Origin: an uncultured Clostridia bacterium | Lineage (GTDB): Bacteria > Bacillota > Clostridia > TANB77 > CAG-508 | Length of the DNA: 64,000 bases | Assembly (NCBI GenBank): GCA_947581825.1 | Contig: CANPVP010000002.1 | Coordinates: 104,747 to 168,746 of the forward strand | Direction of reading: 5' to 3' | Part shown: in pieces, positions 1 through 64,000 of the stretch | Position numbering within the stretch: position 1 is the first letter of the stretch | Layout of the letters: every line of letters starts with the position of its first letter | Notes under the pieces: model-generated | The model's input: the letters and a program-made list of their open reading frames with translations, nothing else | The model's database searches: none | Told to the model about the DNA's origin: nothing | Position numbers and translations under genes: made by a program

Positions 1-104
1 GGAAAAATGTGAAAGCAATTTTCTTCAAAAGTTATTCATTATTTATTATTAATAAAAAATAGTCATTGCAAAGAGAAAATTTGCATATTCGGGGGTAGTA
101 TAAT

Positions 105-798
105 TTGAGGATAAGAAGAAAAAAATGGGCAAGACCTGAATTGGAAAAGTGTGATTATTATCTAGAAAATCCAATTCAAAATAAAGGAAAATGGAAAGAG
201 CAATTTCAAAAGCAACAACCGATTCATTTAGAACTTGGCTGTGGCAAAGGTGATTTCATATCTAAATTAGCAAGTAGAAATCCAAATATTAATTATATTG
301 CAATGGATATAAAATGTGATATGCTTCGGATATGTAAGAAGAAAAGTAGAACAAGAATATGAAGACAGAAAAGTCGAAAATTTATTAATAGTAGCGCAAA
401 ACATAGAACAAATATTAGATATTATAGATGAAAAAGATATAGTAGATAGACTTTATATAAATTTTTGCAATCCATGGCCAAGACCAAAACATAAGAAAAA
501 AAGATTAACACATACGAAACAATTAGAAAAATATAAAGTATTTTTAAATGATGGAGCAGAAGTATATTTTAAAACAGATGATGATGGCTTGTTTGATGAT
601 AGCATCAAATACTTTGAAGAGTCAGGTTTTGAAATACTAAATAAAACTTACGATTTACATAAAGAACCAATATGGGAAAACAATATAATTACAGAACATG
701 AAAAAATGTTTTCTGATGATGGAATAAAAATTAAAGCTTTAATTGCAAAATTAGAAAATATAAAGCGGATGTTAATCCGCCTTTTTACTTTCCAATAA
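105..798 (+). pseudogene. trmB: tRNA (guanine46-N7)-methyltransferase TrmB, interrupted by a +1 frameshift near 330-345 (ORFs 105..362 and 316..798)
   Basis: The N-terminal ORF carries the TrmB SAM-binding motif LELGCGKGDFISKLA...YIAMDIKCDMLR. The second frame continues YVRRKV...YINFCNPWPRPKHKKKRL...YFKTDDDGLF, the TrmB core. A one-base shift around cggatatgta links the two frames. TTG start at 105 with GGGGG ribosome binding site. Confidence 0.6.
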
Positions 799-2169
799 TT
801 TATTTGGAGAAACATATTCAATATCTTTTTTATCATATTCTTCAGGTTTTAAGCCGAATCTTGGTCTCATATAGTCTAATACAAATAAAAATATTATAAA
901 CATTGATAAACCAATAATTAATGTTGCATATGCAGTAGTAGTTTTTGCTAGAAGCATAGAGGCTAAAAAGGCTAAGATAGATCCAACAAATGCTTCTAAT
1001 ATACTGCTTACAGTATATATTTTAGTAGAAATCTCAGGTGTTGTAAAACTATTTAAATACCTTTGAATTAAGACATAATATGGACCTTTTACAGTATGCT
1101 GTATAATTTGAAAAACAAAAAACAATATAAGAGTAGGTATATAAGGTATGTTTAAAATTACTACTATTCCTAAAATAATCATAGAAAGAGTATATTTTAA
1201 AGAGAAATTAGATAATAATTTATTCCTATATTTTTTATGATAATAGTTTTGCCTCATAGAAGCAATACAAGCAGCTATTTGAAGTATTGCAAAAACAATT
1301 CCAAAATATTGATTAGGTAAGCCAATATCTTTTAGTAAACTACTTGACATACTAGAACGAATTTGCAACAAGCCAGAAAATAAACCTGTAAAAACTAATA
1401 AAGCTCTTAACCTTTTTGAATTAAAAATAAATTTAAAAGATGCAATTAGTTCAGTCAAATAATTATATGAAGAGTTAGCGGAAGAGACTTTAAAAGTTTT
1501 TTCTTTTGGAGCTGAATAGTCCTCAAAAGTATAAGAAATCATAGTTGCAATAATACTGGAAATCATACATAAGAAAAGTGGAAGATAAGCATTGTATATG
1601 TATAAAAAACCTGTTAAAGCAGTAGAAATAGCATCAAAAACATAGTAGTAAGCGGATCCTTGACCATTTATTTTTGAAAACTGGCTATTTGCAGTTTTTC
1701 CTGGCTCTATACATTCGTGAAGCAAAGTACTTTCAGATAGATTTTTTAAAGAATAACCAAGAGCACATAAGAAATTTGCTAGTATTAAATGTCTAAGTCT
1801 CACAGATAGAATAACAACTAATATAGAAATTGTTACCAGAAGATTACCAGCAATAAGGGATTTCCTTCTGCCAATCTTATCAGTTAAAGCTAAACAAGGA
1901 AGATTAGCAAGTCCTTTAAACAATGGATAAAAAGAATCCACTAAAAGTACTTGGGAAGCAGATAAGCCTTTTTCTGTTGTTAAAAATAAAAAAATAATAG
2001 AATAGTAAAATAGTAGATCCCAAGAGAACATTTTATAAATAGGATATATTCTTCGATTATATTTCTTTGCATAAAAGTATTTTTTATTTAAATTGTTTTG
2101 TGTGTTTGTATCATAAGAAAATTTATTACTTTCAGTATTTAAATTATTATCCGAGTGATTATTCTCCAT
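772..2169 (-). CDS. MFS-type transporter (multi-pass membrane protein)
   Basis: 465 aa, about 12 hydrophobic segments, MFS signature-like DKIGRRKSL between TM2 and TM3. Convergently overlaps the trmB 3' end. Confidence 0.55.
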   Translation of the reverse strand: MENNHSDNNLNTESNKFSYDTNTQNNLNKKYFYAKKYNRRIYPIYKMFSWDLLFYYSIIFLFLTTEKGLSASQVLLVDSFYPLFKGLANLPCLALTDKIGRRKSLIAGNLLVTISILVVILSVRLRHLILANFLCALGYSLKNLSESTLLHECIEPGKTANSQFSKINGQGSAYYYVFDAISTALTGFLYIYNAYLPLFLCMISSIIATMISYTFEDYSAPKEKTFKVSSANSSYNYLTELIASFKFIFNSKRLRALLVFTGLFSGLLQIRSSMSSSLLKDIGLPNQYFGIVFAILQIAACIASMRQNYYHKKYRNKLLSNFSLKYTLSMIILGIVVILNIPYIPTLILFFVFQIIQHTVKGPYYVLIQRYLNSFTTPEISTKIYTVSSILEAFVGSILAFLASMLLAKTTTAYATLIIGLSMFIIFLFVLDYMRPRFGLKPEEYDKKDIEYVSPNKLLESKKAD

Positions 2170-2260
2170 ATGTTTTTACCTCTTTTGTGTAAATTTAGTT
2201 ATATAAAATAATTATATAGTAATACAAATATTTATACAATGAAAACAAGATAAAATTAAT

Positions 2261-2289
2261 TTGACAAAAGTATTACAAATTGATAATAT
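2261..2289 (+). promoter_or_regulatory. sigma-A-like promoter (TTGACA-N17-TAATAT) upstream of the yqeG-like gene
   Basis: Consensus -35 TTGACA at 2261-2266, 17-nt spacer, -10 TAATAT at 2284-2289. Confidence 0.5.
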
Positions 2290-2334
2290 AATAGTGAAAA
2301 TAAATTGCTAAAGCATTAATCTTAGGAGGAAATA

Positions 2335-2832
2335 ATGAACATATATCCAGATATATATGTAAATAGTGTATTGGATATTACTTATGAAATGTTACAAAAC
2401 AAGAATATCAAAGGGCTTATACTAGATGTAGATAATACACTAATAAATTACTATGAAAAGATGGTAGATGGTGCAGATATTTGGTGTGAGAAACTAAAAA
2501 ATAGAGGGATTGAATTTTGTATAGTTTCTAATAGTCATAAAAAAGAAAAAGTAAGAAAAGTAGCAGAAAAACTAAAAATACCATATATTAATTTTGCTAA
2601 AAAACCATTTAAAAAGGGATTTTTAAGAGCTTCTAAAATTATGCAAATAGACCCCAAAAACATAGCAACTGTAGGAGATCAACTCTTAACAGATGTTTTA
2701 GGAGGAAATAGTTGTAATATGATTTCTATTTTAGTTGAACCAGTTGAAAAGAAAGAAATGATATTTACTGCTATGAAACGACCAATTGAAAGAATGATGT
2801 TAAATAAATATTTAAAAAGCAGAAAACAATAA
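2335..2832 (+). CDS. yqeG: YqeG-family HAD-IIIA phosphatase
   Basis: LDVDNTL motif I, GDQLLTDVLGGN motif, length 165 aa, GGAGG ribosome binding site. Confidence 0.75.
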   Translation: MNIYPDIYVNSVLDITYEMLQNKNIKGLILDVDNTLINYYEKMVDGADIWCEKLKNRGIEFCIVSNSHKKEKVRKVAEKLKIPYINFAKKPFKKGFLRASKIMQIDPKNIATVGDQLLTDVLGGNSCNMISILVEPVEKKEMIFTAMKRPIERMMLNKYLKSRKQ

Positions 2833-2887
2833 ATAATAATGAATAAAAGTTTAATAATACAAAAGATAAAGAAAGAGAGGCTTTTAG

Positions 2888-3628
2888 ATGTATATAAATG
2901 ATACTCATATACTATATTATACAATTTTTGGTGTCATAGGTTTTGTAGTAGGAATTTTAACAAATTGGCTTAATACAAAATTACCAGAATATAAAAAAAC
3001 ACTTTCAAAAGAAAGATATAATCAATTAAAAGACAATGTAAAACCTAATTATTTAATTATATTATGTAATGTTTTAATATATATTGCTTTAGTCTATATT
3101 TTAGGAATAAAAAAAGATATATTAGAGAATATAACTTTATTAAAATATTTGATAATCACACCTTTTCTATTATCAATATTTAAAATAGATTATAATTATA
3201 AAATAATACCAAACAGGATTAATTTAGTACTTTTTGAAATTGGATTAGTATTTTTGTTTGTCCAAGGAATAATAAACATAAACATAGCAATAAATATGAT
3301 TTTAGGGATGTTGATAGGTGCAGGGGCATTTATGCTGATTACTATAATTGGAGGATTAGCTACTAAAAAGGATTCCATGGGATGGGGAGATGTTAAATTA
3401 ATGGGAGTTTTGGGACTTCTATTAGGTGTTACAAATATTACCATTGTAATGGTTTTGTCCTTCTTTATAGGTGCAATTATAAGTATAGTGTTGCTAATCT
3501 TTAAGAAAGTAAAAGAATATATTCCTTTTGGACCTTTTATAGTACTTGCGTGTTTTTCAATAATGCTTATACCAAATAATGTTATAATGAATATGTTAGT
3601 AAAAATACTTACTTTGGGAAGACAGTAA
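2888..3628 (+). CDS. type IV prepilin peptidase (A24 family)
   Basis: Polytopic membrane protein with the diagnostic GWGDVKLMGVLGLLLG aspartyl-protease motif. Confidence 0.75.
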   Translation: MYINDTHILYYTIFGVIGFVVGILTNWLNTKLPEYKKTLSKERYNQLKDNVKPNYLIILCNVLIYIALVYILGIKKDILENITLLKYLIITPFLLSIFKIDYNYKIIPNRINLVLFEIGLVFLFVQGIININIAINMILGMLIGAGAFMLITIIGGLATKKDSMGWGDVKLMGVLGLLLGVTNITIVMVLSFFIGAIISIVLLIFKKVKEYIPFGPFIVLACFSIMLIPNNVIMNMLVKILTLGRQ

Positions 3629-3661
3629 GATTAAATAATAAAAGAAAGGAGAACTGCTATA

Positions 3662-4729
3662 ATGAATGTTAGAGTTCGCTGGTTAAGAGATAGTTTGAGG
3701 AGCCTTAATCTAGACGGAATGATAGTTTCTAATCCTGTAAATATTAAATATTTAATAGGTGTAGAAGCTGAAGGAATCCTACTTATAACAAGAAAAGAAA
3801 ACATATATATAACTGATGGTAGATATACAGAAGCAGTAAATTCAATTTTAACAATAGATGATGAAATAATTGTTTCAGATATAAAAGATGTATCTAGTTA
3901 TGATTGTGAAAATTTCTTTTTGTTTTGTGAAAATGTCGGCTTTGAAGAAAATTATGTAACATATGCACAATATAAGCAATATATGCATCAATATAAAATC
4001 AACAATTTTGTAGAAACAGAATATATTATAGAAAAACATAGAATGATTAAAGATAAAGAAGAAATCGAAAATATAACAGAAGCATGTAAAATAACAGATA
4101 AATGTTTTGAACATTTATTAACATATATAAAAAAAGGAAAAACAGAAAAGGAAATTGCAACAGAAATAGAAAGATTCTTTAAAGAAAATGGGGCAGAAGG
4201 AAATTCTTTTGATTCAATAGTGGCTTCTGGAATAAATTCATCAATGCCACATGCTGTTCCTACAGATAGAAAAATACAATCCGGAGATATAATTACTATA
4301 GATTTTGGATGCAGATATAAAGGATATTGCTCTGATATGACAAGAACTATTTTTGTTGATTTTGTTCAAGACTATATAAAAGATGTTTATGATTTAGTAT
4401 TAAAAAATCAAAGAAACATGTTTAAAGAAATAAAAGAAGGTGCAAATACAAAGAATTTATTTAGAATGGTTAATAGCGATTTTAAAGTAAATGGTTTTTC
4501 TTTAATTCATGGATTAGGTCATGGAGTGGGCTTAGATATTCATGAAAGTCCAAGTTTAGGAGAACGTTCAGAAATGCTATTAAAAGAAAATATGGTTGTT
4601 ACAAACGAACCAGGAATATACATTCCAGGAAAATTTGGAGTTAGAATAGAAGATACAGTATTAGTAGATAAATATGGTTGTACAAGTCTTACAAAATCAG
4701 ATAAAAATTATATAATAATAAAAGCTTGA
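3662..4729 (+). CDS. M24-family Xaa-Pro aminopeptidase/dipeptidase
   Basis: Metal-ligand motifs [23 protein letters not shown] and VRIEDTVLV. 355 aa. Confidence 0.8.
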
Positions 4730-4796
4730 TTATAAAACCAATTTATGTTATAATACAGAGGAATTTTTATATTTTATAATAAAAGGAGAGATAATA

Positions 4797-5363
4797 ATGG
4801 CAGAAGTATATATGGCAGGAGATTTAAGAAATGGAACTACATTTGAAATGGATAATTCAGTATTTAAAGTTGTTGAGTTCCAACATGTAAAACCAGGGAA
4901 AGGTGCAGCTTTTGTAAGAACAAAGCTAAAAAATGTAATAACAGGAGCAGTTTTAGAGAAAACATTTAATCCATCTGAAAAATTACAAGGAGCAGAAATA
5001 GAGAAAAGAGAAATGCAATATTTATATAATGATGGAGACTTATATTATTTCATGGATAATGAAACATATGAGCAAATGCCTTTAAATAAAGAACAATTAG
5101 GTGACAGCTTAAAATATATAAAAGAAAATATGTCAGTTAAGATTTTATCTTTTAAAGGTAATGTTTTTTCAATCGAACCACCAATGTTTGTTGAATTAGA
5201 AGTAACATACACAGAACCAGGATTTAGTGGAAACACAACAACAACTTCAGGAAAACCAGCAACTTTGGAAAATGGATATGAAATATCAGTTCCACTATTT
5301 ATAAACATAGGAGATGTTATAAAAATAGATACAAGAACTGGAGAATACATGGAAAGAGTATAA
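4797..5363 (+). CDS. efp: elongation factor P
   Basis: [15 protein letters not shown] beta-hairpin with the modified Lys, 188 aa, strong ribosome binding site. Confidence 0.95.
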
Positions 5364-5389
5364 TTTTTAGAGAGGTGTAATTACGAGAT

Positions 5390-5911
5390 ATGGCAGATTT
5401 ACAAGAGAGATTAAAGAGTGTTATAGAGGAAATTGAAAACAAGATAGAGAATAAAGACACTTTAGAATTTGTAAAAACTCAAATTTACAATTTGTCACTA
5501 ATTTTTCTAGATGAAATAGATAGAGTATCAGAAGTAAATGTAAAGAAAATGGAAGATTTAGCAGATAAATATAGAGAAATTAATGACAGAGTAGAAGATA
5601 TAGAAGATACAGTTAAGCATATAGAAAAAGATATATATATGCAAGAAGATGATGAAGAAGGAGAATTTGATTTAGAAATAGTTTGTCCTTATTGCAATAA
5701 TGAATTTATGGTAGATTTTTCTGAAGAGCTTAAAGATGAGGTTATATGTCCAGAATGTAATAATGTTATAGAATTAGATTGGAATAAAGAAGACCATAAT
5801 TGTGGATGTTGTGGTTGTGATGGACATTCTGAAGACGGATGTAATGGAAGTTGCGATGGAGAACATCATCATCACGATAATGATAATGATAACAATAATG
5901 AAGATATGTAA
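5390..5911 (+). CDS. hypothetical efp-linked protein: acidic coiled-coil N-terminus, double CPxC zinc-ribbon, Cys/His/Asp-rich tail
   Basis: Two CxxC pairs (CPYCNNEF...CPECNNV), then CGCCGCDGHSEDGCNGSCDGEHHHHDNDNDNNNEDM. Ribosome binding site AGAGGTG 26 nt after the efp stop, so co-transcribed. Confidence 0.5.
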   Translation: MADLQERLKSVIEEIENKIENKDTLEFVKTQIYNLSLIFLDEIDRVSEVNVKKMEDLADKYREINDRVEDIEDTVKHIEKDIYMQEDDEEGEFDLEIVCPYCNNEFMVDFSEELKDEVICPECNNVIELDWNKEDHNCGCCGCDGHSEDGCNGSCDGEHHHHDNDNDNNNEDM

Positions 5912-5912
5912 A

Positions 5913-6518
5913 TTATAAATAATCTAAGGGATTGACGGCTACGCCGTCTTTTCTAATAGTTAAATGAAGGTGAGGACCAGTCATTGCTCCATTAGTGGGG
6001 TTACCTTTGCTATCTTTGTATGGATTGTTAGGTATAGTGTATACATTTTTAGGACCAACTTGCCCAATAACTTCTCCTCTAGATACTTTTTGACCGATTT
6101 TAACAATAAAATCAGGAGAAGAATGGCAATATGATATTCTAAGATTTTGATTTACTAAAGTTATAGTAAATCCTCCGGAACCAGTCCAACCAGTATTTAC
6201 AATTGTACCATCAGTTATTGCAACAAAATAAGTTCCCGTTGGAGCACCAATATCTAATCCAGAGTGATATGAAGATACAACTGCAGAACCTTGTCTATAT
6301 CCAAAATATGAGGTAATTGTTTTGCAACCAGGAACTGGCCAAGCAAAGCACTTAGAGCTTATGCTAGTTTGATAATTGATGTTTGGGTTTGGTGTGGGAT
6401 TGTCATTTATAATAGTATAATTTGCAAAGTATAAATTAAAAAAAGAATATAAATAAATAAATAAAAAAACAATTAAAGAAATAATTATATAGCGTGAAGA
6501 AAAAAATTTTTTTAACAT
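5913..6518 (-). CDS. M23/LytM-family peptidoglycan metalloendopeptidase
   Basis: YHSGLDIGAPTGT (HxxxD) and GPHLHL motifs. N-terminal membrane anchor. Confidence 0.8.
   Translation of the reverse strand: MLKKFFSSRYIIISLIVFLFIYLYSFFNLYFANYTIINDNPTPNPNINYQTSISSKCFAWPVPGCKTITSYFGYRQGSAVVSSYHSGLDIGAPTGTYFVAITDGTIVNTGWTGSGGFTITLVNQNLRISYCHSSPDFIVKIGQKVSRGEVIGQVGPKNVYTIPNNPYKDSKGNPTNGAMTGPHLHLTIRKDGVAVNPLDYL
5934..5953 (+). terminator. hairpin gacggc-ta-...gccgtc + TTTTC, a terminator for the efp operon that overlaps the 3' end of the convergent M23 gene
   Basis: Perfect 6-bp GC stem followed by a T-run immediately after the 5390 ORF stop. Confidence 0.4.
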
Positions 6519-6586
6519 AAAACCTCCAGAATATTAAAAATAGTTTTAAAAATATAAATAAATTATAAAAAGGGAGAGATGATATT

Positions 6587-7216
6587 ATGAAAGAACCAGT
6601 TATTTTAAACCATCCATTGATAAAGCATAAGATATCAATTTTAAGAAGTAAAAAAACAGGAACAAAAGAGTTTAGAGAATTAATTAGTGAAATTTCAACA
6701 TTTCTTTGCTATGAAGCAACAAAAGATGCTAAATTAGAAGATGTGGAAATAGAAACACCAATTCAAAAAACAGTGGGAAAGAAATTAAATGAAGATAATT
6801 ATGCTTTTATTCCAATATTAAGAGCTGGAACAGGTATGCTAGATGGTTTAATAAAAGCTATTCCAAATGCAAAAATAGGACATATTGGTTTGTATAGAAA
6901 TGAGGAAACTTTAAAGCCAGTAAAATATTATTATAAAGTTCCAAAAAATTTAGCTGAAAGGGAAGTTATAGTATTAGATCCAATGCTTGCAACAGGAGGT
7001 TCTGGTTCAGATGCAATAAAAATGTTAAAAGAAGATGGAGCAAAAAATATTAAATTTCTATGTATTATAGCAGCACCAGAAGGAATAAAAAGAATTCAAA
7101 CAGAGCATCCAGATGTACAAATATATTGTGCAACATTAGATGAAAAGTTAAATGAAAATGGATATATTATGCCAGGACTTGGAGATGCAGGAGATAGAAT
7201 TTTTGGTACGAAATAA
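6587..7216 (+). CDS. upp: uracil phosphoribosyltransferase
   Basis: N-terminus [24 protein letters not shown]-binding [11 protein letters not shown], 209 aa. Confidence 0.9.
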
Positions 7217-7280
7217 TTAAAAGTATAAGATAAAAAATATAGAGAAAAACTTTTTTAAAAAGAAAATTTCTAAAATATAT

Positions 7281-7311
7281 AAAAAATGAAGATTTAAATC
7301 TTCATTTTTTT
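7281..7311. terminator. bidirectional rho-independent terminator (aaaaaaTGAAGATTTAAATCTTCAtttttttt)
   Basis: Perfect 10-bp stem flanked by an A-run and a T-run. It sits between the upp 3' end and the 3' end of tRNA-Trp on the opposite strand. Confidence 0.7.
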
Positions 7312-7385
7312 TGGCAGGGGAACTAGGAGTCGAACCTAGCTCAGGAGTTTTGGAGACTCTTATACTACCGATGTACTATTCCCCT
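7312..7385 (-). tRNA. trnW: tRNA-Trp (anticodon CCA)
   Basis: The reverse complement folds as a 74-nt cloverleaf: acceptor AGGGGAA/TTCCCCT, D-stem GTAC/GTAT, anticodon loop CTCCAAA (T33-CCA-A37), T-arm CTAGG-TTCGACT-CCTAG, encoded 3' CCA. Close to Bacillus tRNA-Trp. Confidence 0.85.
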
Positions 7386-7523
7386 AAATTAAAATACTAT
7401 ATTATATTAACACAAAAATAAAAAATAAGCAATAGTATATTTGTTAAAAATTAAAAAAAAAAGCCTAAAGTACTACATACTCTAGACTTTTCTATATCGT
7501 AGAAATTTTAATCCATACAGACC

Positions 7524-7634
7524 TTATTTGCAGTTATTTTGATTTTGATTATTTCTATTATTGTTATTATTGTTGTTGTTATTATTATTGTTATTGTTGT
7601 TATTTTTATTTTCTTTGTTGTTCTTATTACTCAT
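7524..7634 (-). CDS. Asn-run micro-ORF (36 aa: MSNKNNKENKN-N15-RNNQNQNNCK) with canonical Shine-Dalgarno sequence
   Basis: GGAGGTG 6 nt upstream of the ATG. The body is an (AAT/AAC)n trinucleotide repeat. Not in the ORF track (below its size cut-off). Confidence 0.3.
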   Translation of the reverse strand: MSNKNNKENKNNNNNNNNNNNNNNNNRNNQNQNNCK

Positions 7635-7765
7635 GAAAAGCACCTCCATTTCCTTTATAGTATTTGCTAAAAATCAAGATATATTCAAAAAAATCAAAAT
7701 AGGGGATTGTTTATTTTGCCAATTTAGGATATAATAAATAACATAATATCGGAAAAGGAGAAATT

Positions 7766-8446
7766 ATGAATAACAATATTGTTATCGGAATAGAAGGTTT
7801 AGTAGGTGCTGGAAAAACATCTATATGTAAACAATTATTGAATAAAATACCAAATTCAATTTTAGTAAATGGTGGAAACTTATATAGGGCAATTGTATAT
7901 GCTATAATGAAGTCTGGTATAAATAAAGAAGAGTTACTAAAAAATGCCAATCAGATTGATATTAAAGAAGTAATGGATAAATTAAAAATTGAAATAAGGC
8001 TAGAAAATAGAGAAACAGAAATTTATATAAATGGAAATAAAGTTGAACAAGATACTTTGCAATCAAAAGAATCTTCAATAGCTGTTTCAGAAGTGGCTGG
8101 TATGGCTAAGAATTCTGGCTTATATTTATTTGGCGAAAAATTAATTGAAGAATTTAGAAAGCAAAGCAATGTAATTTTTTCAGGAAGAGATACACTAAAA
8201 ATATACCCTAATACAAAATATCATTTCTTTATAACTGCAGATATAGATGCAAGAGTAGAAAGAAAAAATATACAATATGAAGGAAAAGTAAGTAAAGAAG
8301 AATTAAAACAGCATATACTAAAAAGAGATGATTTACAAGAAAAAGCAGGCTTTTATAAAACATATGATAAAACTATTGTAATTGATACAACTGATTGTAA
8401 AACTGTAGAAGAAGGAGCCAATAGAATTTTAAAATACATAGTTTAA
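7766..8446 (+). CDS. cytidylate kinase-like (d)CMP kinase family protein
   Basis: P-loop GIEGLVGAGKTSICKQL, GGNLYRA (Cmk GAMYRA equivalent), and the LID region SGRDT...FFITADIDARVERK matching the Cmk pattern GRDIG...FLTAS.EERA.RR. Confidence 0.65.
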   Translation: MNNNIVIGIEGLVGAGKTSICKQLLNKIPNSILVNGGNLYRAIVYAIMKSGINKEELLKNANQIDIKEVMDKLKIEIRLENRETEIYINGNKVEQDTLQSKESSIAVSEVAGMAKNSGLYLFGEKLIEEFRKQSNVIFSGRDTLKIYPNTKYHFFITADIDARVERKNIQYEGKVSKEELKQHILKRDDLQEKAGFYKTYDKTIVIDTTDCKTVEEGANRILKYIV

Positions 8447-8482
8447 ATTAGTAAAAGAGTTTTTCATAATGGGGGGAAAACT

Positions 8483-9889
8483 GTGGAAGAATTTGTAAAC
8501 AAAAAAGTAGAGGAGTTTAAATCATATATTTATAATAGAAAAGTAGCAATAATAGGTTTAGGAGTGAGCAATGTTCCTTTAATAAAATTCTTATATGATT
8601 TAGGTGCAATTATTACTGTATTTGATAATAGACCAGTAGAAAATATGCCAGAAGAAATACTACAAATATTATCAACTTGTAATATAGATAAAGCATTTGG
8701 TCCAGGTAATTTAAATAATTTATCAGGATTTGATATCATATTTAGATCTCCAAGCTGTTTGCCAACAACAAGAGAATTGGTTGAGGAAGAAAAAAGAGGA
8801 GCTATTATAACAACCGAAGTTGAAATGTTTATGAAATTATGTCCAGGAACAATAATTGGAGTAACAGGAAGTGATGGAAAAACAACAACTACATCACTTA
8901 TATACGAAATATTAAAACAAAAAGGATATAATTGTTATATAGGCGGAAATATAGGAATTCCATTATTTACAAGAATAGAAGAAATGAGACCTGAAGATAT
9001 AGTGGTTTTGGAATTAAGTAGTTTTCAATTAATGGGAATGGGTGTTAGTCCTAATATTGCTATCATAACTAATATAACTCCAAATCATTTAAATATTCAT
9101 AGTTCATATGAAGAATACATAGATGCCAAAAAGAATATATATAAATACCAAAATGAAAACGATATTTTAATATTAAATTATGATAATGAAATTACCCGTG
9201 AATGTGGATTAGAAGCAAAAGGAAAAGTTGAATTTTTTAGTAGAAAAAATAAATTAGATAATGGATTTATTGTAGATGAAGGTATAATAAAAATATGTGA
9301 AGACAAAATAAGAAGACATATATTAAATACTAAATCAACAATGCTTAAAGGGGAACATAATTATGAAAATATATGTGCAGCATTATTAGCGACTAGAAAC
9401 TTTGTAGATATAGAATCTGCAGTAGAAACAGTAAAGAATTTTCCTGGAGTACCTCATAGATTAGAATTAGTAAGAAGATTAAATGGTGTTAGATGGTATA
9501 ATGATTCAATAGGTACATCTCCAGTAAGAACAATTGCAGGATTAAATGCTTTTCAAGAGGAGATAATATTAATAGCAGGAGGATATGACAAGAATTTAGA
9601 CTATACACCAATAGGAAGACCAATTCTAAATAAAACAAAAGGGGTAATACTTTTAGGACAGACAGCGGATAAGATTATAGAAGCAATAGAAAATGAATCA
9701 AAAATAAGAAATAAAACAGTAGATATTTATAAATGTAAAACTTTAGAGCAATGCGTTAAACTAGCAAAGAATATAGCAAAGCCTGGTCAAATTGTATTAT
9801 TTTCACCAGCAAGTGCAAGCTTTGATATGTTTAAGAACTTTGAGGAAAGAGGAAACAAATTTAAAGAACTTGTAAATGGATTAGAATAA
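8483..9889 (+). CDS. murD: UDP-N-acetylmuramoyl-L-alanine--D-glutamate ligase (canonical-looking MurD)
   Basis: N-terminal Rossmann IIGLGVSN, P-loop GVTGSDGKTTTTS, NHLNIH...YIDAKKNIYKY (carbamylated-Lys region), PHRLELV, C-terminal SPASASFDMFKNFEERG. GTG start with G-rich ribosome binding site. Confidence 0.8.
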   Translation: MEEFVNKKVEEFKSYIYNRKVAIIGLGVSNVPLIKFLYDLGAIITVFDNRPVENMPEEILQILSTCNIDKAFGPGNLNNLSGFDIIFRSPSCLPTTRELVEEEKRGAIITTEVEMFMKLCPGTIIGVTGSDGKTTTTSLIYEILKQKGYNCYIGGNIGIPLFTRIEEMRPEDIVVLELSSFQLMGMGVSPNIAIITNITPNHLNIHSSYEEYIDAKKNIYKYQNENDILILNYDNEITRECGLEAKGKVEFFSRKNKLDNGFIVDEGIIKICEDKIRRHILNTKSTMLKGEHNYENICAALLATRNFVDIESAVETVKNFPGVPHRLELVRRLNGVRWYNDSIGTSPVRTIAGLNAFQEEIILIAGGYDKNLDYTPIGRPILNKTKGVILLGQTADKIIEAIENESKIRNKTVDIYKCKTLEQCVKLAKNIAKPGQIVLFSPASASFDMFKNFEERGNKFKELVNGLE

Positions 9890-9918
9890 AGGGAAAATTA
9901 TAAATAGTTATTTTGATG

Positions 9919-9949
9919 GCAAGTGGTTTACTAATCACTTGCTTTTGTG
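9919..9949 (+). terminator. rho-independent terminator after murD (gcaagtg-loop-cacttgc-TTTTGTG)
   Basis: 7-bp stem plus T-run, 30 nt after the murD stop. Confidence 0.55.
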
Positions 9950-9989
9950 TTAGAATACAAACTAATAATATGATAGGAGAAAATAGATA

Positions 9990-10652
9990 ATGAAAACTAT
10001 ATTAGTTGTGGAAGATGATATGGATATTCACAATTTAATAAAAGAAGTGCTAGAACAAGAAAATTATAATGTTATAGATGCATATTCTGGAACAGAAGCA
10101 TTAATATTATTAAAAAATAAAAGAGTAGATTTGATATTATTAGATTTAATGCTTCCTGGATTAAATGGAGAAGAAATAGTAAAAGAAATAAAAAATATAC
10201 CAATTATAGTTATAAGTGCAAAAATATCTCAAGAAGACAAAATCAATGTATTATTAAATGGAGCAAATGATTATATTGTAAAACCCTTTGATAAAAATGA
10301 ATTATTAGCAAGAGTAAAAGTACAGTTAAGAATAAATGAGGGGAAAATAGATAATAAAGAAATCCAATTTAAAGATATGATTTTGAAAGAAGAGAATCAT
10401 GATATATATATTAAAGAGAAAAAAATACATCTAACTAAAACAGAGTATGCAATTTTAAAACAATTATTAATACATCAAAATCAAGTTATAACAAAAACTA
10501 AATTGTTAGAATTACTTAGTTATGACACTTTGGATTGTGATGAAAATTCTCTAAAAGTGCATATAAGTAATATAAGAAAAAAGATTAGAGAAATAACAGA
10601 AAAAGAATATATAGAGTCAGTATGGGGAATAGGCTTTAAGATTCATAAATAA
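9990..10652 (+). CDS. OmpR-family response regulator (REC + winged-helix)
   Basis: ILVVEDD...D52-type receiver and C-terminal trans_reg_C (VWGIGFKI). Sits upstream of the ABC ATPase, ABC-2 permease and histidine kinase of a Bce-like module. Confidence 0.85.
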   Translation: MKTILVVEDDMDIHNLIKEVLEQENYNVIDAYSGTEALILLKNKRVDLILLDLMLPGLNGEEIVKEIKNIPIIVISAKISQEDKINVLLNGANDYIVKPFDKNELLARVKVQLRINEGKIDNKEIQFKDMILKEENHDIYIKEKKIHLTKTEYAILKQLLIHQNQVITKTKLLELLSYDTLDCDENSLKVHISNIRKKIREITEKEYIESVWGIGFKIHK

Positions 10653-10685
10653 AATAGTAAAAATCTTTACTAAATTTTAACTATT

Positions 10686-10704
10686 TTCTTAACCGATTTC
10701 TTAA
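10686..10704 (+). promoter_or_regulatory. direct repeat TTCTTAA-N5-TTCTTAA (12-bp period) at the -35 region of the ABC operon promoter, a candidate response-regulator box
   Basis: Two exact TTTCTTAA octamers 12 bp apart, 40-55 nt upstream of the ABC ATPase start. OmpR-family regulators bind tandem direct repeats. Confidence 0.3.
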
Positions 10705-10741
10705 TTATTTAATTATAAAATAATATTGAAAGGAGGAGGTT

Positions 10742-11656
10742 ATGGAAAATATATTAGAAACTAAGCATATTGAGAAAAAATATAAGAAATTTAAAGCTTT
10801 AGATGGGATAAATATGCATGTTCCTAAAAAAGCAATATATGGGCTAGTTGGAAAAAATGGAGCGGGTAAAACGACTTTAATAAGAATTATTTGTGGTTTG
10901 CAAAAACCAACAAAGGGAACTTATACCATTTATAATACTGTTAATACAAGTAACCAAATAACAAAACAAAGAAAAAGAATAGGGGCAATAATAGAAGCTC
11001 CGTCAATTTGCTTAGATATGACAGCGGAAGATAATTTAAAAAAACAATGTAAAATTATAGGTATTCCTGATGAAGAAAATGTATATAAAATATTAAAGAC
11101 AGTTAATTTAGAAAATACTGGAAAGAAGAAAGCAAAGAACTTTTCGCTAGGAATGAAACAAAGACTAGGAATTGCTATAGCACTGGTAGGCAATCCAGAT
11201 TTTATAATATTAGATGAACCTATAAATGGTTTGGATCCAGCAGGAATAATAGAAGTAAGAGAATTAATTTTAAAATTAAATAAAGAAAATGGAATTACGT
11301 TTTTAATATCAAGTCATTATTTAGATGAATTATCTAAAATTGCTACTTGTTATGGCTTTATGAACAATGGAAAAATAGTAAAAGAAATTGATAAAGAAGA
11401 ATTAGAGAAAAGTCACAGAAAAAGAATAGAAATAAATGTTAATAATATAAAAGAATGCGTAAAATATTTAGAAGAAAATAAGATATCTTATCAAGTTATT
11501 TCAGATGAAGTAATAGATATATATGAAAAAGTAAATGTTTCAGAGATTGTAATAGCGCTTTCTAAAAGAGACTGTATTATTAATAGTTTTCAAGAAAAAT
11601 CTGAATCCCTAGAAAATTATTATTTAAATTTAATAGGAGGTGCAGATAATGTATAA
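10742..11656 (+). CDS. ABC transporter ATP-binding protein (BcrA/lantibiotic-immunity type)
   Basis: Walker A GKNGAGKTTL, signature FSLGMKQRLGIA, Walker B IILDEP. 304 aa with C-terminal extension. Confidence 0.85.
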   Translation: MENILETKHIEKKYKKFKALDGINMHVPKKAIYGLVGKNGAGKTTLIRIICGLQKPTKGTYTIYNTVNTSNQITKQRKRIGAIIEAPSICLDMTAEDNLKKQCKIIGIPDEENVYKILKTVNLENTGKKKAKNFSLGMKQRLGIAIALVGNPDFIILDEPINGLDPAGIIEVRELILKLNKENGITFLISSHYLDELSKIATCYGFMNNGKIVKEIDKEELEKSHRKRIEINVNNIKECVKYLEENKISYQVISDEVIDIYEKVNVSEIVIALSKRDCIINSFQEKSESLENYYLNLIGGADNV

Positions 11657-12513
11657 GTTATTAAAAGCAGGATTTTATAGATTAAGAAAAGAATTAGTTT
11701 TCAAACTGTTTATAGTTTCTTCGATTATAGTGGCTATATTTATTGCTAAAAAAGATTATAAAGCATGGGGACAAGTAGGAATAAATGAAGCAATAGTTGA
11801 GTTTATGATATATATAGGCTTTTTCATATCAATATTTGTGAGTATATTCGTAGGGAAAGAACATTCAGAAGGTATTATTAGAAATAAAATAATAGTACGG
11901 ACATAGTAGAACAGATATATATTTATCTAGAGTAATAATAAGTAGTATAGCATGCATGGCATGTGAGTTGATTTATGTAATTCTGGTAATATTAATGAGT
12001 TTTGTTATATTTGGAAATATACCACTTTCTGCAATATACTTTACTCCAAAAACTATATTATATATATTATTAATTATTATAGAATATTGTTCTATTTTTA
12101 ATTTTGTATCAATGATATGTTCAGAAATAACAGCTTCTATGATTATTAATATTTTATCTTTTTTTATAATATTTTCTATTGGAGCATATTTAGGAGGGAT
12201 TGCAAATAGTAGTAAATATATAAATGGAACATATACCGATGAAAATAATATTACTACTATTGTTAATCAAGAAATAAATCCCAATTATCCAGGAGATGAA
12301 AAAGTAAAAATGGCAAAAATAATTTGCCTATTTATTCCAGAAGAACAAGCAGGGAGCTTAATGGATGAAGCGAGTAGAGTTAAGTTGAATCAAATAGAAG
12401 ATTTAGAAATAAAAAATGAGTTTTTGAGATATACACCAATATGTGCGATAGTGCTAATTGGATTTGTAAATATTACAGGAGTATATGTATTTGGAAAAAA
12501 AGACCTAAAATAG
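11640..12513 (+). pseudogene. ABC-2 (lantibiotic-immunity MutE/EpiE-like) permease interrupted by a +1 frameshift at about 11896-11903 (ORFs 11640..11906 and 11956..12513)
   Basis: Frame A ends ...GIIRNKIIVRT*. Frame B is already open from 11896 as YGHSRTDIYLSRVIISSIACMACELIYV..., so a single extra base near gtacgga splits a contiguous permease of about 270 aa with 6 TM segments. Confidence 0.55.
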
Positions 12514-12523
12514 GAGGAAATTT

Positions 12524-13405
12524 GTGAACATTTACTTGGGAATAATATTTGTATTAATTATTATACTAACTATTATAAGTGCTAGGTTTTATTTAATAAA
12601 AAAATCAATAAAAGAAATAGAAGTATCTACAAGAGAAATATTAAAATCTGATACTAACAGTTTGATTACTATATCTACAGATAATAAAGAAGTAAAAGCA
12701 TTAGCAAAGGAGCTAAATATAGAGTTAAAAAATATAAGAGAGCAAAGACTTCAATATGAAAATGGAAATCAGGAATTAAAAAAAATAATAACTAACATTT
12801 CTCATGATATGAGAACCCCTTTAACTGCGATAAAAGGATATATAGATTTATTAAAAGAAGAAAATATAGAGGAAAAACAACAAGAATATTTGAGGATAAT
12901 AGAAAGAAAAACAGGAGATTTAGTGTTACTTACAGAGCAATTATTTGAGTTTTCAAAAATAATGGATACTGAAATAAAAATAGAAAAAGAAAATTGTTGT
13001 ATTAATGGAATGTTGGAAGATGCACTTACTAACTATTATACAATTTTCAAAGAGAAAAATATTATTCCAGATATAAATTTATGCGAAGAAAAAGTTTATA
13101 GAATGGTTGACAGAAATGCAATTAATAGGGTATTAGATAATATATTATCTAATATTAGCAAATATAGCAGTGGAGATTTAAAAGCGATTTTGGAAAAAAA
13201 TGGAAAGATAATCTTTTCCAATAAAGCAGAAGCTTTGGATGCAACAACAGTACAAAAAATATTTAATAGATATTTTACTGTAGAAAATGCAAAAAAATCT
13301 ACTGGAATAGGGTTAGCTATTGCTAAACAATTAGTAGAATTAAACGGGGGAAGTATAACAGCCCAATATGAAAACGGATATCTTATTATTGAGATAATAC
13401 TATGA
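12524..13405 (+). CDS. small intramembrane-sensing histidine kinase (BceS/SpaK-like)
   Basis: Short N-terminal TM, H-box ISHDMRTPLTAIKGYIDLL, G-box IGLAIAKQLVELNGGSI. 293 aa. Confidence 0.85.
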   Translation: MNIYLGIIFVLIIILTIISARFYLIKKSIKEIEVSTREILKSDTNSLITISTDNKEVKALAKELNIELKNIREQRLQYENGNQELKKIITNISHDMRTPLTAIKGYIDLLKEENIEEKQQEYLRIIERKTGDLVLLTEQLFEFSKIMDTEIKIEKENCCINGMLEDALTNYYTIFKEKNIIPDINLCEEKVYRMVDRNAINRVLDNILSNISKYSSGDLKAILEKNGKIIFSNKAEALDATTVQKIFNRYFTVENAKKSTGIGLAIAKQLVELNGGSITAQYENGYLIIEIIL

Positions 13406-13491
13406 AAGAAGTATAAGCAAAAACTAAAAAATATTTTATAGCATATTTTCTATCTTTAGATACTATAATAGGTTATTAAGGAGGTAGAAAT

Positions 13492-14091
13492 ATGTACAAT
13501 CAAAATTACGATGATTATTTTAAAAACTCATTAAATTATCCACCAGATATGTTTAATAATACATACGGAGTGGATAATTATTATTATCCAGATTACTTTA
13601 GTAGAAACGATTATATGATGAATGGATATAATAGAAATTATAATTATATGAGTAATGGGCAAATGAGAAATCAAAACAATGAAAATCTATATCCAGAAAT
13701 TTATAAAATAGTTTATCCTATGGTTGCAAAAATATGTAATGCAAATACAAAACCAATATGTGAAGAGTTAGTTAATGATATGACAGATACGATATACAAC
13801 AATATAGAATCAGAGGATTATTTTGAAAATGATACAAGAGAAACAGAATTGAAAAAAGGCGATGTAAGAAATCCAAATGCAAAACCAGTAGCAACAGAAG
13901 AAAGAGAAGATAGGAATAGAAGACCAAACCAATCATTAAGAGATTTAATAAAAATATTAATATTAAGAGAATTATTAGGAAATCCTGGCAGAAATCCAAT
14001 AAGACCAAGAACACCATATGGTCCAGGAATGCCAGGAACAAATATGCCACCTATGATGCCAAGAAACATATATCAAGATATATATTATTAG
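13492..14091 (+). CDS. hypothetical Tyr/Asn/Pro-rich protein (possibly spore-coat associated)
   Basis: Strong ribosome binding site AAGGAGG. Composition-biased N-terminus (NYDDYF...YYYPDYF...NRNYNYM) and C-terminus (PRTPYGPGMPGTNMPPMMPRNIYQDIYY). Confidence 0.4.
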   Translation: MYNQNYDDYFKNSLNYPPDMFNNTYGVDNYYYPDYFSRNDYMMNGYNRNYNYMSNGQMRNQNNENLYPEIYKIVYPMVAKICNANTKPICEELVNDMTDTIYNNIESEDYFENDTRETELKKGDVRNPNAKPVATEEREDRNRRPNQSLRDLIKILILRELLGNPGRNPIRPRTPYGPGMPGTNMPPMMPRNIYQDIYY

Positions 14092-14177
14092 AAACAGAAA
14101 CTGCCACAATGTATTATTATTTATAGTATAAAATACTAAAAAATGTAAATAATGTATGTTGAAAGGCAGGTTTTTTT

Positions 14178-14621
14178 ATGAATATTAAAGATTGTATGAA
14201 TACAAAAGTATGTTTTTGTACACCAAGTACTAAAATCAGTGATGTAGCTAAATTGATGAAAGATAATCATATTGGATGTGTGCCAGTATGTAATGATTCA
14301 AAAGAAATTGTTGGGTTAGTTACTGATAGGGACATTATTTTAAGAAGTGTTGCATGTGATAAAGATGCAAAAACTACACCTATAAGTGATATAATGACTT
14401 GTGATGTGTGTTGTTGTGATTGTAATAAAGATGTATCAGATGCTACACAATTAATGGCAGATTGGCAAGTAAGAAGGATACCAGTGGTAGAAAATAATAA
14501 AATCGTTGGTATTTTAACATTAGGTGACATAACAAATGATGAAACAATAAATAATAAACAAGTAGAACAAACAATGGGATGCATATGTGAGTGCGGTTGT
14601 GACGCGAAAAATGCAGAATAA
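14178..14621 (+). CDS. CBS-pair domain protein with Cys-rich insert and tail
   Basis: Two CBS repeats (HIGCVPV...VGLVTDRDI; RRIPVVENNKIVGILTLGDI) plus CDVCCCDC and CICECGCD cysteine clusters. Confidence 0.65.
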   Translation: MNIKDCMNTKVCFCTPSTKISDVAKLMKDNHIGCVPVCNDSKEIVGLVTDRDIILRSVACDKDAKTTPISDIMTCDVCCCDCNKDVSDATQLMADWQVRRIPVVENNKIVGILTLGDITNDETINNKQVEQTMGCICECGCDAKNAE

Positions 14622-14649
14622 TAAATAAGTAAAAAGAGGTGTATAAAAT

Positions 14650-15747
14650 ATGGTAATTAATTTAGCATATTGGGCAAAGGTTTTAAAAAGAGTATTAGCT
14701 TTATTATTATCTGTAGTTGGAATTTTTGTTGCAATAAAATTATCTATATTTTATATGCCTTTTTTAATTGCATTAATAATTGCATTAATATTAGAGCCAA
14801 TCATTAAATTCTTCATGAGAAATACACCATTAAATAGAAAAACTAGTTCAATTATTGTTCTAATAATATTTTTTGGATTAATAATTGGGGTATGTACATG
14901 GGGGATTACTCAGGTTGTTGCAGAATCTAATAATTTATTAAATGGATTGAATGAATATGTAGAACAAGCATATAATATGTGGACAGAATTCATACAAAAA
15001 ATAGATTTTAGCAGAATAAAAATTTCTGATGAGGTAAAGAAAACAGTAGAAGATACTTTTATGAACTTCTTAGGAAAAGGTTCTAATGCTATAAAAAATG
15101 TGCTAAATAAAGTGTTAAGTATTCTAACATCAATACCAACAATATTAATATATTCAATAATTACTTTGCTATCATTGTATTTTATAACAACTGACAAAGT
15201 TTATATAATAGACCAAATGGAACATCACTTGCCAAGAAAATGGGTAAATAATATATATGTACACTTGCGTGAAATTTTAGCAGTTCTTGGGGGGTATCTG
15301 AAGGCTCAAATAATTCTGATAATGATTTCTTTTTTTATAGTCCTAATAGGTTTATTTATTTTGCAAATAATGGGATATAATATAGAATATCCATTATTAG
15401 CTGCAATAGGAATTGGATTTGTAGATGCGCTTCCTATTTTAGGAACCGGTACAGTTATGATACCATGGATTATTATATCTTTTTTAAACAATGATAGTAA
15501 ATTGGCAATAGCTTTGTTGATATTGTATGTAATAATTGTAATTGTAAGACAATTATTAGAGCCAAAGATAGTAGGAAAGCATATAGGAATACATCCAATA
15601 TTTACGCTTATTGCTATGTACACAGGCTTTAAATTTATGGGAGTATTGGGAATGTTTATAGGACCAATATTACTTATAATACTTAATAATATATATGGAA
15701 CTTTGCTAGAGCAGGGAGTAGTAAAAACTATTTTAGATAGAAAATAA
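14650..15747 (+). CDS. AI-2E (UPF0118/PerM) family transporter, YtvI-like sporulation membrane protein
   Basis: 365 aa, 8 TM, conserved GxxxGP region (FMGVLGMFIGPILLII). Confidence 0.7.
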   Translation: MVINLAYWAKVLKRVLALLLSVVGIFVAIKLSIFYMPFLIALIIALILEPIIKFFMRNTPLNRKTSSIIVLIIFFGLIIGVCTWGITQVVAESNNLLNGLNEYVEQAYNMWTEFIQKIDFSRIKISDEVKKTVEDTFMNFLGKGSNAIKNVLNKVLSILTSIPTILIYSIITLLSLYFITTDKVYIIDQMEHHLPRKWVNNIYVHLREILAVLGGYLKAQIILIMISFFIVLIGLFILQIMGYNIEYPLLAAIGIGFVDALPILGTGTVMIPWIIISFLNNDSKLAIALLILYVIIVIVRQLLEPKIVGKHIGIHPIFTLIAMYTGFKFMGVLGMFIGPILLIILNNIYGTLLEQGVVKTILDRK

Positions 15748-15749
15748 AA

Positions 15750-15790
15750 AAAGCAACCATTAAATTTTTAATGGCTGCTTTTTTGCTTTT
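15750..15790. terminator. bidirectional terminator between the AI-2E gene and the convergent SPFH gene
   Basis: aaagcaaccatt-loop-aatggctgcttttttgctttt. Confidence 0.55.
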
Positions 15791-16754
15791 ATTCATTATT
15801 ATTATTGCTATTGTTATTGTTTTCTTTTTTTAGTTCTTTATGCATTTTTCTTTTTCTAGAATCATCTTTCATTACATCTTTAATTGCACCTAAACTTCCT
15901 AAAGCAGCTGTTGCTTCAAAAGGAATAAATACTTTATTAGCTTCACCGTTTGCAACTTTTTCAAGAGCTTCTAAAGATTTTAATTGAACTAATTTGTCAT
16001 CTGGATTTGCTTTGCTAATTGCAGAATAAACCATTTCGATTTCTTTAGCCTTAGCTTCAGCAACATTTTTAATTGCGGCTGCTTCACCGGCTGCAATTCT
16101 GATTTTTGTTTCTTTATCAGCCTCAGCTTGAAGAATAGCAGCTTCTTTTCTACCTTCAGCAATAGTAATAGCAGATTGCTTTTCACCTTCAGCTTGTAGG
16201 ATAAGAGCTCTTTTATTTCTTTCTGCATTCATTTGTTTCTCCATTGCATCACGTATATCTGCTGGAGGAGTAATGTCTTTTATTTCAACTCTATCAATTT
16301 TACAACCCCATTGGTCAGTAGCTTCATCTAGTATTGCTCTTAATTGTTCATTAATTGTATCTCTTGAACTAAATGTTTGATCTAAGTCCATTTTACCAAC
16401 TATATCACGTATAGTAGTTATAGCTAAATATTCAATACCTTTCTTTAAAGATTGAATTTCATAAACAGCTTTGGCTGGATCAGTAATTTTGTAGAAAACG
16501 ACAGTATCTATAGTAATTGTAACGTTATCTTTAGTGATAACTCCTTGTGGTGGAATATCCATAGTTTGTTGTTTTAAACTTACAACTGAACGAACTTGAT
16601 CTAAAAATGGAATTATAATTGTAAGTCCAGCTTCAGCTATTTTACTAAATTTACCAAGTCTTTCTATGATATATACTTCAGATTGTTTAACAACCTTAAT
16701 TGAATATGCTGCAATTATAAGTATGATTACGAATAAAATTATTAAAAATGGCAT
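15789..16754 (-). CDS. SPFH/band-7 (stomatin-like) protein
   Basis: N-terminal TM, PHB domain (IPPQGVITKDNVTITIDTVVFYKI), Ala/Glu-rich coiled coil. Follows nfeD in an operon. Confidence 0.85.
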   Translation of the reverse strand: MPFLIILFVIILIIAAYSIKVVKQSEVYIIERLGKFSKIAEAGLTIIIPFLDQVRSVVSLKQQTMDIPPQGVITKDNVTITIDTVVFYKITDPAKAVYEIQSLKKGIEYLAITTIRDIVGKMDLDQTFSSRDTINEQLRAILDEATDQWGCKIDRVEIKDITPPADIRDAMEKQMNAERNKRALILQAEGEKQSAITIAEGRKEAAILQAEADKETKIRIAAGEAAAIKNVAEAKAKEIEMVYSAISKANPDDKLVQLKSLEALEKVANGEANKVFIPFEATAALGSLGAIKDVMKDDSRKRKMHKELKKENNNNSNNNNE

Positions 16755-16778
16755 AATTAAAACCTCCTAAAAATTTTT

Positions 16779-17198
16779 TTATTTAATGATAGCTTTAACA
16801 CCATCAATTGCGACTATTTCTACTTCTGAACCTTTTTCATATGTATTTCCTTCTTCGCTTATAGCAGACCAAATTTCACCATTAACTCTTACTTGACCTG
16901 ACTCGCTTGAAGAATCAATATTTTTGGTTACAATAGCCTTTTTTCCAATTATAGAATATGCATTAGTTTTTACTGTAGTCTCTTTTTTGGTTAATTTTTC
17001 TACTAATGGTCTAGTTAGAATTATAAGTGCTGTTGATGAAATAATGAAGATAGCTGTTTGAGCAACTATGCTATCTGTAAAGAAACTTGCAACCATTGCA
17101 AAGAGTGAACCAATAGCAAACCAAAATACAAGAAAACCAATAGTTATTATTTCAAGTATTATAAAAAATCCAGACATTAAAACCCAAATTTTCCACAT
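16779..17198 (-). CDS. NfeD-family membrane protein (short form), partner of the SPFH gene
   Basis: Two N-terminal TM helices plus a C-terminal OB-like beta domain. Stop is 25 nt before the SPFH start. Confidence 0.75.
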   Translation of the reverse strand: MWKIWVLMSGFFIILEIITIGFLVFWFAIGSLFAMVASFFTDSIVAQTAIFIISSTALIILTRPLVEKLTKKETTVKTNAYSIIGKKAIVTKNIDSSSESGQVRVNGEIWSAISEEGNTYEKGSEVEIVAIDGVKAIIK

Positions 17199-17358
17199 AT
17201 TAGAATTCCTCCTTAAATTTCATACATTTATATTATACTATAGAAATTGCTATTTTTAAAGAGTTTTAGACAAATTTAGTTAAAAAATTTACTTTTTCTA
17301 TTCCAATAATTTTTTATTTATGATATATTGAAAATAATTTTGAAAAGGGAGAAAAAAT

Positions 17359-18438
17359 ATGAAGAAAAAACTAATGATAATTCTTATAATAATTTTAGCT
17401 TTAATAGTATTCTTAGTAGCAGGAACAATTATATGGTACAATAATTCTATATCAGGAAATAAAAATAATTCTGAGCCAATTATAGTAGAAATAGGTGAAG
17501 GAGCAAACTTAAATTCTGTTGGGAATTTATTAGAAGAAAAAGGAATAATAAATAATACTATGGCTTTTAGAATATATATAAAACTGAATAATAAAAATAA
17601 TTTAATAGCTGGTAAATATTGTTTTAGTCCTAGTATGAGTTTTGATGAAATTACAAGAATTCTTGAAAAAGGAGAAGTATACAAAGGTGATGAAATAAAA
17701 TTAACATACATCGAAGGCAAAAATATTAGATGGCTTGCAAGTAAAATTGAAGAAACTACAAATAACAAAGCAGAAGATGTATACAATTTATTAAATAATG
17801 AAGAATATATAAATAAAATCATAGATAAATATTGGTTTATAACAGATGAAATAAAAAATGAAAATATCTACTATGCTATAGAAGGATATCTTTTCCCAGA
17901 TACATATATAATAGAAAATGCAGATGTACCAGTAGAAGATATTTTAACAGTTATGCTAGATCAAATGGAAAAAGTCTTAAATGAATATAAAAGTGATATT
18001 GAAAATAGCAATCTTACAGTTCATCAAATACTAACAATGGCTTCTATGGTAGAATTAGAAGGAGTACATGATGAAGATAGAACAGGAATTGCTAGTGTCT
18101 TTTACAATAGATTAAAAGAAAATATGGCTCTAGGAAGTGATGTTACTACTTATTATGCATGGAAAATTGATATGGGGGAAAGAGATTTAACATATCAAGA
18201 GCTTAATACTTACAATGCATATAATACTAGAGGACCTAATATGGAAGGCAAACTTCCAGTAGGACCAATTGCATCGGTAAGCAAAGCATCAATAGAAGCA
18301 GTTTTAAAACCAGAGCAAACAGATAATTTTTATTTTGTTGCAGATAAAAATGGAAAAGTATATTTTACAAAAACAAATGCTGAACATGAAGAAATGGTAT
18401 CTGCATTAAAAACGCAAGGGCTATGGTATGAATATTAA
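17359..18438 (+). CDS. mltG: endolytic murein transglycosylase MltG (YceG family)
   Basis: N-terminal TM and the YceG catalytic region LTMASMVELEGVHDEDRTGIASVFYNRL. Confidence 0.85.
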   Translation: MKKKLMIILIIILALIVFLVAGTIIWYNNSISGNKNNSEPIIVEIGEGANLNSVGNLLEEKGIINNTMAFRIYIKLNNKNNLIAGKYCFSPSMSFDEITRILEKGEVYKGDEIKLTYIEGKNIRWLASKIEETTNNKAEDVYNLLNNEEYINKIIDKYWFITDEIKNENIYYAIEGYLFPDTYIIENADVPVEDILTVMLDQMEKVLNEYKSDIENSNLTVHQILTMASMVELEGVHDEDRTGIASVFYNRLKENMALGSDVTTYYAWKIDMGERDLTYQELNTYNAYNTRGPNMEGKLPVGPIASVSKASIEAVLKPEQTDNFYFVADKNGKVYFTKTNAEHEEMVSALKTQGLWYEY

Positions 18439-18477
18439 TTAGAAAAATAGGCATGTTAATATAATATGCCTATTTTG

Positions 18478-18506
18478 TTGACATAAATTTAAAAAAGTGA
18501 TAGAAT
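18478..18506 (+). promoter_or_regulatory. sigma-A-like promoter TTGACA-N17-TAGAAT
   Basis: Directly after the mltG terminator hairpin (18446..18478) and about 28 nt upstream of the 18534 gene. Confidence 0.5.
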
Positions 18507-18533
18507 AATTAACATAAAAATGAGAGGTGAATT

Positions 18534-19259
18534 ATGGGAAGAAAAAATCATAGAATTGGAAATGCTGGATGGAAGGATAAGTTTTATATAAATCCAGAAG
18601 AATTTGGAGTAACTAACCAAGAAAACAAAATAAAAATTGAGCCAACACCAGTAGAAAGAAAAGATAATAAAAAACAAGCTTTTGTAGATTCAATAAAGGT
18701 TAATAAAATGCCAACAGCAAAAAAGAAAGTTACTAATGCAGGAGAATATCCAGAAAATGCTGTTATAATTTCAATGGGAATTCCTAAATCTGGGAGAACT
18801 AATCTTTTAGGAAATTTATTTAAGCAAGAAGAAATATATTCTTTTATAAAAACAGAAAGAGAAGATTATATTAGAAATGTACAACAAGCAATATTAGAAA
18901 AAAAAGATGAGAAAGTTGTTATTGATGCTCCTTTTTTAGATATGAAATTTAGAAAAGCAATATATAGAGCTACTAAAGAAGCCGGAAAAACTGTTTTTAT
19001 AATGAATTATAAGGTTCCATATCAGGAGTGTCTAAAGAAAATACAAAAAAAGAATAACCCAAATGCTGTAAGAATAAACGAAAATAATTTAGTAAAAGCT
19101 TATGCAAAGTTTAAAGAGATACAAGATGGATTTGAAGATGAGTTAGCAAAATACGAAATGATTAATGATGAGTATGAAAGTCAAGTGGTAGATATTATAA
19201 ATGCTCAAAAGAAAGTGGCAACAGGGAACAAGATAAACGTTGATGAAAATTGTAAATAA
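18534..19259 (+). CDS. hypothetical protein with a kinase-like nucleotide-binding fold and a degenerate P-loop (GIPKSGRT: Lys to Arg)
   Basis: VIISMGIPKSGRTNLLGNLF resembles GxPGSGKS/T P-loops of AAA_33/polynucleotide-kinase-like proteins, but with Arg at the Walker lysine. 241 aa. Confidence 0.4.
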   Translation: MGRKNHRIGNAGWKDKFYINPEEFGVTNQENKIKIEPTPVERKDNKKQAFVDSIKVNKMPTAKKKVTNAGEYPENAVIISMGIPKSGRTNLLGNLFKQEEIYSFIKTEREDYIRNVQQAILEKKDEKVVIDAPFLDMKFRKAIYRATKEAGKTVFIMNYKVPYQECLKKIQKKNNPNAVRINENNLVKAYAKFKEIQDGFEDELAKYEMINDEYESQVVDIINAQKKVATGNKINVDENCK

Positions 19260-19271
19260 GATATATAATAA

Positions 19272-19303
19272 AAAAGAAAGAAGTATTAATTTCTTTCTTT
19301 TTT
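19272..19303. terminator. bidirectional terminator (aagaaagaa-gtattaat-ttctttctt-TTTT)
   Basis: Lies between convergent genes 18534 (+) and 19302 (-). Confidence 0.55.
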
Positions 19304-19625
19304 AACTTTCAGCGATGACTTTAGCTATATTATAAATTAATTTTTGTTTTTCAGGGGAACATTTTTTTAACAATGAGCTAAAATCTCTTTGCATATAATC
19401 AGATGCATTAGAAGAAGAACCATTTAAAATATCTCCTTCAGATAATCCTAGGATGGAACATATTTCACTAAGTCTTGTTAGATTTATATGAGCATTACCA
19501 CGTTCAACTCTACTTAAAAAGGCAACAGACAAATCTAGTTTTTCGGCTAATTTTTCTTGAGTGAATCCTCTGGCTAAACGGGCTTTTTTTAATCTTTCGC
19601 CAATAATTATATAATCTAAAGCCAT
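19302..19625 (-). CDS. XRE-family helix-turn-helix transcriptional regulator
   Basis: IGERLKKARLARGFTQEKLAEKLDLSVAFLSRVERG helix-turn-helix. Divergent from the 19829/21210 pair. Confidence 0.8.
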   Translation of the reverse strand: MALDYIIIGERLKKARLARGFTQEKLAEKLDLSVAFLSRVERGNAHINLTRLSEICSILGLSEGDILNGSSSNASDYMQRDFSSLLKKCSPEKQKLIYNIAKVIAES

Positions 19626-19828
19626 AAATGCTCCCTCCTTTATTTAGTAAATATAGCACTCATAGGTAGATATAAGAAGAAACATATGAGTAAATATTAA
19701 CCATTAATATGATTTGTGAAATTAGGTATTTTATACGAATATTAATGAATTATATTAAGTCTAAATATTTACAAATAATATAAAATAATATATAACTTAG
19801 ATAATATATTTATATAGTGGAGGTATTT

Positions 19829-21217
19829 ATGATAAATAACATGGAGAAATTTTTAGAACTAAGAAATAAGCATAAAGAGTTCATATATGATAGTTACAAA
19901 GTCTTTGAGGACAGTGAATATATATGTATCGAATATAAATTTGAAATTCCAGATTTAAAAATTTTTACTCCAAGCATAAAAATTAAGAAAAAGAGTTTAA
20001 TTGTAAATAATATAGAGAATAATAAAGAATATATAAATCATTTAGTCTTTCATATAGGTATGATTGAATTAATAAGTTATTGGAAATGTGTATGTTCTCC
20101 AAATGTAATAATAAAATGCGGAAAAATAAATGATGAACAAATTAAGTGGTTTAAAAAGTTATATTTTTATGGCTTAGGAGAATTGTTTTTTACAAACAAT
20201 ATAAAAACAAATATAAATGAATTTATGAATATAATTTGTGAAGGAGAAAAAGATTATTCTAGTGTAGAAGTAAATAGTAACAATTTTAGTTTCAAGAATT
20301 ATATAATTCCTATTGGAGGAGGAAAAGATTCTGTTGTAACATTAGAGTTATTAAAGAGTAAAGAAAATAAATTAGCCTTAATAATAAATCCAAAACCAGT
20401 AACTTTAAAATGTGCTGAACTTGCAGAAATAGAAGCAGATAAAATTATTGAAGTTAAAAGAGTAATAGATAAAGAATTATTAGATTTAAATTCTAAAGGA
20501 TACATAAATGGACACACACCATTTTCATCTGTATTAGCTTTTATATCATATTTGGTAGCTTTTTTAACAGGAAGAGAATATATAGCTCTATCTAATGAGT
20601 CAAGTGCAAATGAATCGAATGTAGATGGAGAGAAAATAAATCATCAGTATTCAAAAAGTTATGAGTTTGAAAAAGATTTTGAAGAATATTCAAATAAATA
20701 TTTAAAATTACCTATAAAATATTTCAGCTTTTTAAGACCATTAAATGAATTACAAATAGCAATGATATTTTCAAGATACGAAAATTATCATAAAGTATTT
20801 AAGAGTTGTAATGTTGGAAGCAAAGGAGAGGTATGGAAGTGGTGCTGTGAATGCCCTAAATGCCTATTTGCATATATAATGCTTAGTACATTTTTATATA
20901 AAGAAAAAATTGTAAATATATTTGGAAAAGATATGTTTGAAGATAAAAACATGGAAGAAACTTTTATAGATTTAATAGGAAAAGGTAAGAATAAACCATT
21001 TGAATGTGTTGGAACATATGAAGAAGTGAATTGTGCAATTAGTAAAACTATAAAAAATATAGAAGCAAAAGGTGAAAAGTTACCATACTTATTGGAACTT
21101 TACAAAGAAAATTATAAAATAGAAGATATTTCTGAGGAATTATTGAAAAGGTATAATAATGAAAATAATTTATCAGAAGAACAAGAAAAGATACTAAAGG
21201 GAGCTATTTATGATTAG
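19829..21217 (+). CDS. PP-loop (N-type ATP pyrophosphatase)-like protein with N-terminal domain of unknown function and CCxCxxC cysteine cluster
   Basis: The ORF track starts at GTG 19817. ATG 19829 follows GGAGGT. IIPIGGGKDSVVTLELL matches the SGGxDS PP-loop. Also SNESSANE, WCCECPKC and ECVGTYEEVNC. The stop overlaps the start of the downstream MurD-like gene (ATGATTAG). Confidence 0.55.
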   Translation: MINNMEKFLELRNKHKEFIYDSYKVFEDSEYICIEYKFEIPDLKIFTPSIKIKKKSLIVNNIENNKEYINHLVFHIGMIELISYWKCVCSPNVIIKCGKINDEQIKWFKKLYFYGLGELFFTNNIKTNINEFMNIICEGEKDYSSVEVNSNNFSFKNYIIPIGGGKDSVVTLELLKSKENKLALIINPKPVTLKCAELAEIEADKIIEVKRVIDKELLDLNSKGYINGHTPFSSVLAFISYLVAFLTGREYIALSNESSANESNVDGEKINHQYSKSYEFEKDFEEYSNKYLKLPIKYFSFLRPLNELQIAMIFSRYENYHKVFKSCNVGSKGEVWKWCCECPKCLFAYIMLSTFLYKEKIVNIFGKDMFEDKNMEETFIDLIGKGKNKPFECVGTYEEVNCAISKTIKNIEAKGEKLPYLLELYKENYKIEDISEELLKRYNNENNLSEEQEKILKGAIYD

Positions 21218-22604
21218 TAATTTAATTGAATATTTAAAAGATAAAAAAATATTAATTTTAGGATTTGGAGTAGAAGGACAGTCAACATATAAAGTAATAA
21301 GAAAATATTTAAAAGATCAATTATTATATATTGCTGATAAAGAAAAAAATTTTAATGAAAAATATGAGATGCTTACAGATGATGTCAATTCAAAATTTAT
21401 AAGTGGAGACGATTATTTAAAAAATATAGATAATTACGATTTGATAATAAAATCACCAGGAATATCACTTAAAGATATAGATATAACTAAATTTAAAGAA
21501 AAAATAACATCTCAATTAGAGTTGTTGTTAGAATTTTTTGATGTTTATACAATTGGTATAACTGGAACAAAAGGAAAAAGTACAACAAGTTCATTAATTT
21601 ATGAAATGATAAAGCAACAAGGGAAAAAAGTTTTGCTTCTTGGAAATATTGGAATTCCAATATTTGATTATATTGATGTAATAGAAAAAAATATGATAGT
21701 TGTGTTAGAAATATCATCTCATCAATTAGAATATGCCAAAAAATCACCTAATATTTCTATATTTCTTAATTTATATGAAGAACATTTAGATCATTATAAA
21801 TCAATTAACGAATATATAGAAGCAAAAGCAAATATTTTTAAATATAAGAAAAAAGAAGATTTCTTTTTATACAATGCAGATAACAAAAGTGTTAGAGATG
21901 TAGTGAAAAAGCATCAACAAGATATGAAAGAAAATTATTATAATGTATATCCTATAAGCTTTGAAAATAAAGAATATTATGAGAAGAATAAATTTGTTTA
22001 TGAAAACGGAGTAGTAAAGGATTCAAATAATGTAAAGTTATACAATTCAACTGATAAAAGAAAACTATTGGGAGATCATAATCTTAATAATATTATGTTT
22101 GTTTTGGCAGTTAGTGAGATTTTAAAATTAGATTTGCAAAAAACAATAAAAACAATAAATAATTTTAATCCATTGCCACATAGAATGGAGCTAGTAGGTA
22201 CTTTTGATGAAGTAACATATTTTAATGATTCTATAGCAACAGTTCCAGAATCAGCGATAAATTCAATAAAGGCAATAACGAATGTTAATACCTTAATAAT
22301 AGGGGGAATGGATAGAGGAATAAACTACAAAGAGTTTATAAAATTCCTAGAAGAAAGCAATATAGAGAATTTAATATGCTTACCAACAACTGGACATAAT
22401 ATAGCAGAACAAATAAAAAATGAAAAAATGAGTATATATAAAGTGGAAACAATGGAAGAAGCGGTAAAGATAGCAAAAGAAGTTACAAAAAAAGGAACTA
22501 ATTGTTTATTATCTCCAGCAGCATCTAGCTATGGATTTTTCAAAAATTTCAAAGAAAGAGGAGAAAAGTATAAAAGATTAATAAAAGAAGCTTATTCGAA
22601 ATAA
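21210..22604 (+). CDS. second MurD-family (UDP-MurNAc-L-Ala--Glu ligase-like) paralog, translationally coupled to the PP-loop protein
   Basis: ILILGFGVEGQS Rossmann, P-loop GITGTKGKSTTSS, EHLDHY...EAKANIFKY, PHRMELVG, divergent C-terminus SPAASSYGFFKNFKERG. Ribosome binding site AAGGGAG inside the upstream gene. Confidence 0.75.
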   Translation: MISNLIEYLKDKKILILGFGVEGQSTYKVIRKYLKDQLLYIADKEKNFNEKYEMLTDDVNSKFISGDDYLKNIDNYDLIIKSPGISLKDIDITKFKEKITSQLELLLEFFDVYTIGITGTKGKSTTSSLIYEMIKQQGKKVLLLGNIGIPIFDYIDVIEKNMIVVLEISSHQLEYAKKSPNISIFLNLYEEHLDHYKSINEYIEAKANIFKYKKKEDFFLYNADNKSVRDVVKKHQQDMKENYYNVYPISFENKEYYEKNKFVYENGVVKDSNNVKLYNSTDKRKLLGDHNLNNIMFVLAVSEILKLDLQKTIKTINNFNPLPHRMELVGTFDEVTYFNDSIATVPESAINSIKAITNVNTLIIGGMDRGINYKEFIKFLEESNIENLICLPTTGHNIAEQIKNEKMSIYKVETMEEAVKIAKEVTKKGTNCLLSPAASSYGFFKNFKERGEKYKRLIKEAYSK

Positions 22605-22620
22605 AAATATTTTAAAAATT

Positions 22621-22651
22621 AAAGCCTACAGAAAGTATCTGTAGGCTTTTT
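22621..22651. terminator. bidirectional terminator (aaagcctacag-aaagtat-ctgtaggcttttt)
   Basis: Perfect 11-bp stem plus T-run after the MurD paralog. Also ends the nth/micro-ORF transcript on the minus strand. Confidence 0.7.
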
Positions 22652-22655
22652 GTGG

Positions 22656-22781
22656 TTATTTCTTTGCTTCAAAATATGCACAAGCGGAATCAGGTGTAAT
22701 ACTTTGAAAATTAATATTTTCTAAACAACATTTACCATCTTCTTGGTATTTGCATTTAGCTGAACAATTAATATTTGTCAA
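22656..22781 (-). CDS. Cys-rich 41-aa micro-ORF (MTNINCSAKCKYQEDGKCCLENINFQSITPDSACAYFEAKK)
   Basis: TTG start 8 nt after GAGGTG, 5 Cys. Lies between the nth stop and the terminator on the same strand. Not in the ORF track. Confidence 0.3.
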   Translation of the reverse strand: MTNINCSAKCKYQEDGKCCLENINFQSITPDSACAYFEAKK

Positions 22782-22836
22782 AAGAAATCACCTCTTAAAA
22801 TTAGTATTACAAAGCTTTTTGAAAATATTCAAATGA

Positions 22837-23475
22837 TTATAAAGTTTTTTCTTTGAAGCTTTTACAAAATTTATTTAATGTACAAATATCACATTTAGGA
22901 TTTCTTGCAGTACAAAAATTTCTTCCATGATATACAAATAAATGATTTATATCTTTTAAATATTCTTTTGGAAATATTTTAATTAAATCTTGTTCAATTT
23001 TTTGCGGGTCAGTTTCGGAAGAAAGACCAATTCTATTAGAAATTCTTTTAGCATGTGTATCAACAGCAATACCTTCAGCAATTCCAAAAGCATTAAGCAG
23101 AACAACGTTTGCAGTTTTTCTACCAACACCAGGCAATGCAATTAAATCTTCCATTGTATTCGGAACTTTAGAATTATATTTTTCAACTAATATTTTAGAG
23201 CAAGCTTTAATATTTTTTGCTTTATTTTTATAAAAACCACATGGATGAATTAAGTTTTCTAACTCATTTAAATCTATATTTGCAAAATCCTCAGGAGTAG
23301 AATAAGTTGAGAATATAATTGGAGTAGTTTTATTAACTCTTTCATCTGTGCATTGGGCAGATAAAATTACTGCGATTAGTAATTCAAAAGGTGTAGTAAA
23401 ATCAAGACTACATTTTGCATCTGGATATGTATCTTTTAAAATATTCATAAAATCATGTATTTTCTTATTATTCAT
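22837..23475 (-). CDS. nth: endonuclease III
   Basis: HhH-GPD (LIALPGVGRKTANVVL) and the [4Fe-4S] C-x6-C-x2-C-x5-C motif (CTARNPKCDICTLNKFC). Confidence 0.9.
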   Translation of the reverse strand: MNNKKIHDFMNILKDTYPDAKCSLDFTTPFELLIAVILSAQCTDERVNKTTPIIFSTYSTPEDFANIDLNELENLIHPCGFYKNKAKNIKACSKILVEKYNSKVPNTMEDLIALPGVGRKTANVVLLNAFGIAEGIAVDTHAKRISNRIGLSSETDPQKIEQDLIKIFPKEYLKDINHLFVYHGRNFCTARNPKCDICTLNKFCKSFKEKTL

Positions 23476-23576
23476 ATTTAATCTCCTTATATAATAAGTA
23501 AATGTTATTTATGTAAAATCAATCACGTTTTTTACATAAAATAATATAATATAGTAAAGTGAGGAGGTAATAGATT

Positions 23577-23726
23577 ATGTTTAGACTTTTTAAAAAGACT
23601 ATAGGAGTATGTTTTGTTGGAATGGGTATAGGAGTTTTATTAGTACTATTACTTCCAATTACTGGTTGGTTATTTCTGTTTGGAATAGTTATGGCTTTAG
23701 TAGGACTTATATGGTTATTCTGTTAA
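23577..23726 (+). CDS. 49-aa hydrophobic small membrane protein
   Basis: GGAGGT ribosome binding site 7 nt upstream. MFRLFKKTIGVCFVGMGIGVLLVLLLPITGWLFLFGIVMALVGLIWLFC (two TM-like segments). Confidence 0.45.
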   Translation: MFRLFKKTIGVCFVGMGIGVLLVLLLPITGWLFLFGIVMALVGLIWLFC

Positions 23727-23743
23727 AATAGGGGGTGTGAAAT

Positions 23744-23818
23744 TTGACTATAGTTGTAAAAAAAGTTCCTAAATTTTTAAGAGGTTTTGTTAAATTAATA
23801 TTTGGTATAAAAGAGTAG
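23744..23818 (+). CDS. 24-aa cationic micro-ORF (MTIVVKKVPKFLRGFVKLIFGIKE) directly after the 49-aa membrane peptide
   Basis: TTG start 5 nt after GGGGGTG. Amphipathic and basic. Confidence 0.2.
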   Translation: MTIVVKKVPKFLRGFVKLIFGIKE

Positions 23819-23896
23819 TTTTTTATAGGATTACATATATTGGGATATAATAAATGAACCGGCAGATATTTGCCGGTTATTTATATATAAATATGA

Positions 23897-24094
23897 TTAA
23901 GCTTTTACAACTTTTCCAGAACGTAAACATTTAGCACATACTTTAATTCTTTTTGGTTCTCCATTTACAATAGCTTTAACGCTTCTTAAATTTGGTTTCC
24001 ATGTTCTTGTTGATCTCTTACTGATATGTGAACGAGTAATGCTAAGTTTGTTACCATAGTTGATAGTTTTATCACAAATTGCACACTTTGCCAT
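23897..24094 (-). CDS. rpmB: 50S ribosomal protein L28 (zinc-ribbon C4 form)
   Basis: MAKCAICDKT...RSHISKRSTRTWKPNL...CAKCLRSGKV. The ATG at 24094 follows GGAGGTG. The ORF-track GTG at 24106 overlaps the ribosome binding site. Confidence 0.85.
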   Translation of the reverse strand: MAKCAICDKTINYGNKLSITRSHISKRSTRTWKPNLRSVKAIVNGEPKRIKVCAKCLRSGKVVKA

Positions 24095-24309
24095 ACTAAA
24101 TTGCACCTCCTAAATTAAGTAAATAAATTGACTAACTATTAGTTTAACACAAACAAATAAAAAAAACAACCCTTTATTAAAATATTTTTTTATATACGAG
24201 TAATGAGAAAAATATTTTTTTTTCAAAAATAATTAATTATCGAAATATAAGGAAATTTCAAGCTTTTATTCTTAACATTATAGAGTGGATAAAAAAATAA
24301 TTATAAAAA

Positions 24310-24336
24310 TTAGCAATCGGGGTTGACAATTGCTAA
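24310..24336 (+). promoter_or_regulatory. CIRCE-like inverted repeat TTAGCAATC-N9-AATTGCTAA overlapping the hrcA -35
   Basis: 9/9/9 architecture. 3 mismatches to consensus TTAGCACTC-N9-GAGTGCTAA. The spacer contains TTGACA (24323-24328). Confidence 0.45.
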
Positions 24337-24349
24337 AAAAGAGTATAAT
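24323..24349 (+). promoter_or_regulatory. hrcA operon sigma-A promoter (TTGACA ... TATAAT)
   Basis: -35 at 24323-24328, -10 TATAAT at 24344-24349 (15-nt spacer; alternatively TAATAT at 24346 with 17-nt spacer). Confidence 0.5.
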
Positions 24350-24361
24350 ATATACAAAGAA

Positions 24362-24388
24362 TTAGCAAACGAACAATAAGAGTGCTAA
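24362..24388 (+). promoter_or_regulatory. CIRCE element TTAGCAAAC-N9-GAGTGCTAA (HrcA operator)
   Basis: Right arm perfect, left arm 2 mismatches to consensus. Lies between the -10 and the hrcA ribosome binding site. Confidence 0.75.
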
Positions 24389-24406
24389 AAATGGAGTGAT
24401 AGTAAT

Positions 24407-25411
24407 ATGCTAGATGAAAGAAAAAAACAGATATTACAAGCAATTATTGAAGAATATATTAATACGGCTGAGCCAGTTAGTTCAGGAACAATAGTAACTA
24501 AATATGGATTTAATTTTAGTAGTGCGACAATAAGAAATGAAATGTCAGAATTAGAACATCTAGGGTATTTGGAAAAACCACATACATCAGCAGGTAGAGT
24601 ACCATCTGCTAAAGGATATAGATTCTATGTAGATGAGTTATTAAAAGAAGATGATATAAGTTTAGATGAAATAAAATATATACAATCAAAATTAGAAACA
24701 AAAGTTACACAAATAGAAGATTTAACAAAAATCGCTACAAATACGTTGTCAGAAATAACACATTATACAACAGTTAGTATAGGACCAAGTTCAGAAGAGC
24801 AAATTATTGAAGAAATAAAATTTGTTTTGCTAGGAAATAGAATGTTAATGGCAATAGTATTAACTGAAACAGGAATAATAAAAGAAACAATTATAAAATT
24901 CGATGAAGATATAATGGAATCACAAGTACAAACTTTAAATTTGATATTCAACAGCAAATTGAAGGGAAAGCCATTAACCAAAATAGATAAACCAATGGAA
25001 GATTATATTTTTTCAGAAATGAATCAAAGTTTAAATGTAATAAAACCTGTAATAGAACAATTTAACAAGGCAATAGGAAATGGTGAAGAGTTATATTTAG
25101 AAGGAGCAAATAAATCTTTTGATTTACCAGAATTTAAAAGCTTAGAAATTGCTAAAAATTTTATAAATATTTTAGACGAAAAAGCTGTAATGATGGAAAT
25201 GTTAAATACAGGAATGGCTGAAGATATAAATGTTTATATTGGTGATGAAAATGAATATGAAGGATTAAAAGATTTTAGTGTTATTACTTTTAACCATAGA
25301 ATTGGAAACAAAAAGCTTGGAACAATAGGAATAATAGGCCCTAAAAGAATGGATTATTCTAAAGTAATTTCAGTGATGAAGTATATTAATAAAAAAATGA
25401 AAGAACTATAG
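24407..25411 (+). CDS. hrcA: heat-inducible transcription repressor HrcA
   Basis: N-terminal winged helix-turn-helix (ILQAIIEEYINTAEPVSSGTI), 334 aa, first gene of the hrcA-grpE-dnaK-dnaJ operon. Confidence 0.9.
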   Translation: MLDERKKQILQAIIEEYINTAEPVSSGTIVTKYGFNFSSATIRNEMSELEHLGYLEKPHTSAGRVPSAKGYRFYVDELLKEDDISLDEIKYIQSKLETKVTQIEDLTKIATNTLSEITHYTTVSIGPSSEEQIIEEIKFVLLGNRMLMAIVLTETGIIKETIIKFDEDIMESQVQTLNLIFNSKLKGKPLTKIDKPMEDYIFSEMNQSLNVIKPVIEQFNKAIGNGEELYLEGANKSFDLPEFKSLEIAKNFINILDEKAVMMEMLNTGMAEDINVYIGDENEYEGLKDFSVITFNHRIGNKKLGTIGIIGPKRMDYSKVISVMKYINKKMKEL

Positions 25412-25578
25412 TGTTTAGAAAATAATTTAATTTTGGCGTTGTCAACTTTCATAAAAAACGCGGTTACATACAAAGAGTATGCGCCCTTGCCTTTTTTATA
25501 AAAGTTTCCTAGCCAAAATACAAATTCTTTTCTAAACTGTTAAAAATAAAGAAATATAAAATAAAAGGAAGATGATAT

Positions 25579-26109
25579 ATGAAGGAAAAAGAAAAAGTAG
25601 AAAATAATGAAGAAGTTCAAGTTGAGGAAAAAGAAGAAAAAAAGGACTTCAAAGAAAGTTTAAAAGTAGATGATTCTGCTACAGAAACAAAAAAAGAACT
25701 TGAAGAAACAACTGATAGGTTAAAAAGGTTAATGGCAGAATTTGATAATTTCAAAAAAAGAAGTAATAAAGAAAGAGAAATGCTATATAGTTCTTTAGTA
25801 GGAGATATAGTTACATCTTTTTTACCAGTTATTGATAACTTAGAAAAAGCAATGAATGTAGAAACAGCTGATGAAAATTATAAACAAGGAGTTTTAATGG
25901 TTGGAAAACAATTTAATGATGTATTAACTTCTTTAGGAATTGAAAAGATAGAAACAGTAGGAAAAACATTTAATCCAGAATACCACGAAGCTGTTAGTTC
26001 TATACAAGATGAAAGTGTAGGAGAACAAGAAATAACACAAGAATATAGAGCTGGATATAAATATAAGGATAGAGTTTTAAGACATGCAATGGTAGTAGTG
26101 GCAAACTAA
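25579..26109 (+). CDS. grpE: nucleotide exchange factor GrpE
   Basis: Coiled-coil LKRLMAEFDNFKKRSNKE and C-terminal beta domain. 176 aa. Confidence 0.9.
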   Translation: MKEKEKVENNEEVQVEEKEEKKDFKESLKVDDSATETKKELEETTDRLKRLMAEFDNFKKRSNKEREMLYSSLVGDIVTSFLPVIDNLEKAMNVETADENYKQGVLMVGKQFNDVLTSLGIEKIETVGKTFNPEYHEAVSSIQDESVGEQEITQEYRAGYKYKDRVLRHAMVVVAN

Positions 26110-26185
26110 AAAAGTAAATTAATTCAAAATTAATTTAATATAAATTATTTTACAAAAGAGAATAAATAAAAATTTAAATATATAG

Positions 26186-28048
<1,863 letters not shown>

Positions 28049-28075
28049 AAGTATAGAAAAATAAAAAAATTGTAG

Positions 28076-28094
28076 GGGCGATTATTAATCGCCC
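28076..28094 (+). terminator. stable GC hairpin gggcgatt-att-aatcgccc between dnaK and dnaJ (partial terminator/processing site; no T-run)
   Basis: Perfect 8-bp stem. GC-rich, which is unusual in this genome. Confidence 0.4.
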
Positions 28095-28190
28095 GTATAC
28101 CATTTATTTGCATACAAGTAAATCTATTTTAATAAATGTAGATATGATGAATGGATAGCTTTATAGCAAATAAAATCTGTGGAGGAAAAA

Positions 28191-29324
28191 ATGTCAGATA
28201 AAAGAGATTACTATGAAGTTTTAGGTGTAAATAAAAATGCAACAGATGAAGAAATAAAAAAAGCATATAGAAAATTAGCCAAAAAATATCATCCAGATGC
28301 TAATCCAGATAATAAGAAAGAAGCAGAAGCGAAATTTAAAGAAGTAAATGAAGCATATGAGAATTTATCAGATCCACAAAAGAGAAGAATGTATGATCAA
28401 TTTGGACATGATGGACCATCAGGTTTTGGCGGAGGTCAAAATGGTTATTATTCATATACAACTAGTGATTTTGACATGGGAGATCTAGGTGATATATTTT
28501 CATCTTTCTTTGGAGGAGGCTTTGGAGGTTTTGGTTCCAGAACTGCAAGAGCTAATAATGGACCAACAAAAGGTGCTGACCTAAGGTATGATATAGAATT
28601 AACTTTTGAAGAATCATTTATGGGGGTTGAAAAGGAAATTTCTATATCTAGATTAGAAAATTGTGAAAAATGTGGTGGAACAGGAGCTAAAGCAGGAACC
28701 GGTGTAGAAACTTGTAAAACTTGTGGGGGAACAGGAAAAATAAAGCAAACTCAAGGAGGATTTTTTACTACATATAGAACATGTACTGCTTGTCATGGGG
28801 AAGGTAAAATAATAAAAGAACCATGCGATGCTTGTAATGGAAAAGGAAAAGAAAAGAAGCATGTGAAAGTAAAAGTTAATATACCAGCAGGTATTGCAGA
28901 TGGTCAAACAGTAGTGTTAAGAGGAGAAGGTGCTGTAGGCTCTAATGGTGGACCAAAAGGAGACCTATATATAAATGCACATATAAAAAGACATCATTTA
29001 TATGAAAGACAAGATAATAACGTATTTTGTGAAATACCTGTAAGTTTCACACAGGCAACTTTAGGAGCAGATATAGAAGTACCAATGGTAGACGGAAAAA
29101 AAGAAAAATTTAAAATACCAGAAGGAACTCAAACTGGAACTAAATTTAGAGTGAGAGGAAAAGGTTTCAAAGCAATAAATTCTAACTATCAAGGAGATTT
29201 AATATTCTCTGTTGTAGTTCAAACTCCTAAAAAACTAACAAAAGAACAAAGAGAATTATTAGTAGAATTAGCTAAAACAATGAATGAACAACCACCAGTT
29301 AAAAAGAGAGGAATATTTGGATAA
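28191..29324 (+). CDS. dnaJ: co-chaperone DnaJ
   Basis: J-domain HPD (KYHPDAN), G/F-rich region, four CxxCxGxG zinc-finger repeats. ATG at 28191 follows GGAGG. The track GTG at 28179 overlaps the ribosome binding site. Confidence 0.95.
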
Positions 29325-29336
29325 ACAATAATTAAT

Positions 29337-29360
29337 ACAGCCTTGTTAAGGCTGTATTTG
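29337..29360 (+). terminator. rho-independent terminator after dnaJ (acagcctt-gtt-aaggctgt-ATTT)
   Basis: 8-bp stem. Ends the hrcA operon. Confidence 0.6.
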
Positions 29361-29427
29361 ATTATATATTTGAAATATAGTATAATTTAAACTAAGATAT
29401 ATAAATTATATGGAGATGTGTTTTTAT

Positions 29428-30108
29428 ATGGATGTGTTTGAAAAGAGGGAAGATCAAAGAAGAAAAGAAGAAGAAAAAAAGTCGAAAAAGATAAAAGAAA
29501 GAAAAATCTATAGTGAAAAGGAAAGAATATTAATAGATGCATATAAAAAAGAAATAGAGCAAGTGTTAAATCTGTTTTCTCAAACAAGAATAGAAAGAGA
29601 CGAAGAAACAGGAGTATGTAAACGTCCCACAAAACCATATATTAGTCCAAGCATGGTAAAAAAAGCAGCTGAGCTACCAGAAGAATTTATAAAAAATTTA
29701 GGTAAAAAGTTTTGGAATGAAATTCCTGGATATTTAGATAGAGCAGGTAGAAAAATATCAAATATACAAAAGGAATTTCTACGAATAAGGAAAGAAATTG
29801 CAATTCAATTTGGTATTGATGAGCAACTTACATCAGCTGTTATAGATAGATATTTAAGATTATATGCAGAACAAGAAGGAGAAAAAATATATAAAAAAGG
29901 TGGAGAACATGATGTTGATGGTCGATATATGTATGGATTTAATTGGGGAGATTTATCAAGAGTAATGTTATATCATAGATTAACAGGATATATGTGGACA
30001 GCAGACTTAATGGATAGAATGAGAGCACGAGAAGTGAAAAAAGATGAAATGAGGAAAAATGAAAAAAAAGAGATTGATAAAGCTGAAGCTGAAAATAAAA
30101 AAAGATAG
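29428..30108 (+). CDS. hypothetical highly charged (K/E/R-rich) cytoplasmic protein
   Basis: ATG 29428 preceded by GGAGATG. 226 aa, no recognised motif. Upstream of the AIM24-family gene. Confidence 0.45.
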   Translation: MDVFEKREDQRRKEEEKKSKKIKERKIYSEKERILIDAYKKEIEQVLNLFSQTRIERDEETGVCKRPTKPYISPSMVKKAAELPEEFIKNLGKKFWNEIPGYLDRAGRKISNIQKEFLRIRKEIAIQFGIDEQLTSAVIDRYLRLYAEQEGEKIYKKGGEHDVDGRYMYGFNWGDLSRVMLYHRLTGYMWTADLMDRMRAREVKKDEMRKNEKKEIDKAEAENKKR

Positions 30109-30171
30109 ATATTGACATCCTCAATATTTAGTATAATAATGATAGAGTATAAAAATGAGGAGGTAATATTT

Positions 30172-30969
30172 ATGTATAATATAAAGAATTTATTTGACAA
30201 TGATGATGTTAGAATAGCAGATGAAAGAGCTGGTATGAAAGTTATTGAATATAAAAGGGATTTAAGTGTAATGCCAAGTTCGGCAGAAACATCTTATTTT
30301 GCTGCAAAAATGAATGTAAGAAAAAGACAATTAGTAATAGAATTAGATGGTAGCGAAGAATATACATTAAGTTCTGGTGCAATGCAATGGATGGTAGGAG
30401 ATGTTCAGGCAGCAGCAGATGTAAAAGGTGTAGGTGATTTCTTAGGAAAAGCAATTAAAGGAAGTGTTACAAAAGAAGGAGCAGTAAAACCTAAGTATAA
30501 AGGAAAAGGTACTTTAGTGTTAGAACCAACATATAAACATGTTTTATTGGAAGATGTTGGAGCATGGGGGAGTGGAATTGTTTTAGATGATGGATTATTT
30601 TTAGCTTGTGAAGCAAAGTTAAAACAAAATGTAGTAATGCGTTCTAATCTATCTTCAGCAGTATTAGGAAGAGAAGGCTTATTTAATTTGAGTTTATCAG
30701 GTTCAGGAATAGTAGCATTAGAATCACCAGTTCCAAGAGAAGAATTGGTAGAAGTAGAATTAAAAGATGATGTTATAAAAATAGATGGAAACTTTGCAAT
30801 TGCATGGTCTAACAGTTTGGAATTCACTGTAGAAAAGACAACAAAGAGCTTAATTGGTTCAGCAGCATCTGGAGAAGGTTTTGTTAATGTTTATAGAGGA
30901 ACAGGAAAAGTTTTACTAGCACCTGTAAAAGATTTGACAGTACGTTCAGCAATGTCTTTAGTTAAATAA
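30172..30969 (+). CDS. AIM24-family (DUF124/TIGR00266) protein
   Basis: ATG 30172 follows GAGGAGGT. Characteristic beta-rich repeats (VLGREGLFNLSLSGSG, GEGFVNVYRGTG). Confidence 0.65.
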   Translation: MYNIKNLFDNDDVRIADERAGMKVIEYKRDLSVMPSSAETSYFAAKMNVRKRQLVIELDGSEEYTLSSGAMQWMVGDVQAAADVKGVGDFLGKAIKGSVTKEGAVKPKYKGKGTLVLEPTYKHVLLEDVGAWGSGIVLDDGLFLACEAKLKQNVVMRSNLSSAVLGREGLFNLSLSGSGIVALESPVPREELVEVELKDDVIKIDGNFAIAWSNSLEFTVEKTTKSLIGSAASGEGFVNVYRGTGKVLLAPVKDLTVRSAMSLVK

Positions 30970-30981
30970 TTTTTATAAATA

Positions 30982-31010
30982 AAGGTCGAATACTTGTTAT
31001 TCGACCTTTT
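30982..31010 (+). terminator. rho-independent terminator (aaaggtcgaata-cttgt-tattcgacctttt)
   Basis: Perfect 11-12 bp stem. Confidence 0.7.
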
Positions 31011-31073
31011 ACTTTACAAAAAGTAAAAAATATGATATAAATAATAGGTTATAAATTGAAAGAGGTTGAAAAA

Positions 31074-32378
31074 ATGAATGTAGGATTTATATCATTAGGT
31101 TGTAGTAAAAATTTAGTAGATACTGAAATGACTATTGGGTTATTCAAAAAGAATAATTATAATGTAGTTAATAATCCAAATGAAGCGGATATAATTATTA
31201 TAAATACATGTGGTTTTATAGAGTCAGCAAAACAAGAAGCAATAGATACCATTTTAGAAATGGCAGAATACAAGAAAAAAAGATGCAAATATTTAATTGC
31301 TATGGGATGTTTAGTGCAAAGGTATAAAGAGGAATTACAAGACCTATTACCAGAAGTAGACTTATTTATAAAATATAAAGAATATGATACGATTTGGGAG
31401 CAAATAGAAGAGTTAATAGGAAGAAATAAAGAAAATGATACTAAATTGAAGTTTGAAGATAGAACAATTACTACAGGAAAGAATTTTGCATATTTAAGAA
31501 TTGCAGAGGGATGTAGTAACAGATGTACATATTGTGCAATTCCATATATAAGAGGAAATTTTGTTAGTAGAAAAATAGAAGATATATTAGAAGAAGCAAA
31601 AAAACTAGCTAAAAATGGATATAAAGAATTAATAGTAATAGCACAGGATACAAGTAAATATGGAATAGATTTATATGGAGAATCTAAATTAGCAGAATTG
31701 CTGGAAAAATTAGCCCAAATAAAAGAACTTAAATGGATTAGATTTTTATATACATATCCAGAATCTATTACAGATGAACTAATTAGAGTAGTTAAAGAAA
31801 ATGATAATGTATGTAAATACTTTGATATACCAATTCAACATATTTCAGATTCAGTTCTAAAAAGAATGAATAGAAAAAGTAAAGGACAAGATATAAAGAA
31901 TGTAATAGATAAGATTAGGAAAGAAATTCCAGAAGTGATAATAAGAACAACTGTAATGGTAGGTTTTCCAGGAGAAACGGAAGATGACTTTGAAAAGTTA
32001 TATAAATTTGTGGAAGAGACTAAATTTGATAGATTAGGTGCATTTGCATATTCAAAAGAGGATGGAACTCCAGCAGAAAAATTAAATAATCAAATACATC
32101 ATATGACTAAAAAGAAAAGATATAATAAAATAATGAAATTACAACAAGAAATTTCAGAAAAAAATACAGAAAAACAAATAGGAAAAGAACTAGAAGTGTT
32201 AATTGAAAATGAAAGTTTTGATGGAAAATTTTATATTGGAAGAAGTATGAATGAAGTTCCAGATATAGATGGAGTTATATATATAAAAAAGGACAGAGAA
32301 AATTGTTTAGATAAGTTTGCAAATGTGAGAATTATAGATAGTAAAGGTTATGATTTAATAGCAAAAATTAAAAAGTAA
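31074..32378 (+). CDS. rimO: ribosomal protein S12 methylthiotransferase RimO
   Basis: MTTase N-domain (VGFISLGCSKNLVDTE), radical-SAM CxxxCxxC (CSNRCTYC), C-terminal TRAM domain. 434 aa. ATG 31074 follows AGAGG. Confidence 0.85.
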   Translation: MNVGFISLGCSKNLVDTEMTIGLFKKNNYNVVNNPNEADIIIINTCGFIESAKQEAIDTILEMAEYKKKRCKYLIAMGCLVQRYKEELQDLLPEVDLFIKYKEYDTIWEQIEELIGRNKENDTKLKFEDRTITTGKNFAYLRIAEGCSNRCTYCAIPYIRGNFVSRKIEDILEEAKKLAKNGYKELIVIAQDTSKYGIDLYGESKLAELLEKLAQIKELKWIRFLYTYPESITDELIRVVKENDNVCKYFDIPIQHISDSVLKRMNRKSKGQDIKNVIDKIRKEIPEVIIRTTVMVGFPGETEDDFEKLYKFVEETKFDRLGAFAYSKEDGTPAEKLNNQIHHMTKKKRYNKIMKLQQEISEKNTEKQIGKELEVLIENESFDGKFYIGRSMNEVPDIDGVIYIKKDRENCLDKFANVRIIDSKGYDLIAKIKK

Positions 32379-32390
32379 AAAGTAAAAATA

Positions 32391-32432
32391 AAAGCAATAA
32401 GATATTAATTAATATTTTATTGCTTTCAATGT
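32391..32432 (+). terminator. hairpin aaagcaataa-N16-ttattgcttt after rimO
   Basis: Perfect 10-bp stem with a weak T-run. Confidence 0.4.
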
Positions 32433-32613
32433 TTTTGCAACAAAATAAAATAAAAACTTAAAATAAAAAGTACTTGTGTATTGTTTCACATCATTGACTA
32501 ACAAATAATATTAGTTCTTTTTATTTGTTATTATATTTACAATGAAATACATGTTGTGATATTATAAAAACAATAAGTAAAATACTACAAAAGTAAAAAA
32601 GGGGAAATTAAGA

Positions 32614-35241
32614 TTGAAAATAAATGGTAAAGAAAAAAATAGTAGAATAGAACAAATGGATAAATCCATAAAGGATAAGTCAAAAAAAGTAAAAAGAAAT
32701 GATTTTATGATATTTATAGTAATAATAATTATGGTAATTACCATTTATTATGCGTATCGTCTATTTTCCTCTCTTATTACAGATGAAATTAGTGCAAGAT
32801 CAATCAAAAATATGACAGAATTATCAAAACATGATGAAAAATCAATTGTATCTGGATTAGAGCATAGGTGGAAAAACTTAGATGGAATAGCAAACAGGAT
32901 AAGAAAAAATAAGAATAAAGATGTTCAAGAAATGCTAGAAGAATTGAATATTGAAGCAGAAATAGAAGAATGTAAAGAATTATTATTAGTAACCGATAAA
33001 GGAAAAACTTTTAGCAGTACATATACTATAAAAGACGATCAAGAATTATTAGAGTTATTAAAAAATTCAAAGGATAAATTTGCAAGAAGAAAAGATACTA
33101 GTGACAATATTGCTGTAGATGCACGTAGGGAAGTATTGCAAATTGGTATAAAGATTGATCCAATAAAAATAGGAAAAGACAATATTGTATATGCAATAGC
33201 AAATTACAATATTGGAGATTTAACAGACGAACTAAAAATTCAAAGTTATAATGGACAAGGATATAGTAGTGTTGTAGATATAGACGGCTTTTACATAATA
33301 TCTGTATATAAAACTAATCAGGTATCTGACAAGGATAATTTTTTTGAGGTAATAAGCAGAGAAAAAAGTGAAGAACCAGTTAATGTAGATGATGTAAAAA
33401 AGAAGATGGAGAATAGGGAAAGTTTCTCCTTAAAATATAAATTAGATGGACAAGATAGAATAATGGTTTGTACACCAATGACAGATGTAGACTGGTATTG
33501 TGTAATGACTCTACCGATTTCTATATATATAGGACAAAGTAGAGAAATGTTAACAATATTAACAATCTTAATTTTTGTAGTATTAATAACTATAGGAATA
33601 GTTTATATATTGGTTTATAAAAATAGTTCACAAAAAAATATAATGAAATTTGAAGCTAAACATAAAGGCGAATTAGAATCAGCATTAGCTATGGCAGAAC
33701 AGGCAAACCGAGCGAAAACAACATTCTTAAACAACATGTCACATGATATTCGTACACCGATGAATGCTATTATAGGTTTCACATCATTAGCCAAAATGCA
33801 TATAGATAACAAATCAAGTGTAGAGGGATATTTAGAGAAAATAACACAATCATCAAATCATTTACTATCATTAATAAATGACGTATTAGATATGAGTAGA
33901 ATTGAATCAGGTAAGGTAAGTATAAATGAAAAAGAAGAAAACCTTGCAGATATACTTCATAGTATTAGAAATATTATACAAGCAGATATAAATGCAAATC
34001 AGCTAGAATTTATAATTGATACAGTAGATGTAATAGATGAGAACATTTACTGTGATAAATTGAGATTAAATCAAATATTAATTAATCTTCTATCAAATTC
34101 AATTAAATTTACTGAACCAGGTGGACAAATAGCTGTGCGCATAACAGAAAAACCAGTAAAGAAAAAAGGCTATGGAACTTATGAATTTAGAATAAGGGAT
34201 ACAGGAATTGGAATTAGTAAAGAATTTATGAAAGAAATTTTTGAGCCATTTGCAAGAGAACGTACTTCAACAGTAAGTGGTATTCAAGGAACTGGCTTAG
34301 GAATGGCTATTACTAAAAACATTGTAGATATGATGGGAGGAACAATTGAAGTAGAAAGTGAAGTCGGAAAAGGAACTGAGTTTATTGTTACTCTACAATT
34401 TAAACTACAAGAAGAGCATAAAAAAATAGAAGAGATAGAAATTCTAAAAGGTGTGAATGCTTTAGTTATTGATGATGACATGAATTCTTGTCAAAGTATT
34501 GCACATATGTTAAGACAATTTGGACTAAAACCAGAATGGACAATGCATGGAAAAGAAGCAATAGCACGTGTAAAGGAAGCAAAACAAATTCAAGAACAAT
34601 ATCACATATATATAGTGGATTGGCTAATGCCTGATATGAATGGTATTGAAACTACAAGACAAATTCGAAAGGTTGTAGGAAAAGATGCAATAATAATTTT
34701 GCTTTCAGCATATGACTGGGGAGAAATTGAGAAAGAAGCAAGAGAAGCAGGAGTTACAGAATTTGTTAATAAACCATTATTCCCTTCTGACTTAAGGAGA
34801 ATACTATTAAAAGCTGTAGGAGCTGAGAAGCAAAAAAAGGAAGAAGAAAAAGTTGATTTTAGTGGAAAAAGGATTTTACTAGTAGAAGATAATATGATGA
34901 ATAGAGAAATTGCAACAGAATATTTACAAGATTTTGGCTTTAAAGTAGAAAATGCAGAAAATGGAAAAGAAGCTTGTGATATTCTAGAAAAGGCTGAACC
35001 AGGATATTTTGATTTAGTTTTAATGGATATTCAAATGCCAATTATGAATGGATATGAAGCAGCAAAAACTATTCGTAATTTTAAAAATAAGCAAATTGCT
35101 AATATTCCTATTTTAGCCATGACAGCAAATGCTTTTGAAGAAGACAAAAAAGCTGCTAAGGAAGCAGGTATGGATGGACATTTAGCAAAACCAATTGATA
35201 TTCCAAAATTAATACAAGCACTAAAAGATATTTTAAATTAA
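32614..35241 (+). CDS. hybrid sensor histidine kinase: TM-extracytoplasmic Cache-like sensor-TM-HisKA-HATPase-REC-REC
   Basis: H-box MSHDIRTPMNAIIGF, G-boxes, then two receiver domains (LVIDDDMNSCQ...D; KRILLVEDNMMNREI...DLVLMDIQMP). 875 aa. Confidence 0.85.
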   Translation: MKINGKEKNSRIEQMDKSIKDKSKKVKRNDFMIFIVIIIMVITIYYAYRLFSSLITDEISARSIKNMTELSKHDEKSIVSGLEHRWKNLDGIANRIRKNKNKDVQEMLEELNIEAEIEECKELLLVTDKGKTFSSTYTIKDDQELLELLKNSKDKFARRKDTSDNIAVDARREVLQIGIKIDPIKIGKDNIVYAIANYNIGDLTDELKIQSYNGQGYSSVVDIDGFYIISVYKTNQVSDKDNFFEVISREKSEEPVNVDDVKKKMENRESFSLKYKLDGQDRIMVCTPMTDVDWYCVMTLPISIYIGQSREMLTILTILIFVVLITIGIVYILVYKNSSQKNIMKFEAKHKGELESALAMAEQANRAKTTFLNNMSHDIRTPMNAIIGFTSLAKMHIDNKSSVEGYLEKITQSSNHLLSLINDVLDMSRIESGKVSINEKEENLADILHSIRNIIQADINANQLEFIIDTVDVIDENIYCDKLRLNQILINLLSNSIKFTEPGGQIAVRITEKPVKKKGYGTYEFRIRDTGIGISKEFMKEIFEPFARERTSTVSGIQGTGLGMAITKNIVDMMGGTIEVESEVGKGTEFIVTLQFKLQEEHKKIEEIEILKGVNALVIDDDMNSCQSIAHMLRQFGLKPEWTMHGKEAIARVKEAKQIQEQYHIYIVDWLMPDMNGIETTRQIRKVVGKDAIIILLSAYDWGEIEKEAREAGVTEFVNKPLFPSDLRRILLKAVGAEKQKKEEEKVDFSGKRILLVEDNMMNREIATEYLQDFGFKVENAENGKEACDILEKAEPGYFDLVLMDIQMPIMNGYEAAKTIRNFKNKQIANIPILAMTANAFEEDKKAAKEAGMDGHLAKPIDIPKLIQALKDILN

Positions 35242-35316
35242 AATTATATAACTATAAATATACTAATACATAATGTAAATTTTTAAGCAAGTTTATAAAT
35301 TTATGAGGAGGATAAT

Positions 35317-36675
35317 ATGAAGAAAAAAAAGAGTATTATTTTAATGGTAGCAGTATTATTAATAGTAATAGTAGGAATAGGAGTAAATTTTTTAGGAAAG
35401 AAAAATAATCAAAACAGCGAAGAGCAGAAAGAAGAAATCAAATTAACGATTAAAGTACCTGTATTACAAACATCATCTTATAAAGATAGTAATGTAAAAT
35501 CAGCATATGATTTGGTAAAAAAATTGGCAGATAATTTTGAAGAACAGTATAAAGACGCAAATGTTAAGGTAGATGTAATAGAATTTGAGAAAGATGAAGA
35601 AGATAATCAAATAATAGGATGTTTTGATACTAATGAAGCAGCAGATGTTTTATACGAAGAATATTTTAATATGTCAACTTATGTGCATACAGGAAAAGTT
35701 GTTCCTTTAGATGATATCATTACAGAAAATATAAGAAATGATATTGACGATAATTATTGGGATGTTAGTAAATTAAACGGAAAAACATATATGATGCCAT
35801 ACTTAGGTATGCAAAATACATTATGTTATAATAAAGATCTATTTAAAGAAGTGGGATTAGAAAAATATGTAACAGATGAAGATGTTGTTCAAAATTGGTC
35901 ACTAGAAGATTGGGATATAATCTTATCAACTTTGCAAAAAAAATTACCAGAAAATGTATATCCAATGTTAATGTATGCTAAAAACGAAATGGGAGACACA
36001 CATGTTATTACTCTTCTTCGTAGTAGAGGAAGCACTTTCTTTGATGAGAATGGAAGAGTAAAATTAACAACACCAGAAGGAATAGCAGCAGTAAAATGGC
36101 TTATGGATTGTAATGAAAAAGGCTATTTTCCTGCAAATGCAACAAATATAGAAATAAATGACTGTTATGATTTGTTTATGAATGGTCAGTTGGCAATATA
36201 TATAAATAATGCAGTATTAAATGATACACTTAAAACAAGTGGTGTAAATTATGGAAATGCAAATTTTCCATCTGTAGACGGAAAAGGGTTTAATACTACT
36301 TTCCTTACAGGATTTGAAGTATTTGATAATGGAAACGAAGAAAAATTAAAAGTAGCAAAAGATTTTATAAAATATATTTATGAAACAGATGAATTATTAG
36401 ACTACTCTGCTGGTGCAATACCATGTAGCAATGCGGTGGCTACTAGATTTGCTAAAGAATTAGAGGAAGAACAAAAATACATTGATAATAGTGAGCAAGG
36501 ATGGAACTTTACAGGAAATACACCTGAGTGGAGAAAAGTAAGAGCAGTATTCTATAAAGATATAAAACAATTATTAGATGGAGAAAAAACACCAGAAGAA
36601 ATTGCTAAACTAATAGAAGATGATTGTAACAAAGCTATAGAAGAAGGATATGCAAGTAGTAAACTACATGAATAA
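35317..36675 (+). CDS. extracellular solute-binding protein (family-1 sugar-binding-like), with no cognate permease genes nearby
   Basis: Uncleaved signal anchor (no lipobox Cys), 452 aa. GAGGAGG ribosome binding site 75 nt after the kinase stop with no terminator, so co-transcribed. Confidence 0.75.
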   Translation: MKKKKSIILMVAVLLIVIVGIGVNFLGKKNNQNSEEQKEEIKLTIKVPVLQTSSYKDSNVKSAYDLVKKLADNFEEQYKDANVKVDVIEFEKDEEDNQIIGCFDTNEAADVLYEEYFNMSTYVHTGKVVPLDDIITENIRNDIDDNYWDVSKLNGKTYMMPYLGMQNTLCYNKDLFKEVGLEKYVTDEDVVQNWSLEDWDIILSTLQKKLPENVYPMLMYAKNEMGDTHVITLLRSRGSTFFDENGRVKLTTPEGIAAVKWLMDCNEKGYFPANATNIEINDCYDLFMNGQLAIYINNAVLNDTLKTSGVNYGNANFPSVDGKGFNTTFLTGFEVFDNGNEEKLKVAKDFIKYIYETDELLDYSAGAIPCSNAVATRFAKELEEEQKYIDNSEQGWNFTGNTPEWRKVRAVFYKDIKQLLDGEKTPEEIAKLIEDDCNKAIEEGYASSKLHE

Positions 36676-36732
36676 TATATCAATTGGTTTTGAATCATTG
36701 ACTAACATACAAAAAATTTGAAATAAAAGTAC

Positions 36733-36761
36733 TTGACAGTTTACAGTAATCAATATAAAAT
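36733..36761 (+). promoter_or_regulatory. sigma-A promoter TTGACA-N17-TAAAAT for rny
   Basis: Consensus -35 and near-consensus -10, about 85 nt upstream of the rny ATG. Confidence 0.5.
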
Positions 36762-36847
36762 GATATGGTAAGTTAAAATATATTCTAAAAGTTAGTTATA
36801 TATATTATCGAACATTGAAAATTAAATAGAAAAGAGGTAGATTAATA

Positions 36848-38389
36848 ATGGACACAGTTGTTATTATCGCCACATTTCTAATCTCAGCAGTGATTTTTAT
36901 CCCAATTGGTGTATTTCTTAGAAAAAAAATCGCTGAATCAAAAATAGAAAGTGCAGAAAATGAAGCCAAAAGACTAATTGAGCTTGCTAAAAAAGATGCT
37001 GAAAATAAAAAGAAAGAAGAGATTTTTAAAGCAAAAGAAGAAATTATGCAATCTAGAAATGAACTAGATCAAGAGATTAGAGAAAGAAGAGGCGAACTAA
37101 AAAAACAAGAAGACAGATTAATTCAAAAAGAAGAAAATTTAGATAAACGTTCAGAAAACTTTTTACAAAAAGAAAATGAAGTTGTTAAAAAACAAGAAGA
37201 ATTAGACCAAAAAGAAATTGAAATTGAAAAAATAAAAAATCAACAATTTGAAGAATTACAAAGAATATCTGGATTGACTCAAGAAGAAGCAAAAAAATAC
37301 TTATTAGGTGAAATTGAAAAAGAAATTGTAGCAGAAAAAGCAGCTTTAATAAGAGAATTAGAAAATAAGCATAAAGAAGAAGCAAACAAAAATGCAAAAG
37401 AGCTGTTAACATATGCAATTCAAAAATGTGCAGCAGATCATACTTCTGAAACAACGGTATCGATAGTTTCTCTTCCTAATGATGATATGAAAGGAAGAAT
37501 TATAGGTAGAGAAGGTAGAAATATTAAGGCTTTAGAAACTTTAACAGGTATAGATTTAATTATAGATGACACTCCAGAAGCTGTAATCTTATCTGGTTTT
37601 GATCCTCTAAGAAGAGAAGTAGCTAAAATAGCTTTAGAAAAATTAATTGAAGATGGAAGAATTCATCCAGCTAAAATTGAAGAAATGGTTGAAAAGGCAA
37701 AAGAAGAGGTAGAAGAAATTATCAAATCAGAAGGAGAAAGAGCAGTTTTAGAAACAGGTGTTATAGGATTAAATCCAGATTTAGTTAAGCTTATAGGAAA
37801 ACTAAAATATAGAACAAGTTATGGTCAAAATGTATTAAATCATTCTATAGAAGTTTCTAATTTAGCTAGAATAATGGCTGATGAACTAGGATTAGATTCC
37901 AAAAGAGCAAGAAGAGCAGGTCTATTACATGATATTGGAAAGGCTTTAGATCATGATATGGAAGGAACACATGTTGAAATTGGTGTTGACATATTAAAAA
38001 AATATAAAGAAAATCCTTTAGTGATTAATGCAGTTGAGGCACATCATGGAGATGTAGAACCTCAAACTTTAGAAGCAGTTTTAATTCAAGCCGCAGATGC
38101 AATATCAGCATCAAGACCAGGTGCAAGACGCGAAACATTAGAAACTTATATTAAAAGACTAGAACAATTAGAAGAAATAGCCGATTCTTTTGATGGAGTG
38201 GACAAATCATATGCAATTCAAGCAGGTAGGGAAGTTCGTATAATTGTAAAACCAGAAAAAGTGTCTGATGCACAAATGACTATAATGGCTAGAGATATTG
38301 CAAAAAGAATCGAAGCTGAGATGGAATATCCAGGTCAAATAAAAGTTAATATTATTAGAGAGTCTAGAACCGTAGAATATGCAAAATAA
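36848..38389 (+). CDS. rny: ribonuclease Y
   Basis: N-terminal TM, coiled coil, KH domain ([11 protein letters not shown]), HD domain (HSIEVS...LLHDIGK). Confidence 0.9.
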
Positions 38390-38398
38390 AAAAAATAT

Positions 38399-38430
38399 AC
38401 TCCCAGCAAGCAATGTTGGGAGTTTTTTTG
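38399..38430 (+). terminator. rho-independent terminator after rny (actccca-loop-tgggagt-TTTTTTT)
   Basis: 7-bp stem plus 7 T. Confidence 0.65.
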
Positions 38431-38663
38431 TCGATTTTTGGCATATGATTTTTCTTGACAAATTATTAAAATCAATATATAAAGTAATACATAAAATTTT
38501 TTATACTATTTTTTATTTCGAAATAAATTTAATTCTAAAAAATTAATTTCAAAAATAATTTCCAATAATTAATTAAACAAGAAAAGAAGAGTGGTGAGAT
38601 AATTATGCTAAAAAAGTAGAAGAACAAACTAAAGATAAATTCAAAAATGAAGCAAAAGATAAT

Positions 38664-39314
38664 ATGGTAAAAATAACCTTAATAATTATAATCTGGGCTT
38701 TAGCGGGTATACTTATTGTTCAAAATGTTTCATATACAAAAATTATATCTGGAATTAAAAATTCTCAGGGAAGTAATTTAATAGAAAATATTAATAGCAA
38801 AGATAAAAATGAAAAAACAAAAAATAATGAAAATACATTTATCCAAAACAATATTAATACTAAGAAAAATAATAATACTAAAAAGAACAATAATACAAAT
38901 AAACCAAAAGAAACAAAAAGATTTGTAGCAAAAGTTATTGGTACATTATCTATTCCAGATATTGAAATAAATGAAAAAAATATATATGAAGGAACAGAAT
39001 TAGATATTTTAAATATAGGAATAGGACATTTTACTAATACGAGTATTTGCAATGGAAATGTGGGCTTAGCTAGCCATAATTCTGGTGGAAAGGGTGATGA
39101 GTTTAAAAATTTAAAAAATATAAAAGTTGGAAGTGAAATATATTATAAAACAAAATACGATTCTAAAACTTATTCGGTCGAAATAGTTAAAGAGATTTCA
39201 GATGAGGATTGGTCATATTTGTCAGAAACTAAGGATAATAGGATTACTTTACTAACATGCATATCTGGAAAACCCAATAGCAGATTATGTGTTCAAGGAA
39301 AAGAAAAAACATAA
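38664..39314 (+). CDS. sortase (class B-like transpeptidase)
   Basis: N-terminal TM, His in GLASH, catalytic TLLTC and downstream Arg (SRL). 216 aa. Weak ribosome binding site. Confidence 0.7.
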   Translation: MVKITLIIIIWALAGILIVQNVSYTKIISGIKNSQGSNLIENINSKDKNEKTKNNENTFIQNNINTKKNNNTKKNNNTNKPKETKRFVAKVIGTLSIPDIEINEKNIYEGTELDILNIGIGHFTNTSICNGNVGLASHNSGGKGDEFKNLKNIKVGSEIYYKTKYDSKTYSVEIVKEISDEDWSYLSETKDNRITLLTCISGKPNSRLCVQGKEKT

Positions 39315-39388
39315 AGAACGAATGAAAAGGTATACTAACAATAATTGTTAGTAAGAAACAGTATAAAATACAAATAGGAGATGTAAAA

Positions 39389-41536
39389 ATGAAAGTTAGA
39401 TTTAAAAAAATACTAATAATGTTAATGATATTAGTTAATATCATTCAAATTAATATATGTTCTTTTGCAGAACTAGAAAAAAATCAGAAAATTAAATTAA
39501 AAAGTAATGGTATGCTAGATTGTTTATTGCAATTTTATAAAGAATCAATATCAGACTGGAGTTATAAAGTAGGGTACTATATATACTACTCAGATGAAGA
39601 TAATGGAAAGAAAGTTCCAGCAATTTGCGTAGAACCATCTAAGGATGGAGTGGGTGAACTAGGAAGCTATGATACAACTATAGATGTGTGCAATGATAAT
39701 GGTATATATACAATATTATATATTTTCAATAATAAGAAATATACTTCATGGAACTTGAAAAATGAAAAAGATTACTACTTAGCAGTTCAAACAGCAATGC
39801 ATTGCTATTCTGAGAAAATAAGCCCCAAAAAGAAATATCGAGTTGGAGATAGGGTTTTGGAAGGATATACACCAAAGACTTTAGAAGAAATAAAATCAAG
39901 AGGAAAAGCTGTTTTAAATACAGCAGAGAGTTTATATAATTCAGCAATAAAAAAAGAATATAAACAAGATTATTTATCCATTGATTTAAAAGAAAAAAGT
40001 GATTGGATAGAAGAAAAAATAAATGGAAAAGCATATTATTCTAAAAAATATGAAGTAGAATCAAACGTAAAATTAGATTATTATAAAATAGATGTTTCAG
40101 AATTATGGAATAATGCTAAAATATTTGATATGAAAAATAATAATATCAAAGAAAAATCAAAAGTTACAAATAATGAATTTAAAGTTTCTATTGAAAAGAG
40201 TGAGATTTCAACTCCTAAAACAATAAAAGGTAGAATAAAAATAGAATCTGCTACAGCAAAATTACCAACGGCAGTGTATGCTAATAGTAACAAAGGAAAC
40301 ACGCAAAATTATGTAATATTTACAGATAAAACTCAACAGGTAACAAAAGTAAAGACAACTGGTTTTACAACAGTAAACAATAAAATTAAAATACATAAAT
40401 TAGATTCTAATACAAAAGTTCCATTAGAAGGTGTAGACTTTAAAATATATAGTAAACAAAAAGATAGTAATGGTAAATATATTTTAAATGAAGACACATA
40501 TATATTAACAACTGACAAGAGTAATTTAAAAGGAGAAATCTCTCTCAATATAGAAAAAGCTGGAGATTATGTAGCTATAGAAAATACAGCTCCAACAGGA
40601 TATGTTTTATCAGATAAAACATATGAGTTTTCAGTTGATGTAGGCATTGCACCAAAAGATATAAAAATAAATATAGAAAATGATTTAATAAAAGGAAAAA
40701 TTGAAATACTAAAAAAATCAAAAGGATATAATCAGTTTTTAAATATAGAAGATGGAAAACCTTTAGAAGGTGCAAAGTATAAAATAGAGGATGCTAATGG
40801 AAATCTAATAGGAACATATACTACAAATTCAGAAGGCTTAATACTATCAAAAGATTTACCATATGGAGAATACAAAATATATGAGATAGAAAGTCCAAAA
40901 TTCTATAATCTTAATACTGAGCCTCAAACAATATTTATAAATGAAAATCAGAAAAAATACACAGTTATCTTTGAAAACGAATCATCTGAAGTTGAACTAA
41001 AAATTGAAAAATCAGGAACAAAAGAGACCGAATCAGGAAAAAAGGTAGAGTATGAATTTGATAATTTAGAAAACAAATCAAATGTTGCAGTTAATAATTT
41101 TACATGGAAAGATGTACTTCCAACTGATGCTGTTAGAATTAATGAGATTTCAACAGGAACATGGAAAGATGAAGTCGAATATTCAATTTGGTATAAAACA
41201 AATTTAAATAATAAATATGTCCTTTATAAAGATAAATTAAATTCAAAGAATAATTATAATTTTAATATGAATGAAATAAAATTATCAAAGAATGAATATA
41301 TTACAGAATATGAATTTAGATTTGGAACAGTTAATCCAGGATTCAAAGAAGAAATTAATCCTAAAATTTATTGTCAGGTATTAAAAGGTTTGAAAAGTGG
41401 GTATGAATTTACAAACAATACATATTTAACTGCAACATATTTTGACGAAAAAATTGAAGAACATGATAAATGGAAAACGTTTGTATATAATAAAGAAACT
41501 CCACAAAAGAATAAATTGCCTAAAACAGGAATATAA
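39389..41536 (+). CDS. secreted pilin/adhesin-like protein with two SpaA/Cna-B-type isopeptide domains, ending ...NKLPKTGI* (LPxTG without membrane anchor)
   Basis: Signal peptide. Prealbumin-fold repeats (VDFKIY...IENTAPTGYVLSDKTYEF; GAKYKIED...YGEYKIYEIESPKFYN). LPKTG is the penultimate motif, followed by one residue and a stop. No hydrophobic tail in any frame downstream. Confidence 0.7.
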   Translation: MKVRFKKILIMLMILVNIIQINICSFAELEKNQKIKLKSNGMLDCLLQFYKESISDWSYKVGYYIYYSDEDNGKKVPAICVEPSKDGVGELGSYDTTIDVCNDNGIYTILYIFNNKKYTSWNLKNEKDYYLAVQTAMHCYSEKISPKKKYRVGDRVLEGYTPKTLEEIKSRGKAVLNTAESLYNSAIKKEYKQDYLSIDLKEKSDWIEEKINGKAYYSKKYEVESNVKLDYYKIDVSELWNNAKIFDMKNNNIKEKSKVTNNEFKVSIEKSEISTPKTIKGRIKIESATAKLPTAVYANSNKGNTQNYVIFTDKTQQVTKVKTTGFTTVNNKIKIHKLDSNTKVPLEGVDFKIYSKQKDSNGKYILNEDTYILTTDKSNLKGEISLNIEKAGDYVAIENTAPTGYVLSDKTYEFSVDVGIAPKDIKINIENDLIKGKIEILKKSKGYNQFLNIEDGKPLEGAKYKIEDANGNLIGTYTTNSEGLILSKDLPYGEYKIYEIESPKFYNLNTEPQTIFINENQKKYTVIFENESSEVELKIEKSGTKETESGKKVEYEFDNLENKSNVAVNNFTWKDVLPTDAVRINEISTGTWKDEVEYSIWYKTNLNNKYVLYKDKLNSKNNYNFNMNEIKLSKNEYITEYEFRFGTVNPGFKEEINPKIYCQVLKGLKSGYEFTNNTYLTATYFDEKIEEHDKWKTFVYNKETPQKNKLPKTGI

Positions 41537-41586
41537 TAGTCATTAAAAAAAAGCAGATAAATTTTATAAAATCGTACTGAAAATAT

Positions 41587-41615
41587 TTGACTTTTTCATA
41601 CTTTTAATAGATAAT
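41587..41615 (+). promoter_or_regulatory. sigma-A promoter TTGACT-N17-GATAAT for the phosphorylase gene
   Basis: Spacing and boxes fit. About 60 nt upstream of the start. Confidence 0.45.
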
Positions 41616-41675
41616 AAAGTAGTGAAAAAATATACGTGAAGATAAAATTTTTAAGTTACATAGGAGGAAATATAT

Positions 41676-44249
41676 ATGTACGTTTTTAATAAAATAACTG
41701 TTAATCCACAGTTACCTAAAAAAATTAATCGTCTTACAGAAATTTCTAATAATGTTTGGTGGTCTTGGAATTCTGATTTCTTAAAATTATTTAAAAAAAT
41801 TGATGTAGATTTATGGGAAACTACAGATAAGAATCCAGTTAAGTTTTTAAAATCTGTTTCACAAGATAAATTAGAAGAAGCAGCACAGAATGCAGAGTTT
41901 GTTAAAGAATATGAAAATATTGTAAAAAACTTTGATGACTATATGAATAGTAAAAATACTTGGTTTTCTAAAAATTATCCTAATAATAAAAATGATTTAA
42001 TTGCATATTTTTCAGCTGAATATGGTCTGGATGAGATTATTCCAATTTATTCTGGAGGACTAGGTATTTTATCAGGAGATCATTTAAAATCTGCTAGTGA
42101 TTTAGGTCTTCCTTTTGTAGCAGTAGGTTTATTATATAAACATGGATATTTTAACCAGAGAATAAATAGTAATGGAGAACAGTATACTGAATATAAAAAT
42201 ATAGATTTGGATAACTTACCAATTTTACCTGTTAAGGATAGAACTGGTGCAGATCTAATAATTCATATTAAATTACCAAAAAGAAGATTATTCCTAAAAG
42301 TTTGGCAGATAAATGTAGGAAGAATAAAACTATATTTATTAGATTCAGATATACCAGAAAATATAGATCCAGAATATAGAGAAACAACTTTAAAACTTTA
42401 TGGTGGAGATCAAGATATGAGAATAAGACAAGAGATTGTACTAGGAATGGCAGGTACAAGACTTTTAAAAGTTTTAGGCTTAAATGTTTCTTTATATCAT
42501 ATGAACGAAGGACATTCATCTTTCTTAATATTAGAAACAATTAAAGATATTATCGTTGATAAAAAAGTTTCTTTTGATATAGCTAGAGATATAGTATCAT
42601 CTAAAACTGTATTTACAACACATACTCCAGTTCCAGCAGGTAATGATATTTTCCCAATTGATTTAGTTGAAAAATATTTTAAAGATTATTGGCCAAAATT
42701 AGGAATTGAAAGAGATGAGTTTTTAAGACTTGGAATGAAATGTACAAAAGGCTTAGAAAGTGGATTTAATATGGGAATTCTTGCTTTAAAAGTTGCAGGC
42801 AAAAAGAATGGAGTAAGTAGATTACATGGAGCCGTTTCAAGAGAATTGTTTGGAGATGTGTGGCCAAATATAGCAGCAGATGAATCCCCAATAACATATG
42901 TAACAAATGGTATACACACATGTTCATGGTTGCCAACAGATATGAAAGAATTATATAATAAATATTTAAACCCATATTGGCAAGATAGTATCCATTTAGA
43001 TTCAACATGGGAGAAAATAGACAATATTCCTGATCAAGAATTATGGGAAGAACATAATAAGAGAAAACAAAAACTTATGGCTTTAGTAAAAGATAATGTG
43101 ACAACAAGATTGAGAAATTCAGGAGTAGGATATGATGAAATTAATGAAATAACTTCTAAATTAAACCCAAATGCATTAACAATAGGATTTGCTAGAAGAT
43201 TTGCAACATACAAAAGAGCAACTCTTATATTTAGGGATTTAGAAAGAATAATGCAAATATTAAATAATCAGGAGAGACCTGTTCAATTGATTTTTGCAGG
43301 AAAAGCACATCCAGCCGATGTTGAAGGTCAAAATCTAATAAAATACATTAATGAAATATCAAATATGCCACAATTTAAAGGTAAAATATTTATATTAGAA
43401 AATTACAATATAGCAATAGCTAGATACCTTGTAAGTGGAGTTGATGTATGGTTAAATACGCCAAGAAGACCAATGGAAGCTTCAGGAACAAGTGGACAAA
43501 AAGCATCTGTAAATGGTGTTATAAACTTTAGTATACTAGATGGATGGTGGGCAGAAGGTTATAATCAAGAAAATGGTTGGACTATAGGAACTAATGCTGA
43601 GTATGATTCTTATGAATTACAAGATATTGCAGATAGTGAAAGTATTTATACAACATTAGAACACAAAATAGTACCAGATTATTATGAGAGAGACAAAAAA
43701 GGTTTGCCAATAAAATGGATTAAAAGAATGAAAAATTCTATTAAATCTACAGGAGGAAGATTTAGTACTGCTAGAATGGTTGTAGATTATGTTAGAGACT
43801 TATATATGCCACTATGTGAATTAAGTAAAAAATACTATTCAGATTTAGAAAATGTCATGGAATTTAATCATTGGAAAAAAGAATTAGGACTTTCATGGGA
43901 TAAAATAAAAATTGAACAAGGTGACAATTTAGAAAATATAACTTTAGATGCAGGAAATAAAATAGGAGTTTCTTGCGAAATTGAATTGCCAAATATAGAT
44001 GTAAAAAATATAGAAGCACAAGTTTATTATGGAAAAATATTAGATAATGGTGTAGTAAGACTAGAAAAAACAATTCCAATGGAATTAGATGTTAATGCCA
44101 GTGATAAAGAAAATAGGAAATATAAATATAAGGCAGATGTTGAATTAACAACAGGTGGAAATTACGGATATACATTTAGAGTAATGCCAAAACATGATAT
44201 GCTACTAGAATCATCTAACTTGAATCTAATAAAATGGATAACACAATAG
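41676..44249 (+). CDS. glgP: alpha-glucan (glycogen/maltodextrin) phosphorylase, GT35, with C-terminal extension
   Basis: PLP-lysine region EASGTSGQKASVNGVINFSILDGWW. 857 aa. Confidence 0.85.
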   Translation: MYVFNKITVNPQLPKKINRLTEISNNVWWSWNSDFLKLFKKIDVDLWETTDKNPVKFLKSVSQDKLEEAAQNAEFVKEYENIVKNFDDYMNSKNTWFSKNYPNNKNDLIAYFSAEYGLDEIIPIYSGGLGILSGDHLKSASDLGLPFVAVGLLYKHGYFNQRINSNGEQYTEYKNIDLDNLPILPVKDRTGADLIIHIKLPKRRLFLKVWQINVGRIKLYLLDSDIPENIDPEYRETTLKLYGGDQDMRIRQEIVLGMAGTRLLKVLGLNVSLYHMNEGHSSFLILETIKDIIVDKKVSFDIARDIVSSKTVFTTHTPVPAGNDIFPIDLVEKYFKDYWPKLGIERDEFLRLGMKCTKGLESGFNMGILALKVAGKKNGVSRLHGAVSRELFGDVWPNIAADESPITYVTNGIHTCSWLPTDMKELYNKYLNPYWQDSIHLDSTWEKIDNIPDQELWEEHNKRKQKLMALVKDNVTTRLRNSGVGYDEINEITSKLNPNALTIGFARRFATYKRATLIFRDLERIMQILNNQERPVQLIFAGKAHPADVEGQNLIKYINEISNMPQFKGKIFILENYNIAIARYLVSGVDVWLNTPRRPMEASGTSGQKASVNGVINFSILDGWWAEGYNQENGWTIGTNAEYDSYELQDIADSESIYTTLEHKIVPDYYERDKKGLPIKWIKRMKNSIKSTGGRFSTARMVVDYVRDLYMPLCELSKKYYSDLENVMEFNHWKKELGLSWDKIKIEQGDNLENITLDAGNKIGVSCEIELPNIDVKNIEAQVYYGKILDNGVVRLEKTIPMELDVNASDKENRKYKYKADVELTTGGNYGYTFRVMPKHDMLLESSNLNLIKWITQ

Positions 44250-44250
44250 A

Positions 44251-44280
44251 AAAAAGCGGGATTCATTCCGCTTTTTTTTA
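44251..44280 (+). terminator. rho-independent terminator after glgP (agcggg-attcatt-ccgc-TTTTTTTT)
   Basis: GC stem plus 8 T. Confidence 0.6.
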
Positions 44281-44406
44281 TATTGTAGGAAAATTCTCCT
44301 AGTAGGAGAATTTTCTGTACAAGATAATTATAGCGGAACTTAGATTTTCTTAGAATTTGCATTTGTTAGAAAATCTTAGTTCCGATTTTTTATATTGTAG
44401 GAAAAT
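44272..44406 (+). repeat. tandem repeat of a 'T-run + ATATTGTAGGAAAAT' 21-mer, each copy adjoining a perfect palindrome (13-bp arms gaaaattctccta/taggagaattttc; 16-bp arms ggaacttagattttct/agaaaatcttagttcc)
   Basis: TTTTTTATATTGTAGGAAAAT occurs at 44273 and 44383. Hairpins at 44291..44316 and 44334..44382. Intergenic glgP/CAP-protein region. Confidence 0.5.
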
Positions 44407-44534
44407 GAAATATTTGACATTATTGATACTTATGATAAAATGAATATGTAAGTAACTTATAATAAATGAATAAAAACATAAATTAGTGACTAATATAATT
44501 ATAAAAATTAAAAAAGGAATTTTAGGGGGTAAAA

Positions 44535-45797
44535 ATGGCTAAAGAAGAAAATGTAAAAGAAGAAAAGGTAGAAGAAGTGAAAGTAGAGAAGGGTAATAAT
44601 AAAGCTTTGATAATAGTAGGGTTTCTGATTTTGATTTTAGCTATCATTATAGTTAGTACAATCCTAATATGTGGTAATAACAAGGATATAGAACAGAAAA
44701 ATAATAAAGAAGAAAATGAAATCAAGCAATCACAAGAAAAAGCTTTAATAGAATTTGAAGAAAATTTTACTATTGGAAAAGAAATGTCATATAATGAGTT
44801 AATTTCTAAATTAGTAAATACTAATCAAATTAAAGAAAACACGAAAATAACTCTTAAAGTTAATGATAAAGAAATAACAGAAGATGAAAAATATGTATTC
44901 AATGAAATAGGCAAATATAAAGTTGATGTTAAATTAGAATATAAAAAAGAAGAATCAGTAATCATAAATGAGAAAAGTTCTGAGATTAATATAATGGCAG
45001 ATAGAGAAAAACCCGTTATATCTGGAATTTCAGATAAAACAATTACTGTTGGAGATAAAATTGATTTAAAGGCTGGAATTACAGCAGAAGATAGTGTGGA
45101 CGGAAAACTAGATGTAACCATTGAAGGCAAAGTTGATAATAAAAAAGCAGGTAAGTATGATATAAAAGTAATTGCAACTGATAAAAGTGGCAATAAGCAA
45201 GAAGAAACTTTTACTGTTACAGTAAAAGAAAAGAAAAAAAATGAAACTGCCAATAAAACAACAAATACGACAGCAACAAACAAAACAACAAATACCAACA
45301 AAACTAATACAAACAAAAATACAACAACTAAAACAACGAAAAAGAAAGAACAAACTAAAAAAACATTTACAACATCAGAATTAATTGCAGCAGGGAAAAG
45401 TGCGAAAAGTAGTTATAGAACACAGATAAATGCAGTTTTCAGTTATACTAATAAATACAGAGAAAAAGCTGGAGTTGAAAAATTAAAATTAGATGAAACC
45501 TTATCTACAGCAGCTTGCATGAGAGCTGTAGAAATGGCATACTCAGGTAATTTTTCACATACAAGACCAGATGGGAAAGGTAACTGTTTTACTGTTTTAA
45601 GTGAAGTAGGTGCAAATTATGGCTATGTAGGTGAAAACATAGCAATGGGACAGGCAAGTGCTAAAGCTGCAACAGAATGGTGGAGAAATTCATCAGGACA
45701 TTATCAAAATATGATTTCATCAAATTTTAAAAAGATTGGAGTAGGAGCTTTTAAATATAATGGAAAATACTATTGGGTTCAAATATTTACAGATTAA
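44535..45797 (+). CDS. membrane-anchored CAP/SCP (YkwD-like) domain protein with Ig-like (DUF5011-type) domain and Thr/Asn-rich linker
   Basis: N-terminal TM. Ig-like REKPVISGISDKTITVGDKIDL...KYDIKVIATDKSGN. Linker NKTTNTTATNKTTNTNKTNTNK. C-terminal CAP motifs (HTRPDGKG, GENIAMG, GHYQNMIS). Confidence 0.7.
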   Translation: MAKEENVKEEKVEEVKVEKGNNKALIIVGFLILILAIIIVSTILICGNNKDIEQKNNKEENEIKQSQEKALIEFEENFTIGKEMSYNELISKLVNTNQIKENTKITLKVNDKEITEDEKYVFNEIGKYKVDVKLEYKKEESVIINEKSSEINIMADREKPVISGISDKTITVGDKIDLKAGITAEDSVDGKLDVTIEGKVDNKKAGKYDIKVIATDKSGNKQEETFTVTVKEKKKNETANKTTNTTATNKTTNTNKTNTNKNTTTKTTKKKEQTKKTFTTSELIAAGKSAKSSYRTQINAVFSYTNKYREKAGVEKLKLDETLSTAACMRAVEMAYSGNFSHTRPDGKGNCFTVLSEVGANYGYVGENIAMGQASAKAATEWWRNSSGHYQNMISSNFKKIGVGAFKYNGKYYWVQIFTD

Positions 45798-45818
45798 GAA
45801 ATAAAATAAGTAATTATA

Positions 45819-45851
45819 AAGATGTGCATTATTTCATATGCACATCTTTTA
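45819..45851. terminator. bidirectional terminator (agatgtgcat-tatttcat-atgcacatct-TTT)
   Basis: Perfect 10-bp stem between the convergent 44535 (+) and asnB (-) genes. Confidence 0.6.
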
Positions 45852-45869
45852 TGTTAATATTATACGAAT

Positions 45870-47717
45870 TTATAGTTCAATTTGAGGTTGATACTTTTCA
45901 AGCCACATATTTACTTGACAAATGTAAGCCATAAGTTGAGGACCAGTCATTAGTTGCCCAAACCAAGGTCTAGAAAATGCTGTACCTTCAGTTTCTAAAA
46001 TTTCTTTTATATAGTTTTTATTAAGCAAATCATAGATAGGTGCATTTGGATTTTCTATAATTTTATTAAGTTTGTATTTTACAACTTTTAAGTAAGTTGG
46101 ATTATGTGTTTTGGGGTAAGGACTTTTTTTCCTTTCAACAATTTCTTGAGGCAATAGCTCTTTTACTATATAACGAAGTAATCCCTTTTCACGCCCATTT
46201 AATGCTTTAATTTCCCATGGAATGTTCCATAAATATTGTACTAACCTATAATCACAAAATGGAACTCTTAATTCTAAGCCATTATACATAGACATCCTAT
46301 CTGAACGATCTAAAAGAGTTTGCATAAACCAATTCATTGTTAAATATGAGATTTTTCTTTTCTCAGCAGTATCTGTGGAATCCGAATCTAATATTACAAC
46401 ATGAGAAAGACTTTCTTTATATTGATAATCAATATAATCTTTTAAATTAACTTGCTTTGAGATTTCAGGATTTAATAGTCTTTGCCTTTCAGAGAGTGCA
46501 ATAGACCATGGAAAAGTATTGCTATTTAAAGCATCTTCACGGAAAAACCATGGATAGCCTGCAAAAATTTCATCAGAACATTCTCCAGATAAAGCAACAG
46601 TAGCTCCTTTTCTTATATTTTTACAGAATAATAGCATAGATGAATCAATATCGGCCATACCAGGATAATCTCTAGCAATCATTGAAGCTTCCAAATATTC
46701 TGCCAATTCTGGAGTATCAATAACAATTTGGTGATGATTTGTATTAAATTCATTTTTCATTATATCAATATAATAATTATCTGAATTTGGTTGAAAATCA
46801 CTTTTTACAAAATTTTTATCATTATCTATATAATCAACTGAATAAGTTTCTAATGGTTGTAATCCTTTAGAAGAATAATAATTACTTGCATATGCTGTTA
46901 TAATACTTGAATCTAACCCACCAGACAACATTGAGCATAGAGGAACATCTGATACTAATTGTCTTTTTATACTATCTTCTAACAAATATTGAACAGTTTC
47001 ACAAGTAGTATTAAAGTCATCTGTATGAGGGGTGCTTTCAAGTTTCCAATACTGTTCTAAATGAATACCATATTTGTTAAATAAAAGGAAATGAGCAGGT
47101 TTTAATTCTTTAATGTTTTTAAAAATGCCATTACCAGGAGTGTGAGCAGGGCCAAGACCAAACAATTCACAAATGCTAGATGAATCTAGCGATATTTTTA
47201 TTTTAGGATGTTTGAATAATGCTTTTACTTCAGAGGCAAAAATTAAAGTATTATCTACTATAGTATAGTATAAGGGTTTTATTCCAAAATGATCACGAAC
47301 CAAGCATAGTTCTTGCTTTTCTTCATTCCATATAGCAAAACTAAAGATACCATTTAATTTATGTAGAACTTCAGTACCATAACAAATAAAACTTTTTAAT
47401 AAAACTTCTGTATCACAATAACCTGTAAAGTCAAAGCCTTTTTCAATTAATTCTTGTCTTAATTCTTTGGCATTATATAATTGACCATTATATACTATAG
47501 TATAGTTATTATTAAAGTAAGAAGCTTTCATCGGTTGTTTTCCATTTTCAGCGTCAATAATTATAAGTCGTCTATGACCAAAGCCAATATGTTCATGTAC
47601 ATAAAAACCTTCTTCGTCAGGACCTCGTTTTTGTAAACAATTATTCATATTTTTTAATATATGAATATCATTTGATATATTTTCTTTTAAATTAGAAAAA
47701 CCAACAAATCCACACAT
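45870..47717 (-). CDS. asnB: asparagine synthase (glutamine-hydrolysing), AsnB family
   Basis: N-terminal nucleophile MCGFVGF, GATase-2 domain, PP-loop LSGGLDSS. 615 aa. Confidence 0.9.
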   Translation of the reverse strand: MCGFVGFSNLKENISNDIHILKNMNNCLQKRGPDEEGFYVHEHIGFGHRRLIIIDAENGKQPMKASYFNNNYTIVYNGQLYNAKELRQELIEKGFDFTGYCDTEVLLKSFICYGTEVLHKLNGIFSFAIWNEEKQELCLVRDHFGIKPLYYTIVDNTLIFASEVKALFKHPKIKISLDSSSICELFGLGPAHTPGNGIFKNIKELKPAHFLLFNKYGIHLEQYWKLESTPHTDDFNTTCETVQYLLEDSIKRQLVSDVPLCSMLSGGLDSSIITAYASNYYSSKGLQPLETYSVDYIDNDKNFVKSDFQPNSDNYYIDIMKNEFNTNHHQIVIDTPELAEYLEASMIARDYPGMADIDSSMLLFCKNIRKGATVALSGECSDEIFAGYPWFFREDALNSNTFPWSIALSERQRLLNPEISKQVNLKDYIDYQYKESLSHVVILDSDSTDTAEKRKISYLTMNWFMQTLLDRSDRMSMYNGLELRVPFCDYRLVQYLWNIPWEIKALNGREKGLLRYIVKELLPQEIVERKKSPYPKTHNPTYLKVVKYKLNKIIENPNAPIYDLLNKNYIKEILETEGTAFSRPWFGQLMTGPQLMAYICQVNMWLEKYQPQIEL

Positions 47718-47861
47718 AAAATACCTCCATTTGTTTATTATAAATAGTATATGTAAAAAATAAAAAAATGCTCCACATAAAATTTAAATAAAATACTTGT
47801 TTCTACAAAATATGTGTGGTATACTTATGTGTGGAATTTTTTAGGGAAAGAAGGAATAGTA

Positions 47862-49283
47862 ATGAAACAAAATTTAAGAAAGACAAAAATAGTAGGAACA
47901 ATAGGACCAGCAAGTGAATATATATTAAAAGATTTATTCGAAGCAGGACTTAATGTAACAAGAATAAATTATTCACATGGTAGCTGGGAAGAACAATCTG
48001 AAAAAACAGAAGAAGTTATAAGACTAAGAAAAGAACTAGATATACCAGTGGGCTTACTTCTAGATATGCAAGGACCTGAAATAAGAACAGGAATGTTAGT
48101 AACAGGAAAAAATGAAAAAATTAAATTAGAAGATGGACAAAAGTTCACTCTTGTAAATGAAGATATAATAGGAGACAAAGATAAAGTATCTGTATCATAT
48201 AAAGAACTATATAAGGATTTAAAACCAGGTTCAAAAGTATTAATTGATGATGGTGCTATTGAATTAGTAGTTGATGAAATAGTAGGTAAAGATATAGTTT
48301 GTACAGTAGTTCATGGAAATGGTTTAGGAAGTAGAAAAACAATGAATTTACCTGGAACAGCAATCCGTTTACCAGCTTTAAAAGAAAAAGATATAAATGA
48401 CTTAAAAACAGCTTGTGAACATGATTATGATTTTGTTGCAGTATCATTTGCAAGAAATACAGATGATATAGCACAAGTTAGAAAAGTATTAGATGAAAAT
48501 GGTGGAAAGGATATACAAATAGTAACTAAAGTTGAAAATGTAGAAGGACTATCAAATATGGAATCTATAGTAGAAGCTGCAGATGCTCAAATGATAGCAA
48601 GAGGAGATATGGCAACAGAAACAGACTTTACAGAACCACCTGTAATGCAAAAGAAATTTATCAAATTAAGCAATAAAGCAAACAAACCAGCTATAACAGC
48701 AACTCAAATGTTAGAGTCAATGACACATCAACCATTACCAACAAGAGCAGAAGCAAGTGATGTTGCAAATGCTATATATGATAGAACAAGTGCTATAATG
48801 CTTTCTGGAGAATGTGCAATGGGAGAATATCCATTAGAATGTGTTAAAACAATGGTAAAAATAGCAAATAGAGTAGAACCAGAAATAAATTACTGGAAGA
48901 GATTTGAACAAAACGAAAATATGGACTTATCAACAGATTCAGCAAAAATTGCATATTCAACATGTATTACTGCTAAAAACTTAAATGCAGATGCAATAGT
49001 TTGCTATACACATAGTGGAAATGGTGCAAGAACATTGGCAGGACTTGGAGCTGGATGCCCAATATTAGCTGTTACAGATAAAAGAAGAACATTCAATCAA
49101 TTAGCTTTAGCATGGAATGTAACACCAGTATATGTTGATGCACAAGAAAATATTGGTGCAACAATAGATGCAGGAATTGAAAAATTAAAAACTAAGGGAA
49201 TATTAGAAAACGGAGATACAATAGTAATTCAAGGTGGAAAAGGAAAAGAAGAAACTGTAGTTAGTACAATAAGAACAATATAA
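47862..49283 (+). CDS. pyk: pyruvate kinase
   Basis: KTKIVGTIGPAS, MVARGDMATE-like (MIARGDMATE), 473 aa from the ATG at 47862 (ribosome binding site AAGGAA). The ORF track begins upstream at 47814. Confidence 0.9.
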   Translation: MKQNLRKTKIVGTIGPASEYILKDLFEAGLNVTRINYSHGSWEEQSEKTEEVIRLRKELDIPVGLLLDMQGPEIRTGMLVTGKNEKIKLEDGQKFTLVNEDIIGDKDKVSVSYKELYKDLKPGSKVLIDDGAIELVVDEIVGKDIVCTVVHGNGLGSRKTMNLPGTAIRLPALKEKDINDLKTACEHDYDFVAVSFARNTDDIAQVRKVLDENGGKDIQIVTKVENVEGLSNMESIVEAADAQMIARGDMATETDFTEPPVMQKKFIKLSNKANKPAITATQMLESMTHQPLPTRAEASDVANAIYDRTSAIMLSGECAMGEYPLECVKTMVKIANRVEPEINYWKRFEQNENMDLSTDSAKIAYSTCITAKNLNADAIVCYTHSGNGARTLAGLGAGCPILAVTDKRRTFNQLALAWNVTPVYVDAQENIGATIDAGIEKLKTKGILENGDTIVIQGGKGKEETVVSTIRTI

Positions 49284-49296
49284 TTAAAAAAATATA

Positions 49297-49337
49297 AAAA
49301 CACACACTTCAGTATAGTAGAAGTGTGTGTGTTTTTT
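49297..49337. terminator. bidirectional terminator (cacacacttc-loop-gaagtgtgtg-TTTTTT)
   Basis: 10-bp stem between convergent pyk (+) and 49351 (-). Confidence 0.7.
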
Positions 49338-49350
49338 GATGGTTACATAT

Positions 49351-50550
49351 TTATTTTTTTGATAACAATTTTTTTGATAATAGTCCAAAACCAGGAATTA
49401 TCATTAATATAGTTAAAATAACTGATAAAATTGGTAATAATGATATTAAATAAGTAACAGTATTTATTAAAAATAAAACCCCAATAGAAAGTAGTTTTGA
49501 TTTAAATTTGAATTTTTGCTTTAGTATTTCTAAAATATAAATCATAGTTGCAAAATAACCTATAAATATTAGAGCAATGTATATAAGTAGAATAGGAAGT
49601 GTAAATAACATTAAATTTGGGAATAAATAAATAAATAATAAACAAACTAGTGGGGTTAGTAATAATGTTAAAATACCATATATACATATTTTTATAAAAT
49701 TCTTGAAATTAAATTTCTTATAAGGTTTACCTATTGAAGGATTAATTCGAGTTAATAATAGTAAAAATAAAACTGAAACTACAAATGTTGAAAGATAAAG
49801 TGATAAGTTAGTTACCCATCTAGGAGTGTTATCAACAGATTTAAGATGATATGAAATTTGCCCTAGAACTAAATTATCAGGTAAGGATATTTGTTTATCA
49901 TTATAATAAGTTAAGTTTCCTTGAACAAGTCCAGTTTGATTATCAGAATGCTTAAGGGAAATTGAAGAAGAGTTAATATAAGCATTTCTTCTAACTATTC
50001 CATATAGATTTACATTAGGAGAAAAAACTCTTAAATCACGTAAAATACATGAATCATAATCTATATTTAAAGTAGATGAACTTGAAACATATAAATCTTG
50101 GCAATATAGACTCAAATTAATATTGTTACCTAATAAATAAGCTGAATCTCTGATATAAACAGGTTTATTATCAGTTGAATTTCTAAATTCTATATCTTGA
50201 GCTGATACATATATATTACCATATACAGGAGCTTTAATAATTGCTTTTTTAGAGGCAATTATATATACATTTCCTTGTACTTTTTTATCTAGTACAACTG
50301 TATCGTCAAGTAAGAATAAATCATTATTTACTACATCTTCATTGTCTGAAGAATCTTGAATTATATTTTTTGAATCCACAGAATTATTATCAGCTTTTTT
50401 TGAAGTGTTATTTAAAGTATTATTTGAAGTTTTGTTTGAAGAATTATTAGATTGAGATGTGTTATTTGGTGCACAATGTGAATAGGTGCATGAAATAATA
50501 AAAAATACCATAATTAATAATGTTAAAATTTTAATCTTTTTTTTAATCAT
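49351..50550 (-). CDS. hypothetical lipoprotein/membrane protein with Ser/Asn-rich linker, beta-helix-like repeat region and C-terminal multi-TM domain
   Basis: Lipobox-like FIISC after a basic N-terminus. Repeats such as VQGNVYIIASKKAIIKAPVYGNIYVSAQDIEF. 4 C-terminal TM helices. Confidence 0.45.
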   Translation of the reverse strand: MIKKKIKILTLLIMVFFIISCTYSHCAPNNTSQSNNSSNKTSNNTLNNTSKKADNNSVDSKNIIQDSSDNEDVVNNDLFLLDDTVVLDKKVQGNVYIIASKKAIIKAPVYGNIYVSAQDIEFRNSTDNKPVYIRDSAYLLGNNINLSLYCQDLYVSSSSTLNIDYDSCILRDLRVFSPNVNLYGIVRRNAYINSSSISLKHSDNQTGLVQGNLTYYNDKQISLPDNLVLGQISYHLKSVDNTPRWVTNLSLYLSTFVVSVLFLLLLTRINPSIGKPYKKFNFKNFIKICIYGILTLLLTPLVCLLFIYLFPNLMLFTLPILLIYIALIFIGYFATMIYILEILKQKFKFKSKLLSIGVLFLINTVTYLISLLPILSVILTILMIIPGFGLLSKKLLSKK

Positions 50551-50729
50551 AAAGAACCTCCATAAATATACTAAATTTTCATAAATACTATATATCTATC
50601 CAAAAGTTTTGTCAATTAAATTATGGAACAATTTACCTTTGCGATTGATATTGCTAAAAGATTTTCCAAACATATTGAAAAATGGGCAAAAATGTATTAA
50701 AATTAGGAATACAGTTGGAGGGAGTAAGA

Positions 50730-52109
50730 TTGAGTATAATAGAAGAACAAAATGAATATATAAACAAAATAAAAAAGTATAATGAAGAAAAAAATAAGAA
50801 ATTTAAGTATTATATTTTAACAATGGGATGTCAGTTAAATGAGAACGATTCTGAAAAATTATGTGGAATGGTAGAAAAAATGGGGTATGAGAAAACGGAC
50901 AATCCAAACGAAGCTGATTTAATTTTATTTAATACTTGTTGTGTTAGAGAAAATGCAGAAGACAAGTTATTCGGAAAGTTAGGAGAAGTAAAAAAGCAAA
51001 AAGAAGAAAAGGGAGCAATAATAGCAATTGGTGGTTGTATGATGCAAGAAAAACATATAACTGACAAGATAAATAAAAGTTATCCATATTATGATCTCAT
51101 TTTTGGAACACATACTTTATATAGATTTCCGGAAGATTTATATAAAGTTATACTAAATAGAAAAAAGCAAGAAGATATATTAGATATAGATGGAGAAATA
51201 TATGAAGGCTTGCCAATAAAAAGAAGTGATAATCAAAAGGCATCTGTAGCAATTATGAATGGGTGCAATAATTTTTGCACATATTGCATAGTTCCATATG
51301 TTAGAGGAAGAGAGAGAAGTAGAAAACCAGAAGATATTATAAATGAAATAACCTCTTTAGCATCAGAAGGATATAAAGAGATAACTTTATTAGGTCAGAA
51401 TGTTAATTCATATAATGGAGAAAATGGCGTTACCTTTGCAAAATTATTAGAGAAAATAGTTAAGATAGATGGAATAGAAAGAATAAGATTTATATCACCA
51501 CATCCAAAAGATTTTACAGATGATGTAATAAAAGTGATAGCAGAAAACGAAAAAATATGTAAAATTATACATTTACCATTACAATCAGGAAGTTCTAATG
51601 TATTAAAAGCAATGAATAGAAGATATTCAAAAGAACAATATTTAAATTTAGTAGAAAAAATGAAGAAACAAATTCCAAATGTTTTATTTTCAACAGATAT
51701 AATAGTAGGTTTTCCAGGAGAAACAGAAGAAGATTTTGAAGATACATTAGATGTAGTAGAAAAAGTTAAATTTGAACAGGTATATATGTTTATATATTCT
51801 AGAAGAGTTGGAACTCCTGCAGATAAGATGGAAAATCAAATCCCAGAAGAAATAAAACATAAAAGATTTGATAGATTAAAAGAATTAGTAGAAAAACAAA
51901 CAGAGATAAATAATGAAAAATACCTTGGAACTATCCAAAAAGTTTTAGTAGAAGGAACAAGTAAAAATAATGCGGAAATGTTAACAGGAAGAACAGAGTC
52001 AAACAAGGTAGTAATTTTCGAAGGAGAAAAAAATTTAATAGGAACAACTAAAAACATTGAAATAATAGAAAATTGTTTATGGTATCTTAAGGGAAAAATT
52101 TTAAATTAA
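50730..52109 (+). CDS. miaB: tRNA-i6A37 methylthiotransferase MiaB
   Basis: MTTase domain (KYYILTMGCQLNENDSE), radical-SAM CNNFCTYC, TRAM domain. The TTG at 50730 follows GGAGGGAG. The ORF-track ATG at 50682 lacks a ribosome binding site (alternative start). Confidence 0.8.
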   Translation: MSIIEEQNEYINKIKKYNEEKNKKFKYYILTMGCQLNENDSEKLCGMVEKMGYEKTDNPNEADLILFNTCCVRENAEDKLFGKLGEVKKQKEEKGAIIAIGGCMMQEKHITDKINKSYPYYDLIFGTHTLYRFPEDLYKVILNRKKQEDILDIDGEIYEGLPIKRSDNQKASVAIMNGCNNFCTYCIVPYVRGRERSRKPEDIINEITSLASEGYKEITLLGQNVNSYNGENGVTFAKLLEKIVKIDGIERIRFISPHPKDFTDDVIKVIAENEKICKIIHLPLQSGSSNVLKAMNRRYSKEQYLNLVEKMKKQIPNVLFSTDIIVGFPGETEEDFEDTLDVVEKVKFEQVYMFIYSRRVGTPADKMENQIPEEIKHKRFDRLKELVEKQTEINNEKYLGTIQKVLVEGTSKNNAEMLTGRTESNKVVIFEGEKNLIGTTKNIEIIENCLWYLKGKILN

Positions 52110-52201
52110 AACAGTTTGGAGAAGATAGAAAAAATAAAAGAAAAATGAAGTCTAACGACGCAAGATACTGATTATTTTTCAAAAAAATGAAAGGAGAAAA
52201 A

Positions 52202-54814
52202 ATGGCAGAATATTCACCAATGATGCAACAATACTTGGAAACAAAAAGTAAATATGATGACTGTATCCTTTTTTACAGATTAGGAGATTTCTATGAAATG
52301 TTTTTTGATGATGCTATTACAGCATCAAAAGAATTAGAAATCACTTTAACAGGAAGAGATTGTGGACAAGCAGAAAGAGCTCCAATGGCAGGAATTCCTT
52401 TTCATGCAGCAGATATGTATATATCAAGATTAATAACAAAAGGATATAAAGTAGCTATTTGTGAGCAACTAGAAGATCCAAAAACAACAAAAGGAATGGT
52501 AAAAAGAGATGTTATAAGAGTCGTAACTCCAGGAACTCTAATAGAAACTAATATGCTAGATGAAAAAAAGAATAATTATATAATGTCAATATATAAAAAT
52601 GGCTTGTTCTTTGGATTAGCAGTATGTGATGTTTCGACCGGTGATTTTTATGCAACAGAAATAAAAGAAACAAATAATTTTTCAAGATTACTAGATGAAA
52701 TAGCAAGATATTCTCCAGCAGAAATCATTGTTAATAATATGATGTTTTCATCTAATGAAGAAATAGAAAAAATAAAAGAAAGATTTCAAAGTTATATATC
52801 TAAAATAAGTGATGAAAAGTTTATAGATGAGAGTTCACAAATAGAAAAAAATTATAAAATAATAGATACTAATAATGAAGAAATAAAAAATTTAGAAAAT
52901 AGAGGACTAGCATTAAATGCCATAAGTGAATTAGTATATTATTTTAATGAAACTCAAAAAACAAAATTGGAACATGTAAATAAAATCCAAATATATAATA
53001 CAACAAAATACATGTGCTTAGATATTAATGCAAGGAGAAATCTTGAGATTACAGAAAGAATGAGAGACAAATCTAAAAGAGGAACACTACTTTGGGTATT
53101 AGATAAAACATGTACTTCTATGGGGGGACGTAATCTAAGAAGATGGCTAAATAATCCATTAATAGATATAAAAGAAATAAATGATAGATTAGACGCAGTT
53201 GAAGAGCTAAAAGAAAATATGATGTTAAAAGGAGAAATAATAGAAAGCTTAAAGAAAGTTTATGATATAGAAAGATTAATAGGAAAAATATCATATGGAA
53301 ATGCTAATGCAAGAGATATGATATCATTAAAAAATTCAATACAACAATTGCCAGATATAAAAAGGCTTTTATCAAACACAAAATGTAACCTATTAAAAGA
53401 ATTATATAATGGTTTAGATGAACTTATGGACATATATGAACTTATAAATCAAGCAATAGTAGAAGAACCTCCTATAAGTGTAAAAGAAGGAGGCTTAATA
53501 AAATTAGGATATAATGAAGAAATAGATAGACTAAAATCAGCAACAACAGACGGAAAAAAATGGCTTGTTGAGCTAGAGTTAAAAGAAAAAGAAGCTACTG
53601 GAATTAAAAATTTAAAAGTTGGATTTAATAAAGTATTTGGATATTTTATCGAGGTTACTAAATCAAATTTAAATCAAGTGCCAGATAGATATATAAGAAA
53701 ACAAACATTAGCAAATGGGGAAAGATATATAACGGAAGAGCTTAAGAAAATAGAAGAGACTATATTAGGGGCAGAGGATAAGCTTATAAATTTAGAATAT
53801 AATGTTTTCCAAGATATTAGAAGCAAATTAGAACAACAAATAGAAAGAATTCAATCAACTGCTGATGTTATTTCGAAATTAGATGTACTAACTTCTTTTG
53901 CAACTGTAGCAGAAGATATGGACTATGTCAAACCAATAGTAGATGAAGAAGGAATCATAGAAATTAAAGATGGAAGGCATCCTGTTATAGAAAAAATGCT
54001 CCCTAGTGGAAGTTTTGTTCAAAACGATACTTACCTAGATAAAGATAATGATAGATTATCAATAATCACAGGACCTAATATGGCAGGAAAATCTACATAT
54101 ATGAGGCAAGTCGCCTTAATTACACTTATGGCACAAGTTGGAAGTTTTGTACCAGCTTCTTATGCAAAGATAGGAGTAGTTGATAAAATATTTACAAGAG
54201 TAGGGGCATCAGACGATTTAAGTATGGGACAAAGTACTTTCATGGTAGAAATGATGGAGGTAGCAACTATTTTAAAGGAAGCAACAGCAAATAGTTTAGT
54301 AATATTAGATGAAATAGGAAGAGGAACTTCTACATATGATGGTTTATCAATAGCATGGGCTGTAGCAAGTCACATTGCTGATAAGGAAAAATGTGGAGCA
54401 AAGACATTGTTTGCAACACATTATCATGAACTTACAAAATTAGAAGAAGAGGTTGAAGGTGTAAAAAATTATTCTATAGCAGTAAAAGAAAAAGGAGAAG
54501 ATATAATATTTCTTAGAAAAATCATTGAGGGTGGAACAGATGAAAGCTACGGAATACATGTAGCAAAGCTTGCTGGAGTTCCACAGAATGTTGTGAAAAA
54601 TGCAAATGAAATTTTAAAAAGTTTGGAAAGAAAAAGTGCTTTAGGAAACAAAGCAATAGAAAAAGAAAACAAAAAAGTAGCAGCAGGGCAATTGGATATG
54701 TATAACTATAAATTAGCTGAAATAGCACATCAAATAGATAAAATAAATGTTAATGAATTAACACCAATAGACGCTTTAAATATACTAGTTAAATTAAAGG
54801 ATAGTGCATCTTAA
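52202..54814 (+). CDS. mutS: DNA mismatch repair protein MutS
   Basis: Mismatch-binding N-terminus (MAEYSPMMQQYLETK...GDFYEMFFDDA), Walker A GPNMAGKST. The ATG at 52202 follows AAAGGAG. The track start 52187 overlaps the ribosome binding site. Confidence 0.95.
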   Translation: MAEYSPMMQQYLETKSKYDDCILFYRLGDFYEMFFDDAITASKELEITLTGRDCGQAERAPMAGIPFHAADMYISRLITKGYKVAICEQLEDPKTTKGMVKRDVIRVVTPGTLIETNMLDEKKNNYIMSIYKNGLFFGLAVCDVSTGDFYATEIKETNNFSRLLDEIARYSPAEIIVNNMMFSSNEEIEKIKERFQSYISKISDEKFIDESSQIEKNYKIIDTNNEEIKNLENRGLALNAISELVYYFNETQKTKLEHVNKIQIYNTTKYMCLDINARRNLEITERMRDKSKRGTLLWVLDKTCTSMGGRNLRRWLNNPLIDIKEINDRLDAVEELKENMMLKGEIIESLKKVYDIERLIGKISYGNANARDMISLKNSIQQLPDIKRLLSNTKCNLLKELYNGLDELMDIYELINQAIVEEPPISVKEGGLIKLGYNEEIDRLKSATTDGKKWLVELELKEKEATGIKNLKVGFNKVFGYFIEVTKSNLNQVPDRYIRKQTLANGERYITEELKKIEETILGAEDKLINLEYNVFQDIRSKLEQQIERIQSTADVISKLDVLTSFATVAEDMDYVKPIVDEEGIIEIKDGRHPVIEKMLPSGSFVQNDTYLDKDNDRLSIITGPNMAGKSTYMRQVALITLMAQVGSFVPASYAKIGVVDKIFTRVGASDDLSMGQSTFMVEMMEVATILKEATANSLVILDEIGRGTSTYDGLSIAWAVASHIADKEKCGAKTLFATHYHELTKLEEEVEGVKNYSIAVKEKGEDIIFLRKIIEGGTDESYGIHVAKLAGVPQNVVKNANEILKSLERKSALGNKAIEKENKKVAAGQLDMYNYKLAEIAHQIDKINVNELTPIDALNILVKLKDSAS

Positions 54815-54863
54815 CAAAAGAAAAAGTAATTTAAATATAATTTGATTTTTTGGGGGATGCCAA

Positions 54864-55346
54864 ATGGAGGAATTAAAAGATAAAGAAGAAAGGAAAACAA
54901 CAGATTTAATTGTTGTAAAGCAGAAAAAAAATTATAAACAAGAAAACAAAGTATTAAAAATTTTTTTGAATGTAATTGGTACAATATTTAAATTAATACT
55001 TAAATTAACTGTAATTGTAGCTATATACAGTGCCATATTTTCTATAGTTGCATACCATAGTAATAAGTATGTTGTGGAAAAATTAAGAGAATCAGAAGCT
55101 AATAAAAAAGTTGATCCAGTTTTAGAAGAATTACGAAAAAATAAAAATAATGACAAGAATGACGATAAAACAAAAGAAGATAAAGAAAAAGACGAGAACA
55201 AAGAGAATAAAAATGAAAATAAAGAAGATAAAAATAAAGAAGATAAAAATAAAGAAGAGAAAAATAAAGAAGAGAAGAAAAATACTACAAAACAGACCAA
55301 TAAAAATCAAACTAAAAAAAATAGTGGAAATAGCAACAAAAAATAA
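54864..55346 (+). CDS. hypothetical membrane-anchored protein with K/E/N/D-rich repetitive tail
   Basis: One TM (IFLNVIGTIFKLILKLTVIVAIYSAIFSIVAY), then NKEDKNKEDKNKEEKNKEEKK repeats. Confidence 0.45.
   Translation: MEELKDKEERKTTDLIVVKQKKNYKQENKVLKIFLNVIGTIFKLILKLTVIVAIYSAIFSIVAYHSNKYVVEKLRESEANKKVDPVLEELRKNKNNDKNDDKTKEDKEKDENKENKNENKEDKNKEDKNKEEKNKEEKKNTTKQTNKNQTKKNSGNSNKK
55195..55290 (+). repeat. 15-bp tandem coding repeats (AATAAAGAAGATAAA / AATAAAGAAGAGAAA, about 5 copies)
   Basis: Seen directly at 55210-55285 inside the 54864 ORF. Confidence 0.6.
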
Positions 55347-55373
55347 AATCACAAATTGTGATTTTATTTTTTT
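55343..55373 (+). terminator. rho-independent terminator (aaaatcacaa-at-ttgtgatttt-ATTTTTTT)
   Basis: Perfect palindromic 10-bp stem. Confidence 0.65.
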
Positions 55374-55460
55374 GTTAAGCTATAATATATCTTTACTTTT
55401 TAACAAAAATGTTATATAATTCCTAATCATATTAAGGTATTTGAGATAGGAGAGATGATT

Positions 55461-56948
55461 ATGAGCGAAAACACAGAACAAGAATTAGATTTAAACCAAC
55501 TTATGAAAGTTAGAAGAGAAAAATTAGATGAATTAAAAGAGAATGGAAAAAATCCATTTGAAATAACTAAATTTAATAGAACACATTTAAGCAAAGAAAT
55601 AAAAGATAATTATGAAGAGTTAGAACAAAAAGATGTAACAATAGCAGGAAGAATTATAGCAAAAAGAATAATGGGAAAGGCATCATTTTGTACAATACAA
55701 GATAGCACAGATAAAATACAAAGCTATGTAAGTATAAATGATTTGGGAGAAGAAAGTTATAAAGCTTTTAAAGCATTTGATATAGGAGATATAATAGGAA
55801 TAACAGGGTTTGTATTTAAAACAAGAACAGAGGAAATATCAGTTCATGCAAAAGAAGTAGTTTTATTAACAAAGTCTTTAAGACCACTTCCAGAAAAGTT
55901 TCATGGATTAAAAGATACAGATTTAAGATATAGACAAAGATATGTAGATTTAATTGTAAATCCAGAAGTAAAAGATACTTTTATTTTAAGAAGTAAAATA
56001 TTAAAAGAAATTAGAAAATTTATGGATGATAAGGGGTATATGGAAGTAGAAACTCCTGCTTTAACAACAGTTGCAACAGGAGATGCTGCAAGACCATTTA
56101 TAACACACCATAATACATTAGACTTACAAATGTATTTAAGAATTGCACCAGAGCTAAATTTAAAAAGACTAATCGTTGGTGGAATTGATAAAGTTTTTGA
56201 AATAGGTAAAAACTTTAGAAATGAAGGAATGGATATTAAGCACAATCCAGAATTTACTGCAATGGAATTCTATTCTGCTTATGAAGATTATAATGATATG
56301 ATGAATATGGCAGAAGGACTTATTTCAACAGTTGCAAATAATGTATTAGGAACAACAAAAATCACATACGAAGATTTAGAAATAGATTTAACACCAGGCT
56401 GGAAAAGAATAACAATGATAGATGCTATTAAAGAAGTAACAGGAGTTGACTTTAATACTATAAAAACAGATGAGGAAGCACAAGCTATAGCAAAAGAAAA
56501 AGGCGTTGAATATGAAGAAATAAAGAATACAAGAGGACATATTATAAATGAATTCTTTGAAACATTTGTAGAAGAAACATTAATTCAACCTACATTTATA
56601 ACAGATTATCCAGTAGAAATATCACCATTAACAAAAAGAAAGAAAGAGAGTCCAGAATTAGTTGAAAGATTTGAATTATTTATTGGTGGAAGAGAATATG
56701 GAAATGCATATTCAGAATTAAATGATCCAATAGATCAATATGAAAGATTTATGAAACAAGTAGAGGCTAAAGAAAAAGGTGATGAAGAAGCTGGAGGTAT
56801 GGATGAAGACTTTGTTAATGCTCTAGAAATAGGATTGCCACCAACAGGAGGAATGGGAATAGGTTTAGATAGATTAATTATGCTATTAACAAATTCATCA
56901 TCAATTAGAGATGTAATATTTTTCCCAACTATGAAACCATTAAATTAG
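55461..56948 (+). CDS. lysS: lysine--tRNA ligase (class II)
   Basis: OB anticodon-binding domain, class II motifs (FRNEG, GGIDRLIML-like GLDRLIMLL). ATG 55461 after GGAGAG. Confidence 0.95.
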
Positions 56949-57003
56949 TTTAATTTAGGTATAATATTGGATTAAATACTAAAGAAAAAGAAAGGAGAGT
57001 TTA

Positions 57004-57735
57004 ATGTTTAGTTTTAATTTTGATAGAAGGTACTTGTATATTATTTTAGGAATATTAGCAATAAGCGTGTTAGTACAGTATTCATCAGGACAATTGCTTG
57101 GTTTGTTATATTCTTTACCAGGAATATTAATTGCTATAAGTTTTCATGAATATGCACACGCTTTAGCAGCAGTAAAATTAGGAGATGAAACTCCAAGAAA
57201 TCAAGGAAGATTAAATTTAAATCCACTAAGCCATATTGATCCAGTTGGTTTTATACTATTATTATTTGCAGGGTTTGGATGGGGAAAGCCAGTACAAACA
57301 AATCCAGCAAGATATAATAGAAATATAGATATGGCAAAGGGAGAAGCAATAGTATCTTTTGCAGGACCAGCAATGAATTTTTTTCTTGCAATCGTATTTG
57401 CAATTGTATATGCTTTAATAGGCAAATATGCTAGTATTAGTTTTGCAATGTCAACTGCCGGCAGTGTTTTATTAACTATAGTACAATATATAATAATTAT
57501 AAACATTGGGTTAGGTGTATTTAATTTAATTCCTCTTCCACCATTAGATGGTTCTAAAATATTGAAAAACTTCTTATCATATAATACAAGAAGAAAATTC
57601 GAAGAAAGTGAGCAATTATTTTATGTAATCTTCTTAGCATTATGGATTACAGGTTTAGCAGGAACTATTATATCACCAATTATAGATTATATTTATAGTG
57701 GTATTATGAAATTGGTATTAGGAATAGTATTATAG
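57004..57735 (+). CDS. site-2 protease family (M50) membrane metalloprotease
   Basis: HExxH in TM ([12 protein letters not shown]), [11 protein letters not shown] motif. Confidence 0.75.
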
Positions 57736-57760
57736 TACCTTAAAAAGGATGATAATAAAA

Positions 57761-58759
57761 ATGAAAAAAGATTTATTAGTATTAGGAATTGAATCAAGTT
57801 GTGATGAAACTTCTGTATCAGTTGTAAAAAATGGTAGAGAAGTTCTTTCTAATGTTATTAATTCACAAATAGATATTCACACAAGATTTGGAGGAGTTGT
57901 ACCAGAAATTGCTTCTAGAAATCATGTTGAAGCAATTTCAGCAACGACGATGCAAGCTTTAAAAGATGCAGGTATTACATTTGATGATATAGATGTTATT
58001 GCATGCACATATGGACCAGGTTTAGTAGGAGCTTTACTTGTTGGAGTATCTTATGCAAAAGCATTAAGTTATGCACTAAATAAACCATTAGTAGGGGTTA
58101 ACCATATAGAAGGGCATATTGCAGCAAATTATATTACTTTTGAAGAATTAGAACCACCATTTTTATGCTTAATAATTTCAGGAGGGCATACTCATTTAGT
58201 ATCTATTAAAGATTATACTGAATTTGAAATATTAGGAAAAACTAGAGATGATGCAATTGGTGAAGCTTTTGATAAGGTAGCCAGAGTAGTAGGACTAGGT
58301 TATCCAGGAGGACCTAAAATAGACAATATGGCAAAAGAAGGAGAGCCTAATATACAGCTACCAATAACTCATTTTGATAATTTAGATTTTAGCTTTAGTG
58401 GTATAAAAACAGCGGTTTTAAATTTAAATCATAAAGATCCTAATATTAATAAAAATGATTTATGTGCAAGTTTTGAAAAGGCTGTAACAGAAATGTTATT
58501 AGAAAATACTAAAAAAGCATTAGATAAATTAAAGGTAAAAAAATTAGCTTTAGCAGGAGGAGTATCTGCTAATTCATATATAAGAGAACAATTTTCAAAA
58601 TTAGGAGAAGAAAAAGGAATAAAAGTTTATTATCCTAATATTCAATTATGTACGGACAATGCTGCAATGATAGCATCTGCAGGTTATTATAATTACATAA
58701 ATGGAAATACATCGGATTTATATTTAAATGCAATACCAAATTTAAAAATTACTAATTAA
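57761..58759 (+). CDS. tsaD: tRNA N6-adenosine threonylcarbamoyltransferase TsaD
   Basis: [16 protein letters not shown], His pair HIEGH, ASKH fold. ATG 57761 after AAGGA. The track start 57749 overlaps the ribosome binding site. Confidence 0.9.
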
Positions 58760-58993
58760 TCAATATCTTAAATTACAACAATATATTTTTTCAAAAATGC
58801 TCGTTCAAGCAATTTTCGCAGACCTTCTATGAGGGTTTTATGGCACCCTTCCACTTGGTCGTGAACTCTTTCCATAAAACCGACAAAAAGGTCTAGCTCA
58901 ATTACTTTCAATGCGCTTTTTTCAAAAATATATTGTTGTAATTTCGAATAAGAATAATATAGAGAAAATTTTAAAAATAAAAAGGAGAAAAAC

Positions 58994-59707
58994 ATGTCAG
59001 TATATACTATAGCTGATTTGCATTTATCTTTTAATGAAAACAAACCAATGGATATTTTCGGTGATATATGGAATAAACATGAAGAGAAGATAAGAAAAAA
59101 CTGGATAGAGAATGTTAGAAATGAGGATTTAGTTGTATTACCCGGAGATTTCTCATGGTCTATGAAATTAGAAGATACATATAAGGATTTTGAATACTTA
59201 GAAAATCTTCCAGGAACTAAAATTCTTTTAAAAGGCAATCATGATTATTGGTGGTCAACAATTACGAAGATGAATCAGTTTATTAAAGATAGTAATTTTA
59301 AAACAATAAATTTTCTACAAAATAATAGTTATGAAACTGAAAATGCTATTATTGCAGGAACTAGAGGATGGGTTATAAATGATATAGAAAATGAAAAGAT
59401 TATAAATAGAGAGTTGGAAAGATTAAAATTATCCTTACAAGATGCAAAAAGCAGAGTAGAAAAAAGTGAGAAAGAAAAAGAAATAATAGTGTTTATGCAT
59501 TATCCGCCAGTAACATATCAAGCAATGAATTCTTTAGAAATTTTAAAGTTTGTTGAAATAATGAAACAATATAATATAAAAAGATGCTATTATGGACATT
59601 TACATAGTGATTCAATAAAGACAGCAGTTGAAGGAGAGATACAAGGAATAGAATTTAAACTAATTAGTGCAGATTATTTAAAATTTAATCCACTAAAAGT
59701 ATTATAG
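58994..59707 (+). CDS. calcineurin-like metallophosphoesterase
   Basis: Motifs DLHL (ADLHLS), GDFS (PGDFSW), GNHD (KGNHDYWW), and YGHLH (YYGHLHSD). Confidence 0.7.
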   Translation: MSVYTIADLHLSFNENKPMDIFGDIWNKHEEKIRKNWIENVRNEDLVVLPGDFSWSMKLEDTYKDFEYLENLPGTKILLKGNHDYWWSTITKMNQFIKDSNFKTINFLQNNSYETENAIIAGTRGWVINDIENEKIINRELERLKLSLQDAKSRVEKSEKEKEIIVFMHYPPVTYQAMNSLEILKFVEIMKQYNIKRCYYGHLHSDSIKTAVEGEIQGIEFKLISADYLKFNPLKVL

Positions 59708-59778
59708 ACACGGAGATTGTTTTTTCAAAGATAAATTCGAAAAATCTAAGATAAAAACTCTATCTCCGTGTCTATATG

Positions 59779-61257
59779 TTATAGAATTATACAGATTAAT
59801 CCGCCACTACCTTCATTTATTATTTGTTCTAATGTTTCTTGCAGTTTACCTTGTGCATCTTCAGGCATACGAGATAGTTTATTTTGTAAGCCTTCATTTA
59901 CTAGTTCATGCAAACTTTTTCCAAAAATATTAGATTCCCAAATTTTAATTGGGTCACTTTCAAATTCAGAAAGTAGATAGTTTACTAAGTCTTCAGACTG
60001 CTTTTCACTTCCAACAATAGGAGAAACTTCAGTTTCGATGTCGGCACGAATCATATGAATTGATGGAGCTTTGGCACGAAGTTTTACTCCAAATCTAGAA
60101 CCTTGTTTTACCATTTCAGGCTCTTCAAGAATTAATTCTTCGATTGAAGGGCTAACAATTCCATAACCTTTTGCACGAACCTCTTCTAAAGCATAAGCAA
60201 TTTTATCATATTCCTTTTTTCTAGAAGCAAACTCGGTAATGATTGAAAACAAATCAGCTTCATTTGAAATCGAAACACCTGAGATTTCTGTTAATACATT
60301 ATAAAATAAAGATTCGTTAATTGTTATTAAAATAGATGCAGAACCATTTCCTAAATCAATTGATTGTAAACTAGTATTTGTTATAATATCAGTTTTTTGT
60401 ATTTGTGTTACAGAATTATCTATTTGCTTTATGAGTTTAATACCAGAAAAAGCAGTTTTTATTTCAGAATATAATGTTTGTTTTAATGAATGATTGTCAG
60501 GAAGACCATCAATCCATTTAGGATATGATATATTTATAGTATCTATAGGAAATTCATATAGAATTTTACTAAAAATATTATTTATATCTTGATTACTTAG
60601 ATTAGAACAATCAATAGCTACTACAGGTGTTGAATATTTAGATTCTAAGTCTGAAGCTAAAGCGGTTGTATAATCTGAAGTAGGATCATTTGAATTTAAA
60701 ACAATAACAAAAGGTTTATTAAGAGCCTTTAATTCATTTACAACACGTTCTTCAGCTTCAATATAGTCTTCACGAGGAATATCAGTTATACTACCATCAG
60801 TTGTTATTAAAACTCCAATAGTTGAATGCTCTTCAATAACTTTTTTTGTACCAATCTCAGCAGCTAATTCAAATGGCATTTCTTCTGTTGACCATGGAGT
60901 TTTTACCATTCTAGGAACATCATCTTCTAAATAACCTAAAGCATTATTAACTAAATAGCCAACACAATCAACAAGACGTGTTTTTAATTTTAAATTATCT
61001 CCAATATTAATTTCTACAGCTTCGTTAGGAACAAATTTGGGCTCTGTTGTCATAATTGTTCTGCCAGCAGCACTTTGAGGAAGTTCATCTCTGGCACGTT
61101 CTTTTTTGTATTCATTATTTATATTAGGAATAACCAATAAATCCATAAATTGTTTTATAAACGTGGACTTTCCTGTCCTTACAGGGCCAACAACACCAAC
61201 ATAAATGTCACCACCTGTACGAGTTTGTATATCTTGATAGATATCTAAATTTTCCAT
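59779..61257 (-). CDS. spoIVA: stage IV sporulation protein A
   Basis: N-terminal Walker A GVVGPVRTGKSTFIKQFM, 492 aa, very high conservation. Confidence 0.95.
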   Translation of the reverse strand: MENLDIYQDIQTRTGGDIYVGVVGPVRTGKSTFIKQFMDLLVIPNINNEYKKERARDELPQSAAGRTIMTTEPKFVPNEAVEINIGDNLKLKTRLVDCVGYLVNNALGYLEDDVPRMVKTPWSTEEMPFELAAEIGTKKVIEEHSTIGVLITTDGSITDIPREDYIEAEERVVNELKALNKPFVIVLNSNDPTSDYTTALASDLESKYSTPVVAIDCSNLSNQDINNIFSKILYEFPIDTINISYPKWIDGLPDNHSLKQTLYSEIKTAFSGIKLIKQIDNSVTQIQKTDIITNTSLQSIDLGNGSASILITINESLFYNVLTEISGVSISNEADLFSIITEFASRKKEYDKIAYALEEVRAKGYGIVSPSIEELILEEPEMVKQGSRFGVKLRAKAPSIHMIRADIETEVSPIVGSEKQSEDLVNYLLSEFESDPIKIWESNIFGKSLHELVNEGLQNKLSRMPEDAQGKLQETLEQIINEGSGGLICIIL

Positions 61258-61415
61258 TTATAAGTACCTCCTTAGAAAATGTTTGTACATTGTAACTTTA
61301 CTAATTTATATGAAGATGAAAAAAGAATATTCCAAAACATATGTAAAAATATACAAAATATTAATCAAAATTTATTAGAATACATATTATAAATTATAGG
61401 GAATAAATAAGAATT

Positions 61416-61447
61416 GCTTTTTTTGTGTTGATGTGTTAGAATACAAA
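61416..61447 (+). promoter_or_regulatory. sigma-A promoter TTGCTT-N17-TAGAAT with TG-extended -10, for glmU
   Basis: ttgctttttttgtgttgatgtgtTAGAAT, about 35 nt upstream of the glmU ATG. Confidence 0.45.
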
Positions 61448-61479
61448 ATTAGAAAGCATTCATTTGGGAGGTAAATAAA

Positions 61480-62745
61480 ATGGCAGATGAAATAGTAGCA
61501 GTTATAATGGCAGCAGGAAAAGGAACTAGAATGAAAACAAATAAATCAAAAGTTGTACATAAAATATATGGAAAAGAATTAGTAAAAAGAGTAGTGGAAA
61601 CAGCTCAAAAATTAAATGTAGATGATATAATAACTGTTGTAGGCTATAAAAAAGAGCAAGTTCAAGCAGTATTAGGCGATAGCGTAAAATATGCTGTTCA
61701 AGAAGAAATGTTAGGAACAGGGCATGCTGTACTTCAAGCAGAAAAATATTTAAAAGACAAAACAGGAAAAGTTATTATTTTATCAGGAGATGTGCCAATA
61801 CTTAGAGCAGAAACTTTGAGAAAATTAATCGAAAAAAGTATTCATGATAAAGAATATGCTACAGTTCTTACTGCAAAATATGACAATCCAACAGGATACG
61901 GAAGAATATTAAGAGATATAGGTGGAAGTGTTAAAGCAATTGTAGAAGAAAAAGATGCAACACCAGCTCAACGTGCAATAAAAGAAATTAATGCAGGAGT
62001 ATATTGCTTTGATATACAAGAACTTTTAAAAGCTTTAAAGGAATTAAAGCCAGATAATGCACAAGGAGAATATTATTTACCAGATGCAATAAGAATAATG
62101 AATGATAAAGGACTAAAAACAGGTGCAATAATAATTGAAGACAATACTGAAATATTAGGTATAAATGATAGAGCTCAACTAGAATTGCTTACGAGAGTTT
62201 TAAAAAATCGTATAAATAAAGAACATATGGCAAACGGAGTTACTATAGAAGATAGTGATAATACATACATATATGATGATGTCGTAATAGGAAGAGATAC
62301 AGTTATTCATCCAAATACAACAATAAAATCAGGAGTAGAAATAGGTGAAGACTGTGAAATTGGTCCTAATGCATATATAAGAGAAGGATGCAAATTAGCT
62401 AATAATGTAAAAATAGGAAGCTTTGTAGAAATAAAAAAAGCAATAATAGGTGAAGGCACAAAAGTACCACATTTATCATATATAGGAGATTGTGAAATTG
62501 GAGAAAAAACAAATATTGGATGTGGAACAATAACATGCAACTATGATGGATTTAATAAAAGTAAAACTATTATAGGAAACAGATCTTTTGTTGGATCAAA
62601 TGTTAATTTAGTTGCACCAGTAGAAATAGGAGATAATACTTTTATTGCAGCAGGTTCAACAATAACAGAAGATGTTCCAGCAGATTCATTAGCAATAGCA
62701 AGACAAAGACAATTAAATAAAGAAGGTTGGAACAAAAAAGATTAA
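61480..62745 (+). CDS. glmU: bifunctional GlcNAc-1-phosphate uridyltransferase / GlcN-1-phosphate acetyltransferase GlmU
   Basis: AVIMAAGKGTRMK NTP-transferase motif and C-terminal left-handed beta-helix ending NYDGFNKSKTIIG...AIARQRQ. Confidence 0.9.
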   Translation: MADEIVAVIMAAGKGTRMKTNKSKVVHKIYGKELVKRVVETAQKLNVDDIITVVGYKKEQVQAVLGDSVKYAVQEEMLGTGHAVLQAEKYLKDKTGKVIILSGDVPILRAETLRKLIEKSIHDKEYATVLTAKYDNPTGYGRILRDIGGSVKAIVEEKDATPAQRAIKEINAGVYCFDIQELLKALKELKPDNAQGEYYLPDAIRIMNDKGLKTGAIIIEDNTEILGINDRAQLELLTRVLKNRINKEHMANGVTIEDSDNTYIYDDVVIGRDTVIHPNTTIKSGVEIGEDCEIGPNAYIREGCKLANNVKIGSFVEIKKAIIGEGTKVPHLSYIGDCEIGEKTNIGCGTITCNYDGFNKSKTIIGNRSFVGSNVNLVAPVEIGDNTFIAAGSTITEDVPADSLAIARQRQLNKEGWNKKD

Positions 62746-62765
62746 TAAAATTAAACATTACTCAA

Positions 62766-62798
62766 AAAGAGAAAGCAGTTTTGCTCTCTCTTTTTTTG
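62766..62798. terminator. bidirectional terminator (aagagaaagca-gttt-tgctctctctt-TTTTTT)
   Basis: Lies between convergent glmU (+) and 62842 (-). Confidence 0.55.
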
Positions 62799-62841
62799 TT
62801 ATTCATTTTTATATTGTTTTCAAAATTATAATGAAAACATA

Positions 62842-63219
62842 CTATAATTCCTGATTACCAGGAATTAAATAATCAACTATACCATATATAACAGCACCTA
62901 TTATTGCTGCTATCCAAGATATTGAATAACCAACAACAAAATATTGTGTTACATATAATGTAATTGCTGCTAATACAAAACCTACAAAACCTTTACCAAA
63001 AGGACTAGCATTGATACCTGTAAATTTTACAATTAGATAATCCATTATAGTAAGAACAACAGTAGCAATTGCTAATGCCCAAATACTATTTATTGTAAAA
63101 CCAGGAGTAAAGAATGCTGTTATAGCAAGAACTACGGCAGCACCAATCATTCTGCCAACTATTTGCCAGACTGTGCTAGAACCATTGGAAGTTTGAGTAT
63201 TACCTTGATTGTTAGCCAT
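62842..63219 (-). CDS. holin-like 4-TM small membrane protein (PF04020/YvlD-like)
   Basis: 125 aa, four TM helices, Gly-rich. Ribosome binding site AAGGAGG. Confidence 0.45.
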   Translation of the reverse strand: MANNQGNTQTSNGSSTVWQIVGRMIGAAVVLAITAFFTPGFTINSIWALAIATVVLTIMDYLIVKFTGINASPFGKGFVGFVLAAITLYVTQYFVVGYSISWIAAIIGAVIYGIVDYLIPGNQEL

Positions 63220-63377
63220 GATTACAACCTCCTTAATTTATATTAGTAATTTAAATTTTTGCATGTTTTATAAATATATTATTCTCACAAAAAAATATTT
63301 TATACATTTCTAAAAAAAGAATAATTTTTAATCTTTTTGGAAAAATATAATTAAAACAAATAATGTGAGGTAAAAAA

Positions 63378-64000
63378 ATGATAACAACTTTTTTAAGAGC
63401 AATAATACTATACATATTTGTATTAATTGTTATGAGATTAATGGGGAAAAGAGAAATAGGTCAGCTACAACCATTTGAATTAGTAATATCAATGATGATA
63501 GCAGATTTAGCAGCTATACCATTAACAGAAGACGGAGTTCCATTATTTAAAGGAGTAATATCAATATTAGGATTATTAGTAATGCATTTAATGATATCTG
63601 TTATAAATATGAAAAGTGTAAAATTAAGAGCGATAATTTGTGGAAAACCTAAGATACTAATATATAGAGGAAAAATAAATGTAAAAGCATTAATAAAAGA
63701 AAGATTTACAATAAATGAATTACAAGAGAAACTAAGAACAAATGGAGTTATGAGTTTAGCTGATGTAGAATATGCAATACTAGAAACAAGTGGGGATTTA
63801 AGTGTTGTCCAAAAACCTAATAAAAGAACAGCAACTCCAGAAGACTTTAATATAGAACCAGAATATGAAGGAATTCCATATGATTTAGTAATTGATACAA
63901 AAGTTCAACATGAAAATTTAAAAATATTAGGTAAAGATTATAAATGGCTAGAAAAAGAATTAAAAAAATTTGGCTTTAAGCCAGAAGAAGCTCTAATAGT
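63378..64000 (+). CDS. DUF421 (YetF-like) membrane protein, 3' partial at window end
   Basis: Two N-terminal TM helices then the conserved C-terminal YetF domain start (LRAIICGKPKILIYRGKIN). GAGGT ribosome binding site. Confidence 0.6.
   Translation, partial: MITTFLRAIILYIFVLIVMRLMGKREIGQLQPFELVISMMIADLAAIPLTEDGVPLFKGVISILGLLVMHLMISVINMKSVKLRAIICGKPKILIYRGKINVKALIKERFTINELQEKLRTNGVMSLADVEYAILETSGDLSVVQKPNKRTATPEDFNIEPEYEGIPYDLVIDTKVQHENLKILGKDYKWLEKELKKFGFKPEEALI

Follow-up and report, generated by a model that had tools for sequence, protein, structure and literature searches.

A 64-kb stretch of DNA from an uncultured gut Clostridia bacterium (the window) carries two genes for MurD-family ligases, one of which belongs to what is, judged from its sequence, the known MurL/MurD2 alternative route to peptidoglycan. 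The two genes of this route, murL and murD2, occupy positions 19829–22604, and their host is from an uncultured spore-forming Clostridia lineage. They are assigned to the route because the ligase has the residues of an L-glutamate enzyme (E182/R348), because it is linked to MurL, and because its residues and gene order are the same as in Xanthomonas sacchari. The second ligase, MurD1, is encoded 11 kb away and is most likely a ligase for free D-glutamate, like classical MurD. The joint reading, in which a D-Glu ligase (MurD1) and an L-Glu bypass (MurL/MurD2) would form two parallel routes, has a probability of about 0.8. Relative to the searchable literature, both the coexistence of MurL/MurD2 with a second MurD and the very wide spread of the pathway across Bacillota and Bacteroidota are new; searches of the available library for work on MurL/MurD2 in these phyla gave no paper.

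The MurL/MurD2 pathway was first described in Xanthomonas oryzae (XOO_1320/XOO_1319; Feng et al. 2017; reviewed in PMC8788868, PMC5808125). The hosts described so far are reported to lack any D-Glu-forming enzyme and, as far as one review states, have no other MurD (PMC8788868). In X. oryzae MurD2, residues E197 and R358 correspond to D182 and K348 of E. coli MurD, and the E197D/R358K double mutant uses D-Glu (PMC8788868). The pathway serves the same end as glutamate racemase (MurI), which is to place D-Glu at position 2 of the stem peptide. MurI is nonetheless unrelated to MurL, is cofactor-independent, and acts on free glutamate.

Both ligase genes in the window are complete (Table 1), with products of 468 residues (MurD1, which starts with GTG) and 464 residues (MurD2), in agreement with an earlier sequence-only reading that had put both at about 465. 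Each scores well above the cut-off of 211.95 bits for the NCBI murD model TIGR01087 (382.2 bits for MurD1 and 350.3 for MurD2), and each contains the Pfam domains Mur_ligase_M and Mur_ligase_C. The same reading had given both proteins a MurD-type N-terminal domain. This holds for MurD1 (MurD-like_N, 31.0 bits), while the MurD2 match of 23.6 bits falls just under the cut-off of 27. As to a MurT-like identity, both ligases pass the murD model over their full length and match this N-terminal model, MurD2 with a score slightly too low for the cut-off. Both consist of the three domains of a Mur ligase and retain every catalytic residue of canonical MurD (K115, N138, E157, H183, the carbamylated lysine K198, N268, N271, R302, and D317, in E. 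coli MurD numbering, which is used below for all window proteins), along with the PHRxE motif, so the carbamylated-lysine region and PHRxE reported earlier are borne out. The top PDB match of MurD1 is Streptococcus agalactiae MurD (3LK7) at 245.8 bits, a structure on which MurD2 scores 158.5. MurD1 and MurD2 share 33% identity and are therefore not recent duplicates. The possibility, set by the earlier reading against its own proposal, that MurD2 is a recent copy of MurD1 is rejected on this identity.

Table 1. Features of the two ligase loci in the window.
Feature	Position	Strand	Basis
Cytidylate-kinase-like gene, directly 5' of MurD1	7766..8446	+	Pfam Cytidylate_kin 93.6 bits
MurD1, MurD-family ligase	8483..9889	+	N182/I319/K348 class
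Terminator-like hairpin 3' of MurD1	9918..9943	+	11-bp stem, 4 GC pairs, then T-run
XRE-type HTH gene, divergent, upstream of murL	19302..19625	-	Pfam HTH_3/HTH_31, 107-aa product
MurL	19829..21217	+	Pfam MurL_N (PF26299) and MurL_epimerase_C (PF26298) on identical 462-aa protein
MurD2	21210..22604	+	TIGR01087 350.3 bits; E182/I319/R348; overlaps murL
Bidirectional terminator-like hairpin ending murL-murD2	22621..22649	.	12-bp stem, 5 GC pairs, a T-run on each strand

The only NCBIfam match of the window MurL is the MurL model NF041275 (230.8 bits, E = 2e-68, 340 of 447 profile positions). This score lies under the model's equivalog cut-off of 700 bits, which X. sacchari MurL passes with 836.5; the model is specific to Xanthomonadales. 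The two MurL proteins are 30% identical over 330 aa and have the same domains and motifs, and the window protein has a PP-loop fold with a PP-loop-like GGGKDS motif. A PDB sequence search with MurL returned nothing relevant (a single, spurious match at E = 0.023). Its likeness to QueC and other PP-loop ATP pyrophosphatases (PDB 3BL5, Cap9 9NTO, LarE, TtuA, ThiI, and NAD synthetase) is at the level of the fold only, with 11–18% identity. MurL differs from these enzymes in its additional N- and C-terminal domains and in its reaction, which would be the epimerisation of a peptide terminus. The reading frames of murL and murD2 overlap by 8 nt, with the murD2 ATG overlapping the murL stop codon. 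This indicates coupling of the two genes, as had been claimed for the second ligase and a PP-loop protein. Each gene has its own Shine–Dalgarno sequence, and a single terminator-like hairpin follows the pair. The order murL then murD2 is that of the Xanthomonas two-gene unit, and the frames of X. sacchari overlap as well.

It had been suggested from the glutamate-binding segments that MurD1 is the housekeeping enzyme and MurD2 a neofunctionalised paralog. Comparison of the residues that contact D-Glu does set MurD2 apart: T321, S415, and F422 are kept, while Glu replaces D182 (motif YEEHLD), Ile replaces K319, and Arg replaces K348 (motif GGMDRG). Glu182, Ile319, and Arg348 are likewise the residues of the Xanthomonas ligase, and the window and X. 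sacchari MurD2 proteins are each 28–29% identical to E. coli MurD. A difference from Xanthomonas is found at residues 414–416, which are S-S-Y in the window and P-S-F in Xanthomonas. The P433A and F435L substitutions in X. oryzae MurD2 left specificity unaltered, according to the review (PMC8788868). Among 11 named canonical MurDs, position 182 is D, A, or T, and position 319 is K in all.

This signature is shared across many genomes. Of 79 genome loci that could be assessed, 77 have a MurD-like gene immediately 3' of murL. In 75 such murL-adjacent ligases, position 182 is Glu (64) or Asp (11), position 319 is Ile (71) or Leu (3), and position 348 is Arg in 74 of 74. Ligase domains fused to MurL (31 in number) have Glu (27) or Asp (4) at 182, Ile or Leu at 319 in all but one, and Arg348 without exception. 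When adjacent and fused ligases are pooled, Arg348 is found in all 105 with a residue at that position, and Glu182 in 91 of 106. Ligases of this class are near-universally linked to MurL. The functional difference proposed between the two window ligases is thereby probable on sequence grounds, but MurD2 is not a local neofunctionalised duplicate, because its class is old and widespread and nearly always encoded beside MurL or fused to it.

One could instead regard MurD2 as a redundant second D-Glu MurD, duplicated or horizontally acquired, that happens to lie beside an unrelated PP-loop gene. Both window ligases do score as murD equivalogs, and even Xanthomonas MurD2 bears the product name murD in NCBI annotation. 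Such an origin is disfavoured and very hard to credit, given an identity of only 33%, the overlap with murL, the adjacency to murL in nearly all loci, and the dozens of MurL homologues fused to a ligase of this kind. The E182/R348 signature, moreover, separates the class from all canonical references.

Profile scoring gives a consistent picture for MurD2. A hidden Markov model was built from the MurL-linked ligases alone, with X. sacchari MurD2 held out, and compared with a model of canonical MurD. The window MurD2 scores 635 bits on the MurL-linked model versus 341 on the canonical one, and the held-out X. sacchari MurD2 scores 285 versus 249. MurD1, at 420 bits on the canonical model and 410 on the MurL-linked model, is equally far from both. 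Distance trees resolve less. In a first tree of 129 taxa, the MurD1 clade has 94% bootstrap support and the deep splits 2–6%, and a clade of MurL-linked ligases with Xanthomonas MurD2 was not recovered. A second, neighbour-joining tree with named references contains that clade in its best topology, with support from 52 of 200 bootstraps (26%). Since deep support in the trees is weak, the assignment of MurD2 is based on its signature residues, the linkage of its gene to murL, and the HMM comparison.

A further possibility is that MurL/MurD2 acts on a target other than peptidoglycan, such as a secondary wall polymer, a capsule, or a peptide natural product, leaving MurD1 alone to serve the wall. 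MurL-like genes that stand alone, with no ligase, are found in 2 of the 79 assessable loci and on plasmids of Pseudonocardia, which suggests that the family may have other uses, and the window MurL is only about 30% identical to the characterised clade. Against this stand the complete MurD catalytic set and MurD-type N-terminal domain of MurD2, and a neighbourhood of housekeeping genes that includes mltG and contains no biosynthetic cluster. Fusions point the same way. In about 37 of the 150 best representatives of MurL clusters, MurL is joined to a MurD-like ligase in a single protein, and in one, inside the clade of the window MurL, it is joined to MurE, which consumes the product of MurL. 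A target outside peptidoglycan is accordingly improbable, and the peptidoglycan route remains the preferred reading.

MurD1 keeps the full set of D-Glu contacts (T321, K348, S415, and F422), which MurD2 does not, and has neither E182 nor R348; its residue at position 182 is Asn. Its higher score on solved D-Glu MurDs, as on 3LK7, also speaks for a D-Glu enzyme. This makes it plausible that MurD1 is the housekeeping enzyme, as proposed earlier. It departs from canonical MurD at position 319, where the Lys of the NDSKxT motif is replaced by Ile (NDSIGT), whereas all 11 named references and the two aligned PDB structures of MurD have K319. Ile319 and the motif NDSIxTxP are common to MurD1 and MurD2 and are not features of canonical MurD. 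N182 and K348 are found in all 120 close homologues of MurD1, K319 in none of them. Members of this class also occur in Oscillospiraceae, where they are annotated as murD in the records of cultured organisms, and the ‘murD’ products of Pusillibacter and Subdoligranulum have the same N182/I319/K348 pattern. Because K319 is absent, and because K319T allows E. coli MurD to accept L-Glu according to the review (PMC8788868), the stereospecificity of MurD1 is uncertain.

These features raise the question of whether the roles are reversed, with MurL/MurD2 as the sole housekeeping route in an organism that, like Xanthomonas, has no glutamate racemase, and MurD1 as a specialised enzyme, be it a ligase of relaxed specificity or one acting on another amino acid or another nucleotide-sugar acceptor. 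The Ile in place of the otherwise invariant reference Lys, the absence of this Lys from the 120 close homologues, and the equidistant HMM scores of MurD1 would fit such a role, as would its conserved pairing with a cytidylate-kinase-like gene of sub-threshold score. No murI was found with an E. coli MurI query, run without a positive control, in the 64-kb window or in any fetched locus, and the window contains no D-amino-acid aminotransferase gene either, but 64 kb cannot stand for the whole genome. Reversed roles are also at odds with the retained D-Glu contacts of MurD1 and its lack of the E182 and R348 pair, with its annotation as murD in cultured Oscillospiraceae, and with the closeness of its N/I/K pattern at positions 182, 319, and 348 to the D/I/K of the engineered MurD2 double mutant that uses D-Glu. 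Such a reversal is unlikely, and MurD1 as the D-Glu ligase is preferred.

The surroundings of the two genes differ from those of classical murD. No mraY, ftsW, or murG was found in the 64-kb window, which upholds the earlier claim that neither ligase is in a dcw context, and neither lies between mraY and ftsW/spoVE. A dcw position is typical of the MurD family and does not strictly define it; the murD of Pusillibacter, which belongs to the N182/I319/K348 class, is likewise outside dcw. MurD1 is flanked by the cytidylate-kinase-like gene and a response regulator, and both the kinase-like gene before it and the terminator after it had been correctly recognised. The kinase-like product scores 81.6 bits on the cmk model TIGR00017, under the equivalog cut-off of 135.55. 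The same kinase-like gene immediately precedes MurD1-type genes in a sister species and, with about 65% identity, in three other lineages, while the other neighbours of the pair vary between lineages. The gene is thus a conserved neighbour of MurD1, and a functional link is putative. An Rfam scan of the window found only a tRNA, with no riboswitch or leader upstream of MurD1 or murL-murD2, and a promoter scan was uninformative in DNA of 27% GC (139 sites against 134 expected).

In the favoured model, for which we infer all enzyme activities and the D-Glu specificity of MurD1, the first route would consist of MurD1 adding free D-glutamate. In the second, MurD2 would ligate L-glutamate to UDP-MurNAc-L-Ala, with conversion of ATP to ADP. 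The PP-loop enzyme MurL would then adenylate the new alpha-carboxylate, with conversion of ATP to AMP, and epimerise the terminal residue from L to D only. This second route would be encoded by one bicistronic operon and would not require free D-glutamate. Since a second MurD coexists with it, MurL/MurD2 may not be the main route here. Both routes may be kept for redundancy or for independence from the supply of D-Glu, which is the explanation we favour. Their coexistence raises the question of whether they are redundant, differently regulated, or divided between the vegetative wall and the spore cortex.

The arrangement is not confined to this contig. A sister species (MAG GCA_947626605.1) has a MurL 87% identical to that of the window and keeps murL-murD2 and MurD1 in the same arrangement, and a second non-canonical MurD beside MurL/MurD2 also occurs in one Bacilli MAG. 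The closest MurL among the genome matches listed is 61–63% identical to the window protein. MurL relatives give at least 585 GTDB genome hits, the best 80 of which come from Clostridia, Bacilli, Bacteroidales, and others. MurL clusters at 50% identity with E < 1e-30 number 1146. These figures point to a gene pair that is widespread in uncultured gut anaerobes and much commoner than searchable papers say, a spread that standard annotation hides because MurD2 is named ‘murD’. Positions 182, 319, and 348 offer a simple annotation rule for telling MurD2 from MurD.

This distribution has practical consequences. The literature puts MurL/MurD2 forward as a narrow-spectrum antibiotic target, said to be confined to Xanthomonas, Stenotrophomonas, and a few other genera (PMC8788868), and its described hosts are Xanthomonadales, a few Alphaproteobacteria, and rare actinomycetes. 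Inhibitors of the route would probably affect many commensals too. For organisms with MurL/MurD2, a metabolic reconstruction that took the lack of murI as a sign of D-Glu auxotrophy would be mistaken. More tentatively, many gut Bacillota and Bacteroidota might be independent of free D-Glu through MurL/MurD2, sometimes in parallel with a D-Glu ligase, and the N182/I319/K348 MurD1 of Clostridia could have branched from the MurD2 lineage as a naturally D-Glu-specific enzyme, a counterpart of the engineered E197D/R358K variant. This proposal is speculative and rather doubtful at present. Were it true, the pathway would not be a narrow, pathogen-specific drug target, and the stereospecificity of MurD would have switched more than once in evolution. 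Expression of the murL-murD2 pair has a possible regulator in the product of the divergent XRE-type HTH gene, which has the same position in the sister species.

The window is AT-rich (G+C about 27%) and encodes the sporulation markers YtvI and SpoIVA, which indicates that its source organism is a spore-former. Two MurD-family ORFs lie in it, as the sequence-only reading had reported. Both pass the NCBI murD equivalog cut-off of 211.95 bits (382.2 bits for MurD1, the product of the 8483 ORF, and 350.3 bits for MurD2, the product of the 21210 ORF), and both contain the Mur ligase middle and C-terminal domains. The model for the MurD-type N-terminal domain is matched by MurD1, and by MurD2 at just below its cut-off. 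Aligned with E. coli MurD (from NC_000913), the two proteins retain K115, N138, E157, H183, the carbamylated K198, N268, N271, R302, D317, T321, S415, F422, and the PHRxE motif. They are only 33% identical and are therefore old paralogues; the alternative that the second gene is a recent duplicate is ruled out by the same figure. Annotation of essentially all sizeable ORFs of the 64-kb window found no mraY, ftsW, murG, or murI, in keeping with the claim that neither gene has a dcw context, and the cytidylate-kinase-like ORF and terminator said to flank MurD1 were both located.

Two other ORFs are unusual. The GlmU ORF matches GlmU models in two stretches and is somewhat shorter than the 447–459-position GlmU profiles. 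In this organism's public assemblies, two overlapping ORFs (85 aa and 160 aa) stand for a tRNA (m7G46) methyltransferase-like gene (Pfam Methyltransf_4), which suggests a frameshift.

Coordinates of features in the window and at compared loci (L-numbers)
Feature	Locus	Positions	Remark
Methyltransferase-like gene	window	~105-798	L006 1507-2200
cmk-like gene	window	7766-8446	
MurD1 ORF	window	8483-9889	468 aa
Terminator-like hairpin	window	9918-9943	3' of MurD1 ORF
Transport and sensing cassette	window	9990-13405	
ABC-2 permease	window	11649-12513	split
YtvI	window	14650-15747	sporulation marker
murL	window	19829-21217	
MurD2 ORF	window	21210-22604	464 aa
Bidirectional terminator	window	22621-22649	single one after murL-murD2
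SpoIVA	window	59779-61257	sporulation marker
GlmU ORF	window	61480-62745	421 aa
cmk-like/MurD1-type pair	L089	9308-11401	
cmk-like/MurD1-type pair	L091	9285-11401	
cmk-like/MurD1-type pair	L108	1315-3438	sister species
Canonical MurD and murL-murD2	L050	7524-12713	
Gene annotated "murD"	L093	7136-8572	X. sacchari
Stand-alone MurL-like gene	L106	4764-6164	plasmid pPaSha1

The gene upstream of MurD2 encodes a protein that we call MurL. It starts at ATG 19829, with GGAGG 7 nt 5', and its stop codon overlaps the MurD2 ATG (overlap 8 nt). The protein scores 230.8 bits, below the cut-off of 700 of the Xanthomonadales-specific NCBIfam MurL model, and Pfam MurL_N and MurL_epimerase_C are found on the identical protein in public assemblies. 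Across an alignment of 53 diverse homologues, GGGKD is invariant within a PP-loop-like GGGKDS motif (Ser in at least 90%), and there are a WCxxCxKC cysteine cluster and an invariant Cys inside a nearly invariant PFECVG motif. The AlphaFold model from this alignment is confident (pLDDT 94.8) and predicts MurL to be structurally a PP-loop protein; the proposed coupling of MurD2 to such a protein is thus upheld. MurL uses ATP and yields AMP (PMC8788868; PMC5808125), with which this fold agrees. We consider it about 80% probable, from sequence, that the 21210 product is MurD2 and forms with its upstream partner the known MurL/MurD2 bypass described from Xanthomonas oryzae, in which MurD2 would ligate L-Glu and MurL would then epimerise it.

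Residues that determine stereospecificity bear on this assignment. In X. oryzae MurD2, E197 and R358 stand in place of E. coli MurD D182 and K348, and the E197D/R358K double mutant is a complete D-Glu ligase, while E. coli MurD K319T accepts L-Glu (PMC8788868).

Residues at specificity positions (E. coli MurD numbering)
Protein	182	319	348	414-416
E. coli MurD	D	K	K	A-S-L
X. sacchari MurD2	E	I	R	P-S-F
Window 21210 (MurD2)	E	I	R	S-S-Y
Window 8483 (MurD1)	N	I	K	A-S-F
11 named canonical MurDs	D/A/T	K in 11/11	K/R	

The canonical set comprises E. coli, S. aureus, Bacillus, Listeria, Paenibacillus, Acetoanaerobium, Fusobacterium, Prevotella, Bacteroides, Leptospira, and Neisseria (dcw position beside mraY confirmed for 4 of the 11); K319 also occurs in the PDB MurDs 3LK7 and 7SIR. 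Since it has E182 and R348 as in MurD2, the 21210 product carries the published L-Glu signature, whereas the 8483 product does not. In the Glu-binding comparison suggested by the sequence-only reading, T321, S415, and F422 are common to both, and the difference lies in E182 and R348 of 21210 and the retained K348 of 8483.

A reference pair came from a mislabelled 509-kb Xanthomonas sacchari record in a plasmid collection, where tblastn found an annotated murL. Its product scores 836.5 bits, above the MurL equivalog cut-off, and the gene annotated "murD" is taken as the MurD2 orthologue because it directly follows and overlaps this bona fide murL; MurD2 genes are thus given the wrong name systematically in genome records. 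The window and X. sacchari MurL proteins share 30% identity over 330 residues (E = 7e-55), and the GGGKDS, WCxxCxKC, and PFECVG motifs all align. Cross-scoring with one HMM of MurL-linked ligases only and another of canonical MurDs gave 635 versus 341 bits for the window MurD2, and 285 versus 249 bits for the held-out X. sacchari MurD2. MurD1 was equidistant (410 versus 420 bits). The MurD2 scores agree with the link between signature and MurL. Neighbour-joining trees are consistent with the MurD2 grouping but weak: the best one unites all MurL-linked ligases and Xanthomonas MurD2 in one clade with a bootstrap of only 52/200, and deep splits were unresolved in an earlier, larger tree.

The pairing is widespread. 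When 1.84 billion cluster representatives were scanned in full with HMMER, 1146 MurL relatives were found at E < 1e-30; in about 37 of the best 150, MurL and a MurD-like ligase form a single polypeptide. The 31 fused ligase domains of near-full length have E (27) or D (4) at position 182, I/L at 319 in 30, and R at 348 throughout. The metagenomic protein P0252 (932 aa) is a MurE-MurL fusion: its N-terminal half passes MurE models (TIGR01085, 463 bits) and its C-terminal half is MurL. MurE is the enzyme that consumes MurL's product, and this fusion links MurL to the following step in stem-peptide synthesis. Other architectures include a MurL-ligase fusion extended at its C-terminus by an M20 peptidase domain (P0152, 1247 aa) and a MurL homologue with an inserted DUF559 domain (P0144, 619 aa).

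Scanning one genome per GTDB species confirmed at least 585 MurL loci. Among these, the best 80 come from MAGs of Clostridia, Bacilli, Erysipelotrichaceae, "Tenericutes", Bacteroidales, Lachnospiraceae, Ruminococcus, Oscillospiraceae, and one Saccharibacteria, and a MurD-like ORF lies immediately 3' of murL on the same strand at 77 of the 79 assessable loci. The 75 murL-adjacent ligases have E (64) or D (11) at 182, I (71) or L (3) at 319, R at 348 (74/74), and Y at 416 in 71. The first interpretation of the two MurDs is partly supported: 21210 does look functionally distinct by its signature residues, but not through local neofunctionalisation, as the system is known, ancient, and widespread. 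The murL-murD2 pair in a MAG labelled Candidatus Saccharibacteria (L024, CAPFSK010000003.1; 50% identity) may mean that the genes have truly reached the CPR group, or else that the contig was misbinned. Stand-alone MurL-like genes occur on Pseudonocardia alni plasmid pPaSha1 (L106), on two further Pseudonocardia plasmids (NZ_CP010991.1 and NZ_CP011869.1), and at L032 and L064; those on Pseudonocardia plasmids are annotated hypothetical. No Mur ligase was found among the neighbours inspected at L106, L032, and L064, and the MurL fold may have uses apart from MurD2 pairing.

MurD1 belongs to a different class. N182 and K348 occur in all of its 120 closest homologues, and K319 in none; the MurD1 clade has 88–94% bootstrap in two trees. 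Annotated murD genes of the cultured Oscillospiraceae Pusillibacter faecalis and Subdoligranulum variabile encode N/I/K proteins (residues 182/319/348) 42–43% identical to MurD1, and that of P. faecalis lies outside dcw. We infer that MurD1 ligates D-Glu, because the four D-Glu contacts are all retained, its match to solved D-Glu MurDs is better than that of MurD2, and its N/I/K is near the D/I/K of the engineered D-Glu-using MurD2. As K319 is missing, its specificity may be relaxed, and the suggested housekeeping role is unproven. A cmk-like gene lies directly 5' of MurD1-class genes in three other lineages and the sister species, while other neighbours vary; the gap to the N/I/K-type MurD is 16–37 nt in four lineages, and the two may form a conserved operon. 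The cmk-like gene passes Pfam Cytidylate_kin and scores below the cmk equivalog cut-off.

A cassette of lantibiotic or bacitracin-protection type (response regulator, ABC ATPase, ABC-2 permease, VanS-like histidine kinase) separates MurD1 from the next shared gene. It is absent from the same place in L108, so that these close relatives differ here by an insertion or a deletion. Its permease is split into 85-aa and 185-aa ORFs in the window and L007 and is intact (288 aa) in the related contig L006; this strain's copy probably carries a frameshift or is a pseudogene.

Published MurL/MurD2 cases were found because their hosts lack any D-Glu-forming enzyme (PMC8788868); in contrast, the window and L050 have a D-Glu-type MurD alongside the bypass. 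None of the papers found that mention MurL or MurD2 reports the pathway from Bacillota or Bacteroidota. That it seems to extend broadly through gut anaerobes, and that it coexists with another MurD, deserve attention. This coexistence is no one-off, since it recurs in the sister MAG GCA_947626605.1 (MurL 87% identical; same cmk-like/MurD1 ... HTH/MurL/MurD2 layout) and in L050, from the uncultured Bacilli MAG MGBC103251. L050 is a second lineage with both ligase types: its canonical A/K/R MurD lies 1.1 kb 5' of murL-murD2, outside the dcw cluster, and adjoins Rnf genes and an LtaS-like gene.

Follow-up and report, generated by a model that had tools for sequence, protein, structure and literature searches.

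The closest described counterpart of the locus analyzed here is the MurD2 (XOO_1320)/MurL (XOO_1319) pair of Xanthomonas oryzae, orthologs of which occur in Stenotrophomonas, Micromonospora, and Salinispora (Feng et al. 2017; PMC8788868, PMC5808125). MurL is described in the literature as a protein without known domains. Its formation of AMP has been published (PMC8788868, PMC5808125), and all characterized family members are epimerases with the D-epimer and AMP as products, with no amide reported (PMC8788868). In X. oryzae MurD2, the double mutation E197D/R358K turns the enzyme from L-Glu to D-Glu, and mutation of Pro433/Phe435 leaves the stereospecificity unchanged; an Arg at the position of E. 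coli Lys348 is also present in the MurD protein of Streptococcus mutans, which is a D-Glu enzyme (PMC8788868). Organisms with MurD2 and MurL are said to be without enzymes that form free D-Glu, and, on the assumption that only a few genera (for example, Xanthomonas and Stenotrophomonas) possess it, the pair has been put forward as a target for narrow-spectrum antibiotics (PMC8788868).

Here, we describe a coupled gene pair from an uncultured Clostridia bacterium that very probably encodes this MurD2/MurL route, by which D-Glu would enter the peptidoglycan precursor without free D-Glu. Homology, fold, synteny, fusion proteins, and signature residues mark the pair as a representative in gut Clostridia of the known pathway, whose activities are those described in the literature for enzymes of Xanthomonas and actinobacteria. 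It shares with its Xanthomonas counterpart the same two protein families, the same gene order and overlapping reading frames (checked on X. sacchari), the E/R stereospecificity determinants of the ligase, and the invariant MurL motifs. It differs in its hosts, which are uncultured gut and rumen Clostridia (27% GC), a different phylum that is absent from the published distribution, and in sharing only 25 to 29% identity with the known proteins. The initial annotation, which had presented the pair as an uncharacterized module, overstated its novelty, as MurD2/MurL has been characterized since 2017 and MurL families already exist in Pfam and NCBIfam. The pair is unusual here only because it stands beside an ordinary MurD and in a phylum without an earlier report of the pathway; what is new is that it occurs in Clostridia and that three species have it alongside a canonical MurD, together with a predicted QueC-like fold of MurL.

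Within the window, that is, the whole 64-kb stretch of DNA that was analyzed, the three open reading frames, their motifs, the overlap of 8 nt between stop and start codons, and the second MurD gene were all as initially described. The PP-loop gene, hereafter murL, lies on the plus strand at 19829..21217 and encodes 462 aa from an ATG that is preceded at 5 nt by the ribosome-binding site GGAGG (19819-19823, plus strand); a start at the alternative GTG (19817) would lengthen the product to 466 aa. The murL stop codon overlaps the start of the ligase gene (21210..22604, plus strand) over the 8 nt ATGATTAG (21210-21217, plus strand), indicating translational coupling, and the ribosome-binding site AAAGGGAG is located 5' of the ligase start. 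An overlap of 8 nt was also the commonest spacing to the first in-frame ATG of the ligase in a crude ATG search (17 of the 41 loci scored), and X. sacchari has murL followed by murD2 with a 20-nt overlap. The arrangement is not a peculiarity of this strain, a point on which the initial annotation had called for a survey of gene neighborhoods: MurL is followed by a MurD2-type ligase in 80/80 species-level genomes, and the pair is widespread in uncultured gut and rumen Clostridia, with at least 212 species-level genomes that match two clade-specific peptide patterns. Fusion proteins of the types MurL-MurD2, MurD2-MurL, and MurE-MurL were found as well, and the EH/DRG signature is retained in the fused ligases. 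Clustering at 50% identity divides the MurL family as a whole into about 3,100 clusters.

Several lines of evidence support the assignment of the 19829 protein as a MurL homologue, a possible likeness raised by the initial annotation. The protein matches the NCBIfam model NF041275 with 230.8 bits (E=2.1e-68; model positions 57-396 of 447), which is far below the equivalog cutoff of 700 bits, the model being Xanthomonadales specific and its cutoff tuned to Xanthomonadales; on the same model, MurL from X. sacchari scores 836 bits and a Pseudonocardia homologue 323. Precomputed Pfam matches assign MurL_N (PF26299) and MurL_epimerase_C (PF26298) to the protein, and both domains are also present on 120/120 homologues among the matches listed. 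A tblastn comparison with the annotated murL of X. sacchari gave an E value of 1e-40. Points against the assignment are this NCBIfam score and the low identity to MurL proteins of the characterized clade (25 to 29%, with 25% for Xanthomonas MurL). An alignment of Clostridia, Xanthomonas, and Pseudonocardia homologues contains 50 invariant columns that cover all MurL motifs, and GGGxDS, GH.P, NE.SA, NHQ.SK, SCN, WC..C.KC, and KPF.CVG are common to the 19829 protein and bona fide Xanthomonas MurL; since these motifs are invariant throughout the family, including in Xanthomonas MurL at 25% identity, they go beyond chance. By analogy, the protein is predicted to have an AMP-forming, ATP/Mg-dependent, and unidirectional L-to-D epimerase activity.

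The MurL_N domain (approximately aa 1-150) is followed by a PP-loop domain that resembles QueC. Its PP-loop, IGGGKDS (aa 162-168; 20312..20332, plus strand), is a variant of SGGxDS that follows a strand (aa 158-161) and starts a helix (aa 166-174), which matches the SGGxDS-type loop that joins strand 1 to helix 1 in a Rossmann-like alpha/beta fold; G163, G164, G165, D167, and S168 are invariant, also in the Xanthomonas and Pseudonocardia homologues. The SNESSANESN stretch occupies aa 255-264 and WCCECPKC aa 338-345, the latter belonging to a predicted zinc site, C327-(x)11-C339-xx-C342-xx-C345 (20807..20863, plus strand), whose four cysteines are invariant family-wide. The hallmark of QueC is C(x)8CxxCxxC (PMC13329287), and hhalign pairs the four MurL cysteines, weakly (E=0.056), with C188/C197/C200/C203 of E. 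coli QueC. A further invariant set (K389, P390, F391, C393, V394, and G395) forms the KPFECVG motif (aa 389-395; 20993..21013, plus strand), in which Cys393, lying outside the zinc motif, is a candidate catalytic residue. Membership in QueC itself was rejected, as the QueC profile PF06508 gave no Pfam match to the protein at E<=0.01. MurL lies outside the QueC family by sequence and yet would work like a QueC-type carboxylate-adenylating enzyme, on a scaffold that we infer to combine a PP-loop Rossmann domain with a four-Cys zinc knuckle. Compared with QueC and with Cap9 and QatC, two QueC-like defense proteins, the first P-loop residue of MurL is Gly (Ser in QueC), and MurL differs from QueC in its Cys spacing of x11 instead of x8 and in its additional N-terminal domain of about 150 aa, which is family specific and probably holds the UDP-MurNAc-dipeptide. 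The outcome would differ as well, being epimerization of a peptide C terminus in the case of MurL and nitrile formation or protein deazaguanylation in the case of QueC-type proteins.

The linked ligase (464 aa) has the Pfam domains MurD-like_N, Mur_ligase_M, and Mur_ligase_C, that is, a three-domain MurD-type architecture, and contains GTKGKST, EEHLD, EAKANIF, PHRMEL, and SPAASSYGFFKNFKERG; the catalytic P-loop Lys, His183, and Lys198 are conserved. It is recognized by TIGR01087 with 350 bits, and the real MurD2 of X. sacchari likewise scores only as murD with this model (298 bits). In the motif YEEHLD (21774..21791, plus strand), Glu191 precedes the catalytic His192 and corresponds to Glu197 of X. 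oryzae MurD2 and Asp182 of E. coli MurD; this residue is E in 68/77 and D in 9/77 MurL-linked ligases, the nine with Asp speaking against a MurD2 assignment, and N in 119/119 MurDs of the 8483 type. In GGMDRG (22302..22319, plus strand), Arg369 occupies the position of Arg358 in X. oryzae MurD2 and Lys348 in E. coli MurD and, like its counterpart in Xanthomonas MurD2 (HDRGLD), has Gly as the next residue, with R in 77/77 linked ligases versus K in 119/119 of the 8483 type. A third site, SPAASSYG (22512..22535, plus strand), has Tyr441-Gly442 in place of the Xanthomonas S-F-G and the canonical S-[LF]-D; Y is found in 77/77 and G in 72/77 linked ligases, and F and D each in 118/119 of the other type. 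Glu191 and Arg369 thus match in alignments both published L-Glu determinants of MurD2, and in this lineage the two groups are told apart completely by the signature, R/E in MurL-linked ligases and K/N in the paralog family. Arg alone is not diagnostic of L-Glu use, given its presence in the S. mutans enzyme. Two further observations count against the assignment: the equivalents of X. oryzae Pro433/Phe435 differ (Ser440/Tyr441), and a simple NJ tree shows no specific grouping of the linked ligases with MurD2 of Xanthomonas (27% identity), so that the E/R signature could be convergent. On balance, the residues support a MurD2-type ligase rather than a second ordinary MurD, with a predicted preference for L-Glu over D-Glu.

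The other MurD in the window (8483..9889, plus strand; 468 aa) is of the canonical type, with Asn201-His202, Lys370, Phe447-Asp448, and SPASASFDMFKNFEERG, and is a predicted D-Glu-adding ligase. It shares 34% identity with the linked ligase, and the two fall into separate clades. Among 119 homologues at 63 to 99% identity, the N/K/F/D signature is kept, and the identity between sister species is at least 90%, compared with 87% and 83% for the members of the murL-ligase pair; this conservation indicates strong purifying selection. The canonical-type MurD and the pair occur together in three species (here with the former 10 kb upstream), and the 21210 ligase is hence not the sole MurD-type ligase. 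To our knowledge, the known hosts of MurD2/MurL, as in the Xanthomonas case, are without a canonical MurD, with MurD2 as their only MurD-type ligase. Since a conserved canonical-type MurD is present here, the MurL-MurD2 pair is not obviously required. No Asp_Glu_race or Aminotran_4 domain was found in the window and about 20 kb past its ends, a search of about 84 kb of a genome of about 2 Mb that says little either way.

We propose that the ligase would link L-Glu with UDP-MurNAc-L-Ala, and that the PP-loop of MurL would bind ATP for adenylation of the alpha-carboxylate of the terminal L-Glu, with release of PPi. The activated C-alpha proton would then be taken off and given back from the opposite face, presumably by an enzyme base or via an oxazolone, and the product would be passed on to MurE. 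For this scheme, we infer that the present proteins have the activities known from the literature, those of an L-Glu ligase and an ATP-to-AMP epimerase. In its Mur fold of three domains and in its catalytic residues, the ligase agrees with that of the canonical pathway, in which MurD acts together with MurI or a D-amino-acid transaminase; unlike in that pathway, the stereochemistry would be fixed on the nucleotide-peptide once ligation is complete, which costs a second ATP and requires no pool of free D-Glu. It is possible, though we put this forward only tentatively, that a large clade of gut Clostridia that form spores maintains, for different conditions (such as D-Glu scarcity, or vegetative wall versus spore cortex), a racemase-independent MurD2/MurL route in parallel with a canonical MurD supplied with free D-Glu, or that these are small genomes without murI, in which MurD only salvages exogenous D-Glu, and that MurL is the first PP-loop enzyme, zinc dependent and on a QueC scaffold, to epimerize a peptide by carboxylate adenylation. 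If true, the latter would settle a mechanism that has been called unclear in the literature, and the predicted PP-loop and zinc architecture offers a concrete, testable framework for it. With both ligase types in one cell, there is also a natural setting in which to ask what makes a cell spend a second ATP on epimerization after ligation. As the pair is widespread in gut and rumen Clostridia, inhibitors of MurD2/MurL could also strike commensals, unless these are rescued by the canonical MurD.

The initial annotation had left the choice between epimerization and amidation of the alpha-carboxylate; a MurL homologue with a MurD2-type partner ligase supports the former. It is highly improbable that the PP-loop enzyme instead amidates the Glu alpha-carboxylate with ammonia, giving iso-glutamine on the nucleotide precursor as an alternative to MurT/GatD. 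Like that lipid II iso-glutamine synthase, the locus combines a Mur-ligase-family protein with a second enzyme acting on the Glu alpha-carboxylate, but the use of lipid II as a substrate, a glutaminase partner, and activation through phosphorylation by MurT are missing from it. Neither a glutaminase domain nor a partner gene was present among 80 loci, the characterized family members are epimerases (PMC8788868), and every family-invariant residue is common to the 19829 protein and Xanthomonas MurL. Moreover, the product of an L-Glu-type ligase would end in an L-configured residue, which without epimerization MurE should refuse, and the MurE-MurL fusion fits a direct passing of the D-Glu product. 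The better conservation between sister species of the coexisting canonical-type MurD, the low identity to the characterized enzymes, and stand-alone MurL-like genes without a ligase on Pseudonocardia plasmids, by which the MurL family may not be monofunctional, would suit a tailoring module that acts on another substrate or residue (another acidic or a non-Glu amino acid, or a UDP-sugar-peptide outside peptidoglycan), with the 8483 MurD as the housekeeping enzyme. We consider this quite unlikely, because the linked ligases retain the whole catalytic set along with Thr321, Ser415, and Phe422, which bind Glu, the E/R signature equals that of L-Glu MurD2, the fusion to MurE binds MurL to the step right before MurE, and the pair is intact in all 80 species. 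Next to no credence can be given to an inactive 8483 MurD that would leave the 21210 ligase as the only working one, as in Xanthomonas: the gene does sit after cmk, outside a dcw cluster, but its product scores 382 bits with TIGR01087, has equivalents of the P-loop Lys, His183, Lys198, Thr321, Ser415, and Phe422, and shows the conservation described above.

The murL-MurD2 operon would extend from a promoter just 5' of 19829 to a terminator at 22621-22649, and its proposed control by a dedicated XRE switch found no support. The gene for the XRE-family helix-turn-helix protein (19302..19625, minus strand; 107 aa; HTH_3, E=1e-13) is separated from murL by a divergent intergenic region (19626-19828) of 203 bp, not 190 bp as first given. 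A putative murL promoter consists of TTTACA (19768-19773), a 17-nt spacer, and TATAAC (19791-19796) on the plus strand; it is not listed by the promoter scan, in which promoter-like sites were not enriched (32 found versus 30.5 expected), and lies in a block (19766-19828) that is near-identical in the sister species. The palindrome ATATTAA-CCA-TTAATAT (19694-19710) and a copy with one mismatch (19752-19768) might, with low confidence, be an XRE operator. They are the only two matches to ATATTAA-N3-TTAATAT in the 64 kb, versus 0.8 expected by chance; one overlaps a minus-strand promoter-like site (19720..19693) and the second borders on the TTTACA at 19768, as would befit a repressor of murL-murD2 that binds at its own putative promoter and at the putative murL -35 element. 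Such a role is nevertheless quite unlikely. Short AT palindromes are frequent at 27% GC, and neither copy is kept in the sister species, although that species has the XRE gene. The gene adjoins murL only in these 2 of more than 80 species; it is missing in GCA_016648615.1, a third species whose chromosomal context is the same, and at murL in 79 other species and in the P0072 contexts. It is thus a lineage-specific neighbor outside the conserved murL module. At the other end, the two-gene operon is closed by a bidirectional intrinsic terminator (22621..22649) with a 12-bp stem and T-runs on both strands, which it has in common with the convergent nth gene; terminator-like sites numbered 3, versus 0.4 expected.

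Judged from its sequence, the 462-aa protein encoded at 19829..21217 (+) is a homologue of MurL. The initial annotation had proposed a profile search of this open reading frame, which led to the MurL families: its sole NCBIfam match is NF041275, titled 'UDP-N-acetyl-alpha-D-muramoyl-L-alanyl-L-glutamate epimerase' (E=2.1e-68), and precomputed matches from newer Pfam place MurL_N (PF26299) and MurL_epimerase_C (PF26298) on exactly this protein, as well as on all 120 homologues among the matches listed. The NF041275 score of 231 bits is far under the cutoff of 700 bits, which is tuned to Xanthomonadales; MurL from Xanthomonas sacchari reaches 836 bits. Our local, older copy of Pfam gave no match because MurL models are found only in newer Pfam, a version gap and not a missing family. 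A tblastn search of plasmid records retrieved an annotated murL on an X. sacchari replicon (28.8% identity over 70% of the query, E=1e-40), and a PDB sequence search for a solved MurL returned none, with one noise match (E=0.023). When the protein was aligned with Xanthomonas MurL, a Pseudonocardia homologue and four distant representatives, 50 columns were invariant, including GGGxDS, NE.SA, NHQ.SK, SCN, WC..C.KC and KPF.CVG, that is, every motif singled out by the first reading. Published MurL is unidirectional and spends one ATP with release of AMP; it is described as a protein that 'lacks known conserved domains', with a mechanism that is 'not clear' (PMC8788868; PMC5808125).

Fold evidence adds to this known picture and suggests that MurL is a QueC-like PP-loop enzyme with a predicted zinc site. 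An AlphaFold2 model computed from a 54-sequence input was confident (pLDDT 89.4, pTM 0.90), and in it the GGGKDS loop sits between strand 158-161 and helix 166-174. A loop between a strand and a helix is the classical PP-loop position, and a Foldseek search of the model against the PDB gave one significant match, to the QueC-family protein QatC (~400 columns), the others being Rossmann-fold noise; the PP-loop idea of the initial annotation is borne out by both results. According to a 2026 survey, QueC is defined by SGGxDS together with a C(x)8CxxCxxC zinc motif, of which QatC shows a spacing variant; MurL is never named in that survey (PMC13329287). The corresponding MurL cysteines, C327-(x)11-C339-xx-C342-xx-C345, are all invariant in the MurL alignment, and the two proteins differ in the cysteine spacing (x8 in QueC, x11 in MurL) and in the loop (SGGxDS versus GGGKDS). 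A comparison of the MurL alignment with E. coli QueC by hhalign was weak (E=0.056) and aligned the Cys-motif segment alone, pairing the MurL cysteines with QueC C188/C197/C200/C203. Although outside PF06508 by sequence, MurL is modeled to work like a QueC-type carboxylate-adenylating enzyme, in line with the AMP stoichiometry reported for MurL and with its authors' proposal that the alpha-carboxylate is adenylated. Cys393 (in KPFECVG), which is not part of the zinc motif, is a candidate catalytic residue.

The ligase encoded at 21210..22604 (+; 464 aa) appears to be a MurD2-type enzyme and no mere duplicate MurD. The murD profile TIGR01087 gives 350 bits for this ligase and 382 bits for the other ligase of the window (8483..9889), and genuine Xanthomonas MurD2 also scores as murD (298 bits), so this profile cannot separate MurD from MurD2. 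Near the Glu site, four positions distinguish X. oryzae MurD2 from E. coli MurD, with E197, R358, P433 and F435 in place of D182, K348, A414 and L416, and an E197D/R358K double mutant of MurD2 switches completely to D-Glu (PMC8788868). Aligned with E. coli MurD and X. sacchari MurD2, the 21210 ligase has EEHLD (Glu191) at the catalytic His, MDRG (Arg369) in the Lys348 region and SSYG as the C-terminal Glu-site motif. The equivalent segments are PEHLD, HDRG and PSFG in Xanthomonas MurD2, EDHMD, DGKS and ASLD in E. coli MurD, and PNHLN, YDKN and ASFD in the 8483 MurD. As a control, 77 MurL-adjacent ligases from related genomes were compared with 119 homologues of the 8483 protein (E. coli numbering). 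Position D182 is E in 68 and D in 9 of the MurL-linked ligases and N in all 119 of the 8483 type; K348 is R in all 77 versus K in all 119, and position 349 is G in all 77 versus mostly N or H. At L416, Y (77 of 77) stands against F (118 of 119), and at 417, G (72) against D (118).

The MurL-linked ligases and the 8483-type MurDs form separate clades with ~34% identity between them. In a simple NJ tree, the MurL-linked ligases did not group with Xanthomonas MurD2, so their E/R signature could stem from a common origin or from convergence. The 8483-type MurD is itself predicted to be a working enzyme, because all catalytic residues are kept and identity between the sister species is at least 90%. 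For MurL and the MurD2-type ligase, identity between the window species and its sister species (L009) is 87% and 83%, respectively, the genes of the alternative route evolving somewhat faster than the canonical ligase.

All three open reading frames described in the initial annotation, with every motif quoted for them, were found in the sequence. The 462-aa MurL frame starts with an ATG 3' of a GGAGG ribosome binding site (19819-19823, +); an alternative GTG start at 19817 gives a frame of 466 aa. The ligase ATG lies within the end of murL (ATGATTAG at 21210-21217) and is preceded by AAAGGGAG, and a strong bidirectional terminator follows the ligase gene at 22621-22649. Given this overlap and the terminator, murL and the ligase gene form a compact operon with translational coupling. 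The window has a GC content of 27% and encodes SpoIVA, a marker of spore-forming Firmicutes; its closest matches by genome are metagenome-assembled genomes (MAGs) of uncultured Clostridia from the gut of rabbit, ruminant, mouse, chicken and human.

Two MurL peptide patterns were run against GTDB genomes, one per species, and matched at least 212 relatives, of which 80 loci were retrieved. In 80/80 of these, a ligase of this type lies 3' of murL on the same strand, mostly overlapping or abutting, and the pair is not confined to one strain, a point on which the initial annotation had advised a neighbourhood survey. The 8-nt overlap recurs among related loci in a crude junction scan that considered the first in-frame ATG only, and the X. 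sacchari locus has the identical murL-murD2 order with a 20-nt overlap. An exhaustive MurL profile search returned 3,094 clusters (50% identity) at E<=1e-3 and 1,402 at E<=1e-30. Many clusters are 830-1,250 aa long, and those examined were fusions: MurL-MurD (P0129), the reverse order MurD-MurL (P0135), MurL-MurD2-M20 amidohydrolase (P0140, 1247 aa) and MurE-MurL (P0208, 932 aa, with 463 bits for the MurE part). P0122 (619 aa) carries a DUF559 domain inserted before the C-terminal part of MurL. The E/D-H and D-R-G motifs are kept in nearly all fused MurD parts examined. Because MurL is fused to both the preceding and the following enzyme (MurD and MurE), these architectures would place it exactly at the UDP-MurNAc-dipeptide step.

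We consider it very likely that the pair represents the known MurD2/MurL epimerisation route. The core of the earlier proposal, a MurD2-like ligase coupled to a PP-loop enzyme that targets the alpha-carboxylate of Glu, was correct and resolves to MurD2/MurL; of the two outcomes it had offered, epimerisation agrees with this route and amidation is without support. The route itself is already known, and the pair is a further member. Its reviewed distribution comprises Xanthomonadales, a few Alphaproteobacteria and rare actinobacteria, with low-similarity orthologues in cyanobacteria, a fungus and an amoeba, and is without Firmicutes; the bacteria concerned are said to be without D-Glu-forming enzymes (PMC8788868; PMC5808125). 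Our literature search found no newer work on MurL structure or mechanism and no Firmicute report beyond these two papers. That the pair is widespread in gut Clostridia runs counter to the 'few genera' picture and is relevant to the case made for a narrow-spectrum target. A further addition is that the pair coexists with a canonical-type MurD, in three species. No gene for MurI or a D-amino-acid transaminase was found in the 64 kb and ~20 kb beyond (10 kb at each end), ~4% of the ~2-Mb genome.

The gene divergent to murL (19302..19625, -) encodes a 107-aa XRE regulator (Pfam HTH_3, E=1e-13), which had been proposed as a dedicated switch. This proposal did not hold, as the gene lies upstream of murL in just two species, that of the window and L009 (87% identical), and the palindrome, whose two copies in the window both lie in the intergenic region, is preserved at neither copy in L009. 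On this comparison and the synteny survey, we rejected the XRE operator as a conserved element. A third species (GCA_016648615.1, MurL 78% identical) shares the context cmk-murD ... yceG ... murL-ligase with another small gene in the XRE position, and more distant relatives have unrelated neighbours, e.g., enolase upstream and ylmH and folD downstream. The part of the intergenic region conserved in L009 is the 60 bp directly 5' of murL, a putative promoter and ribosome binding site. Convergent with the XRE gene, and conserved between yceG/mltG and murL in the sister species, is a gene for a 241-aa protein (18534-19259, +) with a weak AAA_33 (P-loop kinase-like) match alone and no NCBIfam match; its possible counterpart in GCA_016648615.1 is a 306-aa gene at the equivalent position.

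Several observations concern relatives of the pair. At seven species-level loci (L055:3182-3329, L056:7478-7625, L059:7572-7707, L060:7478-7625, L064:3192-3339, L066:7543-7654 and L070:7497-7644), the MurL-linked ligase gene shifts frame by +1 at one common site, TAT TC[T/A] C|GG[A/G] GAA GAA. Variation at third codon positions tracks frame 0 up to the site and frame +1 from there on; both ligase parts are intact, the C-terminal parts being 73-95% identical pairwise and without internal stops, and the 0-frame codon, CGG, is almost unused in these genomes (3/21,195 codons). The pattern resembles programmed +1 frameshifting at a hungry codon, or else a split gene; the window's own ligase gene is in a single frame. 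Clostridia-type pairs (55-59% identity) in MAGs labelled Candidatus Saccharibacteria (L082, CARTQV010000038.1), Muribaculaceae (L086, CAYMEJ010000025.1) and Bacilli (L087, JAZQIU010000006.1) suggest either mis-binning of contigs or horizontal transfer. The ligase-containing stop-to-stop frame of L086 spans ~735 codons (3122-5332) and may represent an extension or fusion. Stand-alone MurL-like genes occur on mobilizable actinobacterial plasmids, among them L092:4764-6164 on Pseudonocardia alni plasmid pPaSha1 (annotated hypothetical, NF041275 323 bits) and likewise hits H3 and H4; HTH and WD40 protein genes are nearby and no Mur ligase adjoins, and the family may have functions beyond MurD2 pairing.

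Elsewhere in the window, genes for a response regulator, an ABC ATPase, an ABC-2 permease and a histidine kinase lie directly 3' of the canonical murD (9990-13405, +). In the window and in contig L002, the permease gene is broken into frames of 85 and 185 aa; it is intact (288 aa) in L001 and L003, contigs from the same species, a strain-level inactivation or assembly difference. A glutamine-dependent, AsnB-type asparagine synthase, also a PP-loop-family enzyme, is encoded at 45870-47717 (-; GATase_7 and Asn_synthase). LtsA/AsnB1 homologues amidate meso-DAP in peptidoglycan, and by analogy this enzyme would be closer than MurL to the amidation role that had been suggested. A sortase gene, a gene for a 715-aa SpaA-type (prealbumin-like fold) pilin/adhesin and a DUF3417 glycogen-phosphorylase-like gene (38664-41536, +), in this order, make up a surface-pilus locus that is unrelated to the murL-ligase pair.

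Follow-up and report, generated by a model that had tools for sequence, protein, structure and literature searches.

Several described systems use a binding protein to control a membrane kinase, namely CBP/ChiS of Vibrio cholerae, TorT/TorS, HptA/HptS, ChvE/VirA, and GltB/GtrS; among these kinases are several hybrids and several with dCache-like outside domains (PMC8050422). The pair analyzed here, a hybrid histidine kinase and a solute-binding protein encoded in a 64-kb stretch of DNA (the window), shares its four-part logic with LuxP/LuxQ/LuxU/LuxO of AI-2 quorum sensing in Vibrio. As in LuxP/LuxQ, a dedicated, transporter-less binding protein is encoded beside a hybrid kinase with a tandem PAS/Cache-type outside domain, while the separate Hpt and response regulator that recall LuxU/LuxO are seen here in the operons of relatives. 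NagB1/NagS of Paenibacillus sp. FPU-7 is parallel in architecture to the kinase/binding-protein pair. In RpfC/RpfG of Xanthomonas, a hybrid kinase passes phosphate via an Hpt step to a REC-HD-GYP regulator, which degrades c-di-GMP. The same regulator type as RpfG is encoded in operons of the pair's relatives. The source genome of the window is that of a rabbit-gut Clostridia bacterium.

Hybrid kinase and binding protein

All features of the locus described below lie on the plus strand. The kinase gene (32614-35241) starts with TTG behind AGGGG and encodes 875 aa; an identical product is already present in public gene calls. Its layout agrees with that proposed in a first-pass annotation made from the sequence: TM1 (31-51) and TM2 (312-335) enclose an outside domain of ~260 aa and are followed by Pfam matches to HisKA (367-433), HATPase_c (481-596), and two Response_reg stretches. 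The HisKA and HATPase_c region (33712-34401) contains the phospho-acceptor His377 (33742-33744). Receiver 1 (34456-34794, Asp669 at 34618-34620) is an extra domain found in about one third of family members, and receiver 2 (34873-35223, Asp805 at 35026-35028) is the counterpart of the single receiver in one-receiver forms. The residues expected of a hybrid kinase with phosphorylatable receivers in a phosphorelay are in place, with the H-box (His377) invariant across 25 orthologues and DD, D, S/T, and K invariant in both receivers of 25 two-receiver kinases. Both receivers appear intact and functional-looking. Neither Pfam nor NCBIfam gives a family-level name to the sensor or to the whole kinase; LuxQ, TorS, BarA, and other models were rejected, matching the kinase core only and below cut-offs, and the kinase falls outside the LuxQ family proper (NF041947; LuxQ-periplasm domain; LuxP as Peripla_BP_4). 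Another ORF of 875 aa (52187-54814) in the window is MutS and was therefore rejected as a kinase paralogue.

The extracytoplasmic sensor (32773-33549, residues ~54-312) had been called Cache type, which the predicted fold supports and the sequence models do not. No Pfam model, dCache_1 and Cache included, exceeds the gathering score on the sensor, the best Cache match being Cache_3-Cache_2 (E = 0.054, 13.2 bits vs. a cut-off of 27.7), and a PDB profile search yields marginal dCache matches only (E = 0.011-0.4). A word-indexed search for sensor homologues returned 3 proteins, an exhaustive representative search 451 clusters. The AlphaFold model built with a 21-sequence alignment (a single-sequence run gave a pLDDT of only 43.5) adopts a double-Cache fold, in which a long N-terminal helix and two stacked PAS-like α/β modules are placed between the two TM helices. 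The predicted fold supports a dCache assignment, which the sequence models do not provide. The best structural matches of the model are the chemoreceptor dCache domains of PctA, Tlp3, McpH, and Mlp24.

After a 75-nt spacer (35242-35316) with the ribosome binding site GAGGAGG (35305-35311), the second gene (35317-36675) begins with ATG and encodes a family-1 solute-binding protein of 452 aa (Pfam SBP_bac_1, PF01547; 79.4 bits vs. a cut-off of 26, E = 6e-22). The protein has an N-terminal signal anchor, and the lipobox survey found no lipobox Cys, in line with the family and anchor claimed before. RNA folding predicts no hairpin in the spacer and none after the binding-protein gene, which fits the claimed co-transcription of the two genes, with a strong ribosome binding site and no terminator between them. 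Relatives in the PDB are sugar and chitooligosaccharide binding proteins. The first-pass annotation had also stated that no ABC permease or ATPase genes are nearby, and for sugar ABC permeases this extends to the entire 64-kb window: its multi-TM ORFs comprise no BPD_transp_1 permease, and no sugar ABC permease/ATPase operon lies beside the pair.

Conserved pairing and putative relay partners in gut Firmicutes

From 170 relatives found, 80 loci of gut Firmicutes were fetched and examined with neighborhoods of +/-10 kb. The family occurs in Lachnospiraceae, Oscillospiraceae, Clostridium scindens, Enterocloster, and rabbit-gut Clostridia, and cultured hosts of the gene signature include C. scindens, Anaerovorax odorimutans, and Enterocloster citroniae. 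Across distant Firmicutes, the homologous kinase adjoins a binding-protein homologue in ~77 of 77 informative loci (70 immediately adjacent, 3 with a split kinase, and 4 more by tblastn). Gaps between the two genes are short or overlapping (median 13 nt), about five loci have them in inverted order, and some relatives have frameshifted kinases (L015, L024). As the two genes are always neighbors in ~77 other genomes, the pair is a real, so far unstudied case of the known class of binding-protein-driven signaling; a search for literature specific to this family in Clostridia found nothing. Across the 80 neighborhoods, 37 membrane ORFs of 200-380 aa were candidates for permeases, and only 3 of them matched BPD_transp_1. 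The divergence of the binding protein correlates with that of the sensor at r = 0.92 vs. 0.74 for the kinase core (partial r given the core 0.82, reverse partial 0.05), in a mirror-tree comparison that is confounded by shared ancestry and differing rates of change. Together, the pairing in every informative locus (~77 of 80), the mere 3 permease matches, and the sensor-specific co-divergence support, as far as sequence goes, the earlier proposal of a co-sensor rather than a transport component.

The annotation had found neither an Hpt gene nor a matching regulator adjacent to the kinase. Indeed, the whole 64-kb window holds no Hpt (family HMM on all six-frame ORFs of at least 50 aa; Pfam on small ORFs) and no HD-GYP regulator, and the window kinase is thus not encoded together with Hpt and REC-HD-GYP partners there. 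The sole other regulator in the 64 kb is of OmpR type (9990-10652) and was rejected as a kinase partner because it belongs to a Bce-like ABC module. The suggested search for cognate partners was productive in relatives, where the same operon comprises Hpt, REC-HD-GYP regulator, kinase, and binding protein at 12-14 loci. In 12 relatives from the rabbit gut, Hpt and regulator immediately precede the kinase; in a few others they lie beside the pair. The relatives' Hpt comprises ~114 aa with an AHTLKG motif (Pfam Hpt, E = 1.5e-8), and the regulator combines REC and HD_5 in ~360 aa with HHERYDGxGYP (E = 1.6e-28). Within 10 kb, Hpt is found in only 18 and REC-HD-GYP in only 14 of the 80 loci. Other neighbors at related loci include GGDEF and GntR-type genes and more, and lineages may not all share one output. 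In other taxa, too, the majority of the family is unlinked to Hpt or regulator, yet conserved. For the window species, Hpt and regulator are presumably encoded elsewhere in the genome.

The relatives' operons with Hpt and REC-HD-GYP point to a likely relay from the ligand-loaded binding protein via the dCache kinase and Hpt to a c-di-GMP phosphodiesterase. We regard it as probable that the locus is a self-contained, inserted sensory cassette serving this relay. The cassette would extend from 32477 to ~36679, with the terminator of rimO before it and the promoter of rny after it, and would carry a promoter of its own from which both genes are transcribed together. The membrane-tethered, transporter-less binding protein would capture a ligand from outside the cell (probably a sugar or an oligosaccharide) and in its loaded (or empty) state dock on the dCache domain and switch the kinase. 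Starting at His377, the phosphoryl group would then be passed to one or both receiver aspartates (Asp669, Asp805) and onward via a stand-alone Hpt protein to the REC-HD-GYP response regulator; with the relay ending there, the output would be c-di-GMP hydrolysis rather than transcription. We infer the docking of binding protein and sensor, the ligand class, the direction of regulation, and the phosphotransfer route.

It is unlikely that the binding protein is instead an ordinary or dual-use ABC-import receptor with an unlinked permease and ATPase, whose uptake the kinase monitors or regulates (cf. CBP/ChiS, GltB/GtrS). Such a role would suit a bona fide SBP_bac_1 protein whose nearest solved relatives serve transporters, dual-use binding proteins are documented (PMC8050422), and at one locus (L056) a sugar ABC operon lies ~200 nt from a second kinase-binding-protein pair. 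However, matching permeases are absent from the window and from nearly all 80 neighborhoods, whereas the kinase is always adjacent, and binding-protein divergence tracks the sensor and not the rest of the kinase.

A further alternative, in which a small ligand is sensed by the dCache domain itself, as in most dCache receptors, and the binding protein is a co-expressed accessory, e.g., for surface nutrient scavenging, draws on the structural matches, as PctA, Tlp3, McpH, and Mlp24 all bind their ligands directly. This leaves the universal pairing, the short or overlapping gaps in very divergent genomes, and the sensor-specific co-divergence unexplained. Moreover, some dCache kinases (NagS, HptS, ChiS, VirA) are known to depend on a binding protein, and we consider direct sensing quite improbable.

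The locus between rimO and rny

The pair is flanked upstream by rimO (31056-32378; TIGR01125, 503.9 bits vs. a cut-off of 357, NCBIfam), which lies outside the cassette, and downstream by rny, encoding RNase Y (36848-38389; TIGR03319, 756 bits, NCBIfam). An intrinsic terminator hairpin with U-run follows rimO (32382-32438, inverted repeat I1; dG -21.4 kcal/mol, z -7.3, with 0 of 200 shuffles folding as well). In two sister lineages rimO is directly followed by rny, as the annotation had proposed to check, with synteny otherwise kept around the empty sites (L092, L093, L094, and L096). Owing to these empty sites, the pair is, on the evidence of genome comparison, identified as a 4.2-kb insertion into the rny promoter region. 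Homology with the sister species' empty site ends after 32476. Empty sites and alignments place the cassette (~4.2 kb) at 32477-36679, its right end falling between 36679 and 36711. A predicted promoter-like site for the kinase operon (32536-32565) combines TTTACA, an 18-nt spacing, and TG-n-TATTAT (10/12 consensus, extended -10), while the rny promoter-like site (36733-36761; TTGACA, 17 nt, TAAAAT; 11/12 consensus) is kept in sister species (alignments A5, A7, and A10).

The flanks form an imperfect direct duplication, 25-55 nt in length, of the rimO-rny spacer, which ends inside the rny -35 box. The left copy (32426-32476) has its core, AAAAACTTAAAATAAAAAGTACTTG, at 32452-32476, as seen in alignments A5 and A10 and in a local alignment of flank against flank; the right copy (36680-36735) holds the second copy of a 14-mer (36694-36707) and ATAAAAGTACTTG (36723-36735). 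The 14-mer, ATCATTGACTAACA, is exact at 32490-32503 as well, these being its only two copies in the window (0.06 expected), and it forms the core of an imperfect ~30-nt direct repeat near both cassette ends. By contrast, the 13-mer ATAAAAGTACTTG is exact at the right flank only; its upstream copy (32463-32476) carries one extra A, and the exact shared word is therefore the 11-mer AAAAGTACTTG. The earlier claim of short blocks recurring on both flanks thus stands for the 14-mer and needs correction for the 13-mer. A 14-mer common to two such spacers has p ~0.005, whereas the 11-mer alone is not significant. The order of the blocks is swapped between the flanks, a point absent from the first-pass annotation, and for this reason 14-mer and 13-mer were rejected as simple target-site duplications. 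What is duplicated collinearly is the A-rich spacer with GTACTTG at its end; the 14-mer repeat is separate from it.

The proposal of an inserted cassette within duplicated promoter-like sequence is thereby upheld by the empty sister sites and by the imperfect spacer duplication reaching into the rny -35 box. Two marks of a mobile element are present, namely presence/absence polymorphism (the empty sites) and target duplication (25-55 nt). The cassette contains two genes only, with no transposase, integrase, or recombinase and no inverted terminal repeats; serine recombinases adjoin the operon in some relatives only. When a donor of the 137-nt cassette leader was sought, and likewise other loci carrying the 14-mer, all matches came from the same species.

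The reverse polarity, with the pair ancestral at rimO-rny and deleted in the sister lineages via the flanking direct repeats, is quite improbable, although the exact empty-site sequence would result if the two AAATAAAA(A)GTACTTG copies recombined. The pair is missing from both of two separate outgroup lineages, whose RNase Y is 95-96% and 92% identical, and the database holds no binding protein of 76% to 96% identity; the outgroup lineages therefore seem to be without the gene altogether. Further, every other relative has the pair in other genomic contexts, and a derived G is common to both repeat copies where the outgroups have A.

Between two strains, the kinase shows a dN/dS of 0.044, the binding protein 0.129, and rny 0.029, while dS is ~0.1 and equal for all three. 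The pair is under purifying selection and, with dS equal to that of rny, has consequently been kept since before the strain split. An orphaned remnant, separated from its Hpt and regulator genes by relocation and now a dead end or phosphate sink, is very unlikely, since selection on both genes is strong, the kinase is full length in 14 of 14 variants, and most members in other taxa are conserved though unlinked to Hpt and regulator, even if both partners precede the kinase in many relatives and are missing from the window, and frameshifted kinases occur elsewhere in the family.

Significance and comparison with known systems

The sensory cassette described here offers sequence-resolved junctions together with presence/absence, and so a view of how a sensory module relocates without a recognizable mobile-element gene. 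Tentatively, and with considerable doubt, the pair could represent the conserved core of a widespread, unstudied gut-Firmicutes pathway leading from an extracellular glycan via transporter-independent sugar-type binding protein, dCache hybrid kinase, and Hpt plus HD-GYP to the c-di-GMP pool, its sensor half having moved, in the window species, as a promoter-bearing cassette into the promoter region of the essential rny gene. If true, lifestyle switching would thereby be tied to glycans from diet or host. On this reading, as no terminator separates the sensor operon from rny, rny may also be read through from it. Signals are unknown for most sensor kinases of gut anaerobes, and here the ligand specificity should reside in a binding protein that is soluble and easy to purify. 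Many gut Firmicutes display the clear gene signature of a binding protein and a dCache hybrid kinase with no permease, and the c-di-GMP output predicted from the relatives' operons is little explored in these organisms.

With the LuxPQ and NagB1-NagS class the pair has in common adjacent, co-oriented genes and an extracytoplasmic sensor that is dCache-like in its predicted fold. NagS, however, works with a classical response regulator encoded next to it and is not described as hybrid; no sequence homology between its sensor and the window sensor was detected in the PDB profile search, and an Hpt or HD-GYP branch is not reported for NagB1/NagS. CBP/ChiS, TorT/TorS, HptA/HptS, and ChvE/VirA differ by using other binding-protein families, whereas GltB is an SBP_bac_1 protein but also serves a transporter; these five systems are mostly proteobacterial and have transcriptional outputs. 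RpfC, in contrast to the window pair, is a multi-pass membrane sensor with a fused Hpt and no binding protein. Current concepts stand, and the principle of LuxPQ and NagB1-NagS is extended to a new, large family.

Gene pair between rimO and rny

The window belongs to a spore-forming Firmicute genome of 28% G+C, with SpoIVA and Spo-type neighbours present, and the gene order across the locus is hrcA-grpE-dnaK-dnaJ-?-AIM24-rimO-(kinase-binding protein)-rny-sortase-SpaA pilin-glgP. The kinase ORF (32614–35241) starts with TTG downstream of AGGGG and encodes 875 aa, identical to the product in public gene calls. An outside segment of ~260 aa separates TM1 (residues 31–51) from TM2 (residues 312–335), and Pfam assigns HisKA to residues 367–433, HATPase_c to residues 481–596, and two further domains to Response_reg. 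The binding-protein ORF (35317–36675), with an ATG start and GAGGAGG upstream, encodes a 452-aa SBP_bac_1 protein (79 bits); among proteins of solved structure, those that bind sugars and chitooligosaccharides are closest to it. ORFs and Pfam domains thus bear out the two-gene unit described in the first-pass annotation. A strong terminator lies at the rimO end (dG −21.4 kcal/mol, z −7.3). Since the 75-nt spacer between kinase and binding protein and the sequence 3′ of the binding-protein gene are both free of predicted hairpins, the pair is plausibly co-transcribed, with the transcript running on towards rny. Directly 3′ of rny lies a sortase plus LPXTG-type SpaA pilin gene (38664–41536), which is kept in sister species.

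The sensor domain had been called Cache-type, an assignment that holds by fold and not by sequence. Against Pfam, no model is significant (top match Cache_3-Cache_2, E = 0.054). An exhaustive search (E up to 1e-3) yields 451 representative clusters sharing the sensor, which is N-terminal in almost all of them, in proteins of 700–880 aa. The AlphaFold2 model of the sensor, built with 20 sequences of these clusters (pLDDT 83, pTM 0.72), displays two alpha/beta modules preceded by a long helix. Its best 50 Foldseek matches in the PDB are without exception double-Cache ligand-binding domains (E ~1e-10), among them Tlp3, McpH, Mlp24, and PctA/B/C. Six sensor residues (E69, H73, D74, G216, G225, and W294) are invariant across the family.

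Neither a family HMM run on every ORF of 50 aa or more nor Pfam on the small ORFs detects an Hpt in the 64 kb, and no partner regulator for the kinase is found in this stretch, confirming that neither is adjacent. The sole other regulator in the window, of OmpR type, was rejected as kinase partner: it belongs to a Bce-like peptide-sensing/detoxification module (9990–13405) that comprises this regulator, an ABC ATPase, an ABC-2 membrane protein, and a small histidine kinase, and is unrelated to the pair. A BPD_transp_1 permease is likewise not found in the 64-kb window.

Conservation of the pair across genomes

Homologues of the binding protein number in the hundreds, at 44–76% identity. A scan with one genome per species gave 170 relatives, for which 80 loci were fetched. 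These include rabbit-gut "Lapin" Clostridia MAGs (among them L033, of the same species at 97% identity), Lachnospiraceae, Oscillospiraceae, Acutalibacteraceae, Anaerovorax odorimutans, Enterocloster citroniae, Lachnotalea, and Bianquea. Three of the carriers, A. odorimutans, E. citroniae, and C. scindens, are cultivable. Wherever the contig is long enough, the binding-protein gene has as its direct neighbour a hybrid kinase whose sensor is homologous. The kinase precedes the binding protein in 67 loci, the order is inverted in 3, and the kinase is split in 3; tblastn recovers 4 more pairs missed by ORF clustering, and 3 of the 80 contigs are cut off. The intergenic gap has a median of 13 nt, with overlaps in several loci. 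Among all membrane ORFs of 200–380 aa in the 80 neighbourhoods, only 3 match BPD_transp_1; the absence of a transporter is therefore a family trait. Taken together, this constant adjacency and the scarcity of permeases support the proposal that the binding protein may act as a co-sensor for the kinase.

Measured pairwise, binding-protein divergence follows sensor divergence (r = 0.92) more closely than kinase-core divergence (r = 0.74; partial r for binding protein and sensor given the core 0.82, reverse partial 0.05), which fits a co-evolution of sensor and binding protein, the two outside parts, with correlations inflated by shared ancestry. Most binding proteins of the family are lipobox lipoproteins; in the rabbit-gut clade including the window, the binding protein carries an uncleaved-looking signal anchor with no Cys.

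In the rabbit-gut relatives L015 (=L010; 8990–9080) and L024 (8915–9010), a 1-nt insertion breaks the kinase orthologue into pieces of 566 aa and ~314–323 aa; it falls at a different site in each, either shortly ahead of the G2 box or within it. The database entries P0121 and P0123 are likewise 566 aa long. The splits reflect either recurrent kinase decay or assembly error. In a Lachnospiraceae MAG (L056, 1–13500), two divergent pairs stand back to back, one followed by an Hpt and a REC-HD-GYP regulator, the other adjoined by an ordinary sugar ABC operon made up of a binding-protein gene and two membrane ORFs of permease size. The Firmicute-type pair also occurs in MAGs labelled as archaea, titled Methanocorpusculum sp. 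(L058, L078, the former with mtrCDE genes on the pair's own contig), or as Bacteroidota, titled Prevotella, Bacteroides, and Alistipes (L036/L038/L048/L081/L082), which could represent misbinning, mislabelling, or horizontal transfer.

Insertion between rimO and rny

The first-pass annotation suspected an inserted cassette, and comparison with sister lineages now resolves its junctions at sequence level. In four loci of the same synteny (L092–L094 and L096), rny follows rimO directly with a spacer of ~210–220 nt; their RNase Y is 95–96% (L092–L094) and 92% (L096) identical to that of the window. More distant relatives have rny in other contexts, and all other carriers have the pair at other genomic sites. 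Binding proteins of between 76% and 96% identity are absent from the database; the sister lineages therefore seem to lack the gene altogether.

On the left side, alignment with the empty site ends with TACTTG at 32476, beyond which the sequences diverge. At the right, homology to the empty site resumes at ~36680, 4 nt past the stop codon, and continues through the rny promoter (36733–36761; TTGACA, 17 nt, TAAAAT). The segments 32426–32476 and 36680–36735 are imperfect direct copies of one spacer, with a core of 25 nt (23/25 identical in strain L033) and a common G where 4/4 outgroups have A. Of the short repeat blocks previously reported on both flanks, the 14-mer indeed has two exact copies in the window, while the second block contains a 1-nt indel and the block order is swapped. 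The 14-mer forms the core of a second, imperfect ~30-nt repeat, one copy of which lies immediately inside the left junction and the other in the right spacer copy. The two strains differ in how this repeat has diverged. The cassette has a predicted promoter-like site of its own (32536–32565) and no recombinase gene. Its leader (32455–32535) could form an AT-rich hairpin (dG −13.5 kcal/mol, z −2.0) pairing the left spacer copy with sequence 3′ of the 14-mer.

Comparison of the two strains gives equal dS for kinase (0.097), binding protein (0.111), and rny (0.115), with dN/dS of 0.044 for the kinase and 0.129 for the binding protein; on these substitution rates, the insert is of long standing in the species and subject to purifying selection. 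Across the fetched loci, three ORFs located 3′ of the pair are large serine recombinases by their Resolvase and Recombinase matches. The ~530-aa ORFs directly 3′ of the binding-protein gene (L014 11673–13268, L020 11558–13147, and similar) are the likely carriers of these matches, a hint that mobile DNA can border the module.

Putative relay partners and known systems

Clustering of all neighbouring ORFs across the fetched loci identifies two proteins as the most recurrent neighbours beyond the kinase and binding-protein genes themselves: a ~114-aa Hpt with an AHTLKG motif (Pfam Hpt E = 1.5e-8; 18 loci) and a ~360-aa REC + HD_5 protein with the HD-GYP signature HHERYDGxGYP (E = 1.6e-28; 14 loci). 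Tallies of two genes on each side of the pair agree with this result, listing Response_reg 15, HD_5 13, Hpt 12, and GntR 5 times upstream, and Hpt 3, serine recombinase 3, and GGDEF 2 times downstream. In 12 close relatives, Hpt, regulator, kinase, and binding protein form one operon in this order, with gaps of 6–50 nt. Kinases with one receiver (~46) span 700–775 aa and those with two (~24) 860–885 aa; the latter keep all catalytic residues in both receivers, and His377 is invariant.

In the most economical reading, the pair is part of a LuxPQUO-like relay ending in a c-di-GMP phosphodiesterase, in which binding, ligand, and phosphotransfer are presumed. For the window genome, we infer that Hpt and regulator are encoded beyond the 64 kb. 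Comparative evidence supports the earlier interpretation, which is extended by the putative Hpt and HD-GYP partners and by the sequence-resolved insertion.

In C. scindens, Anaerovorax, Enterocloster citroniae, and a Clostridium MAG (L007/L008 4316–5698; L009 4260–5705; L043, L067), a 460–480-aa protein with two GntR-type HTH regions adjoins the kinase on the same strand or divergently, possibly as a lineage-specific partner or target.

Binding proteins control membrane kinases in LuxP/LuxQ, TorT/TorS, CBP/ChiS, ChvE/VirA, HptA/HptS, and GltB/GtrS (PMC8050422). A Firmicute example is the family-1 protein NagB1, whose gene lies beside a two-component system (PMC8233162) and which, according to the title of Itoh et al, 2024 (cited in PMC12791066), interacts with the outside domain of NagS. 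The architecture of the family described here corresponds to LuxPQUO part for part. Sensor and binding protein, however, belong to families unrelated to those of LuxPQUO, the second receiver is optional, and the presumed output is an HD-GYP domain. Our literature searches found no description of this kinase-binding-protein family; given its LuxPQUO-matching architecture, it would therefore be an addition to the established binding-protein-controlled kinases.

Follow-up and report, generated by a model that had tools for sequence, protein, structure and literature searches.

How can a sortase act on a substrate whose reading frame stops a single residue after the LPxTG motif? The question is posed by two neighboring genes in a 64,000-nucleotide stretch of DNA from an uncultured Clostridia bacterium (the window), which code for a sortase and a secreted adhesin. 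To our knowledge, all sortase substrates are taken to carry a tripartite signal of LPXTG, hydrophobic segment, and charged tail, and this assumption underlies sorting-signal predictors as well as the anchor models of Pfam and NCBIfam. A sequence-only reading of this DNA had offered three explanations: a truncated signal in a decaying locus, release of the protein, or noncanonical use by the adjacent sortase. The comparative data favor the last of these. We give a probability of roughly 0.6 to the interpretation that LPxTG-X is a minimal sorting signal, on which a dedicated sortase acts to anchor the adhesin although the substrate is not retained in the membrane. The features of the locus are as follows.

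38399..38423, + strand: intrinsic-terminator-like hairpin and T-run closing the upstream rny gene (10-bp stem with 5 GC pairs, then TTTTTTT)
38664..39314, + strand: sortase gene, 216 aa (Pfam Sortase match)
39075..39077, + strand: codon of His138 (LASHN), predicted catalytic His; invariant in alignment A4 and aligned with the GHN His of 2kw8
39258..39260, + strand: codon of Cys199 (TLLTC), predicted catalytic Cys; invariant in A4 and aligned with the LITC motif of 2kw8
39282..39284, + strand: codon of Arg207 (SRLCVQ), predicted catalytic Arg; invariant in A4
39315..39388, + strand: intergenic spacer of 74 nt from sortase to adhesin, with a GGAG ribosome-binding site about 8 nt ahead of the adhesin ATG
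39389..41536, + strand: adhesin gene, 715 aa (signal peptide, class II thioester domain, two SpaA/CnaB domains, CnaA-like domain, LPKTG-I, stop)
39389..39469, + strand: Sec signal peptide, residues 1-27, predicted cleavage after SFA (sequence, invariant residues, low-pLDDT helix)
39476..40363, + strand: class II thioester domain, about residues 30-325 (Foldseek; conserved candidate Cys/Gln pair)
40379..40987, + strand: two SpaA/CnaB-type stalk domains, about residues 331-432 and 434-533 (Pfam PF17802; all-beta model)
40994..41488, + strand: family-specific C-terminal beta-sandwich domain, about residues 536-700 (alignments A1 and A2; AF2)
41516..41539, + strand: minimal sorting signal (LPKTG 41516-41530, Ile715 41531-41533, TAA 41534-41536, in-frame TAG 41537-41539)
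41587..41615, + strand: promoter-like site TTGACT-17-GATAAT ahead of the glgP-like gene; the downstream boundary, outside the system
41676-44249: glgP-like gene (Pfam)

The cassette sits between rny and glgP, both named by their Pfam matches, and has no conjugation genes nearby. Nothing spoke for a segmented filamentous bacterium as the host. The hairpin sets rny apart from the sortase-adhesin unit, and the spacer between the two genes holds no terminator-like site, so that, as judged from the sequence, they are likely cotranscribed.

The adhesin C-terminus (ETPQKNKLPKTGI) reads NKLPKTGI, with LPKTG at residues 710-714 and Ile715 alone after the motif, and the TAA that follows is directly succeeded by the in-frame TAG. 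The initial observation that the 715-residue frame ends at LPKTG plus one residue thus stands, as does the further one that the downstream frames contain no hydrophobic tail: from 41515 to the glgP start at 41676, all three frames are stop-rich and free of any hydrophobic stretch. A positively charged C-terminal tail is likewise absent from the adhesin and from these frames. The highest 19-residue Kyte-Doolittle mean past adhesin residue 30 is 0.46, and neither Pfam nor NCBIfam yielded a match of the adhesin to the LPXTG anchor models PF00746 and TIGR01167. Read-through, a frameshift, or an alternative genetic code cannot restore a transmembrane (TM) tail, because such a tail is missing from every frame and TAA and TAG both serve as stops. 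Given the window's composition, L-P-x-T-G would occur at a fixed position with a probability of about 2e-6, and the adhesin is the sole long open reading frame in the window with a terminal LPxTG.

A stop right behind the motif, only 140 nt before glgP, would be expected if a deletion reaching the glgP promoter had truncated a pilus or adhesin locus that is now decaying, and the A8 homopolymer after the adhesin stop could point to an assembly or sequencing artefact. However, the identical adhesin recurs on at least 16 contigs that were assembled independently, which excludes a sequencing error, and the one genome matched by the orthologue alignment A3, an uncultured Clostridia metagenome-assembled genome from rabbit, has the same end at 96% identity. 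The reading frame is otherwise intact and specifies a high-confidence fold. Rather than lacking some 30 C-terminal residues that its orthologues retain, as truncation would predict, the protein shares its LPxTG+1 end with orthologues down to 53% identity and with distant homologues in unrelated genomic contexts. The cassette also lies upstream of glgP in a second lineage, which speaks against a deletion as the origin of the junction with the glgP promoter region. LPxTG-X ends in orthologues with synteny had been set beforehand as the observation that would count against truncation, and on the sequence side this is what was found.

The conservation extends to fine detail. LPxTG followed by exactly one residue terminates 30 of the 31 closest homologues (28-85% identity), in the form LP[KRLI]TG. 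In the homologue alignment L710, P711, T713, and G714 are invariant, and the linker ahead of the motif is variable; farther matches that share the SpaA repeats only have canonical LPXTG, TM, and K/R tails. Across 31 distinct DNA tails the motif is written with four codons each for Leu, Gly, and Thr and two for Pro, and the stop is TAA in 15 and TAG in 16. This synonymous variation, together with the mixed stops, indicates purifying selection at the protein level. DNA-level checks of the tails excluded gene-calling artefacts behind the homologues' short ends, and no TM segment was found in the frames downstream of the stop in the window and seven other loci. Truncation or artefact is therefore refuted by the comparative data, and the short tail looks like a conserved membrane-anchor-free sortase signal outside the textbook model and not a broken gene.

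A profile of the C-terminal domain plus tail, searched against 1.84 billion representatives, recovered 2456 cluster representatives at E<=1e-3 (460 at E<=1e-30). Among the best 147 of these 2456 matches, 98 end in LPxTG plus zero or one residue (two of them with none) and 8 have two to six residues past the motif; the others are mostly giant multirepeat proteins that were partially matched. The +1 spacing accordingly holds in 96 of the 106 short tails within the best 147. The last residue of the short tails is biased toward F, Y, K, and M, which may in part stem from AT-rich composition and not from function. A search of plasmids with the adhesin gave no match spanning the C-terminal domain, and one with the ICE-type sortase gave best matches of at most 35% identity.

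The sortase accompanies this tail with comparable regularity. We surveyed 57 metagenomic loci of the sortase family with enough downstream sequence and found a same-strand adhesin ending in LPxTG plus at most three residues in 46; the remainder comprise four with a canonical signal, five with LPxTR, and two without clear assignment. In all chromosomal homologues examined, the sortase lies directly upstream of the adhesin. Most of the surveyed loci sit in conjugative elements, where one to three genes for small TM or secreted proteins intervene between sortase and adhesin; several homologues (L005-7, L010-12) fall within conjugation gene sets, their neighbors including VirB4/TraG, a coupling protein, and an M23 hydrolase. 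The canonical-signal loci (L013-L016) retain a full signal, in which a hydrophobic stretch and an RKK tail come after LPRTG. In one of them, L016, the adhesin has the same C-terminal domain as the short-tail family, aligned through LPRTG, as well as a Pfam thioester domain (TED) match above cut-off, and the catalytic domain of its sortase is 80% identical to those of short-tail partners. The canonical-tail sortases form one shallow clade nested among the short-tail partners, which suggests that one enzyme type serves both tails.

These data bear on the suggestion that the adhesin is simply secreted, with LPxTG-X as a relic or a motif unrelated to sortases and the sortase serving other substrates. 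Classical sortase substrates without the hydrophobic segment and charged tail are indeed released. Moreover, the related adhesin TIEpLS20 works without a sortase or LPXTG (PMC8092201). Against this stand the invariance of L, P, T, and G in homologues of 28-85% identity despite synonymous change of their codons, the fixed +1 spacing, the adjacent sortase in the survey and in every chromosomal homologue examined, and the lack of any other LPxTG protein in the window. A relic would be expected to decay, as the LPxTR clade may illustrate. Release of the protein, raised as one of the three initial explanations, thus fits the comparative data poorly, and we consider it improbable.

The enzyme itself, which had been described from the letters as a 216-residue sortase immediately upstream, is readily confirmed as such: it matches Pfam Sortase (PF04203; 65.4 bits against a cut-off of 26.6, E=5.4e-18) and TIGR01076 (sortase; 70.3 bits against 39.35), ends 74 nt before the adhesin, and has the Cys of TLLTC (C199), the His (H138), and the Arg (R207) invariant across the 14 diverse sortase family members of A4. 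It consists of a TM anchor at residues 4-20, an Asn/Lys-rich low-complexity linker at about residues 25-88, and a catalytic domain at residues 89-216. It lacks a C-terminal TM segment, the chain ending nine residues past R207. The start codon and ribosome-binding site are weak, leaving the true start uncertain, and the orthologous sortase at L089 is split by a frameshift. Its closest solved sequence relatives belong to classes A and D, namely the SrtA enzymes of Bacillus anthracis and Staphylococcus aureus. Among the NCBIfam class models, in which a class A model was not listed, the best is class C (NF033745; 81.8 bits against a cut-off of 160), followed by class E (66.6 against 160), SrtD (65 against 140), and class D (50.7 against 165); as the sortase is far under every class cut-off, it is left without a class assignment, and its specificity is not readable from class.

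These properties invite a variant in which LPxTG-X is processed but the adhesin is either joined to a protein acceptor or kept as a long-lived acyl-enzyme on the sortase. The acceptor would be a lysine or the N-terminus of another surface protein, in a pilus-like tip attachment; in the acyl-enzyme version the Asn/Lys-rich linker of the sortase would act as stalk and anchor. Since the exported substrate is soluble, lipid II at the membrane face is not obviously favored as the acceptor, the linker from TM segment to catalytic domain is unusually long and of low complexity, the best NCBIfam match is to the pilus-polymerizing class C, although far under its cut-off, and small-protein genes intervene between sortase and adhesin in the conjugative-element loci. 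Nevertheless, the window has neither a gene between sortase and adhesin nor a pilin-like neighbor, and the hallmarks of class C (NF033745 above cut-off, a C-terminal TM segment, YPKN pilin neighbors) are all absent from its locus, the nearest solved relatives being of classes A and D. The adhesin also has no YPK or YPKN-type motif, by which a polymerizing pilin was rejected. We regard this variant as a minority possibility.

The pilin label given to the adhesin in the sequence-only reading must, in fact, be replaced. The AF2 model (pLDDT 89.7) finds its best Foldseek match in BaTIE of B. anthracis (PDB 6FWV, E=1.3e-29) and matches 6FWY (EfmTIE86-TED) at a TMt of 0.74-0.76; on the strength of this model, the adhesin is a class II thioester-domain (TIE) adhesin. 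Class II domains have a Cys motif of the form [YFL]C-hydrophobic-hydrophilic and a Gln motif of the form hydrophobic-Q-hydrophilic-hydrophobic-hydrophobic (PMC6194298). The candidate thioester Cys80 (AICVE, nt 39626-39628) is invariant among orthologues, which read FCVE or LCVE, the preceding Ile in the window protein being a slight departure from [YFL]; the candidate Gln306 (TQNYV, nt 40304-40306) is invariant over 19 sequences. The two SpaA-type signatures noted earlier are borne out by PF17802, which matches two stretches (100.3 bits, E=6.8e-29), and the nearly invariant K337 and N431 are a candidate isopeptide pair in this stalk. The C-terminal domain, for which Pfam and NCBIfam have no model, is CnaA-like (AF2 pLDDT 94); its K541, E636, and N676 are invariant and may form an isopeptide triad. 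A fold search with the isolated domain returned weak matches to CppA, Cna, and BcpA (CnaA, pilin, and cohesin-like folds) and nothing that pointed to a known domain for docking or wall binding. At the other end, Q20, S25, and A27 of the signal peptide are invariant among orthologues, and residues 2-20 form a low-pLDDT helix. A lipoprotein anchor at Cys24 was rejected, as this Cys is not conserved and there is thus no lipobox.

We infer from these elements a two-gene cassette of a membrane-anchored sortase and a dedicated Sec-secreted TIE adhesin, whose cell-wall sorting signal would be reduced to LPxTG and one residue. The adhesin would be exported and its signal peptide removed; Cys199 of the sortase would then attack the Thr713-Gly714 bond, freeing the dipeptide Gly-Ile. 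The Thr713 carboxyl would be passed to an amine acceptor, most likely a peptidoglycan precursor, so that the thioester domain might project on the SpaA/CnaA stalk and bind its target covalently. The hydrophobic segment and charged tail would be dispensable in the LPxTG-X family, and the residue past the motif would serve to keep Gly in a peptide bond, as sortase A needs: the LPXTG Gly in substrates of S. aureus SrtA "cannot be a free carboxylate" (PMC5714338). In agreement with this need, tails with Gly as the last residue are nearly absent.

Deletion of the hydrophobic domain or the charged tail of protein A reportedly led to its secretion in the work of Schneewind et al. in 1992-93. By this precedent the LPxTG-X family would need a substitute capture mechanism, and none was identified. 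One speculative answer, which we think has a small but appreciable chance of being correct, is that the CnaA-like domain and LPxTG-X together form a membrane-independent sorting module, with the sortase docking the folded domain and acting on a released, soluble substrate. If so, attachment could occur off the membrane face, for example with the mature wall or another protein as the target, or even in trans while mating pairs form; such a module would constitute a second, unrecognized sortase display route in Firmicutes and a natural source of soluble-substrate sortases.

More generally, a large conserved family that drops two of the three signal parts and keeps a dedicated sortase would mean that membrane retention is not an absolute requirement. 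In the searchable literature we came across no account of natural tails of the form LPxTG-X-stop; "LPRTG" occurs there in sortagging papers only. Current predictors miss LPxTG-X surface proteins, NCBIfam having given no match for the adhesin. Evolution may have adapted the cassette sortases to the capture of soluble LPxTG-X substrates, a property that would be attractive for protein-ligation technology. Most of the relatives belong to conjugative elements of gut Clostridia and have covalent-binding thioester domains, so the module may have a part in forming mating pairs and spreading genes in the gut, and the chromosomal copy in the window may have one in adhesion to the host or between cells.

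Several known systems resemble the cassette in part. BaTIE, SaTIE, and EfmTIE86 share with the adhesin the order of signal peptide, thioester domain with Cys and Gln, CnaB/SpaA stalk, and LPxTG, although at about 15% identity and without the extra CnaA-like domain that precedes the motif in the window protein. In BaTIE the signal is canonical, a transmembrane-spanning domain coming after LPATG, and a housekeeping sortase A does the anchoring (PMC6194298), whereas the window protein ends one residue past LPKTG. TIEpLS20 (pLS20 gene 34, Bacillus subtilis) is, like the adhesin, a class II thioester adhesin without a canonical sorting signal, and it is associated with conjugation, as are most homologues of the adhesin. 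However, it has no LPXTG, pLS20 has no sortase gene, and its conjugation is sortase-independent (PMC8092201); the adhesin family, in contrast, has an invariant LPxTG and a dedicated adjacent sortase, and the window copy lies on the chromosome, in surroundings that lack T4SS genes. The S. aureus SrtA/protein A system and B. anthracis SrtA (2kw8) have in common with the cassette LPXTG, the sortase fold, His-Cys-Arg, and an N-terminal anchor. They differ from it in that the cassette lacks two of the three signal parts (hydrophobic segment and charged tail) and that its sortase is not a housekeeping enzyme but a dedicated one adjoining its substrate gene. A like gene pairing on mobile elements is provided by 023_CTn2 of Clostridioides difficile, which has a sortase and a CnaB-adhesin as cargo (PMC6814731). 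The canonical-signal loci L013-L016 share both the sortase family and the adhesin C-terminal domain with the window family and differ in being alone in possessing the hydrophobic stretch and RKK tail. The closest parallel in form lies in the sortagging substrates (LPETG-X, LPETGG), whose minimal ends the natural tails share: a soluble protein with only LPXTG and at least one further residue is a competent SrtA substrate in vitro (PMC5714338). Sortagging, however, combines artificial substrates with a soluble, truncated enzyme at high concentration, whereas here a natural, conserved tail is paired with a membrane-anchored enzyme.

The adhesin ends one residue past LPKTG, at Ile715, directly downstream of a sortase gene:

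38399-38423: terminator-like hairpin 3' of rny, separating the sortase-adhesin pair from the upstream gene
38664-39314, + strand: sortase gene, 216 aa, 74 nt 5' of the adhesin (Pfam 5.4e-18)
39389-41536, + strand: adhesin ORF, 715 aa, C-terminus ...ETPQKNKLPKTGI, followed by TAA and then an in-frame TAG

A Sec signal peptide of typical form, with cleavage predicted after SFA27, opens the adhesin, which also contains two Pfam SpaA domains; beyond residue 30 it lacks any hydrophobic stretch (top 19-residue Kyte-Doolittle mean, 0.46). No membrane segment is encoded 3' of its stop up to the glgP-like gene (41676), all three frames being stop-rich. The sortase consists of an N-terminal TM segment, an Asn/Lys-rich linker, and a domain in which His138, Cys199 (TLLTC), and Arg207 are invariant; no terminator-like site was found between the two genes. 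The factual claims of the sequence-only reading, namely the abrupt end, the lack of a hydrophobic tail in any downstream frame, the paired SpaA-type signatures in a secreted protein, and the adjacent sortase with its catalytic Cys, His, and Arg, were all correct. The in-frame codons just 5' of the sortase ATG (38664; region 38595-38666) read ...YAKKVEEQTKDKFKNEAKDN, resembling the N-terminal cytoplasmic extension of the orthologues P0137 and P0141. A TGA at 38595-97 interrupts this frame, no in-frame start codon precedes 38664, and an out-of-frame ATG at 38605 is preceded by a GGTGAG ribosome-binding site and followed by an A6 run. The region may thus carry a 1-nt frameshift, and the true start and expression level of the sortase are therefore uncertain.

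The short tail is strongly conserved. A search of 5.8 billion proteins with the adhesin returned 114 matches, and 30 of the 31 closest homologues (28-85% identity) stop exactly one residue after LP[KRLI]TG; more distant matches (Listeria, Ruminococcus, and others) share only the SpaA repeats and have ordinary LPXTG, hydrophobic, and K/R tails. L710, P711, T713, and G714 are invariant in a 19-sequence alignment, and the preceding linker is variable. A search of 1.84 billion cluster representatives with a profile built on the final 180 residues recovered 2456 proteins at E<=1e-3 (460 at E<=1e-30). Among the best 147 of these 2456, 98 end with LPxTG plus 0-1 residue (none in only 2 of the 98), 8 have 2-6 residues after the motif, and the rest are mostly giant multi-repeat proteins matched only partly. 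Compared over 31 different DNA sequences encoding it, the tail has four codons each for Leu, Thr, and Gly, two for Pro, and about as many TAA as TAG stops; this codon variation with retention of the residues indicates that selection acts on the peptide. The earlier proposal of a truncated sorting signal in a decaying locus was not borne out, as 30 of the 31 closest homologues end in the same way. The conserved tail, the codon variation, the identical adhesin on at least 16 independently assembled contigs, and the lack of a membrane segment in any frame past the stop, both in the window and at seven further loci, together rule out sequencing error, recoding, decay, and a deletion into the glgP promoter. 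Truncation or artefact is exceedingly improbable. Among cluster representatives, certain residues are favoured in the position following Gly (F 31, Y 18, K 14, M 11, C 5, E 5), and Cys predominates there in human-gut ICE copies; the bias could reflect either a sortase S2' preference or AT-rich codon usage.

The tail is also linked to the well-conserved family to which the sortase belongs, with the motifs GN[VI]GLASHN and RLCVQ. Synteny holds in chromosomal homologues, with the sortase gene directly 5' of the adhesin in locus L008 and on the contig of the homologue P0017 (locus L089), where the pair again lies upstream of glgP and asnB. A metagenome scan with the sortase-family alignment yielded 80 loci, of which the 57 with at least 4.5 kb downstream were used for tail counts. 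A same-strand adhesin ORF ending within three residues of LPxTG, mostly as LPRTGC or LPRTGY, is present in 46 of the 57; four have a canonical signal (LPRTGESDLG, hydrophobic stretch, RKK), five end in LP[KR]TR, and two are unresolved. The canonical-tail adhesin shares its C-terminal domain with the window adhesin, the two aligning through LPRTG (37% identity, residues 306-714). In a neighbour-joining tree of catalytic domains, its partner sortases form one shallow clade, 80% identical to short-tail partners and nested within lineages that are all short-tailed, every deep branch included. One type of enzyme therefore serves short and canonical tails alike, and the short tail is old. Plain secretion with LPxTG as a relic motif would suit the absent anchor; set against the conservation and sortase linkage, it is unlikely. 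These point instead to a conserved sortase signal, the non-canonical use that the sequence-only reading had listed, with cleavage and attachment as its predicted outcome.

Some loci depart from this pattern. In the P0017 genome, a frameshift directly behind the catalytic-His motif (LASHNAGR / GKGDEF) breaks the orthologous sortase (L089:7899-8661) into ORFs of 180 and 81 aa, so that it is a pseudogene unless the MAG is misassembled here; the adhesin of this locus is intact (514 aa, without SpaA domains) and ends in LPKTGF. An LPxTR clade (L025:9132-13244, L063-L065:11568-13241, L067:7227-10214; representatives P0278, P0285, P0293, P0298) ends in LP[KR]TR plus 0-5 residues, with Arg in place of Gly, L067 having a longer unrelated tail and the L063-65 adhesin being additionally split into 832- and 557-aa ORFs. 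Their sortases group with that of L051, whose adhesin has a normal LPRTGC; these are either decaying copies or cases of altered P1' specificity.

The confident AlphaFold model of the adhesin (pLDDT 89.7) best matches the Bacillus anthracis TIE protein 6FWV (E=1.3e-29) and the Enterococcus faecium TIE86 thioester domain 6FWY (TMt 0.76), both class II thioester-domain adhesins. A candidate thioester pair, Cys80 (AICVE) and the invariant Gln306 (TQNYV), fits the bond-forming motifs defined for this class by Miller et al. (PMC6194298), and the canonical-tail relative matches Pfam TED above cut-off. After the SpaA domains comes a 165-residue beta-sandwich (pLDDT 94), with weak CnaA, pilin, or cohesin-like structural matches and no matching Pfam or NCBIfam model; within it, K541, E636, and N676 are invariant and resemble an isopeptide triad. 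Since the YPKN pilin motif is absent, "pilin" is the wrong label, and the protein is, on this model, a TIE-type adhesin. Family members range from 514 to >2200 aa through SpaA repeat number (0 to at least 6) between the conserved thioester head and C-terminal domain, a variation in stalk length of the "periscope protein" kind. In L005:5781-8382 and L010:8302-11356, the called adhesin gene begins within the thioester domain, with small overlapping ORFs taking up the N-terminal portion, which may reflect frameshifts or phase variation; other loci (e.g., L017, L020, L021) have one intact ORF.

The most economical reading of these sequences is that the adjacent sortase processes LPxTG-X and attaches the adhesin. 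It would cut Thr713|Gly714, freeing Gly-Ile, and link the adhesin to an acceptor amine, a wall precursor being the likeliest, putting the thioester domain on display at the end of a stalk. For Staphylococcus aureus SrtA, the Gly of LPXTG "cannot be a free carboxylate" (PMC5714338); a single following residue is what this chemistry demands, and would explain why +1 tails are common and +0 nearly absent. Transfer to a protein acceptor, or persistence as an acyl-enzyme, would start from the same motif and is a less probable outcome than wall attachment. For attachment by the adjacent sortase, candidate means of capturing a substrate without membrane retention are a docking step, in which the sortase would bind the family-specific C-terminal domain, as well as coupling to the translocon and transient tethering via an uncleaved signal peptide. 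P0034, a 603-aa protein, ends ...FTNSPKEPELPKTGF straight after a SpaA domain, without the CnaA-like C-terminal domain. The tail can thus occur apart from this domain, and the case for docking is weaker as a result.

Neither TIE adhesins nor the pairing of a sortase with an adhesin on mobile elements is new. In the literature searched, we found no description of a conserved natural sorting signal cut down to LPxTG-X, and the Pfam and NCBIfam anchor models do not capture this tail. The comparisons give strong evidence, and the tail plainly departs from the textbook signal; its function is inferred. In the window, the pair is chromosomal: it lies between rny and glgP and has no transfer genes around it. 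The host is an uncultured Clostridia lineage of 27% GC, and the only genome match is a rabbit-gut MAG. Just past glgP, 44535-45797 encodes a secreted protein with Ig-like and CAP (cysteine-rich secretory protein family) domains, and a CAP-domain gene lies between sortase and adhesin at L078:6843-7625; the genes in this position in ICE-type loci have no Pfam match. Most relatives sit in conjugative elements, near VirB4/TraG-like ATPases, a TraC-like protein, an M23 hydrolase, and a T4SS coupling protein. This setting fits the role of the class II thioester-domain adhesin of pLS20, which acts in mating in liquid culture (PMC8092201).
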